Part shown: one piece after another, positions 1-58,811 of the stretch
Numbering within the stretch: the stretch's first letter is position 1
How the letters are laid out: each line of letters opens with the position of its first letter
Source: a virus
Taxonomy: Duplodnaviria; Caudoviricetes
Length of the DNA: 58,811 bases
Strand: one strand, 5' to 3'
Virus record (IMG/VR): IMGVR_UViG_3300030328_004676
Location: 1 to 58,811 of that record
The notes under the pieces: model-generated
The model's input: only the letters and a program-made list of their open reading frames with translations
Told to the model about the DNA's origin: nothing
The model's database searches: none
Translations under genes and position numbers: made by a program

Positions 1-115
1 AAAGAGTGCTATATGAAACACCACCTTCTACAGAGACATCTGCCAAAGTGGTTGCTTTAACTGCGCCGATCATTACAGCGCCCATGATTAGTGTGTTAAG
101 AATAAGTTTCTTCAT
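1..115 (-). CDS. Secreted/outer-membrane protein, N-terminal fragment (runs off the window)
   Basis: Not in the ORF track. Read manually as MKKLILNTLIMGAVMIGAVKA-TTLADVSVEGGVSYSTL: a Sec signal peptide with an AxA-type cleavage site, then an alternating beta-strand-like segment. Preceded by a promoter. Confidence 0.65.
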   Translation of the reverse strand, partial: MKKLILNTLIMGAVMIGAVKATTLADVSVEGGVSYSTL

Positions 116-121
116 AAGAAT

Positions 122-150
122 AGTATATATTACAGAATTGTAATGGTCAA
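122..150 (-). promoter_or_regulatory. sigma70-type promoter, leaderless
   Basis: TTGACC-17nt-TATACT-6nt-ATG(115) on the minus strand. Confidence 0.7.
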
Positions 151-158
151 GGGAAAAT

Positions 159-374
159 TTATTCCTCTTCAGGAATTTCTGCTGGTGCTTCTATAGAGTC
201 AGCAAACTGGGGAGATGAGTCAACTTCTGGAGGTGGTCCAGCCGCCGATTCTCTTACTTTTCTAGCTAAAATTACTGCTGCTTCAGCAACATTCAAGCCT
301 TGAGACTTGACTGCAATATCCATTAATTGAATTAATGCTTGAAGCTCCTCTTCTGAAAAATCAATACTTGTCAT
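159..374 (-). CDS. Hypothetical acidic protein
   Basis: 71-aa ORF preceded by TTGATT-16-TATAAT. Confidence 0.6.
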   Translation of the reverse strand: MTSIDFSEEELQALIQLMDIAVKSQGLNVAEAAVILARKVRESAAGPPPEVDSSPQFADSIEAPAEIPEEE

Positions 375-413
375 ATATGAATTATTATAAATGGGTTTTA
401 AAAAAAATCAACA

Positions 414-683
414 TTATTTACCGCTAGAAAAGTAAAGTTGCCTCTCTAGTCTCCTAAATCTAGCATCAGAATGCCAAGTTTCATCCTGTTGGGGTGTATA
501 AATACCCTTACTTGTCTCTATTGGAATCCCTTTTGTCAAACTGAGAGTAGAAGGTTGATAGATGTTTAAAGGAGTTGTCTTCACGGATGAGTTCGTCGCG
601 CAAGAGATCAGCACGGTCGGCATCACCGCCATTAGCCCTAATATCTTCAAGTTCTTGAATAATTCTTTTTCTTTCTTCTTCAT
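414..683 (-). CDS. Lipoprotein, putative o-spanin (Rz1-like)
   Basis: Basic N-terminus, hydrophobic stretch and lipobox LISC; overlaps the upstream ORF in another frame; Pro/Thr-rich mature part. Confidence 0.55.
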   Translation of the reverse strand: MKKKEKELFKNLKILGLMAVMPTVLISCATNSSVKTTPLNIYQPSTLSLTKGIPIETSKGIYTPQQDETWHSDARFRRLERQLYFSSGK

Positions 684-774
684 GGTCTCGTTTTAATTGT
701 AGGTAGAAAGTCTTATTTTTTAAAGATAAAAATAACTCAATTGATTTTAAAACAGATTTAATTAAGGAAAGCAT
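508..774 (-). CDS. Putative i-spanin (Rz-like) coiled-coil protein
   Basis: Leu-rich N-terminus followed by charged helical coiled coil; its 3' part overlaps the lipoprotein ORF. Confidence 0.45.
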   Translation of the reverse strand: MLSLIKSVLKSIELFLSLKNKTFYLQLKRDHEEERKRIIQELEDIRANGGDADRADLLRDELIREDNSFKHLSTFYSQFDKRDSNRDK

Positions 775-1600
775 TGATGTTTTCTTCTACATACTGTTTT
801 ACACTTTTCCAGTCATATTCTCCTATAATTTCCAGTATTTTTGAATTATCGGCTTTTGTAAACTTTTGATATTGACCCTTTAATTCTTTCGGCATCGGAA
901 TTTCTTTAATTGCGCTATGAGAATTAGCTTTCACTATATCAGCTACATCACGGAAGGAAATTGGTTCGCCAGTCCCTATATTAAAAACACCAGAGGCATC
1001 TTTACTTAACATCCTAAGATGCATCTCACAAACATCATCAACAGAAACAAAATCTCTTTTATATTTTTCGCTATTCTCAAAAATTTCAATGTGACCATTT
1101 GTTAGAGCCTGTTTGATAAACTTAGAGACAGGGCTAGCTTGATTGCCTTTTTTGTCTTCTCCTAATCCATAAACATTAAAGTATCTAAACCCTTGGTATG
1201 GATAGTTTTGATGCATTAACCAACAGTCAAACATGTATTTACTAAAAGCGTATGGGCTAAGTGGTTTACAAAAATCACTCTCCTTGAAGCTTTTTGATGT
1301 GCCATAAACAGATGCACTGCTAGCGTATTGAAACTTTATTTCATAAAGTTCACATAACTCATACAGCATTACTGAATACTCAAAATTCTCCTCCAGTATC
1401 TTCTGGAGGTTTGTTTCGGTAGTGCTGGAATTAGCTCCAAGATGTATAACGATATCTTGATTGATTAAATCAGGAAGCCCTGAGTTCCCAAGTGTAATGT
1501 CAAACTTGGTGACATCATAGTCTCTATGAGACAAATAGGCGGCTAAAGTGCCGCCTATAAATCCCCCTGCTCCTGTTATTAATACTCTATTCTGTCTCAC
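758..1600 (-). CDS. rfaD: ADP-L-glycero-D-manno-heptose-6-epimerase
   Basis: ITGAGGFIG, HLGANSSTTE, YASSASVYG, PLSPYAFSK, RYFNVYG, RDFVSVDD, YQKFTKAD. Confidence 0.85.
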   Translation of the reverse strand: MRQNRVLITGAGGFIGGTLAAYLSHRDYDVTKFDITLGNSGLPDLINQDIVIHLGANSSTTETNLQKILEENFEYSVMLYELCELYEIKFQYASSASVYGTSKSFKESDFCKPLSPYAFSKYMFDCWLMHQNYPYQGFRYFNVYGLGEDKKGNQASPVSKFIKQALTNGHIEIFENSEKYKRDFVSVDDVCEMHLRMLSKDASGVFNIGTGEPISFRDVADIVKANSHSAIKEIPMPKELKGQYQKFTKADNSKILEIIGEYDWKSVKQYVEENINAFLN

Positions 1601-2051
1601 TTTCTTCTTCAGAAGCTTCTGAGTCTTCAGGTTTCTGTGGGTATTCTCCTTGAAGCAAACTGTCTAAGATAAAAGCTTTGATTACAGACTCATCAAAATC
1701 AGATTCACTAATTTTGAGTAGAATTTCGTCAAGTTCTTCATCCCCTGTTTCCTTCTCTAAGGCGGCTTTTGAAAAAAAGTTAAATGTTTCAGATACTGTA
1801 AAAGACTGAATTAGCTCGACAACTAGTTCATCATTCTTAAATGATTTTTTAAGAGAATAAGAAGAGTGACTTAACTTAGCCTCTTCATCTTTAGTCTCTT
1901 CAGATACCTTAACTTCCCCTCCTTGTTTTTTATACTCCCTTAAGGCCCAAATTTTTTTGGCATAAAGAGAGGCTTCGGGGAATTTGATATCAGCATCAAA
2001 GGATAAACTTTGATACAACTTATCATCTAAAAACGTGACAGTGTAAGGCAT
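1587..2051 (-). CDS. Hypothetical protein
   Basis: 154-aa ORF in operon orientation; GTGTAA motif 10 nt upstream. Confidence 0.6.
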   Translation of the reverse strand: MPYTVTFLDDKLYQSLSFDADIKFPEASLYAKKIWALREYKKQGGEVKVSEETKDEEAKLSHSSYSLKKSFKNDELVVELIQSFTVSETFNFFSKAALEKETGDEELDEILLKISESDFDESVIKAFILDSLLQGEYPQKPEDSEASEEESETE

Positions 2052-2067
2052 TTACAGACTCTTACAC

Positions 2068-2295
2068 TTATTCTTCCGTTTTTACCTCTTGATTTTCGGC
2101 TCTTGCTGCCTCCACTTTTGCAGTTAACTCCTCGAAAGCAGAATTTTTCTCCTCATCAGACATTTTGTCTACATTTTCTTCGACTTCTTGAACCGCAAGA
2201 TTATGCATTATATTGATTGCCTCTGCCAATGTGACGCGAGACACCATCTCTGATGTGAGCATTGCTTTTAAGCTTTGTGTTTCCTCTTCGGTCAT
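2068..2295 (-). CDS. Hypothetical acidic helical protein
   Basis: 75-aa ORF, tightly packed. Confidence 0.6.
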   Translation of the reverse strand: MTEEETQSLKAMLTSEMVSRVTLAEAINIMHNLAVQEVEENVDKMSDEEKNSAFEELTAKVEAARAENQEVKTEE

Positions 2296-2298
2296 ACT

Positions 2299-2511
2299 CT
2301 AGTCTTTTTCTTTACTGGCATAAATTCTTATGTCAGGCTGATTTGATCCTTTTTCCTTAAAGGAATTTGGGAAACAAACAATTTTTACATCATTACCCTC
2401 TGAATCTTTAATAGATCCACTGTAGTAAGATTGCTTTTGTCCGTCAACTCTCCAAAGAGCACCTAGTTCGCGCTCTTTCCATTCGTCTTTAGTTTTAGTG
2501 TTTTCACTCAT
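2299..2511 (-). CDS. DUF736-like small protein
   Basis: ELGALW...YYSGSI...KIVCFPN...QPDIRIY pattern. Confidence 0.55.
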   Translation of the reverse strand: MSENTKTKDEWKERELGALWRVDGQKQSYYSGSIKDSEGNDVKIVCFPNSFKEKGSNQPDIRIYASKEKD

Positions 2512-2513
2512 AG

Positions 2514-2678
2514 TTAAATATTTTTAAATCTTCCTTCGACGCTTTTCCAAAATTCTTCTGCGCCCATAGCAAGGTATCGTCCTTTTAGGGTCTTGTAAAG
2601 TTTTTTTTGAATATGATTGGCACTTTTTTTATCGTATCCAATAAGTTGACGAATTTTCTTAGCAGCAGAACCACTCAT
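2514..2678 (-). CDS. Small basic hypothetical protein (54 aa)
   Basis: Not in the ORF track: MSGSAAKKIRQLIGYDKKSANHIQKKLYKTLKGRYLAMGAEEFWKSVEGRFKNI. ATGA overlap with the Clp stop codon; fills the gap exactly. Confidence 0.65.
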   Translation of the reverse strand: MSGSAAKKIRQLIGYDKKSANHIQKKLYKTLKGRYLAMGAEEFWKSVEGRFKNI

Positions 2679-5017
2679 GCTTTATGATCGTGCTTACTTG
2701 CTGTTTTGTCAATAAAAAGTTTGATATTCTTTTCTCCTTTTAAAACACTATCAGAAACAAAAGGAGTTATCTCCGATAATATCTTTTTAGACAAAGCTTC
2801 TACTTTTATTTTTTCCTTAAGGATACTTTTAATGATTCCGTTAATATATTTAAAATCAAAACTTAAATCAATATTATTGTCTTTTAGCCTATTTTTTAAT
2901 CTTTTTAATTTCATCCACAAAAGTCTCCTTAAACCCTTCTCATCAATTTGCTTAAGAGGGAAGCACTCATCGACAAGTGAGAGTATGTCTGGATGAATCA
3001 TTAGGTTGTCCTTGTCTGAAACAACCTTCTGAAATCCCATAGCTGACTGACTGTTAGAGATGTCGCTTGTTAAGAATATTTTACAGTTTGTAAAATCAGC
3101 CATGTCCCCGTTACTCATTTGAAATTTACCATGCTTGAATATTTGATTAAATAAAGGTATTGCAGAGCTATCAACTTTGTGGAAATCATCTATGATGATC
3201 ACGCTATTCGGGGATATCAAAACTTTTTCGCATATAGATGTATTATTGCCTTGAGATGTCGCTATCTTGTGTGGCGCGAAAGCATCTGCAAAATGCACAC
3301 CACTGTAAGAAAGAACACTGACTCCGTGTTTTTGTAAAGTGTCTTTAAATAAATCTAAGAAATAAGATTTACCACTGAATCTTGAGCCGCTTATAACATA
3401 GCACTCTGGGGCAGAAAAATTATCTGTCTTTTTTATACCCAAACTAGATAAAATTATTTTATCTTTTAGACTCAGCAATAGCTCGTCTTGACCAACAAGA
3501 GACTTGCTAACACAAGAAAAAACTTTTTCAACCATTTTTTGATCGTTTAGAGGGTTAGCTTTCTTTTTAAAGAAGTCTTTGAGATGACAAAGTTTTACCT
3601 CTGGAATCAAATCTGAGACACCTTCTGTCCACTTTTCTAAGCTTTCATTTAACTTTTCTAAAAGTTTTATATGATCTTTTTTGGGGTCTAGAGCCGCAGC
3701 CATTGTCTCTTCTTGTTGACTTTTTATTGAGGGTGTAACGTGCCAAAAGTTTACTTTTGCCTGTGCTCCACAGTGGTCAATAATGTCGATGGCTTTATCT
3801 GGATAGAATTTATTAGGGATATATTTTTCGCAGTAGTCAATTATGTTTTCTAAAAACTCATCAGTATATGTAATACTATGAAAATTTTCATAATAAGAAA
3901 CTATAGTCGGTAAGATTTCCTCCATCTGAAACCTAGATGGTTCTCTAATTATGACACGCTCAAACCTACGATCTAGAGCAGTATCTTTTTTAATTGTGTT
4001 TGTATATTCATTGATAGTAGTGGCTCCAATACAACTTATTGTTCCTCTAGCAAGTTCTGGTTTGAGAATATTAGACGCTTCTAAAGAGTTGTTTGTCGCT
4101 CCTCCAGCACCTATCAATGTGTGAACTTCGTCAATAAACAAGATTAGGTTGCTATACTTCTTTGCTTCGTTTACAAAATCCTCTAAGCGTTTTTCAAACT
4201 GACCCCTGTATTCTGTCCCAGCAACCATACTAGATAAGCTCACGGAATAGATCACCTTGTTTGCTATAAGTTCAGGAGCGTCTCCAGCAACAATTTTACA
4301 AGCCAGTCCCTCGACCAAAGAAGTTTTTCCTGTTCCTGCTGGCCCAACCAAAAGTGCGTTAGGTTTCTTCTTTCTACAAAGAATTGTAGCCACCTCATCA
4401 ATCTTCCCATCGAAATCAACTATCTTATCGAACTCCTTATTTAAAGCTTTTAAGTTTAAGTTTTCTGCGAACTGAGAGAGTATCTCGTTCTTATCAAACA
4501 TGTCGATCCAGTCTTCAGGTGTATCCACATTCATTGAAGTGGTTACTTCATGTGGGTCAAAATCCTTAACGACTAGAGAACACTCTGTAACAAAACCTAG
4601 AAATATTTCATCCGAAAACTCGTCCTCTTTTGGAAAAAGGTTTTTTATTACTTTGGGACAATGCTCATCATCAAAGAAAACCATTAAGATTACTTCTGGA
4701 GGTATATAATCTAGCTTGAAGTTTTCTATAGAAAATTTCTCAGCTTCTTTTAAGAGTTTTCTAACATCAGTTTTTAAGATCTTTTTTGAATGTTTATTTT
4801 TGCGCTTTTTACTTAAAACGCTTCTAGATTCCTTTAATAGATCTTTTGGATCTACATTTAACTTTTTAAATATAGAGGAACAAGACTGTCCTAAGTTGCT
4901 CAAAAAACAATGAAAGAATAAATCAACATCTGCTCCATTCCTTTCTAGGATACCAGCGAGTTCCTTTGTTTTTTCTAAAACTCCCTCAATATGCGGTGTT
5001 AAAGGCAATTTATGCAC
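2675..5017 (-). CDS. ClpA/ClpC-like AAA+ ATPase
   Basis: Clp N-domain; D1 with GPAGTGKT, LFIDEVHTLIGAG, KPELARG, DTALDRRF, PDKAIDIID; divergent D2 with MGF loop. Confidence 0.88.
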   Translation of the reverse strand: MHKLPLTPHIEGVLEKTKELAGILERNGADVDLFFHCFLSNLGQSCSSIFKKLNVDPKDLLKESRSVLSKKRKNKHSKKILKTDVRKLLKEAEKFSIENFKLDYIPPEVILMVFFDDEHCPKVIKNLFPKEDEFSDEIFLGFVTECSLVVKDFDPHEVTTSMNVDTPEDWIDMFDKNEILSQFAENLNLKALNKEFDKIVDFDGKIDEVATILCRKKKPNALLVGPAGTGKTSLVEGLACKIVAGDAPELIANKVIYSVSLSSMVAGTEYRGQFEKRLEDFVNEAKKYSNLILFIDEVHTLIGAGGATNNSLEASNILKPELARGTISCIGATTINEYTNTIKKDTALDRRFERVIIREPSRFQMEEILPTIVSYYENFHSITYTDEFLENIIDYCEKYIPNKFYPDKAIDIIDHCGAQAKVNFWHVTPSIKSQQEETMAAALDPKKDHIKLLEKLNESLEKWTEGVSDLIPEVKLCHLKDFFKKKANPLNDQKMVEKVFSCVSKSLVGQDELLLSLKDKIILSSLGIKKTDNFSAPECYVISGSRFSGKSYFLDLFKDTLQKHGVSVLSYSGVHFADAFAPHKIATSQGNNTSICEKVLISPNSVIIIDDFHKVDSSAIPLFNQIFKHGKFQMSNGDMADFTNCKIFLTSDISNSQSAMGFQKVVSDKDNLMIHPDILSLVDECFPLKQIDEKGLRRLLWMKLKRLKNRLKDNNIDLSFDFKYINGIIKSILKEKIKVEALSKKILSEITPFVSDSVLKGEKNIKLFIDKTASKHDHKA

Positions 5018-7571
5018 CTCTCACCTCCCTTAGCTTCATGTATATATTTGTCTCCACTGGATTTATGTGATCTACAAAAAATGTATCCCTACTCTTTGAC
5101 CCGTTTAAAACTATAACCTTGTTTTTTGTTAGCTTGTATCCGCTTCTTAAGAAGTCAGATAATCTCTCCTCTCTAGCGTTATCCATGAAAAGAAAGTTTT
5201 TGGTTGCTGTGTTGTCACAGATTGAAATCATCATGTATTTGTTACCATTCTGAGATGTCCTAGTAAAGAAATCTTTTACCTCTCCCACAACTTGGAAGTT
5301 TTGTCTATCTACAAGATCCTCTATTTGTCTTAAATCAATCAAAGATGAGTATCTGTCTTGAAAGCATTCGCGAAGGTTGTGAGAATAACTATACCCAAGT
5401 AGAGAACTTTCATATCTCCATTTGGCAAACATTTCATGCTTTCTGTTTTGAGTATAGATTTTTTTATACTGATCGAATTTGGTTTTAAATGTTTTAAATC
5501 TCTTTTCAGACATGATCGGTCTGTTGTCATCTCCAAGAGTTTGCTTTTCTATAACCTCTGATATTGCCTTAAGAATATCAAAACCAAATCTTTCTCCAAT
5601 TTTAGCAAAGTTTCTCTTCTCCCTATCTGTCAACAGATTAAAGGCTTGAGCCTCTAAGACCATGCGAGTTCTATTGGTCCTCGCATGATCCATAGTTCCA
5701 GCTTGGATTAAGGCCGCAAGAACAGATATGTTGATACCGCACTGTTTTGCTGCTAGAAAAACTTCATACTTATTATTAAATTCTATGCCTCTAAAGTCTA
5801 TTAGGCTTTGTATTGATTTGAGTGAAATGCCCTTAATGCTATTTAGTCCATAGCGAATATTCCCATCTTCAATTGTAAAGTCAAAATCTGACTTATATAA
5901 ACAAGGAGGCAACATTTTCATCCCAAAGTCTGGAAGCTCTTCATTTACTCCAGAGATTGTTTGCAATGGTTCTGGGTCAAACTCAGCACACTCAAGAATA
6001 GATAGAAAAAATTCATGAGGATATTTGTGTTTTAAATAAACCGTTTTAGCTGCAAGATCTGCATATGCAAAACTGTGAGACTTGTTAAAGGAATAGTGAG
6101 AAGCGGCAACCAAGGAGTTCCAATAAAAGTCTGCTATTTCTTCTGTTAAGTCTCTGGATATAGCAGCCTCATAAATTCTATCCTTCCATTTAGGCATCTC
6201 TTCCACCTTTTTCTTACCAACAATTCTCCTTAAGACTTCAGCTTCCTCAAGCGTTAATCCAAAAACTTTATGAGCAATCTGCATTAACTGCTCTTGGTAA
6301 AGAATCACATTCTTTGACCAAGATAGAATGGAGTCAAGCTCTGGGTTTAAATCTAGTTGAGAAGGAAAATCTTTTTGTGTTTTATATACGCCAACAAATT
6401 CAAGAGCCGCTGGCCTAGCTAAAGCAACAACATCAGAAAGTTCATTTATGTCTTTAGGTTTTATCTCTCTACATACTTTAAAGTTCGTTTCTGCGGATAT
6501 TTGAAATAAACCCATAGGGTGTTTAAAGTCTTGCAATATCTCATAGATCATTTCATCGTTTGCGTCTATGTCTTCAATGTCTATACCCACCTTCTCGCAA
6601 GTTTTGTGAGCGATTGTTAAAGTCCTTAATCCTAAAATATCAAACTTAACCATGAGGTCTGCGACATCGTTCATGTCATAACCAGTGACTAAATCCCCAT
6701 CTTTTGTTTTTTGAAGGGGGACAATGTTTTCGATTTTCTCTGAACAAATAGCGATTCCCGATGGGTGAACTCCAGTATTCTTTGGTAAGTTTTCTATTTT
6801 TAAAGCATTTTTAAATGTCTTCTTATGGTTTTTCGCCCACTTTTTAAATTTATCTGTTTCTTCTTCAGCCTGACGCAAGGGGAAAACAACACCATGTAGT
6901 TTTGGTATCATGTCAGAAACCTGATTAGCCTCATCTTCCTTTGCTTCATCAAAGTATTTAGTAGCCTCTCTTATACAAAGTTTAGAACTAAAAGTATTGA
7001 ATGTTAATATTTTTGCTGTCCTACCCTCATGTTTACGCTCGATATACTGGATAACTTTATATCTTTGGTCATATGAAATATCTGAATCTACATCTGGTAA
7101 AAGACTGCCGACAAGAAACTCTTTCCCTCTTTTATCGGTAACTTTTTTGGCCCTTGATTTCGATACAAACCTCTCAAAGAAAAGGTCGTGAGGTATAGGG
7201 TCGATGTTTGTTACGCCAAGGAGGAATAAAACAAGAGAGCCAGCAGCAGAACCTCTGCCAGCGCCAGTAGGTATATTGTTGTCATGGCAAAAATTTAAAA
7301 CATCCCAGTTGAGAAGAATATAATCTGTAAATCCAAGTTCTTCAAATGTCTCAAGCTCTTGTTTAGTTCTATCAAAGTAAACTGTTTTGTTTTCTTGTTT
7401 TGTGATGCCTTTGTCCCTCAATCCTTTTCTGGCAAGCTCGTAAAGGATTTCCTTCGTAGAACTATCTGGATCAAGCCCGATTTCTTCTAGCTTGTCAGGG
7501 TTCACAATTGTTTTAGGGAGGTCTACTCCCGCAGGTTCACAATCGTCATATGGGGTGAAGTCTTCAAACAT
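5010..7571 (-). CDS. dnaE: DNA polymerase III alpha (DnaE) catalytic core, lacking the PHP domain
   Basis: GAGRGSAAGSLV, FERF, PDVDSD, GVHPSG, KFDILGL, YQEQLMQ, YSFNKSH, C-terminal OB fold. Confidence 0.92.
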   Translation of the reverse strand: MFEDFTPYDDCEPAGVDLPKTIVNPDKLEEIGLDPDSSTKEILYELARKGLRDKGITKQENKTVYFDRTKQELETFEELGFTDYILLNWDVLNFCHDNNIPTGAGRGSAAGSLVLFLLGVTNIDPIPHDLFFERFVSKSRAKKVTDKRGKEFLVGSLLPDVDSDISYDQRYKVIQYIERKHEGRTAKILTFNTFSSKLCIREATKYFDEAKEDEANQVSDMIPKLHGVVFPLRQAEEETDKFKKWAKNHKKTFKNALKIENLPKNTGVHPSGIAICSEKIENIVPLQKTKDGDLVTGYDMNDVADLMVKFDILGLRTLTIAHKTCEKVGIDIEDIDANDEMIYEILQDFKHPMGLFQISAETNFKVCREIKPKDINELSDVVALARPAALEFVGVYKTQKDFPSQLDLNPELDSILSWSKNVILYQEQLMQIAHKVFGLTLEEAEVLRRIVGKKKVEEMPKWKDRIYEAAISRDLTEEIADFYWNSLVAASHYSFNKSHSFAYADLAAKTVYLKHKYPHEFFLSILECAEFDPEPLQTISGVNEELPDFGMKMLPPCLYKSDFDFTIEDGNIRYGLNSIKGISLKSIQSLIDFRGIEFNNKYEVFLAAKQCGINISVLAALIQAGTMDHARTNRTRMVLEAQAFNLLTDREKRNFAKIGERFGFDILKAISEVIEKQTLGDDNRPIMSEKRFKTFKTKFDQYKKIYTQNRKHEMFAKWRYESSLLGYSYSHNLRECFQDRYSSLIDLRQIEDLVDRQNFQVVGEVKDFFTRTSQNGNKYMMISICDNTATKNFLFMDNAREERLSDFLRSGYKLTKNKVIVLNGSKSRDTFFVDHINPVETNIYMKLREVRGA

Positions 7572-8185
7572 TATAAGTCCATGTGTTTTTTGAGTTTTAA
7601 GAAAACTTTATAACACATTTTGATATCGTATAATGCATCGTGAAGTTTTTCTTCCTCGAAATCTATATCAAAAAACTTCAATAATTGATTTTGTGACACC
7701 TTTGCTTTTAGGGTTCTGTCATTTATTAATTTATACTGCCAGCTTAATAAATCACCTCTAGGTTTATCTAACTCTTCCCTGTATGCCTTCGCTAAAGCTC
7801 TTGTGTCATATATTCTTGGCAAATAAGAATAATCTGGCTCTTGCCCAAGCATTCTTTGTAAATGAGACACCATGTAAACATCAAAGCCAAGTAAATTCTG
7901 CCCTACTACAATATATTGTGGATCAAATAAATACTTTTCAAATTTTGACCAAACAGAAATCAATGACTCTGCTTTAGAATTATATACATCCCAATCAAAG
8001 CCAGTTAGTTTTCTGACAACTTCTGGAATGTTCAACTCTTTGTGTTTGATAAATTTATCATGTGTCTCAATAACATTCTTGCCTTGGCATACTATCCAAG
8101 ATAGCTGCCAAGTTTTAGAAGAGTGTAAATTTAAACCTTCTGTTTCTGTGTCGAAGACGAGATATTTTTGATTACTTGGCAACAT
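7571..8185 (-). CDS. DEDDh 3'-5' exonuclease (DnaQ/epsilon-like)
   Basis: VFDTETEG, GQNLLGFD, HDALYD. Confidence 0.88.
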   Translation of the reverse strand: MLPSNQKYLVFDTETEGLNLHSSKTWQLSWIVCQGKNVIETHDKFIKHKELNIPEVVRKLTGFDWDVYNSKAESLISVWSKFEKYLFDPQYIVVGQNLLGFDVYMVSHLQRMLGQEPDYSYLPRIYDTRALAKAYREELDKPRGDLLSWQYKLINDRTLKAKVSQNQLLKFFDIDFEEEKLHDALYDIKMCYKVFLKLKKHMDL

Positions 8186-8870
8186 TTTCTAAAAAGGATT
8201 CGTAGCTAAATTGATCAGAGCAGAAGTCGTTTAATCTTGGGTTACTGTATGTGGGAACCCTCCCCTGCTTGCGATTACAGATTGCTTTATACATTTGAAA
8301 TGCTTCAAAGTCTTCTTTATCTCTGTAATAAATACTCTTTGCTTTTTCTGTTTTTACGTTCAGCTTTTTAAGAGCATCGCTGATTTGAAAATCAAAAGGG
8401 TGACCGTTAGATTCTTCTATGTAAAAGTGATCATACTTATCTAGAGAAACATCACACATCCCAAAATGAAAGATATTGTTGAACACATAAGAATCATAGA
8501 AGGGGACTCCTACGCTGATATCGTCAAGTTCTCCTTCGCCTAAATCTGACATGTTTAAATATTCTCCTACGCTTGTAAAACACTTGGTATAAAGGTTTCT
8601 AGCAACGGCTACTCCCTTGTTGTTTTTTGGGAAGAAAATTAATTTACTAGGCTTTTCAGTAATGCTTGACTGAACGACAGGTAGTTTAACTCCATAGACC
8701 ATTGGAACTTCTATGTTTAAAAACGCCTTGTTGATGACCCTAAATCCATAGAAATTATCTTCTACTAGAATCATCTTTTTTACATCGCCCGACTGAGCAA
8801 TGTCTACTAAATCCTCAACTCTCAGCAATGATCTCCCAATGCTGAAAGTGCTTTTAAATAATGGTATCAC
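8172..8870 (-). CDS. Stand-alone PHP domain of DnaE, degenerate metal site
   Basis: FKSTFSIGRS..VEDLVDIA..LVEDNFYGF..FFPKNNKG resembles the DnaE N-terminus; GTG start. Confidence 0.75.
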   Translation of the reverse strand: MIPLFKSTFSIGRSLLRVEDLVDIAQSGDVKKMILVEDNFYGFRVINKAFLNIEVPMVYGVKLPVVQSSITEKPSKLIFFPKNNKGVAVARNLYTKCFTSVGEYLNMSDLGEGELDDISVGVPFYDSYVFNNIFHFGMCDVSLDKYDHFYIEESNGHPFDFQISDALKKLNVKTEKAKSIYYRDKEDFEAFQMYKAICNRKQGRVPTYSNPRLNDFCSDQFSYESFLENVAK

Positions 8871-8876
8871 TCCTGT

Positions 8877-8905
8877 ATATTACAGAAGCTCCATTGGTTT
8901 GTCAA
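8877..8905 (-). promoter_or_regulatory. sigma70-type promoter, leaderless, for the polymerase genes
   Basis: TTGACA-17nt-TAATAT-6nt-GTG(8870). Confidence 0.65.
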
Positions 8906-9920
8906 AGGAAAAAGCGGGACATCCATCATATTTAACTTTTTCGATCTTTAAGTCTTTAGTTTCCTTGTTTTTGAGGTCTTTTTTAAGATCTGCTGATGCA
9001 ATCCTCACTCCTTCTTTATTTACTAACGTATAAAATTCTCTTGGGAACTTAAACGGGCAATGCCACATGGGTGTGCCGTCTTTTTTAAGTTGGCCAGCAT
9101 AATCTGCTCTGCCACAAACAACTCTACCAGCAAATCCATCGTCTCTTCCTAAGTAACCCTTATCATAAGCTAAATTTTTAGAAGCTGAAACTTCATTAAA
9201 ATTATTTATAATTTGCTGAACTTCTGTTAGAAAATACTCAAACCCTTCTAGTTCATCGTCTTCTAGGGGTTCCATAGTGCAGTTGCCATCATTATTGCAA
9301 TCAAACTTTAAAAACAAAAACTCCATCTGTCGTTTTAAGAATTCTGGGTATAGATGTTTTACAGCCAAGCAATACATCAAGTTTTGCATATTATCTGTGT
9401 AGTCTTTTCCTGAAAAAATTTGCTTAGATGTTTTAAAGTCTCTAATAATTGCTTGTTTTTTTCTTTTAAATAGGAATAGCTTATCAATAAATCCTAGTAT
9501 TCTGTAATTTTTACCCCCCTCTGACACAGATATATCAAAATCCTTTTCACTTATTGACTCTGTAGGTTTTCCATCTTTATCTCCAAAGAAGTCAAAATTT
9601 AAACCCTCTACAGTCATTTGATTAATGAGATCCATATTCTCAAAATCATCTATGCCGTGCTTCTTCGCATAAGCCTCTATCATTCTTTTGACAGGTGGAG
9701 AAGCGTATGCGTTTTGTGTTTTTACTATTCTTGTGTAATGCTTCCTATGCTTTGGATTCCCGAGGTTCTCAAACACAGCATGGCAGATTGTCCCGCGTAA
9801 ACTTCCTTCATTTGCCTTGTCTGGCAGTTTTAGATGATATTTGCACCAATATTGCCAAGAACACATCTGAAGTGTTTTTATTCGCGATGCTGAAAGTGGT
9901 TTGTTATCAGAATTCGTCAT
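8880..9920 (-). CDS. PD-(D/E)XK nuclease (RecB/AddB/Cas4-like exonuclease)
   Basis: LSASRIKT..C, GTICHAVFE, E..GFIDKL..IRDFKTSK, Q..Y, C-terminal Cys residues. Confidence 0.8.
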   Translation of the reverse strand: MTNSDNKPLSASRIKTLQMCSWQYWCKYHLKLPDKANEGSLRGTICHAVFENLGNPKHRKHYTRIVKTQNAYASPPVKRMIEAYAKKHGIDDFENMDLINQMTVEGLNFDFFGDKDGKPTESISEKDFDISVSEGGKNYRILGFIDKLFLFKRKKQAIIRDFKTSKQIFSGKDYTDNMQNLMYCLAVKHLYPEFLKRQMEFLFLKFDCNNDGNCTMEPLEDDELEGFEYFLTEVQQIINNFNEVSASKNLAYDKGYLGRDDGFAGRVVCGRADYAGQLKKDGTPMWHCPFKFPREFYTLVNKEGVRIASADLKKDLKNKETKDLKIEKVKYDGCPAFSFDKPMELL

Positions 9921-10953
9921 AGTGAAATGAGTTTTTCTTTATAAGCTTCGAAAAAGAAGAAGAAAAACTTTTGTTTACGCCTCGTTGATTCATATCTTTA
10001 GCAATCTTTATTACTTCAGACATGGATTTTTGATGTTGTATATTATAGCAATTCGAAGCATATTTTTCTATTTGATCTTCGCTCATTTCGCCAAAGTCAT
10101 TCTCTTCAGGGGGGATAAAATATACTTTGTCAAAATCAATTGACTCAACCAATTTAAAAATAGATTTAATTGCTCCTTCAAAGCCTCTATTGACAGAAGA
10201 TGTGTGGTCGTTATTGAAGGATACAAAAACTTTTTTTACAGGCAATAAAGATAGCCTTGCTATAAATTTTGGAGAGATGTTCAAGCCAAAGGAAACAAGA
10301 ACATTTTTTATACCATTGTTATATAGAGATAAACAATCTCCTACAGATTCCACAATATGAACCGCTTCCTTTTCTTCTATGGCTTTTTGAACCTTATCAA
10401 TATTGTAATATGGGAAAAACCAACCTGATGATTTACCCATGTGTAGCCACTTTGGTCTGTCATCGCTAGTCACCTTTCTGCCAGAAAACCCATGTATTCT
10501 GCCATCTTTCCTAAAAATTGGAAATATCACCCTTTGATACATTTTTCCAGACATGGCCAAGCCACACTTAAAGTCCTCAAGGGTTTCCTTACTAATTCCT
10601 TTCTCTAGGTAAAAATCGTGATGTGGCAAAAGCTTTGTTAGGACTTTAGGAGAATATGTCTTCTCTTCTTTCAATAGGCGTTTTTGTTTTATTCTTGCTC
10701 CTATATTTACACCATTATCCTTTAAATAATGCTTTACTGCATTAGGGTCTTTTGTGTTTAAAGTCTTTTGGAGCAGAGCCTCGAAAGGCATGAACTGAGA
10801 GTCTTCCACATAGTCTTTCCATACTCCAGTATCCTTGTAGATTTGAAGGGCTGTAGAGTTGTCGCCCGACCTGTATACTGCATTTGTTCTCCAGTATGAT
10901 CCGTGATCCTTGAGTCGATACCCAAGGTTCTCCAAAACTTCTTTGTAATTCAT
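9907..10953 (-). CDS. DNA primase (DnaG-like, Toprim)
   Basis: RVIFPI..GRIHGFSGR..PKW, HIVESVGD, NDFGEM; adjacent to helicase. Confidence 0.8.
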   Translation of the reverse strand: MNYKEVLENLGYRLKDHGSYWRTNAVYRSGDNSTALQIYKDTGVWKDYVEDSQFMPFEALLQKTLNTKDPNAVKHYLKDNGVNIGARIKQKRLLKEEKTYSPKVLTKLLPHHDFYLEKGISKETLEDFKCGLAMSGKMYQRVIFPIFRKDGRIHGFSGRKVTSDDRPKWLHMGKSSGWFFPYYNIDKVQKAIEEKEAVHIVESVGDCLSLYNNGIKNVLVSFGLNISPKFIARLSLLPVKKVFVSFNNDHTSSVNRGFEGAIKSIFKLVESIDFDKVYFIPPEENDFGEMSEDQIEKYASNCYNIQHQKSMSEVIKIAKDMNQRGVNKSFSSSFSKLIKKNSFHYDEF

Positions 10954-12491
10954 TAAGCTCTAAGATTCATCGGAATCTCTTCAGATTCGTTGGTGTTGAC
11001 CTCAACCCCTCCTCCATTGAAAGCGTTTACAATATCTTGCAAATCTCCACACTCAGTAATCCTAAAGTTTTCTATATTTAAATTAATAAAATTCTGTTTT
11101 TTAGCGCCATCTGGCATCTCCACTGGATGTATTGCCCTAAGAGCATCTTTGCCAAGGTGTCTGCATTTTAGATTAATTAGCTTGTGAGTGCCGAAGTTTG
11201 CTCCTTCTTCGTGTATCTCGTCTGCTACTTTTCTTCTAAGTAGGAAAAGGTGCGAACAAAACTGAGTAATGCCGTCAGACAATGACACGACACTTTCATC
11301 ATCAACTATCCCACCTGCTCCTCTGTTGTTGGTGATACCCAACCTGTTAGATTGGACAGAAGTAAGCATTGAAACACACGGCTTTCCGTCAAAAGATAAG
11401 TCTCTCTGGATGGTTTGCTTAAATTTATGAACCATATAAGAAACCTGTTGCCAGCCATCTACCTTTCCAATGCTGCCAAAGTCACTCTTGATGTAGTCAA
11501 AGCTAAAAATCAGAGGATTACCTCTTCCTATCTTAGAGAAGTAAAACCTTTTAAGAAGAGAACACATTTCATCTGGAGATAATCCAGCAACATTCTCATA
11601 GTAAAACTCCATGTCTTTGATTTTACTCCAAGCTGATCTTACTTTGGCTACAACCTGATCTACTGTTAAGTCTTGATAGCCTGTAGTCCTCCATTTGCCT
11701 GTCTGTAAAAGCCATACGGGGATACCTGTCATTGCAGAACACTGTCTAAAGATAAGCTCTTCCTCACTCATCTCTCCGTTGTCGAAGTGAAGCACGGGAA
11801 CGTCATGCTCGGCAGAAACTCTTGTAGAATAATCCATACAAAAGTTTGTTTTCCCGACTCCAGATCTAGCCACAATAACAGATATGTTACCTGCAAGAAG
11901 CAAAGATCCATACATCTCATTAATTCTTTGGTGAGGGCCAAGCATTCCAAAGTCCTCTACAGGGTTGTTCCCCCTGTCTTCGACAAGCTCTTCCATCATG
12001 TCAAACAAATTGACTGGACCAGCTTCTGTCATCTCAAAATCTTTTATGTTTTTATTATATAGTTGATCAGACTGTTCAATAAGTTCTCCATACTTAAGAT
12101 TAGGATCTGCATTCTTAACAAATGATGCCACCTTCTTGCAGCTAGTGTAGATTTCTCTACGGGCTGTATACTTTTTTAACTCTTTGACAGAGCTTAAGAA
12201 AATGTTTTCTGTGATTTTGTAGAAAGCTAATGAGTATACATACTCAGCAATATCAACGCTATCAGGGAAAGAAACTTTTAATTGTTGTATTCTCTGAACA
12301 AGTATTGTCTCATCAATATTTTCTGCGTTGTCTAACGCATTTTTTAATAATTTAAATATTGATACGTTTACCTTAGAATCCTCTGAATAAAAGTCACTCT
12401 CATTAACAAAGCTAGATATCTCCTCCCATTTATGTTGGTGTTGGATAATGCCGCTTAAGACTTTCTTTTCTAGATCAAAGGAATAAATCAT
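10953..12491 (-). CDS. dnaB: Replicative DNA helicase
   Basis: EKKVLSGII N-domain, ARSGVGKT Walker A, GEMSEEE, FDYIK, QSNR, KCRHLG. Confidence 0.88.
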   Translation of the reverse strand: MIYSFDLEKKVLSGIIQHQHKWEEISSFVNESDFYSEDSKVNVSIFKLLKNALDNAENIDETILVQRIQQLKVSFPDSVDIAEYVYSLAFYKITENIFLSSVKELKKYTARREIYTSCKKVASFVKNADPNLKYGELIEQSDQLYNKNIKDFEMTEAGPVNLFDMMEELVEDRGNNPVEDFGMLGPHQRINEMYGSLLLAGNISVIVARSGVGKTNFCMDYSTRVSAEHDVPVLHFDNGEMSEEELIFRQCSAMTGIPVWLLQTGKWRTTGYQDLTVDQVVAKVRSAWSKIKDMEFYYENVAGLSPDEMCSLLKRFYFSKIGRGNPLIFSFDYIKSDFGSIGKVDGWQQVSYMVHKFKQTIQRDLSFDGKPCVSMLTSVQSNRLGITNNRGAGGIVDDESVVSLSDGITQFCSHLFLLRRKVADEIHEEGANFGTHKLINLKCRHLGKDALRAIHPVEMPDGAKKQNFINLNIENFRITECGDLQDIVNAFNGGGVEVNTNESEEIPMNLRA

Positions 12492-12721
12492 ATGGTGATA
12501 TCATCATCTTTTTTTGACATCGCCATTTCTATCAGTTTCCCAAGTGCCATGTCAACTGTGGGATTCTCTGTTTTACTTGTCATACTAGGACAACCTTCTT
12601 TATTGACATAAAGTAAAATAAATCCTCTATTGCCTCCAGTAACAGACCCCGTAGAGTCATAGACCTTATCTAGCAATGATTGTGGAATTCCTCCACTGCT
12701 TTCTTCTTCTTCTAATTTCAT
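12488..12721 (-). CDS. Hypothetical protein
   Basis: 77-aa ORF with ATGA overlaps on both sides. Confidence 0.65.
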   Translation of the reverse strand: MKLEEEESSGGIPQSLLDKVYDSTGSVTGGNRGFILLYVNKEGCPSMTSKTENPTVDMALGKLIEMAMSKKDDDITI

Positions 12722-13134
12722 TTTAAAAGCTTAATTAAGTTCGCAGGGTATTTGTTTGAATCTAAAACATCAGACTCTAATACCCTAATTAGTTTTATAT
12801 TGTTAATGTCGCAAAAATATTCTTTCTTTTCATCTCTCTGTAGTTGTTGTAGAAACTTCTGACGAGAATTGGAATGAAAAAACTGATTATATCTATAATG
12901 CTGATTACCGTCTACTTCAATAGCTATCTTTTGAGTCGCATTGTAAAGATCTAAAGTCATTCTAGTCCCAGCGACAGGAAACTCTTCAAATACCACATCT
13001 GCAAACCAATACGCTTTAACGTGATCTTTTACGTCTTTTTGTATTCCGCTTCTACAGTCAGAGTCCCAGTCAATAAGATATTTACTGACATTCTTTATTT
13101 TTTTCTCTCGGCCATTTGAGCATAAAAATATCAT
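12718..13134 (-). CDS. DUF559/Vsr-like endonuclease
   Basis: EEFPV..LDLY..IAIEVDGNQHY..QRDEKK..C..NIKLIRV. Confidence 0.75.
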   Translation of the reverse strand: MIFLCSNGREKKIKNVSKYLIDWDSDCRSGIQKDVKDHVKAYWFADVVFEEFPVAGTRMTLDLYNATQKIAIEVDGNQHYRYNQFFHSNSRQKFLQQLQRDEKKEYFCDINNIKLIRVLESDVLDSNKYPANLIKLLK

Positions 13135-14255
13135 TGTTTGAGAATGTTCTCTTTTACAAAATCGACTAATAGTGAGGTAATTTTTTCATCCGACTCTAGA
13201 AACTCATAAACTGATTTAATCCCTTGATAAGAATCTTTCGTTTCAATCTTGTTTTCGGTTAGATAACTTTTTACCTTATCATCAAGTTTAATCCAAGCTC
13301 CTGATTTCTCTAAATAACCCCACATCAAAAGCATGTCAACAACTTCCCTCTCAAGCCAAATGGATTTACCGTTGCTCCGACCATGCTTGATTGGATAAGC
13401 TACAATTTGCCCTGTTGCTTCGTTTGTTGATTTTAGAATTAAAACCTTGGCGTTGTGACCATAGATTTTATTATCAGGAGTAATTTGTTCTGTTGGTTTT
13501 TCTAGAATTTTATCACTCTTATTTTGTTTTTTGAATTCTAGAATCCAATCTGGGTAGTGTAAAATAGCGTTTCCTCCACTGCTGTTTGTCTGGTTGTTTG
13601 GGTCTTGCTTGGCATACATGCTTGTAGAGATAGTCGATCTCACCTGAGAGATCATAATACACATATGTCCGAACTTGCTCATTCCCAAGCTGACTCTTTT
13701 TAAGAAGTCAGAAGTCATTAAGGCTCCTCCCGCTACTTTTCTAGCATCAGAAGAGCCTTTTTCTAAGTCTTCTTTTGTAATTAAACCGTCCATACTGTCG
13801 ATTACAATACAGAATTTTTCTTTGTCTGGGTTATTTTTAAGTAAGCCTCTCAAAAAATCAATCATGGTGTCCATAATGTGGCACTCAAGAACAAGGCATG
13901 TCCCCACATCCCAATCTTCTGCCGAATGAACAAACTTAATCCCCGCTCTATCTTTAATATCTTGGCTTAATCTACCTTCAGCCATCACAAAAAGACCCTT
14001 AGAGTTTTCTACCGTCTTGAGCATGTTGTGCATCACATGCAGAGCTTCATTTGTTTTACCCCCTTCATTTGCTCCAATAAATCTATGTAGACCCGATCCA
14101 AATCCTCCGCTCAAAACGTGATCAAGAATCATAGACCCACTGGACACTAGATATGGTTCTGCTCCTTCCTCTAAGTTGTAGTGGTAGTCTTTGTTTGATT
14201 TGAGGAATGCCTCTGTATAATCCTTCGATCCGCTTTTCTTCTTCATTTTAGTCAT
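13131..14255 (-). CDS. recA: RecA/UvsX-like recombinase
   Basis: SSGSMILDHVLSGG, GANEGGKT, VIDSMDGL, ISQVR, SGGNAILHY, KSGAW. Confidence 0.85.
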   Translation of the reverse strand: MTKMKKKSGSKDYTEAFLKSNKDYHYNLEEGAEPYLVSSGSMILDHVLSGGFGSGLHRFIGANEGGKTNEALHVMHNMLKTVENSKGLFVMAEGRLSQDIKDRAGIKFVHSAEDWDVGTCLVLECHIMDTMIDFLRGLLKNNPDKEKFCIVIDSMDGLITKEDLEKGSSDARKVAGGALMTSDFLKRVSLGMSKFGHMCIMISQVRSTISTSMYAKQDPNNQTNSSGGNAILHYPDWILEFKKQNKSDKILEKPTEQITPDNKIYGHNAKVLILKSTNEATGQIVAYPIKHGRSNGKSIWLEREVVDMLLMWGYLEKSGAWIKLDDKVKSYLTENKIETKDSYQGIKSVYEFLESDEKITSLLVDFVKENILKQ

Positions 14256-14691
14256 TTAAAAAATCTCTTAGTGTTCTAGTCTTTTTCTTTACAGTATCTT
14301 CTCCAACTTTTACGCCCGTGTCAACAAATTTATCCTTCTCTGGGAGCTTGTAGTTAAATTCCTTATATTTTTTGCTTAAATATTCTCTTCCATCTTTTGT
14401 TAAAAAATATTTAATACTGCCTTTTAATTCAAAAGGCGGTTTAACCTTGGATAGAAAGTCGAGATCGTTTTCAAACTGTGAAAAAATCTTTGTCACAGTA
14501 GACATTTCAAAAACGTAATTTATTGGCTTTGAGCCGCCAAGCATACGCTTTAAGAATTCTTTTCTTTCTTTAAAGAAGGGCTTTGCTTGTTTTTTAGCTT
14601 TTGGCAAAAATTCATGACCGCAACCGCAAACCTTAATCCGTGCTCCGAGTAGGGCATTGCAGGATGGACATGACTTTTTACCTCTTGGCAT
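14248..14691 (-). CDS. Zinc-ribbon basic hypothetical protein
   Basis: N-terminal CPSC..CGCGHEF. Confidence 0.65.
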   Translation of the reverse strand: MPRGKKSCPSCNALLGARIKVCGCGHEFLPKAKKQAKPFFKERKEFLKRMLGGSKPINYVFEMSTVTKIFSQFENDLDFLSKVKPPFELKGSIKYFLTKDGREYLSKKYKEFNYKLPEKDKFVDTGVKVGEDTVKKKTRTLRDFLND

Positions 14692-14697
14692 AAAGCC

Positions 14698-14725
14698 AGT
14701 ATAACGGCATGTGGACTTAAGTCAA
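14698..14725 (-). promoter_or_regulatory. sigma70-type promoter, leaderless, for the replication operon
   Basis: TTGACT-16nt-TATACT-6nt-ATG(14691). Confidence 0.65.
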
Positions 14726-15778
14726 TAGCTCAATGTCATGTTTTACCATTTTATTAACTAACTGAATAAAATTTGTTTTGGGTTTCCAGCCAAGCTCTGT
14801 TCTGGCTCTCTCTGAATCGCCCCAAAGTAAATCAACTTCTGCGGGGCGGTAGAATTTAGGATCAACTTCCATCAGTAAATCATCACCGTGATAATATTTT
14901 ACTTCTTCGCCATGACCCTCCCACCTGCAAATGTTTCTATGAAAACCAGCAAAATTAAAAGCTTCTTCAACAAACTCTTTTATAGTGTGTGTTTCGTTTG
15001 AAGATAAAACATACTCGTCTGGTTTGTTTTTCCAAACGTGCGTCCAGTGTTCTTCTTGATTTAGCATTTTCCAAATGCCGTCTACAAAATCTTCTGCGTC
15101 ACTCCAATCTCTTTTAGAATCTACATTGCCTAATCTTAAAGGTTCAAAGTTTTCTTTTCGAGCAAATTCATCAGCAATGCGAGCTACATTTTGAGTAATC
15201 TTTCTGGTGACAAATTCTACCCCTCTTCTGGTTCCTTCGTGATTAAATAGCCATCCTTGAACAGCATACAAGTTGTAAGAATCTCTATATACCTTAACCA
15301 AGTGTCTTGCAGCACATTTAGAAGCTCCGTATGGGCTTCTAGGACGCAGTGGATGTTCTTCTGATTGAGGTTCTGTAATAACGTCCCCAAACTCCTCAGA
15401 GCTACCTGCATTGTAATATCTGCAATCTGGAACGTGTTTTCTTATAGCCTCTAGCTGATGAAGAACCGCCATACAATTAGTTTGCATGTGATTAACTGGC
15501 ATTTGCCAACTTGTGCCTACAAATGAATTAGCAGCAAAATTTATAAAGTAATCAGGCTTGTGCTCAGAGATAACTCTATCAATGTTTTCAGCGTCAGTGA
15601 CATCTAAATCAATTAAAAAGAATCTTGGGTTATCTAAGAGGTGTTCTATGTTTTCATGATTTTTAACACTAAGTCTCCTTACCCCGCCTATGACTGTATG
15701 TTCAGTATTGTTGATTAAGTAGTCCACCATGTGACTACCGTCTTGACCTGTTACTCCTGTTATAATTACTTTCTTCAT
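14717..15778 (-). CDS. gmd: GDP-mannose 4,6-dehydratase
   Basis: ITGVTGQDGS, PRSPYGASK, LFNHE, FVTRKIT, GNVDSKRDW, RPAEVDLLWGD. Confidence 0.93.
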   Translation of the reverse strand: MKKVIITGVTGQDGSHMVDYLINNTEHTVIGGVRRLSVKNHENIEHLLDNPRFFLIDLDVTDAENIDRVISEHKPDYFINFAANSFVGTSWQMPVNHMQTNCMAVLHQLEAIRKHVPDCRYYNAGSSEEFGDVITEPQSEEHPLRPRSPYGASKCAARHLVKVYRDSYNLYAVQGWLFNHEGTRRGVEFVTRKITQNVARIADEFARKENFEPLRLGNVDSKRDWSDAEDFVDGIWKMLNQEEHWTHVWKNKPDEYVLSSNETHTIKEFVEEAFNFAGFHRNICRWEGHGEEVKYYHGDDLLMEVDPKFYRPAEVDLLWGDSERARTELGWKPKTNFIQLVNKMVKHDIELLT

Positions 15779-16434
15779 TAAGTATTTTTTTTATATAAAA
15801 ATTCTGCAAATTCAAACTCTAGCTCTGTATCAATATCAAAAGCTTCTTCTTCTCCTAGTTTAATAAAAAATGGTCTTTCGCCGATTGCGTTTCTATTTTT
15901 AATCATAGTTTCTTTACTAAGTATCGAAACGCCGTAGTGGACTGCTAAAATTTCTGGCAAATCTTGGCTATTTGGTGCGTTTTTTGGTTCATAGTTAATT
16001 GGTTTGCCATCCAACCATAAATGATTTTTTACATCAAAAGCCGTCATTACGCTGTCGAAGTCTTCTAAATCTTGATAAAGATCAATGCCTTTTTCAATAG
16101 TATCATCTTTTATAAACGGGCATGTAACGGGGGCATACATAATATGCTCTGCTTCTGTAACCTGACCTATATGTTCAAAGTATTCGCTATTGTTTACAAA
16201 TGAGCTACAATAGTAATCATCTCTTTTTTGCGTATGGACACCTAACTGATCAGCAATTGCTAACATTTCCTCGCAATCAGAATTCACAATAATCTTATGT
16301 AAATTTTTGATTCTCTTGAGTTGAGAAATTTTAAGATTAAGTAAGTTTGTGTCACCAAACGGTTTAATATTTTTTTTAGGCACTCTTTGAGAGCCTTTTC
16401 TGACGGGGATAACTGCTGTAACCTCTTTATTCAT
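15778..16434 (-). CDS. Acylneuraminate cytidylyltransferase family (NeuA/CMP-sugar synthetase)
   Basis: AVIPVRKGSQRVPKKNIKPF, TCPF, SQDL, DIDTELEF. Confidence 0.85.
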   Translation of the reverse strand: MNKEVTAVIPVRKGSQRVPKKNIKPFGDTNLLNLKISQLKRIKNLHKIIVNSDCEEMLAIADQLGVHTQKRDDYYCSSFVNNSEYFEHIGQVTEAEHIMYAPVTCPFIKDDTIEKGIDLYQDLEDFDSVMTAFDVKNHLWLDGKPINYEPKNAPNSQDLPEILAVHYGVSILSKETMIKNRNAIGERPFFIKLGEEEAFDIDTELEFEFAEFLYKKNT

Positions 16435-16813
16435 TTATTTTAGCAATGGTTTTCTCCCAAGACTTGAATTCTATCGCTTTGTCGTCTATGTAATAACAAG
16501 CTCTAGGTTTTTCACAAGTTATCTCAGAAAAGAATTTTTTTAAATCATACTTCTCTAGCCATTCCTCCACAAGCTGTAACCCAGTTTTTCCATTAACTAA
16601 GGGTCTATCTTTCTTAATCTTCGCAGTGAAGATAATTAAATTATACTTTTCTGACAAAAGCTCTATCGCCTCTCTTGTTCCCTCAATAGGTTCTCCATAG
16701 CAAGTGCCGTCATGATAGCCCTTATCAAAAGTATGTATGACTCCATCGAAATCTATGGCTAAATTATTAGCTTGAGATTCAAGCCCATCGGGAACATGTT
16801 TTATTTCTTGCAT
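16427..16813 (-). CDS. Small HAD-superfamily phosphatase
   Basis: IDFDGVI, IIFTA, KP..YIDDKA. Confidence 0.8.
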   Translation of the reverse strand: MQEIKHVPDGLESQANNLAIDFDGVIHTFDKGYHDGTCYGEPIEGTREAIELLSEKYNLIIFTAKIKKDRPLVNGKTGLQLVEEWLEKYDLKKFFSEITCEKPRACYYIDDKAIEFKSWEKTIAKINE

Positions 16814-17364
16814 TTTTTTAAAATAGAAGGGCAGTCTACTCCATAACCCTTAATTAATTGATAGGTTAGAGCTAGGGAAAGCATTTCGGAAACATGATAA
16901 TATTCCACATTTTGAACAACTTTTATGATATTTGGGTTCCCGCACGGATTATATTGAGCGGAGATCATAGCTGTATCAATACCTTGGTCATCAGCCCAAT
17001 TCAGAGCGTTGACTATGCTGTTTGCGGATTCATTGTTTAGTGAGCAGGAGAAGGCAACCACAAGGCAGTTATTTTTGTTTAAATATTTTGTCCTGATATT
17101 TAACCAATTTTTAATCCAATTGTGGAAATTGTCATCTGCTATAAAGGATGTTGCTACAATTGCACTAGAAGGGCTTATGATGTTTTTGTCTGACAAGCGG
17201 CAAGAATCAACTGCCGCATGATCAGCAACAGCCATATTGCCACCATGTCCTAAAAAGAAAATGTTTTCAGCTTTATTGTAAGAGTTTTGTAGTTTTTCCC
17301 ACTCGGTTGAGTTGATGATTCTATCAAAAGTTTCCTCAAAGTTTTCTAGTTCTAGTTTTCTCAT
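16801..17364 (-). CDS. SIS-domain sugar isomerase (GmhA-like)
   Basis: IFFLGHGGNMAVADHAAVD, VAFSCS, YHVSE. Confidence 0.7.
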   Translation of the reverse strand: MRKLELENFEETFDRIINSTEWEKLQNSYNKAENIFFLGHGGNMAVADHAAVDSCRLSDKNIISPSSAIVATSFIADDNFHNWIKNWLNIRTKYLNKNNCLVVAFSCSLNNESANSIVNALNWADDQGIDTAMISAQYNPCGNPNIIKVVQNVEYYHVSEMLSLALTYQLIKGYGVDCPSILKKCKK

Positions 17365-18104
17365 TTTTTATTTATATTTATTTTAAATAAAAGCATAACC
17401 CCAGATTGATTGGAAAATGTTTCCACTCCACTCCACTCTGTAACTCTAGTGAAATCAGTGGGATTAGTTGGTGGATAATCTTCAAGTTCATCAAAGATTA
17501 TAGGAACATAATCGAGTTTGGATTTAGTCTTTTCCACAAAGTCTTTAGCCCAAGAACAAAAAGAATCAAATTTATCTAGCTGTTGAGGCACTCCAACATA
17601 GATTGTTTTTTTACCAGTAATGTTAGAATAAATGTGCTCAATTATTCTTGGATCAATTTCAAAGGTTATATACAAATAAAACAAATCAAAATGATTTAAT
17701 TTGTCAATATCAAGAATATCATCACATATAACCTCTCTTGGGCAGGAATATTTCCTATTCAAGCTTTTTTCTATGATATCAAAAAATATTTCAATAGACG
17801 TTAAGCTTTTGCAATAACGAGAAAGACCCTCACAGATCTCACCCTTGCGAGACCCAATATGCAAAACATTCTTATTTTTTAAATCATCTTTTATAAAGAA
17901 TGGAGTCATTAAAGGATATCTCCAATTAATATGTTCATCACTTTTAATTTCTTTTTGTAAATTAAAATTGTTAGACTTTTCTGCTAATGCTTTTAGCTTT
18001 TCCTTGAACAAGGACTTAAATTCAGGATAACTTATTTTCTGGCTTTCTAAATCAGGAAACCATTTGAATAGAGGGTGGCTTTTCGGCAATACTATCTCTT
18101 TCAT
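17361..18104 (-). CDS. Putative SAM-dependent methyltransferase-like protein
   Basis: VLHIGSRKG..LTSIEI motif I/II-like. Confidence 0.5.
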   Translation of the reverse strand: MKEIVLPKSHPLFKWFPDLESQKISYPEFKSLFKEKLKALAEKSNNFNLQKEIKSDEHINWRYPLMTPFFIKDDLKNKNVLHIGSRKGEICEGLSRYCKSLTSIEIFFDIIEKSLNRKYSCPREVICDDILDIDKLNHFDLFYLYITFEIDPRIIEHIYSNITGKKTIYVGVPQQLDKFDSFCSWAKDFVEKTKSKLDYVPIIFDELEDYPPTNPTDFTRVTEWSGVETFSNQSGVMLLFKININKK

Positions 18105-18751
18105 TGTTTTATGTCTTTAAATAAATCTTTAAGTCCAACTGGATTTACAGAAATTATTTCTGTCTCAAGGTTGTTGTTTTTTATAAAATTTTTAGCCTCT
18201 TCCCAGCCGACTTTGTAAATATCATATGAAGCATCTCCGCTGTTTATGATTGGTTTTCCATCAAAACACACCTTCTCATTGCAATCACAACCTACTATGT
18301 ATATTGTTTTAACACCTGTATAAAAAAGAAAATTTAAAGCATGAAAAATCACAGAAACTCCGCAAGTGGCGTTTTCAGAAATGTCTAAGTTAAAGCGAGG
18401 CGGCATCATGTTTCTGACTGACATTGGATAAGCCCCAAATGACTCAACTTCTTCTGCTGAGTAATGTAATTCATGAGGAGAACCATCGACTTCACTGGCT
18501 CCAAATTTAGCTATCTTTACATTAAAAGACTTGTCCATACACCTGCCCCTGTCTCCAAAAAAATAATAATCTAATTTTTGGTGATTATCCTTAGACTGGT
18601 CAAATAGTTCAAAATCGCCTACATAATTTACGCCAACATAAATATCTGCGTCAATGTGTTTATACTTATTTAAACTTGCTCCACTTCCAAACAAGACCGC
18701 TTCTTGTCCTTTATGTTTGTTTTTAAATTGTTTAAAAATTGAGTTTATCAT
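18101..18751 (-). CDS. Maf/DUF115-like putative glycosyltransferase
   Basis: FKNKHKGQEAVLFGSGASL, VGVN, GVKTIYIVGCD. Confidence 0.7.
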   Translation of the reverse strand: MINSIFKQFKNKHKGQEAVLFGSGASLNKYKHIDADIYVGVNYVGDFELFDQSKDNHQKLDYYFFGDRGRCMDKSFNVKIAKFGASEVDGSPHELHYSAEEVESFGAYPMSVRNMMPPRFNLDISENATCGVSVIFHALNFLFYTGVKTIYIVGCDCNEKVCFDGKPIINSGDASYDIYKVGWEEAKNFIKNNNLETEIISVNPVGLKDLFKDIKQ

Positions 18752-19468
18752 CTAAATATCTCTAAAATTTATAGAAGTAATATAATCTTCGCGGCCAATA
18801 AGATCAACAACTTTTTCAAAGTCACTTCTGAGGGATTTGTGTTTTAAGCCATGAAAAACAAAAATGGCAGATTCATCTGAACTCATTCCGTCCACATCTT
18901 CAACGAAATCTTCATACCTGTAAATAAAATTAAATATACCTTTAACTTTAATCAAAAAGTTATTTTCAGAGTCTTCGGGATATTTTATTTTTGGTCTTGG
19001 GTTTTCAGGTTTTTCCAGAAAATCCCATCTTGTCCAATCTGGTTCACCATAATCGTAACCTGTTCTAGCGTGGGTAAATCCAGCCGACTTTACAATATCT
19101 GCGACTCTTGAGTCTGCATAATATGCGGGATAGGCAAAAGTGTTAATTTTTTTAACTCCGTATTTAGTCAAAATTTCGTTCATTGAAATTAACTCATGTA
19201 ACACCTGATCATTACTACCAACTTGAGTTAAGTTAGGATGACTTACTGTATGGCTCCCTATTTCAAAACCCTGTTCTTCAAATTCTGGCAAAAGATTAAG
19301 ATCAATCAGAGGTTCGTTTAAACCTAATTGAGTAGCAACGGAGTGGTTTTCCCACATATTAGCAGTTGATATAAAAAATGTCCCCTTTAAGCCCTTGTCT
19401 TTTAAAACATCTTTCGCCCAAACATGGCTTTCAAGACCATCATCAAATGTTAGACATATTTTTTTCAT
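18752..19468 (-). CDS. Polysaccharide deacetylase (NodB/CE4)
   Basis: LTFDDG, GTFFI, EIGSHTVSHPNL, FAYP, FVFH. Confidence 0.88.
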   Translation of the reverse strand: MKKICLTFDDGLESHVWAKDVLKDKGLKGTFFISTANMWENHSVATQLGLNEPLIDLNLLPEFEEQGFEIGSHTVSHPNLTQVGSNDQVLHELISMNEILTKYGVKKINTFAYPAYYADSRVADIVKSAGFTHARTGYDYGEPDWTRWDFLEKPENPRPKIKYPEDSENNFLIKVKGIFNFIYRYEDFVEDVDGMSSDESAIFVFHGLKHKSLRSDFEKVVDLIGREDYITSINFRDI

Positions 19469-20189
19469 TTTTTATAAATTTTATTTTTGGGTCAACAATT
19501 GCTTCAACTGAAGTTATAATACAAGGATTTTTGTCATCTCCGAAAAAGTGAAATCCTTTTCCGTCATGAAATATTATGCGAAAATCTTTTGTATGATCAA
19601 GAACTTCTCCGTATTCAAAAAACAGATTTGTATGATATACTTGCCCTTCTGAGTAAGTTAACACTAAATCTTTATCAGTAAAAGGCAGTTTACCGTGATC
19701 TGATATTATCCTTTTAAGTATTTCTTTAGAAGTTCCGTATATGGATACTGAAGCGTGTTTTCGGTAATAACCGTCATAGTTTTGTGATACGGCGGCGATC
19801 ATAGATGCGTTATCTATAGAATAGAATTTTTCTTTAAAAATTGTATCGAAGTTATCTTTACAAAAAATAAAGTCATCCTCCGAAAATATAAAGAAATCAA
19901 AATCATCTATAAAAATGTCAACAGCATGAGAGTATGCGCCGTAAGAGATCCCTACATTCTCTCTTGAAAGAGTGACAAATTTAAATTTTTGTTTAAGAGG
20001 TAAGACCTCCTCTTCATAGCCTTCGGGAATATCTCCGTTAATAACAAAAGTTATCTGATCGAGGTCGTGTTTTGTATTACATAAATACTCTACTTGTTTT
20101 TTTAAGAAAAAAAACTTATCAGTTTTTGCTTCTTCAATTTGCTTTCTCCTTTCTCCAAAGTAGAAAACTTTTACAAGATTTGTTTTCAC
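19443..20189 (-). CDS. Putative GT-A fold glycosyltransferase
   Basis: RENVGISYGAY, FIFSEDD; operon context. Confidence 0.6.
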   Translation of the reverse strand: MKTNLVKVFYFGERRKQIEEAKTDKFFFLKKQVEYLCNTKHDLDQITFVINGDIPEGYEEEVLPLKQKFKFVTLSRENVGISYGAYSHAVDIFIDDFDFFIFSEDDFIFCKDNFDTIFKEKFYSIDNASMIAAVSQNYDGYYRKHASVSIYGTSKEILKRIISDHGKLPFTDKDLVLTYSEGQVYHTNLFFEYGEVLDHTKDFRIIFHDGKGFHFFGDDKNPCIITSVEAIVDPKIKFIKNEKNMSNI

Positions 20190-21274
20190 TAAAATTTATT
20201 TAAAATTCTGGTTATTTTGGCTGCTTGGTCTTCTTCTACCCACCATCCAACAGGAATGTTTAGTAATTTGGAATCAAATTCATTTAAATTTTTAAGGCTC
20301 TCATTCCTTCCTCCAAAAACCGAATATTGATCGTTTCTAACATGAACCCTGTCAGAGTCTACTCCGTTGTCAGCGAGATAAGATTTTAAGGTTTCTCTAT
20401 CTTCTGTTAAAATAGAATAAATCCAACTGGAGCTTACCGTATTGTCAGGTTTTCTCATTTTTGTAATCTTAGGATTACTAATGTGTTTATCATAATGGTT
20501 TCTGTTTCTGATATGGCCGTGTATGATAAAGTCAATATTTTTAATATTTTTTAAGCCTATTGCAGCGTTAATATTATTCATGTGATATTTGTATCCTGAC
20601 TCTGTAATATCTTGGTCCCATCGACTTTTCCCTTCAAATTTTCTATCTAGCCCAAACCATCTTATTTTTCTAGCTCTTTCTGCGTCTTCTTTATTTTTAC
20701 ATGAAAGCGCACCACCATCTCCACAAGTCAAGTGCTTTATAGCTTGGAATGAAAAACACACAAAGTCTGAATGAGATCCTATTCTTTTCCCTTTATATGA
20801 TGAACCAAAAGCATGGGCTGCATCTTCAATAACTTTTATATTAAATTCTTTTGCTATATCGTTAATTTTATCAATCTCGACTGGTTGTCCAGCCCAGTGA
20901 ACAGCTACGATTGCTTTTGTTTTATCTGTTATCTTAGACCTGATACTTTCGGGACAAATATTGCCTGTCGTAATATCAATATCTGCGAAAATAAGCTTGG
21001 CCCCCATATTATAAAACGGCTCATTAGTAGCCATGCAGGTCATTGCTGTAGTTATTACCTCGTCCCCCTTTTCTATTCCAGACAAGATGCCAGCCAAATG
21101 TAAGGCAGAAGTCCCACTATTTGTTAGAGATGTATTTTTATTACCAATATATTGAGATACTTTATCCTCAAAGTCGTCTGAATATTCGCCCTCTGTGAGA
21201 CATCCTTTTTCAAAAATATTAGAAAGCACCGAAGAACAGTCTTCCGACATAAATGGTTTAAATAATGAAATCAT
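20189..21274 (-). CDS. DegT/DnrJ/EryC1/StrS sugar aminotransferase
   Basis: NSGTSALHLA, VIEDAAHAFG, SFQAIKHLTCGDGG. Likely start is MISLFKP at 21274 (ORF track gives 21295). Confidence 0.9.
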   Translation of the reverse strand: MISLFKPFMSEDCSSVLSNIFEKGCLTEGEYSDDFEDKVSQYIGNKNTSLTNSGTSALHLAGILSGIEKGDEVITTAMTCMATNEPFYNMGAKLIFADIDITTGNICPESIRSKITDKTKAIVAVHWAGQPVEIDKINDIAKEFNIKVIEDAAHAFGSSYKGKRIGSHSDFVCFSFQAIKHLTCGDGGALSCKNKEDAERARKIRWFGLDRKFEGKSRWDQDITESGYKYHMNNINAAIGLKNIKNIDFIIHGHIRNRNHYDKHISNPKITKMRKPDNTVSSSWIYSILTEDRETLKSYLADNGVDSDRVHVRNDQYSVFGGRNESLKNLNEFDSKLLNIPVGWWVEEDQAAKITRILNKF

Positions 21275-21279
21275 AAAAT

Positions 21280-22293
21280 TTATTCTTCTAACCAATGCTT
21301 GTTTTGTAGAGTCCAGTCAACTGTTTTTTGTAAGGTTTTATTAAAGTCAACTGGAACCTTCCATCCTAAATCTTCTAGTTTATCTCCATTAAGTGCATAT
21401 CTTAAATCATGAGCGGGTCTTTTTGAGTGATAGTCAGTCATCTCATATATAGCTTTTTCTCCCATAATTTCGGAAATTATTTGGACAACTTCTAGATTTG
21501 ATAGTTCTTTACATCCCGAGATATTATACCTTCCGATGGATGAATCATGACTATCAAGAATTTCGCATGTGTTTTTCAACACAAAAACAAAAGCGTCAGC
21601 AACATTTCTGGCGTGAATGTAAAATCTGCTTCCAGCTTTTTTGCCATCTGGATAACAATGAATATGTATTTTTTCTTTATTTAAAATTGATTTAATAACC
21701 TTTGGTATAAATTTTTCAGCGTGTTGCCTCTCTCCTATAATGTTCATTGTGTTTGTAATGACAATAGGGATGCCATATGTGTTGCAATATGATTCACAAA
21801 TACTCTCACTGGCAGCTTTTGAAGCAGAGTAAGGGTTACCACAATTAAACCTGTCTCCCTCTTTATACGCAAATCCTTCTGGAGCGTTGCCGAAAACTTC
21901 GTCTGTAGAAAAATACATAAACTTTTCTAAGTTTTCGCAATGCGATCTGGCGAATTCTAACAAATTTAAAGTAGAGTCTACGTTATTTTTGGTGAAGTCT
22001 TTTGGATCTAAAATAGAATTTTCTACATGCGACTCAGCAGCAATGTGTAAAATGTAACTTGTGTCTTTTAATTCTTTTACTAAGCCCTCGGGTATTTCTG
22101 AACACAAATCAAAAGTAAACATTTTTAACCTAGGATTGCTTAAAGCCGCAGTTTCTTGCAGCCTAGAAAGCCCGAAAGAAGAATAGCTTAACTTATCAAT
22201 ACAATAAATGTCCCAGTTAGTTTTTTTTAAGATATGATCAATAACGTGGTGTCCCACAAACCCGCATCCTCCTGTTACAATAACTTTTTTCAT
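21280..22293 (-). CDS. rfbB: dTDP-glucose 4,6-dehydratase-like (RmlB)
   Basis: VTGGCGFVG, DKLSY, HIAAESHV, STDEVFG, NPYSASKA, RPAHDLRY. Confidence 0.85.
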   Translation of the reverse strand: MKKVIVTGGCGFVGHHVIDHILKKTNWDIYCIDKLSYSSFGLSRLQETAALSNPRLKMFTFDLCSEIPEGLVKELKDTSYILHIAAESHVENSILDPKDFTKNNVDSTLNLLEFARSHCENLEKFMYFSTDEVFGNAPEGFAYKEGDRFNCGNPYSASKAASESICESYCNTYGIPIVITNTMNIIGERQHAEKFIPKVIKSILNKEKIHIHCYPDGKKAGSRFYIHARNVADAFVFVLKNTCEILDSHDSSIGRYNISGCKELSNLEVVQIISEIMGEKAIYEMTDYHSKRPAHDLRYALNGDKLEDLGWKVPVDFNKTLQKTVDWTLQNKHWLEE

Positions 22294-22745
22294 AACTCAA
22301 TTCTCATTTCAATACTTTCTTTATTGTCTATCATTTCTCTTCTAGTCTCTACAAAACCCAGCTTTCTGTATAAATTTAAGGCCACTTGATTTTTAGTTAG
22401 AACTTTAAGATAAACTTCTTTTATGTTAAGATTTTTTTTTATTTTATCTAAAAATATTTTATATGCAGTTGTAGCCAGACCTTTCCCTCTCCAGTTTTTA
22501 TGAATATCTAAGCCTATAAAAAAATTCACATCCTCAATACTGGTTCTAAAATAGCCAATTTTGTCGCCAGCAAATTCTAAAATAAAAAACTTTGGTCGTT
22601 CTTCTTCAAACCACTTAAGAGATTCGTCTAGGGAATACTTGCTTTGATCGTGCAAAAAAGAAGAACACTCATTTCGTAAACAATTGAAAAACGGAATGTC
22701 TTTTTTTCTCATGCGACGAATAGACATTTTATCTTCAATACTCAC
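22290..22745 (-). CDS. GNAT N-acetyltransferase
   Basis: WRGKGLA, N..ALNLYRKLGF. Confidence 0.85.
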   Translation of the reverse strand: MSIEDKMSIRRMRKKDIPFFNCLRNECSSFLHDQSKYSLDESLKWFEEERPKFFILEFAGDKIGYFRTSIEDVNFFIGLDIHKNWRGKGLATTAYKIFLDKIKKNLNIKEVYLKVLTKNQVALNLYRKLGFVETRREMIDNKESIEMRIEL

Positions 22746-23509
22746 CTTAATATTCTCTTTAAAATTTTTCTTCTGGCTTGAGTTGTTTTGCGATGGTTTT
22801 TACAGGCATATTTAACATGGTCCTTATTAAAAATATTCTCTTTAACTGTTTTTTTAGATGCAGGACTTATTTCATGTATACCAAAACTCTTATAAAAATC
22901 TCTATCGGTATATGCGAGGTGTTCTGTGCAAAACATAGAGGATACTTCGAATGGCGCAAACTTTACACCTCTTTGTTCTAGTTCTTCTCTTAAAAGGTAG
23001 CAAGATATAATGTCTTCTTGTTCATTGGGGTTTTCTAATGATTTAAGATAATTTCTGGATTGTAGATATATGTTTCTTAATTCAGTGCAAAACTTTTTAG
23101 ACCTCAAAGAAAATCCTCCGTTCCCAGAACAAATCTCATGCTGATATCCACCTGCATCAAAAGGAGCACCCACATAATCATATCTTAAAAAGATATCGGT
23201 CCAAGAATCTGGGTTTGCTATAAATCCATCGCGATGAAAATTTAACATAAACTCAGAATCAAACATTTCTGGATAATACAGAATGACAAATTCCGAGAAA
23301 GTTTCATACTTTACTTCTGGTATTTGAATGTATTCAACATTGTCATAAAAGACAGATGGTGTTTTATGGGTAAATACTCTTCTTTTAGCAAAATCAAGGA
23401 CTCCATTATCTGCATTTGCTAATTTAGATATAGAGTCTATGCCTGAATTTTTTTTCTTGCTAAGATCATTCCCATAAACGCTTAGGTATGTCACATCATT
23501 AATTGTCAT
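22742..23509 (-). CDS. DUF5672-like putative glycosyltransferase
   Basis: YDYVGAPF, GNGGFSLRSKK, ED, SFGIH. Likely start is MTIND at 23509. Confidence 0.7.
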   Translation of the reverse strand: MTINDVTYLSVYGNDLSKKKNSGIDSISKLANADNGVLDFAKRRVFTHKTPSVFYDNVEYIQIPEVKYETFSEFVILYYPEMFDSEFMLNFHRDGFIANPDSWTDIFLRYDYVGAPFDAGGYQHEICSGNGGFSLRSKKFCTELRNIYLQSRNYLKSLENPNEQEDIISCYLLREELEQRGVKFAPFEVSSMFCTEHLAYTDRDFYKSFGIHEISPASKKTVKENIFNKDHVKYACKNHRKTTQARRKILKRILR

Positions 23510-24377
23510 TATATTTCTCGTATAAATTAATAATGTTCTTCGCAACACTAAATTTAGAAAACTTATGCTGTATTTGAGAAGACCACTCGTCTAGTATAAC
23601 TGATTGGTAGTGAGAGAAATGATTAACTAAGCCGTTGTATGTTTTTGTAACAGATTCAATATTAGGTTCTGCTACGCAGAAATCTGGGCATAATTTTGAG
23701 TTAGGGTTATCACTACAAACAAGCGGGACAGCGCCACAGACCATTGCCTCTAAAGCGGGTAACCCCAAACCTTCAAACTTAGAAGGAAGGGCTACTATTT
23801 TTGCTTTATTATAGAGTTCATTTAAAGACATATCATTAACTAGACCTAAAAAATTATTGTTAGGCTCTACCCCTCCAATTGGGCCAACAATTATTTTTGG
23901 TATATTGTTTAATAGCTCGATTCTTTTGTTTGGATCGTTTGCTCTTCCAACATACAAACAATTTATAGTTTTTTCTACAAGAGGGTCAAAAAATATATCT
24001 TTTATTGGATTCCCTATGTTATGAGATTCTATGCCTATATCTGATAATTGTTTTTTAACTGGCTCGCTAATACAAGTAACAACATTTGCATGAATTAGCT
24101 GGTCTTTTAATTTGTCAATCGGGAAGTCAGGGTTGTGTGGAGGAATATCTAGCACGTTGAAAATTTTAAACCCTTTTTTGGGAAATTGAGAATCTCCTTG
24201 GTATAAAGCGGAATCTTTATGCTGAGTATCTTTTTTACCGAAATCAAAATTATTACAATAAATAAAGTCATAGTCATCTCCGCAAACAACTTCATGACCT
24301 AATCCTTTGAAGCCTTGTTCTATGCGAGGAACTTGACACCAATATTCTTTGGCTCCATATAATTTTACTTTATACAT
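23499..24377 (-). CDS. GT4 (GT-B) glycosyltransferase
   Basis: YVGRANDPNKR, LPSKFEGLGLPALEAMVCG. Confidence 0.85.
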   Translation of the reverse strand: MYKVKLYGAKEYWCQVPRIEQGFKGLGHEVVCGDDYDFIYCNNFDFGKKDTQHKDSALYQGDSQFPKKGFKIFNVLDIPPHNPDFPIDKLKDQLIHANVVTCISEPVKKQLSDIGIESHNIGNPIKDIFFDPLVEKTINCLYVGRANDPNKRIELLNNIPKIIVGPIGGVEPNNNFLGLVNDMSLNELYNKAKIVALPSKFEGLGLPALEAMVCGAVPLVCSDNPNSKLCPDFCVAEPNIESVTKTYNGLVNHFSHYQSVILDEWSSQIQHKFSKFSVAKNIINLYEKYNDN

Positions 24378-25123
24378 TTTACTTTTGGGATGGGTATGTG
24401 ATTTTTTTCATAGAAAGATTCATCGAACTCCAAACAGTGTTTTTCATGATTCCATTTATAACTACAATGTCCAAAATGTTTGTGCTGATATTCGACTTTT
24501 CTTTTTCCTATTCTATCATTGAGCCAAGTATAGTGAGGTATATGGGCCACTTCTTTTGGTATGGTCTCTATCTCCATATTCTCATAACTTATGATTTGCC
24601 CGTTATATTCATAACTTATGTCATTATCCCAATAAAATCCTGCCATCTTGATAGAATCCTTTATATTTGTTTTGAAAATTCTAGGAGGACAGAAGGGTTC
24701 TTCTAGATAATGATCTACATCAAAAACGTGATTTTTTAATGATATTTTAAATAAATTTCTATTGCTTGATTCCACATATTCTTCAATTTTTTCAATATGT
24801 TCTTCTGTATAAAATTCGTCAGAATCAACTAGCCAGATATAATCCAAATCATACTTTTTTAAATAAAACAGAGCATTGTTTCTAGCTTCTGCCTCTGAAA
24901 TATACTGGGGTGTATCTACTAAATATTTAAGCCTCCTTTGCTCAACTAGTTCTCTAAGTAGGTCTGTGGTGTGATCATGAAAAGAATCTATGCCTCTATA
25001 TTCTTTAAATGGAACAGATACAGCCGAGACAATATGGTTATCGCGTTTTAAAAATGGTTCAATAGATTTTAAAACATAATCTTCTGTGTTATAGCCACAA
25101 TATATTATACCATATTTTTTCAT
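24365..25123 (-). CDS. GT2-like glycosyltransferase
   Basis: ARNNAL, WLVDSDEFY, PRIFK, HY. Confidence 0.75.
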   Translation of the reverse strand: MKKYGIIYCGYNTEDYVLKSIEPFLKRDNHIVSAVSVPFKEYRGIDSFHDHTTDLLRELVEQRRLKYLVDTPQYISEAEARNNALFYLKKYDLDYIWLVDSDEFYTEEHIEKIEEYVESSNRNLFKISLKNHVFDVDHYLEEPFCPPRIFKTNIKDSIKMAGFYWDNDISYEYNGQIISYENMEIETIPKEVAHIPHYTWLNDRIGKRKVEYQHKHFGHCSYKWNHEKHCLEFDESFYEKNHIPIPKVKCIK

Positions 25124-25899
25124 AAAGTAGGCCAGATTGGTTTTTGCATATCGTGTTTTTTCTTTCTTGAATCCCCAGACACTACTTCTTCTGGTTCATA
25201 TGATGCATCGTATTTTCCGTTTTTTCTATGGTTCCAAATTTTTCCCCAAAATTTGTTTACATTATTTCTTTTTTCTAAATCTAAATATCCTAAATGAATT
25301 ATTTTAGGGTTAAGGTCATCAAGTTGTATTTTAGCAACACATGGTATAAGATTGCCATTAGAATCTATAAGTTCACAGGTGTCACTTTTTTCAGGATCTA
25401 AACTGCCATCTTCTTTTCTCGCCCAAGCAACAGATCCTCTGTGAGACCCTTCTTTAGTATGCAAATACCATTTTTGACCAATGTTAATGTAATGATCTAA
25501 ATCTTCATACAAATCAATCGTAGGCAACATAATACTGCAAGGGAAGTCATGATCTAAAATAACTGTAGAACAAAGGTCTAATCTTTCTTTGTCTCCTGAG
25601 ATTCGCTCATCTAAATCACATTGTAGCGCAACTTTATTGCGACAGTTTTCAAGTGCTGCGTCCTTTAGTTTACCTTCCCAATAAACATCTGTTTGTATTT
25701 CTAGGTGCCTTGATACAATTCCTATTTTTTTAGGGTCATAAAATTTACTTTTTATAACTTCATTCCTGACTTTTTCGTGCTCCCACCTAAAAGTTGCTAT
25801 AACTATTTCATCAACATAATATAACCAATTAGAAAAGACTTCATCTAAGTCTATATCTAGCTTGTCTATATTAAATAATGTTGTGTATAGAGAAATCAT
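25120..25899 (-). CDS. GT2-like glycosyltransferase
   Basis: VDEIVIA, KDAALENC, QCDLDERI, IIHLGY. Confidence 0.7.
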   Translation of the reverse strand: MISLYTTLFNIDKLDIDLDEVFSNWLYYVDEIVIATFRWEHEKVRNEVIKSKFYDPKKIGIVSRHLEIQTDVYWEGKLKDAALENCRNKVALQCDLDERISGDKERLDLCSTVILDHDFPCSIMLPTIDLYEDLDHYINIGQKWYLHTKEGSHRGSVAWARKEDGSLDPEKSDTCELIDSNGNLIPCVAKIQLDDLNPKIIHLGYLDLEKRNNVNKFWGKIWNHRKNGKYDASYEPEEVVSGDSRKKKHDMQKPIWPTL

Positions 25900-26741
25900 T
25901 TTAAGAAATCAATTGGTTTAAACTTGGAAAAATCGTGTTTATCTATAATTCCCTCTGTTTCTCCTATTATTTTAAGCCTATACCAATCATTTAAAAACTT
26001 ATCGAAATTAATGCAGTCTTTCATGGTATCATCTAAGTGATCTTCTAGGCACTCTTTCATAGAATCATAATCATATGGATCGAACCCTTGCGTGTATACA
26101 GCTTGGAATAACTTCATCCTGTTATTATATCTTTCTCTAACTAAGGGGACATTATCTTCAAAGCCGAGAAATAAATGATTTGTATTTGGGAATAAATAAT
26201 ATTTAAAATTGTGTTCAACAAAATAAAAAGGATCTTGCCTTTTTTCTTTTCTAACATTTTTTTGGAAGGATTTATCCCAAATTTTAAGGTTGGTTAATTC
26301 TACGGTATTTTGGGTTCCAAGTATAGCTTCATGGGGATTACCCTTGAATTCCATTGTTTCGTTAAACCTAAACATAAACCTTTTATCATATATATATGCT
26401 CCATCTATTTTATTGTTTTCAAAGTAACCTATAAGATCCCTTAGCTGTTTTGTGAAATTTGGAGAAAGTCTCTCAAGAGTGTCCATTGTTACAAACCAGT
26501 CGCCTGATTTTATTGGACCTTGGAATAAAGATTGATTCCGACTAAAGTCTGTTCTGTTATTCCATTTACTATAAATAATATCACCGTCTCCTTTAACGCT
26601 TTCAAGATAATCTGCTCCTTCATCTTTCGGATAATGAAATGTCCATACAAGACCATCAAAATCATCTTTAATTGGTTCTATTAATTCTTCAAGGTCTTCT
26701 TTGTGACCCTCTGTTGTTATTCCTATAAGCCAAAGTTTCAT
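25896..26741 (-). CDS. GT2-like glycosyltransferase
   Basis: FSRNQSL, WFVTMDTLERL, GNPHE. Confidence 0.6.
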   Translation of the reverse strand: MKLWLIGITTEGHKEDLEELIEPIKDDFDGLVWTFHYPKDEGADYLESVKGDGDIIYSKWNNRTDFSRNQSLFQGPIKSGDWFVTMDTLERLSPNFTKQLRDLIGYFENNKIDGAYIYDKRFMFRFNETMEFKGNPHEAILGTQNTVELTNLKIWDKSFQKNVRKEKRQDPFYFVEHNFKYYLFPNTNHLFLGFEDNVPLVRERYNNRMKLFQAVYTQGFDPYDYDSMKECLEDHLDDTMKDCINFDKFLNDWYRLKIIGETEGIIDKHDFSKFKPIDFLK

Positions 26742-27475
26742 CCTATTGTTTTTGAATATACCTTGTTAGTGTTAAAAAATGAAAATGGTGTTTTAGAATT
26801 TGTTCTTTTTTTCAAAAGACCTCCTGATACAATTTCACAGTGATAAGTGTCAAGATCTTCTAAATACATCTGGGCCTCTTCCCAAGTATCAAGGACTATT
26901 TCTGTCACGTTTATGTTCGGCTGAAAAGTGAACGTAGGTCCGTTTTCAGTAGAGATAATAGACTGTGTAAATATATCATCATCTTCTATTAAAAAGTCTG
27001 AGTCGGGTTCACCAAAGTCTTTTGCCCTATTGAATCTGACGCATATTGTATCTGGGTTTTTTTCTAAAAAATCAATAGACTTTTTTATAGCGTCTGCTAA
27101 TTCAATCCCCGAAGTTTGTAGTAACTCATCATCTTCTACCCAAAAAGAATATTTTTCTTTTTTAATTTTGGGGTCTGAATATGACTTATAAATATCTTTG
27201 AAGTATCCAGCAGAATGAGTTAGGTGATTTTCTGAGTGGTGAACAATATTTTCTATTGTTTCTAAAACTCTGATGTCTCGATCTTCACAAAAGGTTTTAA
27301 TTTCTTCTGCTATTTTTTCTTCTCCCTCTCTTGTTTTTAAGTGCAGGAGTCTATTTTTAAATATATTTTTATCAACCTTGTCATAAAGATTGTTTATGCA
27401 GTCTTTATAGGTGTGCCTTCCAGCGTGACCCATAGTCGTGCAAAAAATTATTAAGTTAAGAGAAAGTGGATTCAT
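26738..27475 (-). CDS. Putative GT-A glycosyltransferase
   Basis: FWVEDD, VRFNR, FTFQP; operon context. Confidence 0.55.
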   Translation of the reverse strand: MNPLSLNLIIFCTTMGHAGRHTYKDCINNLYDKVDKNIFKNRLLHLKTREGEEKIAEEIKTFCEDRDIRVLETIENIVHHSENHLTHSAGYFKDIYKSYSDPKIKKEKYSFWVEDDELLQTSGIELADAIKKSIDFLEKNPDTICVRFNRAKDFGEPDSDFLIEDDDIFTQSIISTENGPTFTFQPNINVTEIVLDTWEEAQMYLEDLDTYHCEIVSGGLLKKRTNSKTPFSFFNTNKVYSKTIG

Positions 27476-27875
27476 GAATTTTTTTTCTCAAATTTGATGA
27501 TGAAAAACAATGATCTCTAGTATTATAGATTATCTTATGTCTTTTTCCATCTAATTCATAACCAGTAAAATCTTTACCCTTCCAGTCTGAACCAATAAAT
27601 CTAACATCTATATCAATAGATGTTAGTATTTCTAATAAATCATTTTCTGTTTCATACGGAAGAATCTCATTTACAAATTTTGTCGCTTTTAATTGTATAT
27701 ATCTCTCTACCAAAGACTGCACTGGACTATTTTTAAGGCACCTTTCTTTGCTGGGATCTACATGCAGTCCAGCTATTAAAAAATCACACTTAGAAGCACA
27801 TTCCTCAAGCATGAGGATGTGACCAGCATGTAGCAAATCAAATGCGCCACAAGTAAACCCTATTTTTTTAGACAT
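27456..27875 (-). CDS. Glycerol-3-phosphate cytidylyltransferase-like nucleotidyltransferase (TagD family)
   Basis: GAFDLLHAGH, ER, GSDWKGK, R..SSSNLR. Confidence 0.85.
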   Translation of the reverse strand: MSKKIGFTCGAFDLLHAGHILMLEECASKCDFLIAGLHVDPSKERCLKNSPVQSLVERYIQLKATKFVNEILPYETENDLLEILTSIDIDVRFIGSDWKGKDFTGYELDGKRHKIIYNTRDHCFSSSNLRKKIHESTFS

Positions 27876-27909
27876 AAAAACCTCTGGGCCTAGTATCAGA
27901 CCCAGAGGT
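27876..27909 (-). terminator. Intrinsic terminator-like hairpin abutting the start codon of the glycan operon
   Basis: ACCTCTGGGTCT-GATACT-AGGCCCAGAGGT followed by TTTT and ATG (12-bp stem, one G-U pair). Confidence 0.75.
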
Positions 27910-27948
27910 CTACTATGACCTCAAGGAAATAAATCCTCGACCTGTCCT
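27876..27948 (-). ncRNA. Candidate cis-regulatory leader RNA (attenuator/riboswitch-like) or short sRNA
   Basis: ~70 nt between a near-consensus promoter and a terminator, containing overlapping alternative stems. Confidence 0.5.
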
Positions 27949-27977
27949 ATTGTAGAATCAGTTGTCGGGTTTGTCAA
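27949..27977 (-). promoter_or_regulatory. Near-consensus sigma70 promoter
   Basis: TTGACA-17nt-TACAAT. Confidence 0.8.
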
Positions 27978-28097
27978 CTAATCCTCAATAATCTCTTCAC
28001 TGATGCGCCCAAGTATATAGGCGAGTGTTTCATCAGTTTCGAAATCGTTGGGAGGTTTCTCAATTTCCTCATCAGTTATTTTGCTTAGGTCAGTCAT
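27978..28097 (-). CDS. Small acidic peptide (39 aa)
   Basis: Not in the ORF track: MTDLSKITDEEIEKPPNDFETDETLAYILGRISEEIIED; GTGTAG motif 11 nt upstream. Confidence 0.5.
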   Translation of the reverse strand: MTDLSKITDEEIEKPPNDFETDETLAYILGRISEEIIED

Positions 28098-28134
28098 AGT
28101 ATGACTGTCTACACAAAAATTTTTCAAAAGGGAA

Positions 28135-29781
28135 TTAACCCTCGCAAGACGAACAATTTAAAATTGATCTAGCTAATTCTTGACTAGGATTAGCACTTCT
28201 TTGATAATAAAAGCTCTTAACTCCCTGCTCCCAACCAAAAATTAAAAGTTCGCTAACTTGCTTTGGGGGACACTTGGGAGAAATCATTACATTGAGACTT
28301 TGTCCTTGATCAATATATTTTTGTCTTTGGGCGGCTTGTATTACAATCTCCTTTTGGGAAATCTCCCCGAAAGTTTTAAATACATCTTTCTCATGCTCCG
28401 ATAAGAAATCTAAATGCTGAACCGAACCTCCTTTTACTAAAATAGATTTCCAAGTGGTCGTATTGTTTTTACCCTTCTCTTCAAGAAGTTGTTCTAAATG
28501 TGGATTTTTATATGTAAATTTACCTTTAGCTAAATCTTTAGTAAAATAATTACTATTTAATGGCTCAATAGATGGAGAAACTTGACCAAGAATAAATGAA
28601 CTAGATGTAGTGGGGGCAATAGCCATAGTGGTCATATTGCGTTTTCCGTAGCCGCGAAGATGTTCTGGCTCCCCAAATTCTTCTGCTAATTTGGATGTAG
28701 CTCTATCGCATCTTTCTCTAATTATATTATGTATCTCCGCATTTAAAAACTGAGCCTCTAATCCTTCGAAAGCAATATTCTTGGATTGTAGGAGAGAGTG
28801 CCAGCCGAGAACACCAAGACCTAAAGCTCTTTGTCTTTTAGCGAAGTTGTGACAAGACTTCATAAAGGGAATATTTTCTGTTTTGTAGATATATTCCTCC
28901 ATAACTGCATCAAGAAACTGAACAAGAGTTTCAACCGCATCGGTTTCTTTTATTTCGTCCCACCTGAGAAGGTTTAAAGAAGATAAACAACAGACAAAAG
29001 ACTCGTCCTCTGACGAATGCAAAGCTATCTCACTGCAAAGATTAGAAGCATGTATCTTAAGTTTCTTATCCTTGTATGCTTGTGGAGCGTTGTTGTTGGC
29101 ATTGTCTGTAAAAAATATGTATGGATATCCCGTTTCAAATCTTTTCTTTATTACATTCGCCCAAACTTTTCTTTTATCCTTATCTCCGTCTACCATTGAC
29201 CGCATCCACTTATCATCAATGCAGACAGCAAACGACATTTCTTGGATAGGATTGCCTTCGCTTCTAATCCTTAAAAATTCCTCAATATCAGGGTGATCTA
29301 TAGGAAGATATGCTGCGAAAGATCCTCTTCTTACATGTCCTTGGGAAACAATAGACGCAACTTTATCAAATAGCTCCATGAAATAAACTGCGCCAGCAGA
29401 AACTCCTCCCACGCTAATTGGAATCCCTCTTGCTCTTAAATCACCAAAATAGCCCGATGTCCCAGAGCCATGTTTTGTTTGCATTCCAACTTCCGCTTGT
29501 TTGCGGAGAATAGAATCCATTTTATCGTCAACATAAACGCCATTACAGGAAATAGGTAACCCTCTGTCTCTACCAAAGTTAGACCAAACAGGACTAGAGA
29601 GAGAATAAAACCCCCTCTTCATATAATGTTCAAACTTATCCGCAAACCCGCTCTGCCTTAAATATTTTTCAGCAGCCTCTGCGATAGCCCTTATTCTTTT
29701 TTTAGGACTCTCCCCTTTTTGTAAGTAACCTCTTTCAAGGAATTGTTTGGATTCTTCGTTTAACCAATAGTAATCTTTCAT
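28135..29781 (-). CDS. nrdA: Ribonucleotide reductase class I alpha subunit, short form without ATP cone
   Basis: PISC, RRG, SNLCSEI, CCLSSLN, APTTSSS, DQGQSLN, KSFYY, C-terminal CSSCEG. Confidence 0.95.
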   Translation of the reverse strand: MKDYYWLNEESKQFLERGYLQKGESPKKRIRAIAEAAEKYLRQSGFADKFEHYMKRGFYSLSSPVWSNFGRDRGLPISCNGVYVDDKMDSILRKQAEVGMQTKHGSGTSGYFGDLRARGIPISVGGVSAGAVYFMELFDKVASIVSQGHVRRGSFAAYLPIDHPDIEEFLRIRSEGNPIQEMSFAVCIDDKWMRSMVDGDKDKRKVWANVIKKRFETGYPYIFFTDNANNNAPQAYKDKKLKIHASNLCSEIALHSSEDESFVCCLSSLNLLRWDEIKETDAVETLVQFLDAVMEEYIYKTENIPFMKSCHNFAKRQRALGLGVLGWHSLLQSKNIAFEGLEAQFLNAEIHNIIRERCDRATSKLAEEFGEPEHLRGYGKRNMTTMAIAPTTSSSFILGQVSPSIEPLNSNYFTKDLAKGKFTYKNPHLEQLLEEKGKNNTTTWKSILVKGGSVQHLDFLSEHEKDVFKTFGEISQKEIVIQAAQRQKYIDQGQSLNVMISPKCPPKQVSELLIFGWEQGVKSFYYQRSANPSQELARSILNCSSCEG

Positions 29782-30752
29782 TAAAATAAATCTTCAGCGT
29801 CAAATGTTTGAGAGTTTTTTGCGTATTCTACAGGTCGCGTATGAAAAAAATCAGTAGCATTATTCCCGAGTAACTCTTCTTCAAACCAAATTGTATTCAC
29901 TAATAGATCCTTGTCAACATCAAATGCCTTCTTAAAGCCAATTTGCTCTAATGATTCGTTAATTCTATTCTTAATAAATTCTTTTAAAATCGGTGCGCTT
30001 ATACCTTTCTCGCTGTAGCCGTTGATCATCCAGTCTACAATTTGAGATTCTGCCTTAAAAGCGGCTTGTGACTCCTCTAAAATTTTCTCTTCAAGACTAT
30101 CGTCAAAAAGCTCTGGGTGCTCTTCTCTAATTGTGTTAATTATCTTAATTCCAGCTAAAGCATGAATATTTTCTTCGTTTCTTGTATACTTTACCTGTTG
30201 TCCAGTGTCTTTTAGGACATTCTTGTAACGATTAAACCAATTGATTATGTAAAACTGACTAAACAGAGAAACATTCTCTACAAAGAGTGTGAACAAAATA
30301 AGAGCATATACATATTGTTTCTTGGAGTCTTTGTAAAACCTGTGGGTATATTTTCTCAGATAATTCACTCTACCCTCAATAAAGTCCAGCTTAAGGTTCT
30401 GCTCAAAAATATCCTCTAATCCCAACACCTTTAGTAATCTCTCATAAGCATTATTGTGAATAACCTCCACATTAGCCATGACATATCCTAAATCAGTTAA
30501 GCTGGGGTGAGGTAAATTGTCTCCCAGTTTGCTCCAAAATTTCTTTACCGCTACTTCAATTTGACCAATAGCAGAGAGAGTTCTGATAATCATTTCTCTT
30601 TCTGTATCGTTTAAATTTACACTGAAGTCTTGCACATCACTGGTAAAACTAAACTCTTTATCTGTCCAAAACCCATTATGCATAGCCTCAATAAATTCTT
30701 CTGCCCAAGGATAATGGTCTGGTTTTCTGGATATCTGTTCTTCAAAAATCAT
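29781..30752 (-). CDS. nrdB: Ribonucleotide reductase class I beta subunit
   Basis: EVIHNNAY, ENVSLFSQF, EENIH, DFF..RPVEY. Confidence 0.95.
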   Translation of the reverse strand: MIFEEQISRKPDHYPWAEEFIEAMHNGFWTDKEFSFTSDVQDFSVNLNDTEREMIIRTLSAIGQIEVAVKKFWSKLGDNLPHPSLTDLGYVMANVEVIHNNAYERLLKVLGLEDIFEQNLKLDFIEGRVNYLRKYTHRFYKDSKKQYVYALILFTLFVENVSLFSQFYIINWFNRYKNVLKDTGQQVKYTRNEENIHALAGIKIINTIREEHPELFDDSLEEKILEESQAAFKAESQIVDWMINGYSEKGISAPILKEFIKNRINESLEQIGFKKAFDVDKDLLVNTIWFEEELLGNNATDFFHTRPVEYAKNSQTFDAEDLF

Positions 30753-30841
30753 TTCGTAAAGTTACACATGTTAGAGGGAGCTAAGAAACTCGTCAATCGC
30801 TTTTTCTTAAAAAATTGCCAAAGGCATTAAATTAATATGAA

Positions 30842-30902
30842 CGTATGGGTAACGTATGGAATATTATTTTAATACGTTACCTATACGCTCGTAACCCATA
30901 CG
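30842..30902. repeat. Direct and inverted repeat cluster at the transcription divergence point
   Basis: CGTATGGGTAACGTAT (30842-30857) is inverted as ATACGTTACCTATACG (30872-30887); third partial copy GTAACCCATACG (30891-30902); AT-rich loop. Confidence 0.8.
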
Positions 30903-30994
30903 ATGGATTTTGTTAAAATAGCAATCAAATTTACCATGTCAAGAAAAAAAAATAGTTGATTTTTCCTTGATTTCTCTTATATTAAGAATAACAA

Positions 30995-31591
30995 GTGATT
31001 GAAGAACTCACAGATTCTGCTTTAACTGATTTAATAAAGCGCGACAATAGTGAGGATGCCTTAAACGAGTTGATTTCTAGGCATTCGGGGATCTATGTGG
31101 ACATGCTTAAGAGATTTGGAATGCATTGTCTTACTGAAAATCAAGTTTTTGATATCATGAAGGACAAAGACTACACCATATACAAAGCTGCCTTAGAATA
31201 TGATGAGTCCAAAGCTAAATTTTCTACACATTTAGCTAATAAGACAAAATACATGTGTCTTACCCAGAAAACTAAAAATAAAAATAATAGAGTAACTGGG
31301 AATTTTGATGAGATACAGTTTTGTCAAAAAGACCGCTCTTCCACTCCTGACGAAGAATGCAAGATGAATGATTCTTTTTTAAGAATTTTAAATCTAATAG
31401 AAAAACACAGAGACAAACGCCTGAAGGTTATTTTTCACGAAAGGTATTTCTGTGGCAGAAAAGGGAAATTAAAACCTTGGAAAGAGGTGGCGAGAAAAAT
31501 AAATTTATCAGCCCAAGGCTGTATCAACATACACGACAAAGCAATCAAAGAGCTTAACTCAAGAATAGATAATGAAAAAATTAAATTTTGA
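30995..31591 (+). CDS. Phage sigma70-family sigma factor
   Basis: Region 2-like (ALNELISRH..YKAALEYDESKAKFSTHL) and region 4 HTH (WKEVARKINLSAQGCINIHDKAIKEL). Confidence 0.8.
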   Translation: MIEELTDSALTDLIKRDNSEDALNELISRHSGIYVDMLKRFGMHCLTENQVFDIMKDKDYTIYKAALEYDESKAKFSTHLANKTKYMCLTQKTKNKNNRVTGNFDEIQFCQKDRSSTPDEECKMNDSFLRILNLIEKHRDKRLKVIFHERYFCGRKGKLKPWKEVARKINLSAQGCINIHDKAIKELNSRIDNEKIKF

Positions 31592-32660
31592 CGGACCTAT
31601 AAATTCCTTAAGTTTGGGAAACGTGTCTGTAAACTTTCTTAGAGAGCTACAAAAAAGAGATTTAGATATAGCCTTATTCCCAATAGGCGACCAAGGAGAT
31701 TTTTCAGCATACGATAAAGTTGATTCCTCTTTTAAAAAATGGATAGAGAATATCGCTACGACACGATTAAAAAAATTAACTCCAGACACTCCATCTCTTA
31801 AGGTTTGGCACATTAACGGCTCAGAAAAAGCCTTACCAAATCAATACTTATATACTTTTTATGAAGTAGACTCCCCGACTGAAGAAGAAGTAAATATAGT
31901 AAATGTTCAAAAGCATGTATTTTTCTCATGTTCAGAAGCGGCAGAATCTTTTAAAAGCAAGGGTTGTAATAATGTTAGTTATGTTCCCCTTGGCTTCGAT
32001 CCAGACTTTGAAGAAACAAATAAAGAGTATTTAGAAGATGTAATACATTTTGGCTTAGTCGGAAAATTCGAAAGAAGAAAAAATACCCAAGCAATTATTC
32101 AGCTATGGACGGAGAAGTTTGGAAACAACCCAAAATATCAACTTACTTGTTTGGTTTCAAATCAATTTTTAAATAACGACCAGATGAATTCAGCCATACA
32201 ATCTGCGTTAAGGGGCCAAAATTGGTCTAATGTAAATTTCTTGCCCCACTTAAAAACAAATGCAGAAGTTAACGATTTGATTAATTCTATTGATATAGAT
32301 CTTTCTGGACTTTCTAATGGCGAGGGATGGAATCTCCCTTCATTCAACGCCACGGCTCTTGGTAAATGGTCTATTGTGAGTAGCTGTTCTGCCCACAAAG
32401 ACTGGGCTACTGAAGAAAACAGCATTTTAGTGGACCCCGTAGGAAAACAACCATGTTATGACAACTTCTTTTTCAAAGAAGGGCTACCGTTTAATCAAGG
32501 CAATTATTACAAACTGAGTGGAGACGATATACTAAAAAGCTTTGACAAAGCCCTTGAAAGAGTGGGTCAAAAAAACACAGAAGGGACAAAATTGCGGGAC
32601 AAATTTACATATTCTAAATCTATAGATACCATTTTAGACTGTATTTACAGCGATTCTTGA
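31572..32660 (+). CDS. GT4-like glycosyltransferase
   Basis: VGKFERRKN, GEGWNLPSFNATALGK. Confidence 0.8.
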   Translation: MKKLNFDGPINSLSLGNVSVNFLRELQKRDLDIALFPIGDQGDFSAYDKVDSSFKKWIENIATTRLKKLTPDTPSLKVWHINGSEKALPNQYLYTFYEVDSPTEEEVNIVNVQKHVFFSCSEAAESFKSKGCNNVSYVPLGFDPDFEETNKEYLEDVIHFGLVGKFERRKNTQAIIQLWTEKFGNNPKYQLTCLVSNQFLNNDQMNSAIQSALRGQNWSNVNFLPHLKTNAEVNDLINSIDIDLSGLSNGEGWNLPSFNATALGKWSIVSSCSAHKDWATEENSILVDPVGKQPCYDNFFFKEGLPFNQGNYYKLSGDDILKSFDKALERVGQKNTEGTKLRDKFTYSKSIDTILDCIYSDS

Positions 32661-32685
32661 AATGGCACGATTAATGTTATATAAT
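32657..32685 (+). promoter_or_regulatory. sigma70-type promoter for hsp20
   Basis: TTGAAA-17nt-TATAAT-8nt-ATG(32694). Confidence 0.7.
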
Positions 32686-32693
32686 ATAGTATT

Positions 32694-33020
32694 ATGAATT
32701 ATAAACTAAACACACACTTACTTGATAATTTTTTTGATGCTTTTGGAACAACCAAACAAGCAGACGTAAAAGACTGTGGAGATGTATACACGGCAGAACT
32801 TGAACTTGCTGGCTTCGCCAAAGAAGATATTGAAATCACAGCAACTAATGACAACTTAATCATTAAAGCAAAAAATGAGAAGCGTCAAAGGGATTTTAAA
32901 TTAAATTTATATGGTGCAGTTTCTGTAGCAGACATATCTTGCGATACAGAAAACGGGTTGTTAACAATAACAATGCCCAAAAAATGCGTAAGCGAAAAAA
33001 GAACAATTAAGCTTAAATAG
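32694..33020 (+). CDS. Small heat-shock protein (Hsp20)
   Basis: LAGFAKEDIEI, ENGLLTITMPK. Confidence 0.88.
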   Translation: MNYKLNTHLLDNFFDAFGTTKQADVKDCGDVYTAELELAGFAKEDIEITATNDNLIIKAKNEKRQRDFKLNLYGAVSVADISCDTENGLLTITMPKKCVSEKRTIKLK

Positions 33021-33400
33021 TGCCGATATATACTTACAAACACCCCACTGAGGAGAGGTATAAGGAAGTTGTTCAAGGAATGAACGATGACCATACTTAC
33101 TCTGAAGACGGGGTAGAGTGGGGAAGGGTTTGGGATATTCCTAATGCTGCTATCTCAAGCAACGACGATCCATTTAATAGTAATAATTTCGTAGAGAAAA
33201 CAGCTAATATGAAAGGCACGTTTGGAGATATGATGGATTATTCGGCAGAGTTAGGCGAGAAAAGAGCTAGTAAAATGGGAGGAGAAGACCCAGTTAAAAA
33301 ACAGTTTTTCAAGGACTATGAAAACAAAGTAGGAAAAAAACACCTATCAGACAAACCAAAGTCCTTTGAAAATAAATCAATAAAGTTAGACTTTGATTGA
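33020..33400 (+). CDS. FmdB-like protein without Cys
   Basis: MPIYTY N-terminus typical of FmdB-type ribbons. Confidence 0.5.
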   Translation: MPIYTYKHPTEERYKEVVQGMNDDHTYSEDGVEWGRVWDIPNAAISSNDDPFNSNNFVEKTANMKGTFGDMMDYSAELGEKRASKMGGEDPVKKQFFKDYENKVGKKHLSDKPKSFENKSIKLDFD

Positions 33401-34195
33401 TTAACTTATCGTCCCTATACCAACTTGACCCCAAAGCTTGTAGCCAGTTTGTATTAAAAGTGTTGAGCCAGATATTGCCATCGCCCCAGTAGCTGGAATT
33501 GCTGCTGTGCCAGCCGAAGAGTTTGATCCCCTCCATTGAGGAAGAGAAAAACCAGTTTCAAACTTAGCTGTTCCTTTTATAAAGGAATCTCCCATCACCC
33601 TTAATCCCCCACTAAATATACCAGATGCCGCAGCATCTACATTGATATCATTATCAAAGAAGGTTGGTCCACTAACACCAAAGTATTGCCCACCATTAAA
33701 GTCAATATGTAGAGAGTTTTGCTTTCCATAAGATATAGCATTAGTTGTGGAATCTTTTATAACTGTTACTCCTGTAGCTGTTGACTGAAATGTTACGTTT
33801 CTTCCTGCAAGAGATGTGTTGTCTTGAGAATCTGTTGCAAAATTTACACCTATACCATTTATAATTAAATTGTTTTGACCGCTAACATTACAGTTAGTGC
33901 CTTTAATAACAAAGTTACTTCCATCATTTGCACTATTACCTATGTCTGTATTCTTTCCCTGAAGCAGCACATTATCAGCACTAAACTCAAAATTATTATC
34001 TCCCGTTTTGGGCATTGTAAAAACAGGCTTTCCTTCGTTCTTGAGAACACCACTATAAAAATCAAATGATCCACTAATCCTTCTATCTAAATCAAACCTA
34101 ACACCAGTGTCGGATTGCTCAAAAACAAATCCTCCAGAACTACTAAAAAAAGTATGCAATTGGATCTGTTCGGGTTGAATTTTATTGAAAGCCAT
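33401..34195 (-). CDS. Putative virion structural/fibre-like protein
   Basis: G/S/T/N-rich and beta-rich. Likely start is MAFNKIQ at 34195, with GTGTAA upstream. Confidence 0.55.
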   Translation of the reverse strand: MAFNKIQPEQIQLHTFFSSSGGFVFEQSDTGVRFDLDRRISGSFDFYSGVLKNEGKPVFTMPKTGDNNFEFSADNVLLQGKNTDIGNSANDGSNFVIKGTNCNVSGQNNLIINGIGVNFATDSQDNTSLAGRNVTFQSTATGVTVIKDSTTNAISYGKQNSLHIDFNGGQYFGVSGPTFFDNDINVDAAASGIFSGGLRVMGDSFIKGTAKFETGFSLPQWRGSNSSAGTAAIPATGAMAISGSTLLIQTGYKLWGQVGIGTIS

Positions 34196-34233
34196 AATAC
34201 AATAGATTATCTTTAATAGATTACACGAATTCA

Positions 34234-34806
34234 ATGAAATTTACTCTTTATAAGCCAAACTCTAAAAATACAGGGGCTGCTTTTAGCTTTGACCTAGCTA
34301 AAGACAAGAAAGGCAACGCTGTTATGTATGTATCAATGATCCAGCAACATAGCTGGAATGATAAGACTAAAAGCGGTTCTTTCAAAGAAAATGCCAAGAA
34401 TCCTGAAAAGTCAGGAACAATCAAGCTATCTGCCAACGAAGCTGGCGAGATTCTTTCCTCTTTTAAGACAAGAATCCCTTTTGTAGCCTTCCATCGAAGG
34501 AATGACGGAAGAAACACCGACACAACAATTATTAAATTCACTCCTTGGGACAAAAAAAGAAAAATCGTAGGCAAAGACGGAGATGATTGGCATGAAACTC
34601 CCGCATTTGGAGTTAGTGTCACTCGAAATTCTTCTATGACTTTCAAGCTCCCTTTAGAGGCTGGAGAAACAGAAGTATTATCAGAACTCCTTAAAAAATA
34701 TATTTTAGAATCTTTTATTGTTGTGGACGCATATAAGCCACAAGCGCCGAAAGAAGAAACTCAAGAAAATACCCCAGATATTGAAGATTCAGATGTCCCG
34801 TTCTAA
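34234..34806 (+). CDS. Putative single-stranded DNA-binding protein
   Basis: Beta-rich core and acidic C-terminal tail IEDSDVPF, like the SSB-Ct DDIPF motif. Confidence 0.55.
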   Translation: MKFTLYKPNSKNTGAAFSFDLAKDKKGNAVMYVSMIQQHSWNDKTKSGSFKENAKNPEKSGTIKLSANEAGEILSSFKTRIPFVAFHRRNDGRNTDTTIIKFTPWDKKRKIVGKDGDDWHETPAFGVSVTRNSSMTFKLPLEAGETEVLSELLKKYILESFIVVDAYKPQAPKEETQENTPDIEDSDVPF

Positions 34807-36532
34807 AAAGCTAAAAGTTTTATTTCATTCTAATCACAGTAGACTTGTTACTGGATTCGGAAAGAATACAAAAAATATACTTTTAGCCTTACACAATGAT
34901 CCTGATATAGAAGTCATTGAAGCTGGAAACGGAGTTGGTTTGGGGGCGAACCTATTAACTCCTTGGAAATCTTACGGGACACACCCGTCAGACCCTAATA
35001 TACTTCAATCCATTCAAGGGGATGGGCCTAAAGAAAGAATGGCTCAGTATGGTTATTACACTATAGACCAAATTATTGAAGAATGTAAACCAGATATCTA
35101 TCTAGGAGTTGAAGATATTTGGGCTTTTTCTGATTATAATAACAAACCTTGGTGGAATAAGATAAACAAAGTTTTGTGGACCACTTTAGATAGTGTCCCT
35201 ATCCTTGATCAAGCACTACAAATGGAACCTCACTGTGACAAGATGCTTGTTTGGGCATCTTTTGCGGAAGAGGAGATGAAGAAACTAGGTCACAAAAATG
35301 TAGAGACATTGCACGGCGCGGTTGATTACAGTCACTTTAAGCCTTTAAAAAATAGATCTGAACTAAGAAAAAGATTTGGAATAAACGAAAATTATGTAAT
35401 TGGATTTGTTTTCAAAAATCAATTAAGGAAATCTGTTCCTAATTTATTACAAGGCTTTAAAACATTTAAAGAAAAAAACCCAAACTCTAAACCAAAACTA
35501 CTTCTTCACACCGACTGGGCAGAAACAGCATCAGGCTGGGATATACCAAGGTATATCAAAGAGATGGATTTAGATCCAGACGACATTCTGTCAACCTATG
35601 TGTGCCATGCTTGCGATTTTTATTTTATTGGACCCTATCAGGGAGAAGATAAAACTTGTCCTAAGTGTAGAAAAGAAAAGACATTTAAAACAAAAAATAG
35701 CGGGAAGGGCATTAATGAAACCCAACTAAACGAGCTTTATAATTGCATGGATGTATATTGTCACCCTTTTACAAGCGGAGGACAAGAATTGCCTATTCAA
35801 GAAGCAAAAGCCGCTGGCCTTGTGACGTTAGTCACAGAATATTCTTGTGGCACAGACTCATGTTATGAACATCAAGGAGGCATTCCTTTAAAGTGGAATG
35901 AATATAGAGAGCCACAAACACAATTTGTAAAGGCTTCTACTTGCCCGCATGACATAGCAAAGAAATTACAAAAGGTTTATAATATGGATGATACTGATAA
36001 ATACATATTAATAAACAACGGAATCAATCATGTTAAGGATAGTTTTTCCGTTCAGCGTATCGCAAAAAAACTTAAAAAGATACTATTTTCTTTAAAGAAA
36101 CCAAACCCGAAAGAAGAGGAGAAAAAAGAAGGTGGACCCGTTGAATTTGAAGATATTCTAGACAAAAATCCCGAAGATAGAATTTTAATAGTAATGCCCG
36201 AATCTGCTGGCGATGTTTTTATGACCACATCCTTATTACCATCCATTAAGAAAAATTATCCAGATAAAGATTTATACTTTGCAACCAAAAAAGAATATTT
36301 ATCAATTTTAGAAGGTAACGAATATATTTATAAAACATTAGAATATTCTCCGCAAATGGATAATCTTCCTTTGATGGAGGGCAGGTTAAATCATAAAGGA
36401 TTTTTTGAAATTTGTTTTTTGCCGAACGTAGGAACGCAAAAGCATTTAGATTATTTACATCAAGGAGACGCTGATAAAATAATGTTTAATATACATTCAG
36501 AAAACTATAATAAACAACATGCATCTAATTGA
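34793..36532 (+). CDS. GT4 glycosyltransferase with Zn-ribbon insert, fused to a GT9-like N-terminal domain
   Basis: TGFGK, KNQLRK, CHAC..CPKC, SGGQELPIQEAKAAG, then ESAGDVFMTTSLLPSIKKNYP. Likely start is MSRSKK at 34793. Confidence 0.8.
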   Translation: MSRSKKLKVLFHSNHSRLVTGFGKNTKNILLALHNDPDIEVIEAGNGVGLGANLLTPWKSYGTHPSDPNILQSIQGDGPKERMAQYGYYTIDQIIEECKPDIYLGVEDIWAFSDYNNKPWWNKINKVLWTTLDSVPILDQALQMEPHCDKMLVWASFAEEEMKKLGHKNVETLHGAVDYSHFKPLKNRSELRKRFGINENYVIGFVFKNQLRKSVPNLLQGFKTFKEKNPNSKPKLLLHTDWAETASGWDIPRYIKEMDLDPDDILSTYVCHACDFYFIGPYQGEDKTCPKCRKEKTFKTKNSGKGINETQLNELYNCMDVYCHPFTSGGQELPIQEAKAAGLVTLVTEYSCGTDSCYEHQGGIPLKWNEYREPQTQFVKASTCPHDIAKKLQKVYNMDDTDKYILINNGINHVKDSFSVQRIAKKLKKILFSLKKPNPKEEEKKEGGPVEFEDILDKNPEDRILIVMPESAGDVFMTTSLLPSIKKNYPDKDLYFATKKEYLSILEGNEYIYKTLEYSPQMDNLPLMEGRLNHKGFFEICFLPNVGTQKHLDYLHQGDADKIMFNIHSENYNKQHASN

Positions 36533-37646
36533 AAGATATGCTCTGTCTACGGGCCTTGAAATAGACAACCCCGATATATCGCACTTATTTTACCCAACAG
36601 CGTGTGATAAATATGTTTGTTTTCATGCTTCCTCGAAAGACAATTTAAGAGATTATGATTACTGGGACGAAGTAAAAGAATTGATTGATCCATACTTCAA
36701 AAAGTTAAATTTAAAAACACTCCAAATAGGTCTAGAAAAAGACCCAAGTCTAAACTGCGACATTGATCTAAGAGGCAGGACAAACATAAGGCAAATGGCC
36801 TATCTGGTTAAAAACTGTTCTCTCTTCTTGGGAGTAGATTCTTTCCCTGCTCATCTAGCAGGGTTCTATAATAGAAAAATGGTTTCCATTTACTCCAACT
36901 CTTTTGCAGCTTGCGTAAGGCCATACTGGGGTAATCAGTCAAATCAAAAAATTATAGAGACCGAAAGACCAAATGGAGAAAAGCCATCTTTTTCTTTTAG
37001 TGAAAACCCAAAAACAGTTAATAGAATTAAACCCGAAACAATCGCGAACTCTGCTCTAGAACTTTTAAAGCAAAAACCTACAAAACATAAAACTTTATTT
37101 GTAGGCAACAATTATAAATCAAACTTTGCAGAGGTTATACCTGTAGAAAAAACAAGCGTTAAAGCAAATCTAATTGATGTGAGAATGGATTATGCTCATA
37201 ACGAATACTGGTTAACAGAAATACTTAAAGAAAACCAAATTGAGATAACTCTCTCAAAGCCTATAAATCCAGATTTTTTAAAACTAGGGAAGATAAAAAA
37301 AATAGTATATAAAGCAGATTCGTTCGATCAGGATTTTTTGCAAAAAATAAAAGAAAGTTCAATTCCTCATGTGTTAGTTTGCACTTCTTCAGAAAACCTT
37401 GATAAAGAAAGAGCTAAAAACTTTCATTATTTAATAAATCATTTAGACACCAAAGATTTAATTAAAAATAATAAAAAAAGAATTGGTGACGTAGACTTTA
37501 ATAAAATTAAAATTAAAAGCGGAAAGAAAGTGGTTTGCGGCGATAAAATCTATGATAGCTTTTTCGACTTAAATGGTAGGAAAAATTTAGATCATTTTTA
37601 CCTTGACTTAGATTTCTTTATGGTTTATACTGAGGAAGATGAGTGA
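36519..37646 (+). CDS. GT9 (heptosyltransferase-like) glycosyltransferase
   Basis: HLIERYA, LQIG, DLRGRTNIRQMAYLV, FLGVDSFPAHLAG. Confidence 0.75.
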   Translation: MHLIERYALSTGLEIDNPDISHLFYPTACDKYVCFHASSKDNLRDYDYWDEVKELIDPYFKKLNLKTLQIGLEKDPSLNCDIDLRGRTNIRQMAYLVKNCSLFLGVDSFPAHLAGFYNRKMVSIYSNSFAACVRPYWGNQSNQKIIETERPNGEKPSFSFSENPKTVNRIKPETIANSALELLKQKPTKHKTLFVGNNYKSNFAEVIPVEKTSVKANLIDVRMDYAHNEYWLTEILKENQIEITLSKPINPDFLKLGKIKKIVYKADSFDQDFLQKIKESSIPHVLVCTSSENLDKERAKNFHYLINHLDTKDLIKNNKKRIGDVDFNKIKIKSGKKVVCGDKIYDSFFDLNGRKNLDHFYLDLDFFMVYTEEDE

Positions 37647-38409
37647 GAAAAAGATCTACGGCCCAGATATCTACAAGCGTAACGAGCATGGATTGCTTGA
37701 AAATGTAGACTATGAATTTAACGAGGATGGTTCTGTCAACTGGAGAGCCATGATTAAGGAGGAGTTTCTCTATCCTAACAAGGATTGGTTTGCTTCTAGG
37801 AAGAAAGATATCCCTACTTCTGTTGAGGGTCTCTCCGATAAACAGCTTCTCATTATGCTTGGAGGTATCAAGGAGTTGGCTAAAATGAGGGGTTATTGCA
37901 GTGTTTCTTTTGATGTCACTAATTCTGCCGATGGTTATGTGACAGCAAAATGCACAATTTGTTGGATCAAAAACTATGAAACACAAGATTGTGTTAAATA
38001 TGAAGATGTAGCCAACGCCACTCTTGCAAATACAGACAATTTCTGCGCTAAATTCCTAGAAACGATAGCTTGTAATCGCGCTTTTGTCCGTTGTGTGCGT
38101 AATTATCTCAATATCCACATTGTGGGTGCAGATGAGATTGATAAGTCAAAAGGAGCTAATAATTCCAACACAGTTGAATATGATGCTTCTAGCGACTCTG
38201 CCATGCTCCCGTTAACGCCGTCAGGGACGCTTCAAAAGGCTTTGGACGAGGATAATGGAGTAAAGTCCTTTGATGACTTTAAGACGCTTCTGAGGGCATT
38301 GTGGAAGGAAGAAATCTACAGAAATGAAGAGGCGGCAAATTGGAAGTCTTACGACGATATTCCAGCCAAAGAATGCAGAAAGCTTATCGCAATCTGCAAA
38401 AAATCATAA
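37639..38409 (+). CDS. Putative Rad52/Sak-like ssDNA annealing protein
   Basis: GIKELAK..AKC..A.A..ETIACNRAFVRCVRNYLNI..GADE pattern. Confidence 0.45.
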   Translation: MSEKKIYGPDIYKRNEHGLLENVDYEFNEDGSVNWRAMIKEEFLYPNKDWFASRKKDIPTSVEGLSDKQLLIMLGGIKELAKMRGYCSVSFDVTNSADGYVTAKCTICWIKNYETQDCVKYEDVANATLANTDNFCAKFLETIACNRAFVRCVRNYLNIHIVGADEIDKSKGANNSNTVEYDASSDSAMLPLTPSGTLQKALDEDNGVKSFDDFKTLLRALWKEEIYRNEEAANWKSYDDIPAKECRKLIAICKKS

Positions 38410-40920
38410 TCCCATAAAGTTTTTCTGACTTGCGGATAGTTGAGTTGATATTGGGCTATCAGGACGAAGTGCATTATTAGCCCTATCAATAAGAACCGTC
38501 TGATCTGGTGGAACTAGCTTTATAGTTGATTCTTTAATTGAAGTAACGATTCCCCCACTAGTTACCGACACGCTTACCGCATTCATTGTCGGTTTAAAGG
38601 TAGGTAAATGTAATCCATATAAACTTCTAGATGAACTCATTTGTTCACCACTGTCCTCCACCATATTACCTCTTAATGACTTTAACATCTTCATGTCTAG
38701 TGTTGTTCCACTAGAAGCTCCATGAGTAATTTTATTCATTAAATTATAAGAAGGGCTTTCGACAGAAAAATATTTTAGATCATATCTATCGAAAAGATCC
38801 GCTAAAGCCTGATCTCCTTCTGAGCTACCAGACAAATTGTTATCTTCCTGCTCTTCATCGTCTTCTCCAATTGGATTTACCCTAGTCTTGCCTCTTAAGT
38901 ATGTGCATTTTATTTTTGATTGAAAATCAATCGCATTCTTAAAAAGAGTCCTCGACTGTATGAGAGCTTTTTGAAAGAACTTTGCAAAGCTATTTCTCAT
39001 AAAGAACTCTGGACCTCCCAAGAATTCCTTCCCTTTCAAGCCGTCTGCTTCAAACTCTGCAAGCTCAGTAACTAATTCCAAATCCTCAAAGTTAATAGGC
39101 TTATCTTGTTGAACTCTTTCTAATTGCTTGACTGGCCTCATTCCCAAAAAATAAAAATCATTACCTGTTTTAGCTTCCCCTTTGGTCAAATTCGCCAAAT
39201 CTTCTATAGTTGTTTTTTCTGGATCTATATTGATAGAGTTCATCAGATCAGAAAGATCTGAAAGCTCGTCAATCTCAGCGATTGTTTCAATTTTTTCGAA
39301 CGGCCCACTAATCGACAAATCAGCAGTGTTCTGGAAATCCATGCGCTCTGCTTTATATTTGCTGTAAGAGTTTGTGACATATATTCCTCCTGCTATAGCA
39401 AAGTAAGCTTTTAAAAACCTATCAAGAACAGTATCGGTAGGTCTTTTAGGTTTTATTCCTATTTCACCATTTGGAATATCTACTTGGTCTTCTTCATCTG
39501 GGTCTTCCTTCTCAAAAGGACTATCTAACCTTACGCTATTTAATCGGATATATGAAAAATCATCATCAAACCGATCAAGCTTTTTGTTATTGCCTAACAC
39601 TAAATTGGTTTTTCTATAACCCTCTTTTTTAGATTCTGCTGTTGCCTTTGGAAGCAAGTAACCCCTTGTTTTTGCATTACCTTCATAATCAACACCATCT
39701 CTTTTGTAAAAATCCCTCAACTGAAGACTGGTGAACCTATAAGGATACATGTTTGTTATATTTATATTCCTTTTTAATCCAAGTATTTTTTTAACCAGCC
39801 CTACTCTATTTAAATATAATAAGAAAAAAGTAAATGTATCTTTTATTTTGTTTTTTTCATTTTGTTGATAGAGGGCATAAAAACAACCAAGCTCCTCACC
39901 TGTCATTACTTTTCGAAAACTTGCATTTCTATCAAACATTACTCTCTTAAAAAAAACGGGTCTTGGTCTATCTTCTGTAGTAAAAGACTTTTCCTCCTCA
40001 TCTGGTTTTTTCTCAGCAGAACCAGTATAAGTATTAACCACTCGATTCTTTCTTAAACTTCTAGTAAAAGAAGAAGAGGTAATATTTTCATCTGTAGTAT
40101 TAGAAAAATCATCTAATTGTATTTGAGACGCAATAGAGGTATTTACGAAATTTAAAGATCCGTCTTCAGGATTAACATACCAGAAGAAACCTAATTTAGA
40201 AGCTATTGAAGTAGCTACGCTTGAAAGGTTTCCACTGTCAGTTAGCAATATATCCGAATCACTGGGCAAGCCGTTAACCTTAAGGCCAACCATCTCTAGC
40301 ATTATTCTGAAATCTTCTATAGTATAACCAAAGCTTAAATTATATTGAGATAAATCAGGGGAGCCTAGGTAGGACGGACCAGCAAAATCACTGTTTAAAG
40401 ATAATTTTTCTATTAGTTCTTTGTTCTGATATGTTAACCTTATCTTTACTCCGTCAAATCTTTGCGCTGATTCTACATTATATATCGAACCAGCATATAT
40501 AACATGGTCTATTTTTTTAGGCGGCTTTTTACTAAATGATTTTATAGGGCTTCCAGCCACTTCTGTAAAATAAGGCACTGGACCCTCAAAATTATCCCCG
40601 TCTTCAGGTGGCGCATTTTGCCCTCTAATCAAAACTAGATAAGACTCTAGTATTAAAGTGGTTTTATCAACATAACTTCTCGTCACAGTGTCTCTATTAG
40701 CGTCTGATGAATTAGTCATGCTAACACAGATAAAATTTTTCATTTTCTCCGCTATTTTTTCATTAGAGAATTCATTAAGCTCACCCAGACCACCAATAAC
40801 AGTCCCCAAACCTTCCGTCCCATCTATGCTTTTAGCATTAGCCACAGTCCCCACCGAAGCTGAGTGTCCACCAGCTTGGTTGCTAAAATTCATATCTAAT
40901 GTCTCTATGGTCTCTCTCAT
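38404..40920 (-). CDS. Virion structural protein (tail tip/hub candidate)
   Basis: 838 aa, last gene of the tail module; ASKLGFFWYVNPEDGSLNF resembles hub proteins. Confidence 0.5.
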   Translation of the reverse strand: MRETIETLDMNFSNQAGGHSASVGTVANAKSIDGTEGLGTVIGGLGELNEFSNEKIAEKMKNFICVSMTNSSDANRDTVTRSYVDKTTLILESYLVLIRGQNAPPEDGDNFEGPVPYFTEVAGSPIKSFSKKPPKKIDHVIYAGSIYNVESAQRFDGVKIRLTYQNKELIEKLSLNSDFAGPSYLGSPDLSQYNLSFGYTIEDFRIMLEMVGLKVNGLPSDSDILLTDSGNLSSVATSIASKLGFFWYVNPEDGSLNFVNTSIASQIQLDDFSNTTDENITSSSFTRSLRKNRVVNTYTGSAEKKPDEEEKSFTTEDRPRPVFFKRVMFDRNASFRKVMTGEELGCFYALYQQNEKNKIKDTFTFFLLYLNRVGLVKKILGLKRNINITNMYPYRFTSLQLRDFYKRDGVDYEGNAKTRGYLLPKATAESKKEGYRKTNLVLGNNKKLDRFDDDFSYIRLNSVRLDSPFEKEDPDEEDQVDIPNGEIGIKPKRPTDTVLDRFLKAYFAIAGGIYVTNSYSKYKAERMDFQNTADLSISGPFEKIETIAEIDELSDLSDLMNSINIDPEKTTIEDLANLTKGEAKTGNDFYFLGMRPVKQLERVQQDKPINFEDLELVTELAEFEADGLKGKEFLGGPEFFMRNSFAKFFQKALIQSRTLFKNAIDFQSKIKCTYLRGKTRVNPIGEDDEEQEDNNLSGSSEGDQALADLFDRYDLKYFSVESPSYNLMNKITHGASSGTTLDMKMLKSLRGNMVEDSGEQMSSSRSLYGLHLPTFKPTMNAVSVSVTSGGIVTSIKESTIKLVPPDQTVLIDRANNALRPDSPISTQLSASQKNFMGL

Positions 40921-41735
40921 AAATTTAATGAGTCTGTAGAAAAGTTTAAAATCTGATTTCCGCTTACTAAGGCGCTAGAATCTGCTTTAATCATACTTAC
41001 ACCAGAATAAAGCTCTAAATAGCTTTCGGGGAATTCTTGCGCCCCATTAATATAAAACTTTGTCCTTTTTTCAATAAATCCATCTCCAGTAACAATGTCT
41101 GGGCTTTCCCCTGTAACAGAAGCCGTTCGCGGCTCTTTCTTATAAGCTGTATATTTAAAATTATTCTTATTGGCACTAGTAACCACTCCACCTGCTATAT
41201 CAAATCTTGGCACATCTAAAGCAGTTGCTCCAACTCCGAGTCCAGAATAAACTTTTTGGCCATTTAAAAAATATTCAAAATCTGTAAAAATAAATGGAGT
41301 GTGCTTATTGGTTATGCTTGTTTTAAGAGATTGCCCTAAATCACCAGTAGCGGCAAAAATGCCACCTGTAGTTATATCGTATTTTACATTATAATTTGGC
41401 TCATGAGGGGTTGTTGAATCAAAATTTATTTTAGATTTCTCAAATTCGTCACTGATTCCATCAGCTAATTTCGTGAAAAAATCCCCCGTTGAAATTTGGT
41501 ATACCACTTCATTTAGCGCAGCCCCTGTCACTGGCTTCTCTTGCAGCAACATTTGACCATTGGCCGCAAGCTTTAAATTAATTTGCCCCGTGCTAAGACT
41601 TCTATCGTAATAGAAATCACCGCCCGCTTGAACGGCGGTTTTATTAATTGAAACAAAAACATTTGTTCCTAATTCATCAGAACGACAACCTGAGATGGTA
41701 GAATCTCCACTAGATATAACACTTTCGTAAATCAT
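40917..41735 (-). CDS. Putative virion structural protein
   Basis: Repeated (F/Y)(L/I)NG(Q/A) motif; S/T-G rich; tail module. Confidence 0.55.
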   Translation of the reverse strand: MIYESVISSGDSTISGCRSDELGTNVFVSINKTAVQAGGDFYYDRSLSTGQINLKLAANGQMLLQEKPVTGAALNEVVYQISTGDFFTKLADGISDEFEKSKINFDSTTPHEPNYNVKYDITTGGIFAATGDLGQSLKTSITNKHTPFIFTDFEYFLNGQKVYSGLGVGATALDVPRFDIAGGVVTSANKNNFKYTAYKKEPRTASVTGESPDIVTGDGFIEKRTKFYINGAQEFPESYLELYSGVSMIKADSSALVSGNQILNFSTDSLNL

Positions 41736-43165
41736 AATCTTTCCCCCAAGTAATAAATAAAATTCTTTTTAAATAAGTCTGCGGAACCCAACATAGAGAT
41801 GCCAGATTCGATTCTAGCTTCTCTCTCTACAGTGGTTTCATATTGAGGCACTTGACTTACGCCACTTATCCCAGACGTAACACCTGTTAAAAATCTAGAA
41901 CCAAAAAGAGTTACACCAATCGTAGCCGCACCCGATATCCCCCTTTGTTCAATATATTCATTCACAGCCCCTTCTACATTTTGCAATCCTAATGTATCAA
42001 AAGCATTCTCTCCTGTTGGCAAATATTGATATCCAGAACCCGAATGCAAATACCCAACCTCTTCTTTTACAAATGTTTTAACTCCACTCGCAGACAAGGC
42101 ATCATCAAAAGATCTGTAGATAAAATACCTATCTCCCTCTCCAGTATTAACACTGCTGGCACCAAAGAAATTACCAGTAAACATATTTCTACCTGTAGCT
42201 AAAGATATACTTCCAGTGTTTGTATAATCATAACCAGTTATTCCAGTTTTATAAGTTGTCTCTTGTTGATAACCAGTAATTCTTTGACCCAAAACTCTTG
42301 GAATTTCAGTAGCAGAATATTCTCCAACAAGCCCACTCGCCACAGAAAACAAAGAACTAGGAGATGTCTCTCCAGATAAAAGAGCAAAAGAGTTTATATA
42401 GATACTAGAGGTAGGAGTGCTCGTCTTGTATGATCCGTCTTGTGTAGAGTTTGGGTTTTCATACCAATTTTTAGAGCCTCCTATAAAAAAGCTATCACTA
42501 TCTGCCATTTTAGGAAAATTATCTCTAGTTAAATATTCTGAAGAATATTCTCCATTCAGCATATCAAACCTATGCAACCCAATGTTTGCTTCGCCATGAG
42601 TAAAGGCTATGATGTTTCTCCTAGAAAGCTCTGTTGATTTAAACGAGTGTATAAAATCCCCGTTTGAATCAAAGCTTTGATAAAATAATTGACCTCTTTT
42701 TGTAACGCCGAAGTTAAAGCCTTTTGACCCAGTGTATGTAACGCCGTTTATAGTTGTAGATGTTTTTTCCAGAGATCCAAACAACACAGCATCATTAAGC
42801 TGCCCAGTAAATTCCATGTCAAAAACAGCAGAGAGACTACTATAATTAATTGCTGCCGATCCAGCAGTATTAACCTCTATATTGGAATCGTCCAATCGAG
42901 CTATAGACCCACTTAAAAAATCTCCTGTGACTCTCTGAATAGCTCCTCCAATAGAGGCGCTTTGAGAATCTAAAACTTTACCACTCCAAAGACCAGTATT
43001 GTTTGCTGGTGTCCCATTTGGAACATAGCCCCAATAATAAGAACCATCTTGCGCCGCCGCTGTGCCACTTGTAACAGCGCCAGCATTAAAATCATAGTGA
43101 ATTAGAAGCCTCTTATTGCTCCCATAAGTATCATCTAAACTAAAACTTAAAGCATCAGAACTCAT
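41732..43165 (-). CDS. Putative tail protein with LamG/ConA-like N-terminal domain
   Basis: LLIHYDF..FFIGG pattern; S/T-G rich. Confidence 0.55.
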   Translation of the reverse strand: MSSDALSFSLDDTYGSNKRLLIHYDFNAGAVTSGTAAAQDGSYYWGYVPNGTPANNTGLWSGKVLDSQSASIGGAIQRVTGDFLSGSIARLDDSNIEVNTAGSAAINYSSLSAVFDMEFTGQLNDAVLFGSLEKTSTTINGVTYTGSKGFNFGVTKRGQLFYQSFDSNGDFIHSFKSTELSRRNIIAFTHGEANIGLHRFDMLNGEYSSEYLTRDNFPKMADSDSFFIGGSKNWYENPNSTQDGSYKTSTPTSSIYINSFALLSGETSPSSLFSVASGLVGEYSATEIPRVLGQRITGYQQETTYKTGITGYDYTNTGSISLATGRNMFTGNFFGASSVNTGEGDRYFIYRSFDDALSASGVKTFVKEEVGYLHSGSGYQYLPTGENAFDTLGLQNVEGAVNEYIEQRGISGAATIGVTLFGSRFLTGVTSGISGVSQVPQYETTVEREARIESGISMLGSADLFKKNFIYYLGERL

Positions 43166-43167
43166 TA

Positions 43168-44796
43168 TTAATAATATCTTTTTGTGTTAAAAGTAATAGT
43201 ATCATCATTTATGCTGCTGCTCTCTTCAAAAGTATAGAAGCCCGTCATATTGCCACTGACCACATTCCTTAGCTGCTGTAAATCACCAGAATCAGACTCG
43301 CAGTTTGCAGACACACCATATTCTCCCGCAGTTCTATTCATTAATAATTGCTTACTAAATCCAGCCAAGCTTGGGACTATTCCGCTGACTTGCAATGGTT
43401 TTTTGTCAGTAATATCAATAGTTAAACCAGAAAGAGTTCCAGACGAAAGATCTATCCTGTTATCAAATGATAAAGAATAATTTATAGTAGAATTTTCTGG
43501 AGTTTTAGTTATACTTTTAGTCAAAGGAACTTCATTTAAATAGTCTCCACTAATGTGATAACCCGTTGCGTCCATCCTGAAATCTTGAAGAGCCTCAACC
43601 GCTAAATTTAAAAATCCAGAATTTTGCTCTATACCACTGTAAAAAGCATCAACCTCTTTAAATCTTTCGCCCGTAGCTGGATCTCCAGTTCCTATAATTT
43701 TACCCATGCCATTATATACAATCTCTCCATTGATTGATACATCAATGGTGGACTTGTCTTTAGAGGCAGCGATACTTGCTCTTTTCTTGTGCAAAATATC
43801 TCCCTCTTGATCTAGATTGCTTGGATCAGAATATCCATATGAAAAGGAAACCATATTGGTCCCAGTATCTATATTATAGCTTGCTGTTCTCGGCCCCTTA
43901 TCAATAAAAGTATAAGCGCCGCTTTCATAATTTGATACAGAAGAAGCTACGGCATTTAAAGCCATCTCAGTAGCTTGTCCCGAAGTAAAAAGACCCGTTG
44001 TAACCAATCCTTCTACATTATTTTTATTGGCATCAAAAGAGCCTTGAATCTTTCCGTTTACAGTAACTTTTAATCCAGCATCTTTGTCAAAACCAACTTG
44101 GACATCAGAAGTAAACACTCCGAAGTCAGTTAAGGAGCCTTCTTCATAGGTGTTGTATTTGTAATTTTCTGTTATCTTGTAAGTATTATTAGCCCTGTTG
44201 ATATCTTCTGTTCTTGAGGTGAGAAATGCCTTTTTAACAAAATCTCCACTTGAAACACCTGTTTGGAATACACTAATATTTCTACAGCCAGTCACTCTCC
44301 CAGTTACGAAATCAATTGCGTTTTGAAGAGGGCTAGATGACCCTACTTTGACCCCTTTAGCTGATACCGTGTGAGATACATCTGTGATTTTTCTATCTGC
44401 CTGATTATAAGACCAAGTATCAACAGGATCAGTAATCCCAACAAACTCAGAAAAAGACCCTGACTCATAACAAGTGAAAGAAGCCGAGTAAGGTAAAACT
44501 GTAGTTAAGTCTGAATCACCAAAAGAAATACCATTAGGTTTTGCAAAATTATAGCCAGTCGTTCCTCCTCCGTGAGTAATTGTTAGATTTTGAAATTCCG
44601 ACATCAACCCACTAACCATTTGCATCTTTTGCAAATGTAGACCACTCAAATTTGAACCAGTTAAATTACCAACTAACTCTACGGACTCAATAATATGATC
44701 AACCTTGCCACCAACATACACAGGATCTACCCCATAACCGACAAAAGGAGTAGGAGATGGGAAAGTATAAGAGCCATATGTAATATTTTCTGACAT
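43168..44796 (-). CDS. Putative tail tip/baseplate structural protein
   Basis: Beta-rich, downstream of the tape measure gene. Confidence 0.55.
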   Translation of the reverse strand: MSENITYGSYTFPSPTPFVGYGVDPVYVGGKVDHIIESVELVGNLTGSNLSGLHLQKMQMVSGLMSEFQNLTITHGGGTTGYNFAKPNGISFGDSDLTTVLPYSASFTCYESGSFSEFVGITDPVDTWSYNQADRKITDVSHTVSAKGVKVGSSSPLQNAIDFVTGRVTGCRNISVFQTGVSSGDFVKKAFLTSRTEDINRANNTYKITENYKYNTYEEGSLTDFGVFTSDVQVGFDKDAGLKVTVNGKIQGSFDANKNNVEGLVTTGLFTSGQATEMALNAVASSVSNYESGAYTFIDKGPRTASYNIDTGTNMVSFSYGYSDPSNLDQEGDILHKKRASIAASKDKSTIDVSINGEIVYNGMGKIIGTGDPATGERFKEVDAFYSGIEQNSGFLNLAVEALQDFRMDATGYHISGDYLNEVPLTKSITKTPENSTINYSLSFDNRIDLSSGTLSGLTIDITDKKPLQVSGIVPSLAGFSKQLLMNRTAGEYGVSANCESDSGDLQQLRNVVSGNMTGFYTFEESSSINDDTITFNTKRYY

Positions 44797-46338
44797 TTAT
44801 AAAAATAAAAATTGCATTGTCCTACGGGCTTGTCCTCTACCAAGAGAAATGTTAATGGTGTCATTAACCATGTGGACCACATCCTCGTTAACAAAATCTT
44901 CAAATTCTGCTGTCTTTGATTCTAAAATTCTTTTCGCTTCATATAACCCCATACTTTGACTAACGGTTGCTTCTGCATTTACTGACGCTTGTCCGACTGT
45001 ATTTAAAGATCTAAAAGTAATTTGTTCTTCTAGATTTGATAAATCTAAAAATTTCCCAACCCTGTTTATTTGATGGGTTTTGGAAAGAGTTTTTTTCAAT
45101 TTTAAAAGACCATCGTCTGTTGTATTATATGCTGGATCTGTGGTAAATACCACATTCTCATTCACTTTCCCGTCTGCCTTATCAAAATTAGTGCTTCTAC
45201 TTTTTTCAAAAAAATCAGAAACTGGGTGAAACAATCTTTTAATTTTCTCTGGGTAAACAGACTGCTCTCTTAGCCAAGAATTTTTACAGTTTTGGAATTT
45301 TTCAAAATTTGTTTTACCTTTAGATGTATAAGAGATGGTCAATACATACTCTTTAAATTTCTTAACTTTATTCTCTACCCCAGAATAAGAAACCGCATCA
45401 TCCTGCGACTTCTTGGGGTCTGTGGTAAATGATAAGTTGAGGGTGCCTTCGTCGCCGTGTTTGTTTATTGTCTTCGATATAGAGAAAGGAGTGCCAAACT
45501 CTGCCTCATTATCAGTCTTGGCTTGGTCTATGATTTGAGCCATTGCTTTGCTCAAAACATTCTGAGAATCTTCTCTTAAGGATTTTAGATTAAAATCTAT
45601 TCTCTTTGTTTTATATCCTCTCTCATCAATGTTTATTGATTGAGTTTCTTGTTTGCTGACATTATTAGGCTCATCAATAAATGAAGAATCTACTTTTTCT
45701 GACAAAGAGACGCTTAAACCTAATATATCGTAAGTCTCACTAATTAAGCCTTTGAAATTCTTATCTATTTTTGCGTTTTCTGATATACCATCTTCTTGAT
45801 ATCCAAGACTTGGCCTATTAGCGAAATAATAATTAGTTAAAAATGTTCTAGCATTGTCGAGAAACTGATCTCCCGCCATCTGCTTGTAAGATATAGAAAT
45901 ATCTCTATTTGATGAGTAGGTCGCACCATTTCTGTTGAAAGTATAACTTTCGGAAAAGCTAGCTAGCGCATGAGGATTGGGGATATATTTTGCGAACTGA
46001 GAAGAGCTATAATCATCTAATCTTCTTGACTCTTCTATTGTTATAGAAACAGTCTCTTTGCCAACCAATGTGTTAGCATCAAAATTATAACTTGTTATTC
46101 TACCATTAATATAATCATCAGCACCTATTCTTGCTGTTATATTTGGGCGGGCGTAAGCGTCTGTTATGGCTGTTCTTCCAGCTATTAAAGTAGTATCGTC
46201 TAGCTGAATATTTATATCAGAAACATCTATTGTATAATTTCCTTTTACTGTATATGCGAAAAGTTCTACAGTATCTTGATAATCGTAAGTTACCTCTAAC
46301 GATGAAGATAGGACATTATTTACTATTAGAGATGCCAT
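44797..46338 (-). CDS. Putative distal tail/baseplate protein
   Basis: Immediately downstream of the tape measure gene. Confidence 0.55.
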   Translation of the reverse strand: MASLIVNNVLSSSLEVTYDYQDTVELFAYTVKGNYTIDVSDINIQLDDTTLIAGRTAITDAYARPNITARIGADDYINGRITSYNFDANTLVGKETVSITIEESRRLDDYSSSQFAKYIPNPHALASFSESYTFNRNGATYSSNRDISISYKQMAGDQFLDNARTFLTNYYFANRPSLGYQEDGISENAKIDKNFKGLISETYDILGLSVSLSEKVDSSFIDEPNNVSKQETQSINIDERGYKTKRIDFNLKSLREDSQNVLSKAMAQIIDQAKTDNEAEFGTPFSISKTINKHGDEGTLNLSFTTDPKKSQDDAVSYSGVENKVKKFKEYVLTISYTSKGKTNFEKFQNCKNSWLREQSVYPEKIKRLFHPVSDFFEKSRSTNFDKADGKVNENVVFTTDPAYNTTDDGLLKLKKTLSKTHQINRVGKFLDLSNLEEQITFRSLNTVGQASVNAEATVSQSMGLYEAKRILESKTAEFEDFVNEDVVHMVNDTINISLGRGQARRTMQFLFL

Positions 46339-46341
46339 GCC

Positions 46342-49300
46342 TTATAAATTCTTTTTCATTTGGCCAAGCTGTGATTCAACATCAGCCAGTCTCTTATTTA
46401 GATTTTCTTGTATTTTTGTCGCACTTTTAACAATTTCATTATTGTTCTCTACGACTTTGGTAACCTCTTTTGCGGCATCTACCTGAGCATCAATATAATT
46501 TGTTACCCCATCAAAACTTCCTGCTGCTGCTTCCATTGCAGCTTTTAAATCTTTCATTTCTTTTGCGACTGATGCTGTGTCAGTATTATTCTCTAGTTCT
46601 CCAAATGCTTTTTCAGCCCCCTTAATTCTAACCCTTACCGCTTCCAATTCTGCATCAACATCCTGTAGGTCTTTGGTTTTTAGAACGCCAGTTTCCTCTT
46701 GAAGATTCTTTATTTGATCGTCAGAGAAACCAGCATCTTTCATCTTGTTTGCCCCCGCTAACTTAAAACTGTTTATAGCTTCGACAAGCTCAGGACTACC
46801 TAAACCTTTAATAACCTGAGTTACTGAGCCTAAGTCTTGAGGATTGAAATTTTCTAATAACCTTGCCTTATCTGTTTCTGTTGCTTTTGGATCTAAGAAA
46901 GTTTTCTGCAACTCATCCATTTGAGCTTTTAAGAAAGTAGGATCAACTTTGTTGAATCCAGTTCCTTGGAACTTTCCTCCAAAGTCTATTTTATTTTGAT
47001 CCTCTTCGGCTTTTATATCTTTCCTTTTCTTTATTATTCCTTCTTCTTGTTTTTTGAGACTGCTAATTAAGTTTTGAAGTCTTGCAGCAGACTCTCCGAC
47101 TTTAGCTTTGAAATCAATACCAGCCTTTTCAACTGCCGCTTGAAATGGAGCCAACCTTGCTTGGAAGTTTGGGTCACTCTCTTTACCTTGGTTCGCTCTT
47201 AAGAATGCATCTAGTTTGTTCTGCGCGTCATTTCTCACATTCCTAGCATCATTGATGCCCGACATATCTGAGCCAAACTGATTTGCGTCTTGAACAGCCT
47301 CTCCAAATCGACCTTGCAGACTACCTCCCATAGCGAGCCTTGCCGCCATGTTATTCCTGTGCTCCGCTAGAGCTACTTCTGTTTCTAATAAAGCTTTATT
47401 TAATTTTTCCTGATTTGCATTTGATTGCTTAACTAAAGAGTTTCTTTTTGAGGTTAATTCATCATATAGGGCATCGTTTGCGTCTCTGTCTGCTTGGTTA
47501 TCATGAGTGGACTGAGTTAGCTTCATTGACGCTTTTGTCAAATCAGCCCTCGCCTTGACCAGCTTGGCATGTGCAGCATCAGATTCTTCTTCGTTGGTTC
47601 CGTCAGCATCCAAGTGTCCTTGAATAGCGTCCGCATAAGCTTGTCTTGCTTTAGTATAGTCTTCTACAGCCGCCATTGCCGCTTTCTCTCCCGCTTCTCC
47701 TCCACCTGCTTGGTCGGAAATTAGTTGAGCACCAGCTTGAACTTTTGCTCCAAAAGTCTCTTGATCAAACCCTATTGTTCCTGTGGTATTGACATCTTTC
47801 TCAATCAACCTCAACAGATTCTGTTGTCGTCGATCTTCAGGGGATATTCCTTTGTCCTCATCTGGCCCCAAAGCTGCTTCAGTTGCTTTTTCTCCTAACA
47901 TACCGCCAATAAGTGCTCCCGCCGTCCCCGCCAAAAGACCGACAACCGCACCAGCTATTGTCCCAGCCACAGGGACAACGCTACCTATAGCAGCACCAGC
48001 AGCCATACCTCCACCTATTGCCCCCAGCGTTTTACCTGTCGCTACCTTTTTTTCGTGTTTTGTTAATTCGTCTCCAAATAATTTAGGCAAAAGTTCTATA
48101 GCTCCAATAGCAACACCAATTGTTCCTGCACCCCTAACAGCAGACGAAGCCCCTTTACCCAGTCTTTGGGATTGTGCAAAATTTCTAGTCGGGGCGTTTC
48201 GCGCTACAAATCCTCCTATTCCTTTCTTTGAGCTTCCTCCAAAAAAGCCTCCGACACCTTGGCCTACTTTACTGCCACCAATCCCCTTCATTAACTTTCC
48301 TCCACCAACCTTTTTCAAAAGAGGAGCAGCTATACTTCCTATCATCAATCCAGTTAAAGCATTATCAAATGTTAACATGCTTCCCAATCCCCCACCACCA
48401 CCTGAGTCTCTCCTCTTCCTCGCAGAAATATCTGCTTCTATTTCAGCAATAAGCTCCATCCTTGCTCCAATTTCCTCCTTGGCTGCATGGGCATTTGCAA
48501 TTCTTTCCTCCCTTTCTACGTCAAGAGAATTAGTGTTTTGTTCTACCGCAGCACTACCTGTCCCCAAAACGCTAGACAATAAAAACAAATTAGTTACAAG
48601 ACCACCCATCCCGCTTTCCGCTTTTTGGACATCTCCTCCACCGCTAGAAGATTTTTTCTTTTTTCCTTTCCCTAAACCTCCGAAAATTTTCCTGATACCA
48701 CCAAATCTATAGTTGGGAACAAATCCTCCTGCACCCATTGGTATACCTGCTCTTTCTCTATCTACTGCATCTCTAAGTCCCCTTGGCTCATCTTCTAAAT
48801 TTGTTACAGCTAATGGCTCTCCAGTCATCGTGTCTCTGTGAACACGAATCTTTGAGTCAGGCATTCTGCTGCCCATAGCATAGTTAGGAATAATACCTCC
48901 TTTAGCCTTTTTAATTCCTTTAAATGCTAATTCTTTTTTAGGTATGCTCCGCATAACCTGTTCTGAGAACCTGCTCTTACCAGCAGCACTGTTTTTGAAA
49001 TCACCCCAAGAAAAACCTCTTCCAGTTAAACCAAATATTTTTTCAATAACTTGATTACCTGCGATTTTAACATCTAAAGTGTTGTTACCCGTTCCAGCTT
49101 TAACCCCGCCTTGAACAGCATTAACAATAGCCTCAAAAACCGCTCCCCTAAGAGCGCCAAATGCCCCTGCTCCACCTTCAGCCAAAACCCTTTTCTTGAT
49201 ATCTTGGACACCATAACGCTTAGGCTTCATTTTTAATTTACCACCCATTTTCTTAGTGGTAATATCCATTGCGTTGTTGACACCTCTAGCCATAGAAGCA

Positions 49301-51420
49301 TCTAAGATTTTATCCATTCTAAGCATTCTAGCAAAACTAGGATCATCTCTTTTCATGTTGGGATTAATCCCTGCTATACCGCCTATAAAGCCTTTAAATC
49401 CAGTTTGCTTACGTCTAGCTTCCTGAAATGGATTAACGCTAGCAGATGTTGGGTCAAACTGCCTTACTTGAGGAATAAGCATGACAGATTTGGTCCCTTG
49501 GTTTGCATTATATACATTGAAACCAGAACCATAAGCTCTCTTCTTTGCTCCCTTTTTATATCCCGCAGCAGCGGCTTGCTCTTTTGTTATTTTCCCATCC
49601 TTAAGGCCACGGGCAACTTTTGCCCCACTTAATGATCTGCCCCCTATCATGAATGATGCATAATTAGGAACAAATCCACCTTTATTAAAACCAAGCCTAC
49701 CCTGATTTACATCTTCCATGAAAGGCTGGCCAAATTTATTAACCGCACTTTTCTGCATGACAAACTCACCAGAGGTAAGCATCGCAGGAACATCATCTTT
49801 TGTCCCTGACCCTCCAGTAACCTTACCACCAACAGCAAAAGGTTTACCTTTTTTACCGCCAAACAACCCAGTGCCAGCACTAAAACTCCCTACACCTCTA
49901 GCGGCAGCAGAAGTCGCTATCTGTCTCATAAGAGCAGCCTGAGTTGTTAATAATTGGTTCTCTCTTTGTATGGCAGCTAATACTGCTTGCTCTTTTTGAG
50001 CCTGAGTAGCAGTAGAACTCAAAATCATATTGCGAAGACTTTGATCTTTTTGCAAAAGACCAACAAGACCTGCCTCAATGTTTTTTATCTTTTCTGCCTG
50101 AGTCCCCATCGCAAAAAGGGATCTCAAACCCTCAACAGCGAACTTAGCAACCAACTTTGCTATTTTTGCAAACGCAGCAGTAACTAAAACAACAGCAGGA
50201 CCGCCCATGAAGGCACCTATTGCCTTAAAGATACCTTTTATAAAAATATTTCCTTTTTCTGGATCTAAGGCTTTATCTAAAAATTCTGTAAACTTTGTAG
50301 CTATGCCTACTAGGTTTTCTAAAAGAGGCCCGAATGTTAACTTGCCTATCTTTTCAGCTAGACTAGTAACACCCTGTATTAAAGCGTTAATTTGTGCAGC
50401 CAAACTTTTATTTAAAGCCTCATTTTTTTCGAAAGCCTCATTAGTAGCTTTAGAAGCAGTGGTAGCAGCTTTTTGAAATATAGAAGTTTCAGAACCTAAG
50501 TCTTTTAACGCCGCACTAACCACGTTTATCTGGAAAACTCCACCAGCTAATTCTTTTATCTTAGAAACAACCGTAGGGTCTCCTATATTTTCTATAGCCT
50601 TAGAAAGAGCATTCAACTTCTGAACTCCACTCATTGATGCATCAATCTGAACCCCCAATTCTTTAAGTTCCTCAATGGTTGTTCCTCTTTGGAGTCTTGT
50701 AAAAATTGATTTAAATGCGTTACCAATAACAGCGCCCCCTCTAGCTGTCTTTTGCTCTACAGCCGTCACAAGACCAAGTAATTGATCAAAACTAACGCCC
50801 GCATCTTCCGCTGTAGAACCCGCTCGACTAAAAGCCTCTGCCAAGTCTTGAGCAGAAACGGCAAAAGCCGTATCGACAGCAACCATTTTATTAACTATCT
50901 GATTGGCGTTTAGTCCAGCCGATGCAAATCCATTAATTGCTGCCGTAAGAGCTTTAACCGACTTTTCTGCGTCCAAACCCGATATCCTAGTTAAAACTAG
51001 AGAAGCTTTGAGCCTCTTCGCGGTTTCTTCTGCACTTAAACCTTGTCGAGCTAACTCAGCAGCGCCTTCTGCCACAGTATTAAAAGCTTGCCCCGTTTCT
51101 TTGGCTACCTGAAATATTGAGTTTCTAAATTTGTTAAACTGAACATCAGTGGCTTGAAAAATAGAGTTAATCTCTATCAATCTTTTTTCCACCTCAATTG
51201 TTGTTGAAACTAACTTTTTAAATGATTGTGTCACTCCGTTCAAAACGGCAGTAGTGGCTCCAAAGGCAAAGACACGGGCAGTCGAAGCATCCAGAGATTT
51301 CTGGAATTCAGAAGCTTGACCTGTAATCCTACCTAAAGCTTGTGATATCTGCTTCGTAGAAGCATTCAAGCTTTGCGGATTAAGGCTTACATTTAGGGAT
51401 GCATTTAGACTTGTAGCCAT
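46342..51420 (-). CDS. Tail tape measure protein (TP901-type core)
   Basis: 1692 aa, Ala/Gly-rich helical; ELARQG, DLAEAFSRAGSTA, GNAFKSIFTRL; hydrophobic Gly-rich segments. Confidence 0.9.
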   Translation of the reverse strand: MATSLNASLNVSLNPQSLNASTKQISQALGRITGQASEFQKSLDASTARVFAFGATTAVLNGVTQSFKKLVSTTIEVEKRLIEINSIFQATDVQFNKFRNSIFQVAKETGQAFNTVAEGAAELARQGLSAEETAKRLKASLVLTRISGLDAEKSVKALTAAINGFASAGLNANQIVNKMVAVDTAFAVSAQDLAEAFSRAGSTAEDAGVSFDQLLGLVTAVEQKTARGGAVIGNAFKSIFTRLQRGTTIEELKELGVQIDASMSGVQKLNALSKAIENIGDPTVVSKIKELAGGVFQINVVSAALKDLGSETSIFQKAATTASKATNEAFEKNEALNKSLAAQINALIQGVTSLAEKIGKLTFGPLLENLVGIATKFTEFLDKALDPEKGNIFIKGIFKAIGAFMGGPAVVLVTAAFAKIAKLVAKFAVEGLRSLFAMGTQAEKIKNIEAGLVGLLQKDQSLRNMILSSTATQAQKEQAVLAAIQRENQLLTTQAALMRQIATSAAARGVGSFSAGTGLFGGKKGKPFAVGGKVTGGSGTKDDVPAMLTSGEFVMQKSAVNKFGQPFMEDVNQGRLGFNKGGFVPNYASFMIGGRSLSGAKVARGLKDGKITKEQAAAAGYKKGAKKRAYGSGFNVYNANQGTKSVMLIPQVRQFDPTSASVNPFQEARRKQTGFKGFIGGIAGINPNMKRDDPSFARMLRMDKILDASMARGVNNAMDITTKKMGGKLKMKPKRYGVQDIKKRVLAEGGAGAFGALRGAVFEAIVNAVQGGVKAGTGNNTLDVKIAGNQVIEKIFGLTGRGFSWGDFKNSAAGKSRFSEQVMRSIPKKELAFKGIKKAKGGIIPNYAMGSRMPDSKIRVHRDTMTGEPLAVTNLEDEPRGLRDAVDRERAGIPMGAGGFVPNYRFGGIRKIFGGLGKGKKKKSSSGGGDVQKAESGMGGLVTNLFLLSSVLGTGSAAVEQNTNSLDVEREERIANAHAAKEEIGARMELIAEIEADISARKRRDSGGGGGLGSMLTFDNALTGLMIGSIAAPLLKKVGGGKLMKGIGGSKVGQGVGGFFGGSSKKGIGGFVARNAPTRNFAQSQRLGKGASSAVRGAGTIGVAIGAIELLPKLFGDELTKHEKKVATGKTLGAIGGGMAAGAAIGSVVPVAGTIAGAVVGLLAGTAGALIGGMLGEKATEAALGPDEDKGISPEDRRQQNLLRLIEKDVNTTGTIGFDQETFGAKVQAGAQLISDQAGGGEAGEKAAMAAVEDYTKARQAYADAIQGHLDADGTNEEESDAAHAKLVKARADLTKASMKLTQSTHDNQADRDANDALYDELTSKRNSLVKQSNANQEKLNKALLETEVALAEHRNNMAARLAMGGSLQGRFGEAVQDANQFGSDMSGINDARNVRNDAQNKLDAFLRANQGKESDPNFQARLAPFQAAVEKAGIDFKAKVGESAARLQNLISSLKKQEEGIIKKRKDIKAEEDQNKIDFGGKFQGTGFNKVDPTFLKAQMDELQKTFLDPKATETDKARLLENFNPQDLGSVTQVIKGLGSPELVEAINSFKLAGANKMKDAGFSDDQIKNLQEETGVLKTKDLQDVDAELEAVRVRIKGAEKAFGELENNTDTASVAKEMKDLKAAMEAAAGSFDGVTNYIDAQVDAAKEVTKVVENNNEIVKSATKIQENLNKRLADVESQLGQMKKNL

Positions 51421-51439
51421 ATAGTGTAAATTACACTTA

Positions 51440-52318
51440 TCAGCTTAAAAAGTCTTCTGCTTTCAACTTTCCACCCCTCATAGCCATTTTTGCTTTTAAA
51501 TCACTCACCCCATGACTAACCTTTGAATCCTTTTCTTGCTTCTCTTCATATTCCAGCATTTTGAGGGGATCTCCATAGATTTCATCTGGAATTTTGGTAT
51601 TTTTCATCTTATTTAATAAACTACTAGAAAGAGCTATAAGACTCTTTTGAAAAAGAGTAATATCATTAAAAGTCTTACCAAATAAAGCTAACGGATTAGA
51701 ATTTTGAGGAACATATAAATCAAAAAAACCTCCGTGGAAAGATGCATTTAATATAGTTTCTTTATCGAGAAATTTCGCGTATGAGGAAAATAATAAACTC
51801 GCCACCATAACATGATCATCTAGACCCTCTGTAAACTCTTTATCCTTAAATAAACAATTAGTTAAAATTCTTTTAGTCTTTTTTACACCAGCAAGATGTT
51901 CTGCGCTAAAATGGACGAGCTTACCCCTTTTGTTCTGGATATCCTCTAATTCCTTCTCTTGATCTTTTATCTGCTTGTTAAAAAGCTCCCTTTGTTTTGG
52001 GTCTTCAATTTTTGACAAAGCAGTCATGGATTTTTTTAACATCCACTTTAGAGATTGTATTTTTTCGTCATCAGCTTTAGACCAAGACCCTAATTCAATT
52101 GCCCGAGAAAGAATTTCCTCTTCTGTTTTAATACCACGCTTGGCAGACTCTTCTATGTCGATAAAAAAAAGAGACTCGTTCTCTAGTGTCTGGAGAACAG
52201 TAGGATGGCGAAAATAATATCTCTTACCCTCAAGAGAAAGAATGCTGTAACCGCGAGTTATATCTAATAGATCAACTTGGGAGGAATCATTTTTCTTCTT
52301 CTTTCTCTGCTGGCTCAT
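51440..52318 (-). CDS. Hypothetical protein, tail assembly chaperone candidate
   Basis: Directly upstream of the tape measure gene; charged, helical. Confidence 0.5.
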   Translation of the reverse strand: MSQQRKKKKNDSSQVDLLDITRGYSILSLEGKRYYFRHPTVLQTLENESLFFIDIEESAKRGIKTEEEILSRAIELGSWSKADDEKIQSLKWMLKKSMTALSKIEDPKQRELFNKQIKDQEKELEDIQNKRGKLVHFSAEHLAGVKKTKRILTNCLFKDKEFTEGLDDHVMVASLLFSSYAKFLDKETILNASFHGGFFDLYVPQNSNPLALFGKTFNDITLFQKSLIALSSSLLNKMKNTKIPDEIYGDPLKMLEYEEKQEKDSKVSHGVSDLKAKMAMRGGKLKAEDFLS

Positions 52319-53093
52319 TAAACAGATCCTTTAAGACTTTATCTATAGATTCTTGGTCAGTTCCTAGCTTATTATACCAAATACTAACGACCCTAATTAA
52401 AGTATCAAAAGACTTATCAAAAATCACTTTAAGCTTATGCAGGACAGCATCTTCAACATCATCAGTTTCTAACTCTTGAAGCATAAGCATCCTTTTCCTT
52501 CTCTCCTCGTAAGACTCTCCCTCAAAAAAGGGAAACAATTCTTTCTTGTCTTCAGCCTCCTCCTCATAAAAAGAAAAATTTAAAACAAGCCACTCTATTA
52601 GTTTTTGTTCCGCTTTAGCATCAGCGGTTTGATTGAACTGGGAAGCCAGCGCAACTTCATACTCATGAACCTCCGCTTGTGTAGCTATAAAATCTTCTTC
52701 TGCCTCTTGTAGTTGCTGTTTTTGCTCTTCAGTCAAATCTTTAGCACCTGCAAAAAACTCAATAACTTTAGCGGCAGCCATATTTTTCTTAACAATATCT
52801 GCCATTCTGTCTGAGGCGACTTCAGAGTTTAATCCACCATTATCACCCATCTTCTTGGCCAACATCGCCTTAGTCAAAAATCCAGCATTAATATATTCGT
52901 TGAATTTTTGCCCATAAAAGAACTCGGCATCCTCAATTGCAGAAATACTAGGCTTTCCAAAAACAACTCTATTTTTAATTGTTTTTTTTGATTTTTTAAT
53001 AGCCTCAACTTCTTCTCCGTCCTTCGTCTTTTTAATATAAGGAACCTCTTTGACTGTCTGCCTCTTTACATCAAATGAATATACTTCTTTCAC
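52287..53093 (-). CDS. Hypothetical protein, tail assembly chaperone candidate
   Basis: Acidic helical protein between the tail tube and tape measure genes; GTG start. Confidence 0.5.
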   Translation of the reverse strand: MKEVYSFDVKRQTVKEVPYIKKTKDGEEVEAIKKSKKTIKNRVVFGKPSISAIEDAEFFYGQKFNEYINAGFLTKAMLAKKMGDNGGLNSEVASDRMADIVKKNMAAAKVIEFFAGAKDLTEEQKQQLQEAEEDFIATQAEVHEYEVALASQFNQTADAKAEQKLIEWLVLNFSFYEEEAEDKKELFPFFEGESYEERRKRMLMLQELETDDVEDAVLHKLKVIFDKSFDTLIRVVSIWYNKLGTDQESIDKVLKDLFNEPAEKEEEK

Positions 53094-53099
53094 AAGAAT

Positions 53100-53127
53100 A
53101 TTATATTAAAATTTACAATAAAATCAA
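53100..53127 (-). promoter_or_regulatory. sigma70-type promoter, leaderless
   Basis: TTGATT-16nt-TATAAT-6nt-GTG(53093). Confidence 0.65.
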
Positions 53128-53513
53128 CTTTTTACTCCACTAACGGAGAGAGATAAAGATCCATTGTTATATCCATCGAAGCGAACAGCGTTAACTTTCC
53201 CATCTGTTACATATCCTGTAATATCTAGACCATTAGCCATTAAAACAGTATCATGATAATACGAAAAAGTTTTGTTTGTGTGATCGTATTGAACAGCTAA
53301 CTCAAACGGAACACCACTGTCATAGCCACCAAAGAAATTGCCGCTCTGATCAAAGAGATATCCTTGATAGCCAGAAAAAGTGACTAAAGTCCTTTGGCTA
53401 GAAGCTCCTGTTTCCATTAAATCAAGCCTAAAACCATTCGCTGGATCATTAACTGTTATATCTAAATCATAAACAGCGTTTTTATAATTAGCGATTTCTC
53501 CCGTAGTCATCAT
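53124..53513 (-). CDS. Putative minor virion protein
   Basis: Beta-rich, S/T-G rich, tail module. Confidence 0.55.
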   Translation of the reverse strand: MMTTGEIANYKNAVYDLDITVNDPANGFRLDLMETGASSQRTLVTFSGYQGYLFDQSGNFFGGYDSGVPFELAVQYDHTNKTFSYYHDTVLMANGLDITGYVTDGKVNAVRFDGYNNGSLSLSVSGVKS

Positions 53514-54358
53514 TTCATTATTGGGAAATAGTAAGAAAAACTTACTGTTGTATTATCATCTAAAGAAGTTGATTCATCAACCGTTTCTAGGCAACAACCA
53601 CTATTATCAAACTCCATTACAGAAGCCCCGTCTTGGTCTTTTAATTTAATTTTAATTACGCCACTATCACAAATAAGACTAGACAAGTCTAAACCAGTAA
53701 CTTGATTTTTAATCGCATTAAACGATAAGCTTCCATTAGCTGGCATTGTCGGATACCTAAATCTAGGAACTCTAGTCCCTAATCTAGTTACAGGATTTTT
53801 CTCCATAGAGACAGATATTGAAAAATCTTGGATATTAAAACTAGCAGTGCTAATTCCTTCTTTTTCATGTGTGCTGGTTATTTCTATATCTTTCGGCCTA
53901 AAGAATCCATCAAAAACATCATTTGAGGCATCACTATCAGTTAGTGCTCCAGCAGATGTAAATATAGCCCCATCACCCACATATGAAGTTTGCCCCTTTA
54001 CAATATTTCCCACAGAACCATCTACTGAGTAGCTTGTTAAGGAACCTCCAGAAATAGTGGTAACGCCAACTTTATCTTTTACTTTTAGATTGAAGTTACC
54101 AGTAGAAAGGAATCCAGAACCCATTTCCTGATAGGTATAAATAGGCTCAACACCTGTGTTACCAGTGGTTAAATTTATACTTACATTAACAGTAGAGGAT
54201 TGATTAGCCGTTAACACCCTATCAACAACATGAGAAGTCCCAAGCCTTTGAATGTCTGTCACACCTTTAGAGGAGTTAACATCAACGGCTGTGACGGCTG
54301 GGACTCTTGCATCATCCACAAAAAGCTGGATGTCGCTAGAATGTATCCTATCTGGCAT
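53510..54358 (-). CDS. Tail tube protein paralogue
   Basis: Collinear similarity to the upstream tail tube candidate (see findings). Confidence 0.6.
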   Translation of the reverse strand: MPDRIHSSDIQLFVDDARVPAVTAVDVNSSKGVTDIQRLGTSHVVDRVLTANQSSTVNVSINLTTGNTGVEPIYTYQEMGSGFLSTGNFNLKVKDKVGVTTISGGSLTSYSVDGSVGNIVKGQTSYVGDGAIFTSAGALTDSDASNDVFDGFFRPKDIEITSTHEKEGISTASFNIQDFSISVSMEKNPVTRLGTRVPRFRYPTMPANGSLSFNAIKNQVTGLDLSSLICDSGVIKIKLKDQDGASVMEFDNSGCCLETVDESTSLDDNTTVSFSYYFPIMK

Positions 54359-54372
54359 ATAATAGTTTACAC

Positions 54373-54401
54373 AAAAAAGCCCCGCATTTCTGCGAGGCTT
54401 T
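54373..54401 (-). terminator. Intrinsic terminator after the major tail protein gene
   Basis: AAAGCCTCGCA-GAAA-TGCGGGGCTTTTTT. Confidence 0.85.
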
Positions 54402-54427
54402 CCTGTTGATATTTTTCAACCAAATTA

Positions 54428-55705
54428 TTAACCATCCAAAGATGAATAAGTGGTCTTAGATGAATTGTTATTCTTAAGGTATAAGAAACCATTCGCAAAC
54501 ACATCAGCAGCAGCAGTTGAAGAGTATTTATCTTTTGCTCCTCCTGCTTGACCAGAATAAAAGAATCCTTGATCAGTTTGATTCACACCTCCAATTTGAG
54601 TTGAGAAAACAAGATCAAGAGTCTCGTTATCATCTAGTCCTTGTGAGAACCCTTGTGAGTCCATCACTGCTTTTTGCATTGTATAGATATGTCTATGCGC
54701 CCCATCGTCACCCTTTACTTTCAGCGTGATGTTTGTAGTCTCGTTACCAGCAGCACCAGTCAGAATTTTATCAATTTGACCTTCACTGAAATTCTTAAGT
54801 AACGCACTAACATTCATTGTGACGTTAATTGGGAAGTCCAGCGGTTTAGCCACTGCTTTAGCAGAACCAAGAGCCTCGATAGGAGTTCTTGAAAGAGGAA
54901 CCTCAATAGAAGCACTCTGAACATGCATATCTCCAAGATCTGTCCCTCCAAATGTAAACTCTTCATTTGAGAAGGTAAGAGTCACATCTTCTGGCCTAAG
55001 CACAAGAACATCCATATTTCCAGTAGTTGGAGTTCCAAGCATAAACTGTCCAGTATCTGCTCGTCCCCCAGCCTTGTTAAGTGATGGATTATACAATCCA
55101 GAACTGGTTGTGTCGAATGTTACGTTCTCTGCGGTTCCCTCAATGTCTACCCTTGGAATTTCTCCTACAGCAAAGTTAACATTGTAACTTTCGAAGTTGC
55201 AGTTTCCGAAAGATACGACATCATGCCCCGCTCTTTCAGCAACAGTGAAATGTCCTGTTGGGTTATCAATAGAAGAGCTTGTCGCAGCAAATGCGTCTTC
55301 TCCTTCTTTTACAGTCAGCACAAACAAATTTTTCTCTCTTTTCTGAGGATCTTCTGCAAGAATACCAGATATGAATTGATCTTGTAAACCCGCTGCTGTT
55401 TGCCCGAGTGGATTAAATCCTATATTACCCTCATTTTCGCCGTCTCCAAGGTAATAACCTAATGAAAATGATGGGTTTAAATCACCAAGTGTGATTGTTC
55501 CGATTCGCGCTAATTGTCCAAATTCCCTAATGTCTTGTCGCCCTCCAGCGATGTCAACATCAAAAGAGAAAGTGTCAACGCGATGAAGCTGTTGTGGCAT
55601 AACGCCAGTTTTATTCTTACCTATAGCCCCTAAATCACCAATGGTGCCTGTGGGGGCTATGTAAACAGCCTTGCTTTGTGAAATTACTCTAGTTCTAGAA
55701 GCCAT
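54428..55705 (-). CDS. Major tail tube protein candidate
   Basis: Position after the neck genes; own upstream motif and terminator; internally duplicated beta-rich tube-like pattern. Confidence 0.65.
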   Translation of the reverse strand: MASRTRVISQSKAVYIAPTGTIGDLGAIGKNKTGVMPQQLHRVDTFSFDVDIAGGRQDIREFGQLARIGTITLGDLNPSFSLGYYLGDGENEGNIGFNPLGQTAAGLQDQFISGILAEDPQKREKNLFVLTVKEGEDAFAATSSSIDNPTGHFTVAERAGHDVVSFGNCNFESYNVNFAVGEIPRVDIEGTAENVTFDTTSSGLYNPSLNKAGGRADTGQFMLGTPTTGNMDVLVLRPEDVTLTFSNEEFTFGGTDLGDMHVQSASIEVPLSRTPIEALGSAKAVAKPLDFPINVTMNVSALLKNFSEGQIDKILTGAAGNETTNITLKVKGDDGAHRHIYTMQKAVMDSQGFSQGLDDNETLDLVFSTQIGGVNQTDQGFFYSGQAGGAKDKYSSTAAADVFANGFLYLKNNNSSKTTYSSLDG

Positions 55706-55751
55706 ATTAATTTAAATTAAAAGTGAAATGTTTACACTTTCTTACACGGAT

Positions 55752-56636
55752 TTATAGTCTAGGGAAACGATAAGTGCATAATTCGAAGTCTATATATCCA
55801 ATCGAAATGTTTTTATTAAGGTTTTCTCTGATTCGTTCTGAGACTATTTTTGATACGGAAACACTGTGAATATGCGATTTTACAGGGCTTGATTGAGCAG
55901 CAACCAAATTACTGTAACTATAAGGAAAGTCTTTTACTGAGAACGAAAATCCATATGGAAAATCTTCATACGGAATATGCGTAATATCTCTTCTCACAGT
56001 ATCTCTAAACAGCGAAAGAACAGAATCTAGCGTGTAATTATCGAAAGATAAAATCATCACTCTCATTTTGGTTCTAGTGTCCTCTTCTCCTCCAAAAGAA
56101 AACTCATTGTTGTCGGAAGAGGCTACAGAAATAAAACAAGCGGGTAAAAAATACGTTGTTTCGTCATATTCTCCAGTTTTCCCATATTGATAAGGCAATT
56201 CTGTTGCACTGTCCTTAAAGTCAGAATGAAGGATTATTTGTGCATCTGTATCATTTGTGATGTAAGTATTTACTTCTTTTACTGTCGAATTTGCCGTTAA
56301 TTCCTTGCCAGCTATTTCAGCGCCAGAAGCTTTTGGAAAAATTAACCTACCATTTTCATAATCTGTAAAGACACCACCATTTTCGTCATAGTTGCCGCTG
56401 ATAAAAGCGTTATCTAAAAAGAACCCAGAATTAGGTTCATCTACCGCATATTCACCAACCAACGATCTATACTTTCCTTGAAAAGCGATATGACTAGGCG
56501 GGACATCAGGAAAAGATCCAGAAGTGAAAGCATTGCTTAAGTCTGTTTTATAAGCTTGTGCAGAACTACCTAATAAACGGTTCTCAAACCATAGGTAGAA
56601 ACTTGACAAAATATTCTGATCAAACTGCGCCTTCAT
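55752..56636 (-). CDS. Neck/tail terminator protein candidate
   Basis: LPACFIS..EFSFGG..C-terminal IDFELC pattern; synteny. Confidence 0.5.
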   Translation of the reverse strand: MKAQFDQNILSSFYLWFENRLLGSSAQAYKTDLSNAFTSGSFPDVPPSHIAFQGKYRSLVGEYAVDEPNSGFFLDNAFISGNYDENGGVFTDYENGRLIFPKASGAEIAGKELTANSTVKEVNTYITNDTDAQIILHSDFKDSATELPYQYGKTGEYDETTYFLPACFISVASSDNNEFSFGGEEDTRTKMRVMILSFDNYTLDSVLSLFRDTVRRDITHIPYEDFPYGFSFSVKDFPYSYSNLVAAQSSPVKSHIHSVSVSKIVSERIRENLNKNISIGYIDFELCTYRFPRL

Positions 56637-57274
56637 TTATCTAATCTTAATAATCTCTTTTTAAAGTTTTCTATTAATTTTCCAATATATGGAGTCCTAC
56701 TAAAACTTACACCAGAAGATCTATTTTTGACCTGTATGGCTGTCCCAGAACTAGATTGCCCAAATCCTGAGCTACTAAATAAGTATTGTCCTAAGTTAGT
56801 TAAGCCCCCATCTTCTATACTTTTCGACCAGCTTTTGCCAGTCATCCAAGGTATTGGGGTTAATCCATATATCTCATCTACAGATGGGATAAAGAAAGTG
56901 ACAGTATATTGTCCCCTATTATTTTTTCTTCTAACTCTAAATTTTATTTTTTCCTGAAATATTTGAGATATTACTTCTGTTGGTCGGTCTCCAGAAGAGA
57001 ATCCTATAAAAGAAAAAAGGTTACCATAACCACCTAAAGTGCCACTAGTGTTTGATGCTCTTGGCCCCGCGTCTAACTCGACAGTGATAGGATGAGATTT
57101 AAAGTTTCGCTGTAGTTCTTTTTGCCTCTCTTGTATTTTTGGGTCTATAACAGACCTAATGGCCATTCCCATTCTCTTGTGGTTCGGGCTATCTACAGTT
57201 AGCTCTCTCAAAAGCTCCTTGGCGTTTATAGTCACCACGGGCCTTGACACCGACATGAATTTTCCTCCAGCCAT
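56633..57274 (-). CDS. Neck/tail completion protein candidate
   Basis: Basic protein ending in ..RTPYIGKLIENF; synteny. Confidence 0.45.
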   Translation of the reverse strand: MAGGKFMSVSRPVVTINAKELLRELTVDSPNHKRMGMAIRSVIDPKIQERQKELQRNFKSHPITVELDAGPRASNTSGTLGGYGNLFSFIGFSSGDRPTEVISQIFQEKIKFRVRRKNNRGQYTVTFFIPSVDEIYGLTPIPWMTGKSWSKSIEDGGLTNLGQYLFSSSGFGQSSSGTAIQVKNRSSGVSFSRTPYIGKLIENFKKRLLRLDK

Positions 57275-57720
57275 TAGTTCTCACGCTTCAGAAAAATAGA
57301 GTAAAATTGAGTATCAAATGGACCAATTACCTTAGCATCTCCATCAACAACAAATAACTCATTATCAACTTCAATCTTAGAGCAAATCTTTATCTTTTCA
57401 TAAGCATCAGACTTTACCTTAATTCTTATCTGGCCCTCAGAAGCCATGAGGCTCATTTGTCCATTACCGTCAAGTATATCTTCTTTTTGCTCGTTCTTAT
57501 AATAAACGCGGGCAGTATAAGTATACTTAGTTAGCGTCTGCTCCGAAGAGATCTTCGCCACATCTTTTCTTCTTCCGTATAGAGGATTATAATTAAGCTC
57601 TACAGGCACAGAAGCAGTTTCTTCTACATAAATATATATATTTCTAGCAAAAGTGTCGTGGACATCGCTAAGAGCCGAATTAATGGCCGTCTTTTCAGCG
57701 TCTGTAAGAAGTGAGGCCAT
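57274..57720 (-). CDS. Head closure/head-tail adaptor candidate
   Basis: 148 aa, beta-rich; synteny. Confidence 0.45.
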   Translation of the reverse strand: MASLLTDAEKTAINSALSDVHDTFARNIYIYVEETASVPVELNYNPLYGRRKDVAKISSEQTLTKYTYTARVYYKNEQKEDILDGNGQMSLMASEGQIRIKVKSDAYEKIKICSKIEVDNELFVVDGDAKVIGPFDTQFYSIFLKREN

Positions 57721-57721
57721 A

Positions 57722-58210
57722 CTATACTAATTGGCCAGATAAGTTGTAAGTTCCATCCGTTCCAGCGACCTGTAACGGAGAAGATTTTTGATAGTTGTAT
57801 TGAAATATAAGATCGTCCAATCTCTTTGAAGTCTCTACAGATAAATCTCTGTATGTTTTGGCAACAGAGTTTTTGTTTTGTCTTTGAATGGTGGTATCAC
57901 CCTCTTTGATTGTAACCCAATCAACAGAATCAGAATAAGTAAAAGACCTTAATGATTCTCTTGCTGACTTGTTGTAATACCAAAGCTCATAGAGTGCGCC
58001 AAAGATATTTATCTCAACTGGAGCCAATCCAGTGCCATCCATTCTAATCGCACCAGTAGAATCGACCTCAAACTCTTCATGTATATAGCCGTTTAATTCA
58101 CCAATATTTGTTTCCAGCCAACCAGAAACAAAGCCCATATTATATGTGCCAGAATCATTGGCAAAATCGTAAGTTACGATTCCGCTAGCTATCACACCAA
58201 GATCATTCAT
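57722..58210 (-). CDS. Head-tail connector candidate
   Basis: TIKEGDTTIQR..YRDL pattern of adaptor proteins; synteny. Confidence 0.45.
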   Translation of the reverse strand: MNDLGVIASGIVTYDFANDSGTYNMGFVSGWLETNIGELNGYIHEEFEVDSTGAIRMDGTGLAPVEINIFGALYELWYYNKSARESLRSFTYSDSVDWVTIKEGDTTIQRQNKNSVAKTYRDLSVETSKRLDDLIFQYNYQKSSPLQVAGTDGTYNLSGQLV

Positions 58211-58213
58211 TTT

Positions 58214-58666
58214 TTAAAAACCTTCTTTAAATAACTTTACAGTAGATTCATAGTCTGGGGAACTCGGATCTAAAATTGGTTTAGCGGAACCCTGCACAGT
58301 TACGTTATGTTTTTGCACATAATAATCAAAAGATTGTAAAAGCGACTTCCTGAGCAAGTTCATATTTCTCTCTCTAGGAATGCCAACTCTTGCAGCCAAA
58401 TCAGTTAATTCTGAGGCAGAACAACCAGTTAAACGATTTTTAAAAACATCTCTATGTAAAGTCCCATAAGGATTCATTCTAGGCATCCCTAGTAACTCTT
58501 CTAGCTCTTTTACATGCTCTATTTGTTCTTCTTTTTTAGACCTATCTTTTCCATCTGTAACATCAAATTCCTCTAAGTGCTTTCTTTCTACACCCTTAGA
58601 CACTTGCATTTCTGGAGAAACTTCTTTTTCCGTAGTTTTCTTTTTTGCAGATTTTTTCTTACTCAT
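58214..58666 (-). CDS. Hypothetical protein
   Basis: 150-aa ORF with its own promoter TTGATA-17-TATCAT-5-ATG. Confidence 0.65.
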   Translation of the reverse strand: MSKKKSAKKKTTEKEVSPEMQVSKGVERKHLEEFDVTDGKDRSKKEEQIEHVKELEELLGMPRMNPYGTLHRDVFKNRLTGCSASELTDLAARVGIPRERNMNLLRKSLLQSFDYYVQKHNVTVQGSAKPILDPSSPDYESTVKLFKEGF

Positions 58667-58701
58667 AACATATGATAGTAAAATATTTATTAAATATCAA
58701 T

Positions 58702-58738
58702 AAAAAAAGAGCCGCCCCTTGCGAGGCGACTCTCTTTT
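58702..58738 (-). terminator. Intrinsic terminator, possibly bidirectional
   Basis: AAAAGAGAGTCGCCTC-GCAA-GGGGCGGCTCTTTTTTT. Confidence 0.85.
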
Positions 58739-58757
58739 ATAAGTAGCATCAGCTTGC

Positions 58758-58811
58758 TTACACAGCGATACCGACAAGAGCCTTATTGTTGATACAAATA
58801 CGACCCTCTTC
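58758..58811 (-). CDS. C-terminal end of a probable major capsid protein
   Basis: EEGRICINNKALVGIAV*, followed by a strong terminator and located upstream of the neck genes. Confidence 0.5.
   Translation of the reverse strand, partial: EEGRICINNKALVGIAV

Follow-up and report, generated by a model that had tools for sequence, protein, structure and literature searches.

Few regions of marine phage genomes are as variable as the gene blocks for glycan synthesis. In bacteriophage lambda, the constitutive promoter PR' gives a short RNA terminated at tR' (6S RNA), and the downstream block needs antitermination by Q. The JUMPStart/ops leader and RfaH stand before variable polysaccharide clusters, and small RNAs of the MicL/DapZ type derive from 3' untranslated regions (3'-UTRs) and have their own promoter. 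According to one report, RfaH binds a non-template DNA sequence, and read-through of the Bacillus velezensis dfn leader is LoaP-dependent (PMC12691694). In phage T4, the e, soc, 49 and I-TevI genes have inhibitory hairpins in their start regions (PMC3014915).

The locus described here belongs to a group of uncultured marine phages and lies in a window of 58,811 nt, by which we mean the whole stretch of DNA that was analysed. On the minus strand it contains, in this order, a near-consensus promoter, a 7-bp hairpin (P1), a 9-nt linker, a 14- to 15-bp GC-rich hairpin, a U-run and an ATG (Table 1). This leader of ~70 nt is almost letter-perfect among the phages of the group. We propose, with about an even chance of being right, that it acts in cis to keep a swappable glycan block off by default, combining a leaky terminator with a start-codon clamp.

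The leader shares features with each of the systems above. As at lambda PR'-tR', there is a promoter, a putative short terminated RNA, a gene block that would need read-through and a small gene directly upstream; unlike in lambda, no Q-family protein was found (one family searched, in three partial genomes), the upstream ORF encodes a 39-aa acidic peptide, and no promoter-proximal -10-like pause element is evident. As with JUMPStart/ops, a short conserved leader marks the fixed border of a glycan gene cluster that varies greatly, but ops is an 8-nt DNA signal that has neither a terminator nor a start-codon helix, and no RfaH/NusG paralog was found here in three partial genomes. As with MicL/DapZ, the promoter lies at the end of the upstream gene, the terminator would be common with the upstream mRNA, and an unpaired, seed-like segment is conserved; here, in contrast, the terminator-like hairpin abuts the start codon of the next gene in all versions, and its predicted helix includes that codon. 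To our knowledge, the phage leader has no sequence relation to the dfn leader. The likeness to dfn is one of layout: a small 5' hairpin precedes a hairpin of the intrinsic-terminator type, and a long biosynthetic operon comes next; in dfn, read-through requires a dedicated factor (PMC12691694). Unlike in dfn, no NusG paralog was found here in three partial genomes, and for dfn itself no start-codon clamp is described in the available part of that report. With the T4 hairpins the leader has in common a phage mRNA helix predicted to sequester the start codon, which would leave transcripts from upstream untranslated (PMC3014915). In the T4 genes a late promoter inside the structure yields open transcripts, whereas here the promoter scan found no internal promoter, the closest one being located 5' of the entire structure, and the helix is also shaped like an intrinsic terminator. 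What appears to be new here is the predicted pairing of a CAU in the linker with the AUG: in a phage that has few Shine-Dalgarno sites, such pairing would bury the start codon itself.

Table 1. Positions of the leader elements and of the neighbouring genes in the window
Feature	Position	Strand	Basis or remark
nrdB	29781-30752	-	PF00268, E 2.4e-47; class I ribonucleotide reductase
nrdA	28135-29781	-	PF02867, E 1.5e-96; class I ribonucleotide reductase
39-aa acidic ORF	27978..28097	-	'orf49' if started at TTG 28127
-35 hexamer TTGACA	27972..27977	-	promoter scan
Promoter spacer, 17 nt	27955..27971	-	length kept, sequence free
-10 hexamer TACAAT	27949..27954	-	promoter scan
Variable discriminator and putative transcription start	27941..27948	-	start placed at ~27942/27941
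Hairpin P1: UCGAGGA / loop UUUAUU / UCCUUGA	27921..27940	-	folds
Alternative helix GAGGUC / loop AUAGUA / GACCUC	27905..27922	-	candidate antiterminator, 'start-open' fold
Linker GGUCAUAGU	27912..27920	-	identity 1.00 in 20 NrdA-ascertained loci
Terminator-like hairpin, 14-15 bp, loop 4-6 nt	27878..27911	-	folds and hairpin scan
U-run, U5	27876..27880	-	U4, U3, UUUC or UUUCU in relatives
First two codons, ATG and TCT, of the first gene of the island	27870..27875	-	enclosed in the predicted extended helix
18-gene glycan block	14717..27875	-	first gene cytidylyltransferase, 27875-27456

Upstream of the leader, nrdB and nrdA form a conserved module (28135..30752). It is followed by the 39-aa ORF (MTDL...ETLAYILGRISEEIIED), which has no Pfam family and is kept in all relatives examined; its stop codon TAG directly adjoins the -35 hexamer, TAG and TTGA being contiguous in all but one of the 62 distinct contexts. 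Downstream, an 18-gene operon had been described in the initial annotation, and 18 ORFs do follow one another from 27875 to 14717 with every junction overlapping or abutting. Nine of the 18 genes scored above the Pfam cut-offs for sugar-nucleotide or glycan enzymes. This 13-kb block has no gap for another control region, and the leader is the only non-coding control region before it. The block has eight genes in the relative G001, and among relatives the first gene comes from six different families (cytidylyltransferase, carbamoyltransferase, a 244-aa unknown protein, ATP-grasp, GT2 or a 279-aa unknown protein).

The promoter string proposed earlier is present, with 17 nt between TTGACA and TACAAT, and so is the ATG (27875-27873), which is separated from TACAAT by AGGACAGGTCGAGGATTTATTTCCTTGAGGTCATAGTAGACCTCTGGGTCTGATACTAGGCCCAGAGGTTTTT. 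The promoter site was one of three 11/12 matches found within 20000-38000. Relatives were gathered with NrdA, without reference to the leader, which gave 20 distinct loci, all of one clade. In these loci the -35 hexamer is TTGACA (15), TTGAAA (4) or TTGATA (1), and the -10 hexamer is TACAAT (17) or TAAAAT (3). The mean pairwise identity of the two hexamers is 0.93 and 0.96, versus 0.55 for the spacer, which occurs in 15 distinct versions of 16-17 nt; for comparison, identity is 0.62 at third codon positions in the ORF that immediately precedes the promoter. Hexamers that lie 16-18 nt apart and are kept while their spacer is free point to a sigma-70-type promoter. The discriminator (5-9 nt) varies in sequence and length among relatives, and conservation begins at GGTC, i.e. 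where the RNA should start. The putative transcript from this promoter to the terminator-like hairpin would be ~62-67 nt long. It counts against the default-off reading that every transcript of a conserved strong promoter would carry its own brake, an odd arrangement if the short RNA had no use of its own.

The 74-nt RNA folds at -37.5 kcal/mol, compared with -18.4 ± 3.2 kcal/mol for shuffled sequences (z -5.9; none of 200 shuffles as good). Its 3' hairpin (27911-27878; 15 pairs of which 7 are G-C, a loop of 4 and a T-run) is the top terminator-like site within 20000-38000, and only one comparable hairpin occurs elsewhere in the whole window (58738-58703). It has the sequence form of an intrinsic terminator, a GC-rich stem-loop followed by a U-run. 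With the tail scoring rule for terminators, it scored 4.27 here and 2.85-3.76 in relatives, compared with 5.3 at the canonical terminator at 58703, and all these scores are above the 95th percentile of the background (2.44). The U-run is cut to UUU or interrupted by C in some lineages, so that termination may be weak there.

The leader model matched 25 of the 26 loci with an NrdA identity of 89% or more, and the leader was found in 62 distinct contexts, always 3' of the 39-aa acidic ORF and 5' of one of the six different first genes. In the NrdA-based set 26 central positions are invariant, and UCCUUGA with GGUCAUAGU, as well as CCUCUGGGUC, are 100% identical in the 20 distinct loci; much of the wider set was collected with search patterns derived from the leader, and this inflates its invariance. 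All seven P1 pairs are paired in 43 of 43 distinct versions while the loop varies, a G-U pair being replaced by A-U in 10 versions and an A-U pair by G-U in the L257 group. Over the same 43 versions the 14 pairs of the terminator-like hairpin are 99.5% paired (three unpaired cells); five of them vary, each on one side only, and the loop is variable in sequence and in length (4 to ~18 nt among relatives). Overall, all but 3 of 879 stem cells (99.7%) are paired, variation is mostly in loops, and each of seven further pair types keeps pairing. The stems are thus conserved, but the covariation check gave no compensatory (two-sided) change in 21 pairs, and shuffles matched the data equally well; support for the structure thus comes from invariance, from changes on one side of a pair and from folding energies.

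The leader is single-copy, since the covariance model R1 found only the element and its own reverse complement in the window, G001 and G002. A 25-letter gapped pattern matched no stretch among bacterial genome contigs, so that no host or prophage copy is seen in that collection. Among GenBank phages, blastn with 27300-28500 returned only nrdA pieces (60-80% identity), and tblastn with the 425-aa ORF at 54428-55705 returned nothing. No description of this leader was found by a full-text search of the literature, and PMC5628999 proved uninformative on it. An 18-mer pattern gave 27 matches, 14 of which were chance matches in GC-rich coding DNA, and L051 was also a chance match and not a version of the leader. 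The 14-mer ACAGGTCGAGGATT was too short, as it matched 119 stretches, nearly all by chance, and added one new version (L061). Sites of the attC type carry a GTTRRRY box; an integron attC-like or other recombination site was rejected, as the element is single-copy, no integrase was seen and no such box was found by eye.

In the predicted folds, CAUAG of the linker pairs with UUAUG of the start region, and GG of the linker with codon 2. Pairing between the AUG and the linker CAU is part of the minimum free energy structure (MFE) in 50 of the 52 distinct versions and is absent from the MFE of the other two. The calculated cost of opening the start region is 18.5 kcal/mol, which ranks first among 58 ORFs (median 6.25, s.d. 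3.2), and the probability that the AUG is unpaired is 0.05. As in T4-type control, the start codon thus falls inside a helix. The ATG stands directly after the U-run in all versions, whichever gene family comes next, and the predicted clamp is re-made at new genes: AUGUCU pairs with GG, AUGAUU pairs with GGU in the L257 group, and in the L254 type ACUAUGGCU, perfectly complementary over 9 nt, occurs close to the beginning of the new gene, within it. The initial annotation had considered that the terminator sequesters a Shine-Dalgarno-like GAGGT. This motif is indeed present in the 3' arm, at a distance of 4 nt from the ATG, but its role as a Shine-Dalgarno site is doubtful because ~49 of the 58 ORFs in this phage lack one. 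For the same reason, hiding the AUG would be the relevant block, and it is probably the AUG itself that is hidden in all lineages, by a hairpin covering the translation start.

Mutually exclusive stems had also been proposed. Pairing of GAGGTC (27922-27917) with GACCTC (27910-27905) across a 6-nt loop is possible in the sequence, as is that of the 5' AGGTC with GACCT, and the first hairpin and GAGGTC do have 2 nt in common. The exclusive stems are therefore present in the sequence, but the alternative fold is ~10 kcal/mol weaker and the alternative stems have no evolutionary support of their own, since the four invariant pairs GAGG:CCUC use letters that the terminator already needs. The helix formed by GAGGUC and GACCUC can form in 43 of 43 versions, its sixth pair being present in just 19 of them. 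The helix formed by the 5' AGGUC and GACCU was rejected, as its outer pair is broken in 5 versions and its inner pair absent or mismatched in 24 of 43. As long as the nascent RNA lacks the 3' arm, its MFE contains the GAGGUC:GACCUC helix; a three-hairpin fold (-23.5 kcal/mol) is thus predicted to come first and the terminator (-33.7 kcal/mol) later.

On the default-off reading, a host-type sigma-70 promoter would start an RNA at ~27942, which would fold into the 5' hairpin P1 and the long GC-rich hairpin, and most polymerases would halt at the U-run, leaving a ~65-nt RNA. Read-through RNAs, and RNAs coming from the upstream reductase operon, would extend the hairpin by pairing of the invariant linker GG-U-CAUAG with UUAUG-U-CU, and the start codon of the first gene would end up in a ~22-bp helix on which ribosomes could not load. 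Low initiation at gene 1 together with termination would keep the whole block low, because all 18 genes overlap or abut. Release would most likely occur by a shift to a fold made of P1', GAGGUC:GACCUC and an inner hairpin, in which the U-run and the AUG would be freed; this start-open fold might be held by a putative trans-acting factor that reads the invariant central segment. No NusG (PF02357) was found in any of the three records G000, G001 and G002 (42%, 77% and 70% complete), while controls were found in 11 of 14 genomes. In the same partial genomes no CsrA (PF02599) was found, nor any member of the one Q family searched, Phage_antitermQ (PF06530), at E up to 1, and a Pfam search of 81 further G001 ORFs showed no RNA-binding or antiterminator family.

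The element could instead be mainly the gene of a ~65-nt phage small RNA of the 3'-UTR type, with its own promoter and the terminator of the reductase operon shared; the unpaired linker would then act in trans on start regions, and the glycan block would live on terminator leak. A strong conserved promoter ~65 nt before the terminator-like hairpin bounds such a gene, the layout (5' hairpin, invariant unpaired linker, 3' hairpin) suits it, and invariance exceeds what pairing requires. Furthermore, the linker is complementary over 8 nt, with no mismatch, to ACUAUGAC, which lies across the start codon of the 39-aa ORF, both being invariant in all lineages examined. This duplex (-16.6 kcal/mol) is, however, no outlier, as the best minus-strand windows reach ~-22 to -25 kcal/mol, and with G-U pairs allowed several other start regions pair over an equal length. 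Similarly, ACTATGAC occurs six times in the window for 1.09 expected, but G001 does not share the additional sites. As a free-standing small RNA would not predict a hairpin that abuts the ATG in every version, whatever the gene, or a linker partner that is re-made at new genes, and as the U-run is down to 3 in some lineages, we consider this explanation unlikely. We are equally reserved about a fixed, unregulated element, in which the reductase-operon terminator and the promoter would set a constant low level of the island, or an RNase III-type site would open the start codon constitutively. The terminator-like hairpin does come directly after a conserved early module, its extended form of ~22 bp has the size of an RNase III substrate, no trans factor was found (NusG, CsrA and Q families in three partial genomes), and there is no evidence of a ligand pocket. 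Nevertheless, where spacers have diverged to an identity of 0.55, compensatory changes would be expected in the stem of a mere terminator or processing site, whereas 26 central positions are invariant, and such an element needs neither the promoter-before-terminator order nor a conserved P1.

Temporal control of the T4 type, in which early RNAs would bear the hairpin and a phage sigma factor would use a late promoter within the structure to make open RNAs that lack the 5' arm, is documented for T4 e, soc, 49 and I-TevI (PMC3014915). The relative G001 encodes a sigma-70 region-2 protein, and the invariant central DNA is located where a late promoter would be. This mechanism is nevertheless highly improbable here: between 27948 and 27873 the promoter scan gave no minus-strand site of the sigma-70 type, the loop where the -10 would be placed varies freely, with no TA-rich hexamer in some lineages, and the 10-mers of the invariant segment, searched for as a promoter or operator in the window and G001, gave only scattered one-mismatch copies and did not recur before other genes. 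Phage-borne cis-acting RNAs, the manA and wcaG motifs, are known before glycan genes. A small-molecule riboswitch, in which a nucleotide sugar, CTP or a similar ligand would flip the terminator, would be in keeping with the mutually exclusive helices and with the glycan genes downstream; this is the least probable of the readings considered. The remark in the initial annotation that the leader is not a known RNA family was borne out, the best match in Rfam 15 having an E of 0.1, far below the gathering score, and no family reached that score in the window and three relatives, or was retained at E up to 10. Apart from the terminator there is a single stem-loop, the sole candidate aptamer, which has 7 bp and a loop that varies freely. 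Neither a junction, a pseudoknot nor any long-range pairing was seen to be conserved, no stem covaries, the alternative fold is weaker as described above, and a first gene that changes between lineages implies that the pathway logic changes too. Of the regulatory leader first envisaged, a real, strongly conserved, structured and apparently promoter-driven element stands, and its riboswitch nature is not supported. ANTAR targets consist of two tandem hairpins with hexaloops in which the first base is A and the fourth is G; the element was rejected as such a target, the P1 loop (UUUAUU) being variable, only the second loop (AUAGUA) fitting, and Rfam giving no match.

The RNA might also be bifunctional, read-through copies clamping the glycan start in cis while the terminated ~65-nt copy, which would be abundant, serves as a trans-acting 'anti-start-codon' RNA, which we regard as quite unlikely. 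The linker, unpaired in the short form, would then pair with its complement at the start of the 39-aa ORF, and host messages could be further targets; the host would be one that does not use Shine-Dalgarno sites. If true, the RNA would link the reductase module and the glycan block in one feedback circuit.

If the default-off reading is correct, one short RNA cassette (promoter, 5' hairpin and start-covering terminator) would control whatever cargo is plugged in, and this cassette is nearly invariant while its surroundings drift. It offers a testable handle on the timing and dosage of phage glycan genes, on how translation is controlled in hosts whose initiation does not use Shine-Dalgarno pairing, and on regulatory cassettes that mark the fixed edge of swappable gene islands. 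The leader is a candidate new RNA family for Rfam, and might provide a compact 'off-by-default' part for synthetic use.

A link in length between two spacers was observed in the 43 versions and is broken by the L257 group (4 nt versus 3 nt). Finally, the promoter-then-terminator order of this locus is unusual; the other strong terminator of the window, at 58738-58703, precedes its promoter.

The string TTGACA-17 nt-TACAAT, 73 nt ending in TTTTT and an ATG, read on the minus strand by the initial annotation, is exact, and the 18-gene operon that it placed downstream was recovered as 18 ORFs with no intergenic gap. As every junction overlaps or abuts, the leader is the only non-coding stretch able to control this 13-kb block. 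Pfam cut-offs for glycan or sugar-nucleotide enzymes were exceeded by nine of the 18 ORFs, and the matches comprise cytidylyltransferases, GT1, GT2, GNAT, two dehydratase/epimerases, a DegT aminotransferase and a deacetylase. In G001, a 106.6-kb relative, the block has eight genes and ends, as in the window, with GDP-mannose 4,6-dehydratase; it is thus a variable island between fixed edges. Replication genes follow the block, and tail and head genes occupy the opposite window end. The window is a 58.8-kb virus-record fragment, estimated to be 42% complete, with a G+C content of 33-40% and no tRNA found in it. The sequencing run matching 94% of sampled words is labelled marine metagenome, as are two further runs from other studies (24-28% of sampled words).

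Positions of the leader, its surroundings and other sites (window coordinates unless a relative is named)
Feature	Position	Strand	Remark
nrdB, nrdA, small acidic ORF	upstream of leader	minus	same strand as leader
39-aa acidic ORF region	27978-28130	minus	after nrdA; no Shine-Dalgarno motif
Leader	27977-27873	minus	
P1 (5' hairpin)	27940-27921	minus	
Linker	27920-27912	minus	9 nt
Long hairpin	27911-27878	minus	
Glycan block	27875 to 14717	minus	18 ORFs, downstream of leader; ATG 27875-27873
Promoter-like site	29890-29917	minus	TTGACA-16-TACAAT, 11 of 12; inside nrdB, ~110 nt before nrdA start
Canonical terminator	58738-58703 (to 58672 with the promoter-like site)	minus	A-tract/GC-stem/U-run, 16 pairs; directly followed by promoter-like TTGATA-17-TATCAT and a gene
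ACTATGAC copies	9916, 19773, 24267, 28093, 56385	minus	
ACTATGAC copy	27912	plus	
PD-(D/E)XK nuclease gene	8880-9920		
G001, glycan block	57291-63573		
G001, 2646-aa ORF	25712-33652		no Pfam match
G001, 227-aa protein	103755-104438		sigma-70 region 2; adjoins PhoH
L254, region of conserved ATG	3097-3110		also in L061 and L186
L283	2802-6845		
L290	192165-196208		

A protein search with the first gene of the block returned seven viral loci; the leader was nearly unchanged in the four whose first gene is 75-92% identical and absent from the three at 56-70%. Viral contigs were also scanned with three DNA patterns, each drawn from a separate part of the element: 13 of 27 hits to a linker 18-mer were true loci, as were 22 of 23 hits to a gapped pattern covering both terminator arms, and a 14-mer at the 5' end gave mostly chance matches and one new version. 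A gapped pattern on P1 and the linker matched 52 metagenome loci; no match to it was found in bacterial contigs sampled at one genome per species. The parts left free by each pattern came back conserved. Much of this wider set is pattern-ascertained; to escape this, 80 loci were gathered through NrdA alone and searched with a covariance model based on 43 distinct versions. Of the 26 loci with an NrdA identity of 89% or more the model matched 25, the remaining one being cut off within nrdA, and it matched none of the 54 at 82% or below; the element therefore belongs to one clade, from which all relatives compared here come. One copy of the element is present in the window and one in each of two larger relatives (106.6 and 94 kb), and the small ORF's stop codon lies directly against the -35 hexamer in 61 of 62 distinct 350-nt contexts.

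The leader promoter is among three 11-of-12 matches found by a promoter scan of 20000-38000. In 20 distinct NrdA-ascertained loci the -35 hexamer is TTGACA (15), TTGAAA (four) or TTGATA (one) and the -10 hexamer TACAAT (17) or TAAAAT (three); the spacer keeps its length (16-17 nt) and only 55% identity, close to the 62% at third codon positions of the ORF just upstream. The 5-9 nt that come after the -10 differ in both sequence and length; conserved sequence sets in at GGUC, the point at which transcription from this promoter would be expected to begin. The usual order, terminator then promoter, is seen at the canonical terminator and is reversed at the leader, so that any RNA started at the conserved promoter would run into the hairpin.

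This hairpin (15 pairs, seven of them G-C, a loop of 4 and a T-run) is the best terminator-like site in 20000-38000; its only match of similar quality elsewhere in the window is 58738-58703. The 74-nt RNA folds as two hairpins at -37.5 kcal/mol, compared with -18.4 +/- 3.2 for shuffles (0 of 200 as good), and both persist in 151-nt and 295-nt folds; energies are nearest-neighbour estimates at 37 C for a marine host. In the 43 versions, seven P1 pairs and 14 long-hairpin pairs are kept in 99.7% of 879 cells (three are broken), compared with at most 65% for slid partners. Six pairs change on one side only (G-U/A-U, G-C/G-U, U-G/U-A/C-G), always with pairing kept; because none in these versions changes on both sides, shuffled data perform equally well. 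The central run UCCUUGA-GGUCAUAGU and CCUCUGGGUC are 100% identical throughout the NrdA set, where the outer arms carry the pair-keeping changes; both loops are free in sequence, the terminator loop also in length.

The alternative helix GAGGUC:GACCUC proposed in the initial annotation can form in all 43 versions, but its four invariant pairs use letters that the terminator also needs, and its sixth pair is present in only 19. The other proposed helix, 5' AGGUC:GACCU, is weaker still. Comparison between relatives thus supports the main fold but says nothing for or against the alternatives. For nascent RNA from G 27942 to the top of the long hairpin, the best fold consists of three small hairpins (a shortened P1, GAGGUC:GACCUC and an inner hairpin; -23.5 kcal/mol), and the terminator fold wins at -33.7 kcal/mol once AGAGGU is made. 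In this model the U-run and the AUG would both be left free by the three-hairpin fold. The U-run is U5 in the window, U4 in most relatives and UUU, UUUC or UUUCU in some. Tail scores after d'Aubenton-Carafa are 4.27 for the window leader, 2.85-3.76 for relatives and 5.3 for the canonical terminator (58703), with a background 95th percentile of 2.44; the hairpin should therefore stop part of the polymerases in all lineages. Predicted termination is probably lower where tails are short.

About 49 of the 58 window ORFs are preceded by A/T-rich sequence without a GGAG/GAGG/AGGA-like motif within 14 nt of the start, and phage and host evidently initiate mostly without Shine-Dalgarno pairing. The Shine-Dalgarno-like GAGGT of the initial annotation lies in the 3' arm of the hairpin and is not necessarily a ribosome site. 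When longer stretches are folded, the hairpin extends, linker CAUAG pairing with UUAUG and GG with the second codon UCU; the AUG:CAU pairing (the clamp) was found in 50 of 52 distinct versions, each folded with 30 nt of its own downstream gene. Opening -15 to +12 costs 18.5 kcal/mol, the highest of the 58 ORFs (median 6.25, sd 3.2), and the AUG is unpaired with a probability of 0.05.

The ATG follows the U-run in every version despite different first genes (cytidylyltransferase, carbamoyltransferase, ATP-grasp enzyme, GT2 transferase, a 279-aa unknown and a 244-aa protein resembling the window's second gene). Met-Ser, encoded by AUGUCU, opens four unrelated first-gene families, and this sequence pairs with GG; the L257 group starts with AUGAUU, which pairs with GGU to give eight contiguous pairs, and in the L254 type nine nucleotides (ACUAUGGCU) that complement the linker perfectly occur just within the new gene. 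In the L254/L061/L186 lineage the conserved ATG opens only a 15-codon frame, the real start of the 279-aa gene lying 7 nt downstream in another frame; the ATG is thus retained as a component of the RNA element. The two spacers flanking the core stem measure (3,3) in three of the 43 versions, (3,4) in 15, (4,4) in 14 and (4,5) in 11, never (3,5) or (4,3); the L257 group has (4,3), making their joint length a tendency, not a rule.

We give an even chance to a cis-acting, default-off leader that combines a leaky terminator with the start-codon clamp and is released via an alternative fold held by a putative factor. Such a hypothetical factor would hold the three-hairpin fold for a few critical nucleotides of synthesis, allowing read-through and an open start, and the leader would serve any glycan cargo placed downstream. 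NusG, CsrA and Q-type families were not found in three partial genomes (G000, G001 and G002; 42%, 77% and 70% complete), and 10-mers taken from the invariant segment were not found again ahead of other genes in the window or G001. The Rfam search suggested by the initial annotation gave no match near threshold in Rfam 15, and a literature search found no description of the element. T4 inhibitory start-region hairpins are closest in function (PMC3014915), but the internal promoter, one of their defining features, was not found in the leader; the hairpin-plus-terminator leader acted on by LoaP is closest in layout (PMC12691694), but a NusG paralog, one of its defining features, was not found in the three partial genomes. 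Relief of the T4 type, through an internal late promoter, is very improbable, and a small-molecule riboswitch is the least probable reading. An unswitched leader, serving as a fixed attenuator or RNase III site, is unlikely.

Equally unlikely is a reading in which the short RNA itself, acting in trans, is the principal product. The start of the 39-aa ORF, which sits in a small hairpin (CAGUCAU-ACU-AUGACUG), is spanned by ACUAUGAC, eight letters invariant in all relatives and the exact complement of GUCAUAGU in the linker; this perfect match would suit a trans-acting RNA, but it is not an energetic or statistical outlier. ACTATGAC occurs six times in the window against 1.09 expected (0 of 100 shuffles reach six), and two copies lie on start codons, those of the 39-aa ORF and the PD-(D/E)XK nuclease gene. 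At the same positions in G001 only the copy at the 39-aa ORF start is kept, with the leader's own complement. Two of the NrdA relatives, L283 and L290, sit on a single viral contig of 196,877 bases, close to its opposite ends, which suggests a long terminal repeat or a concatemeric assembly.
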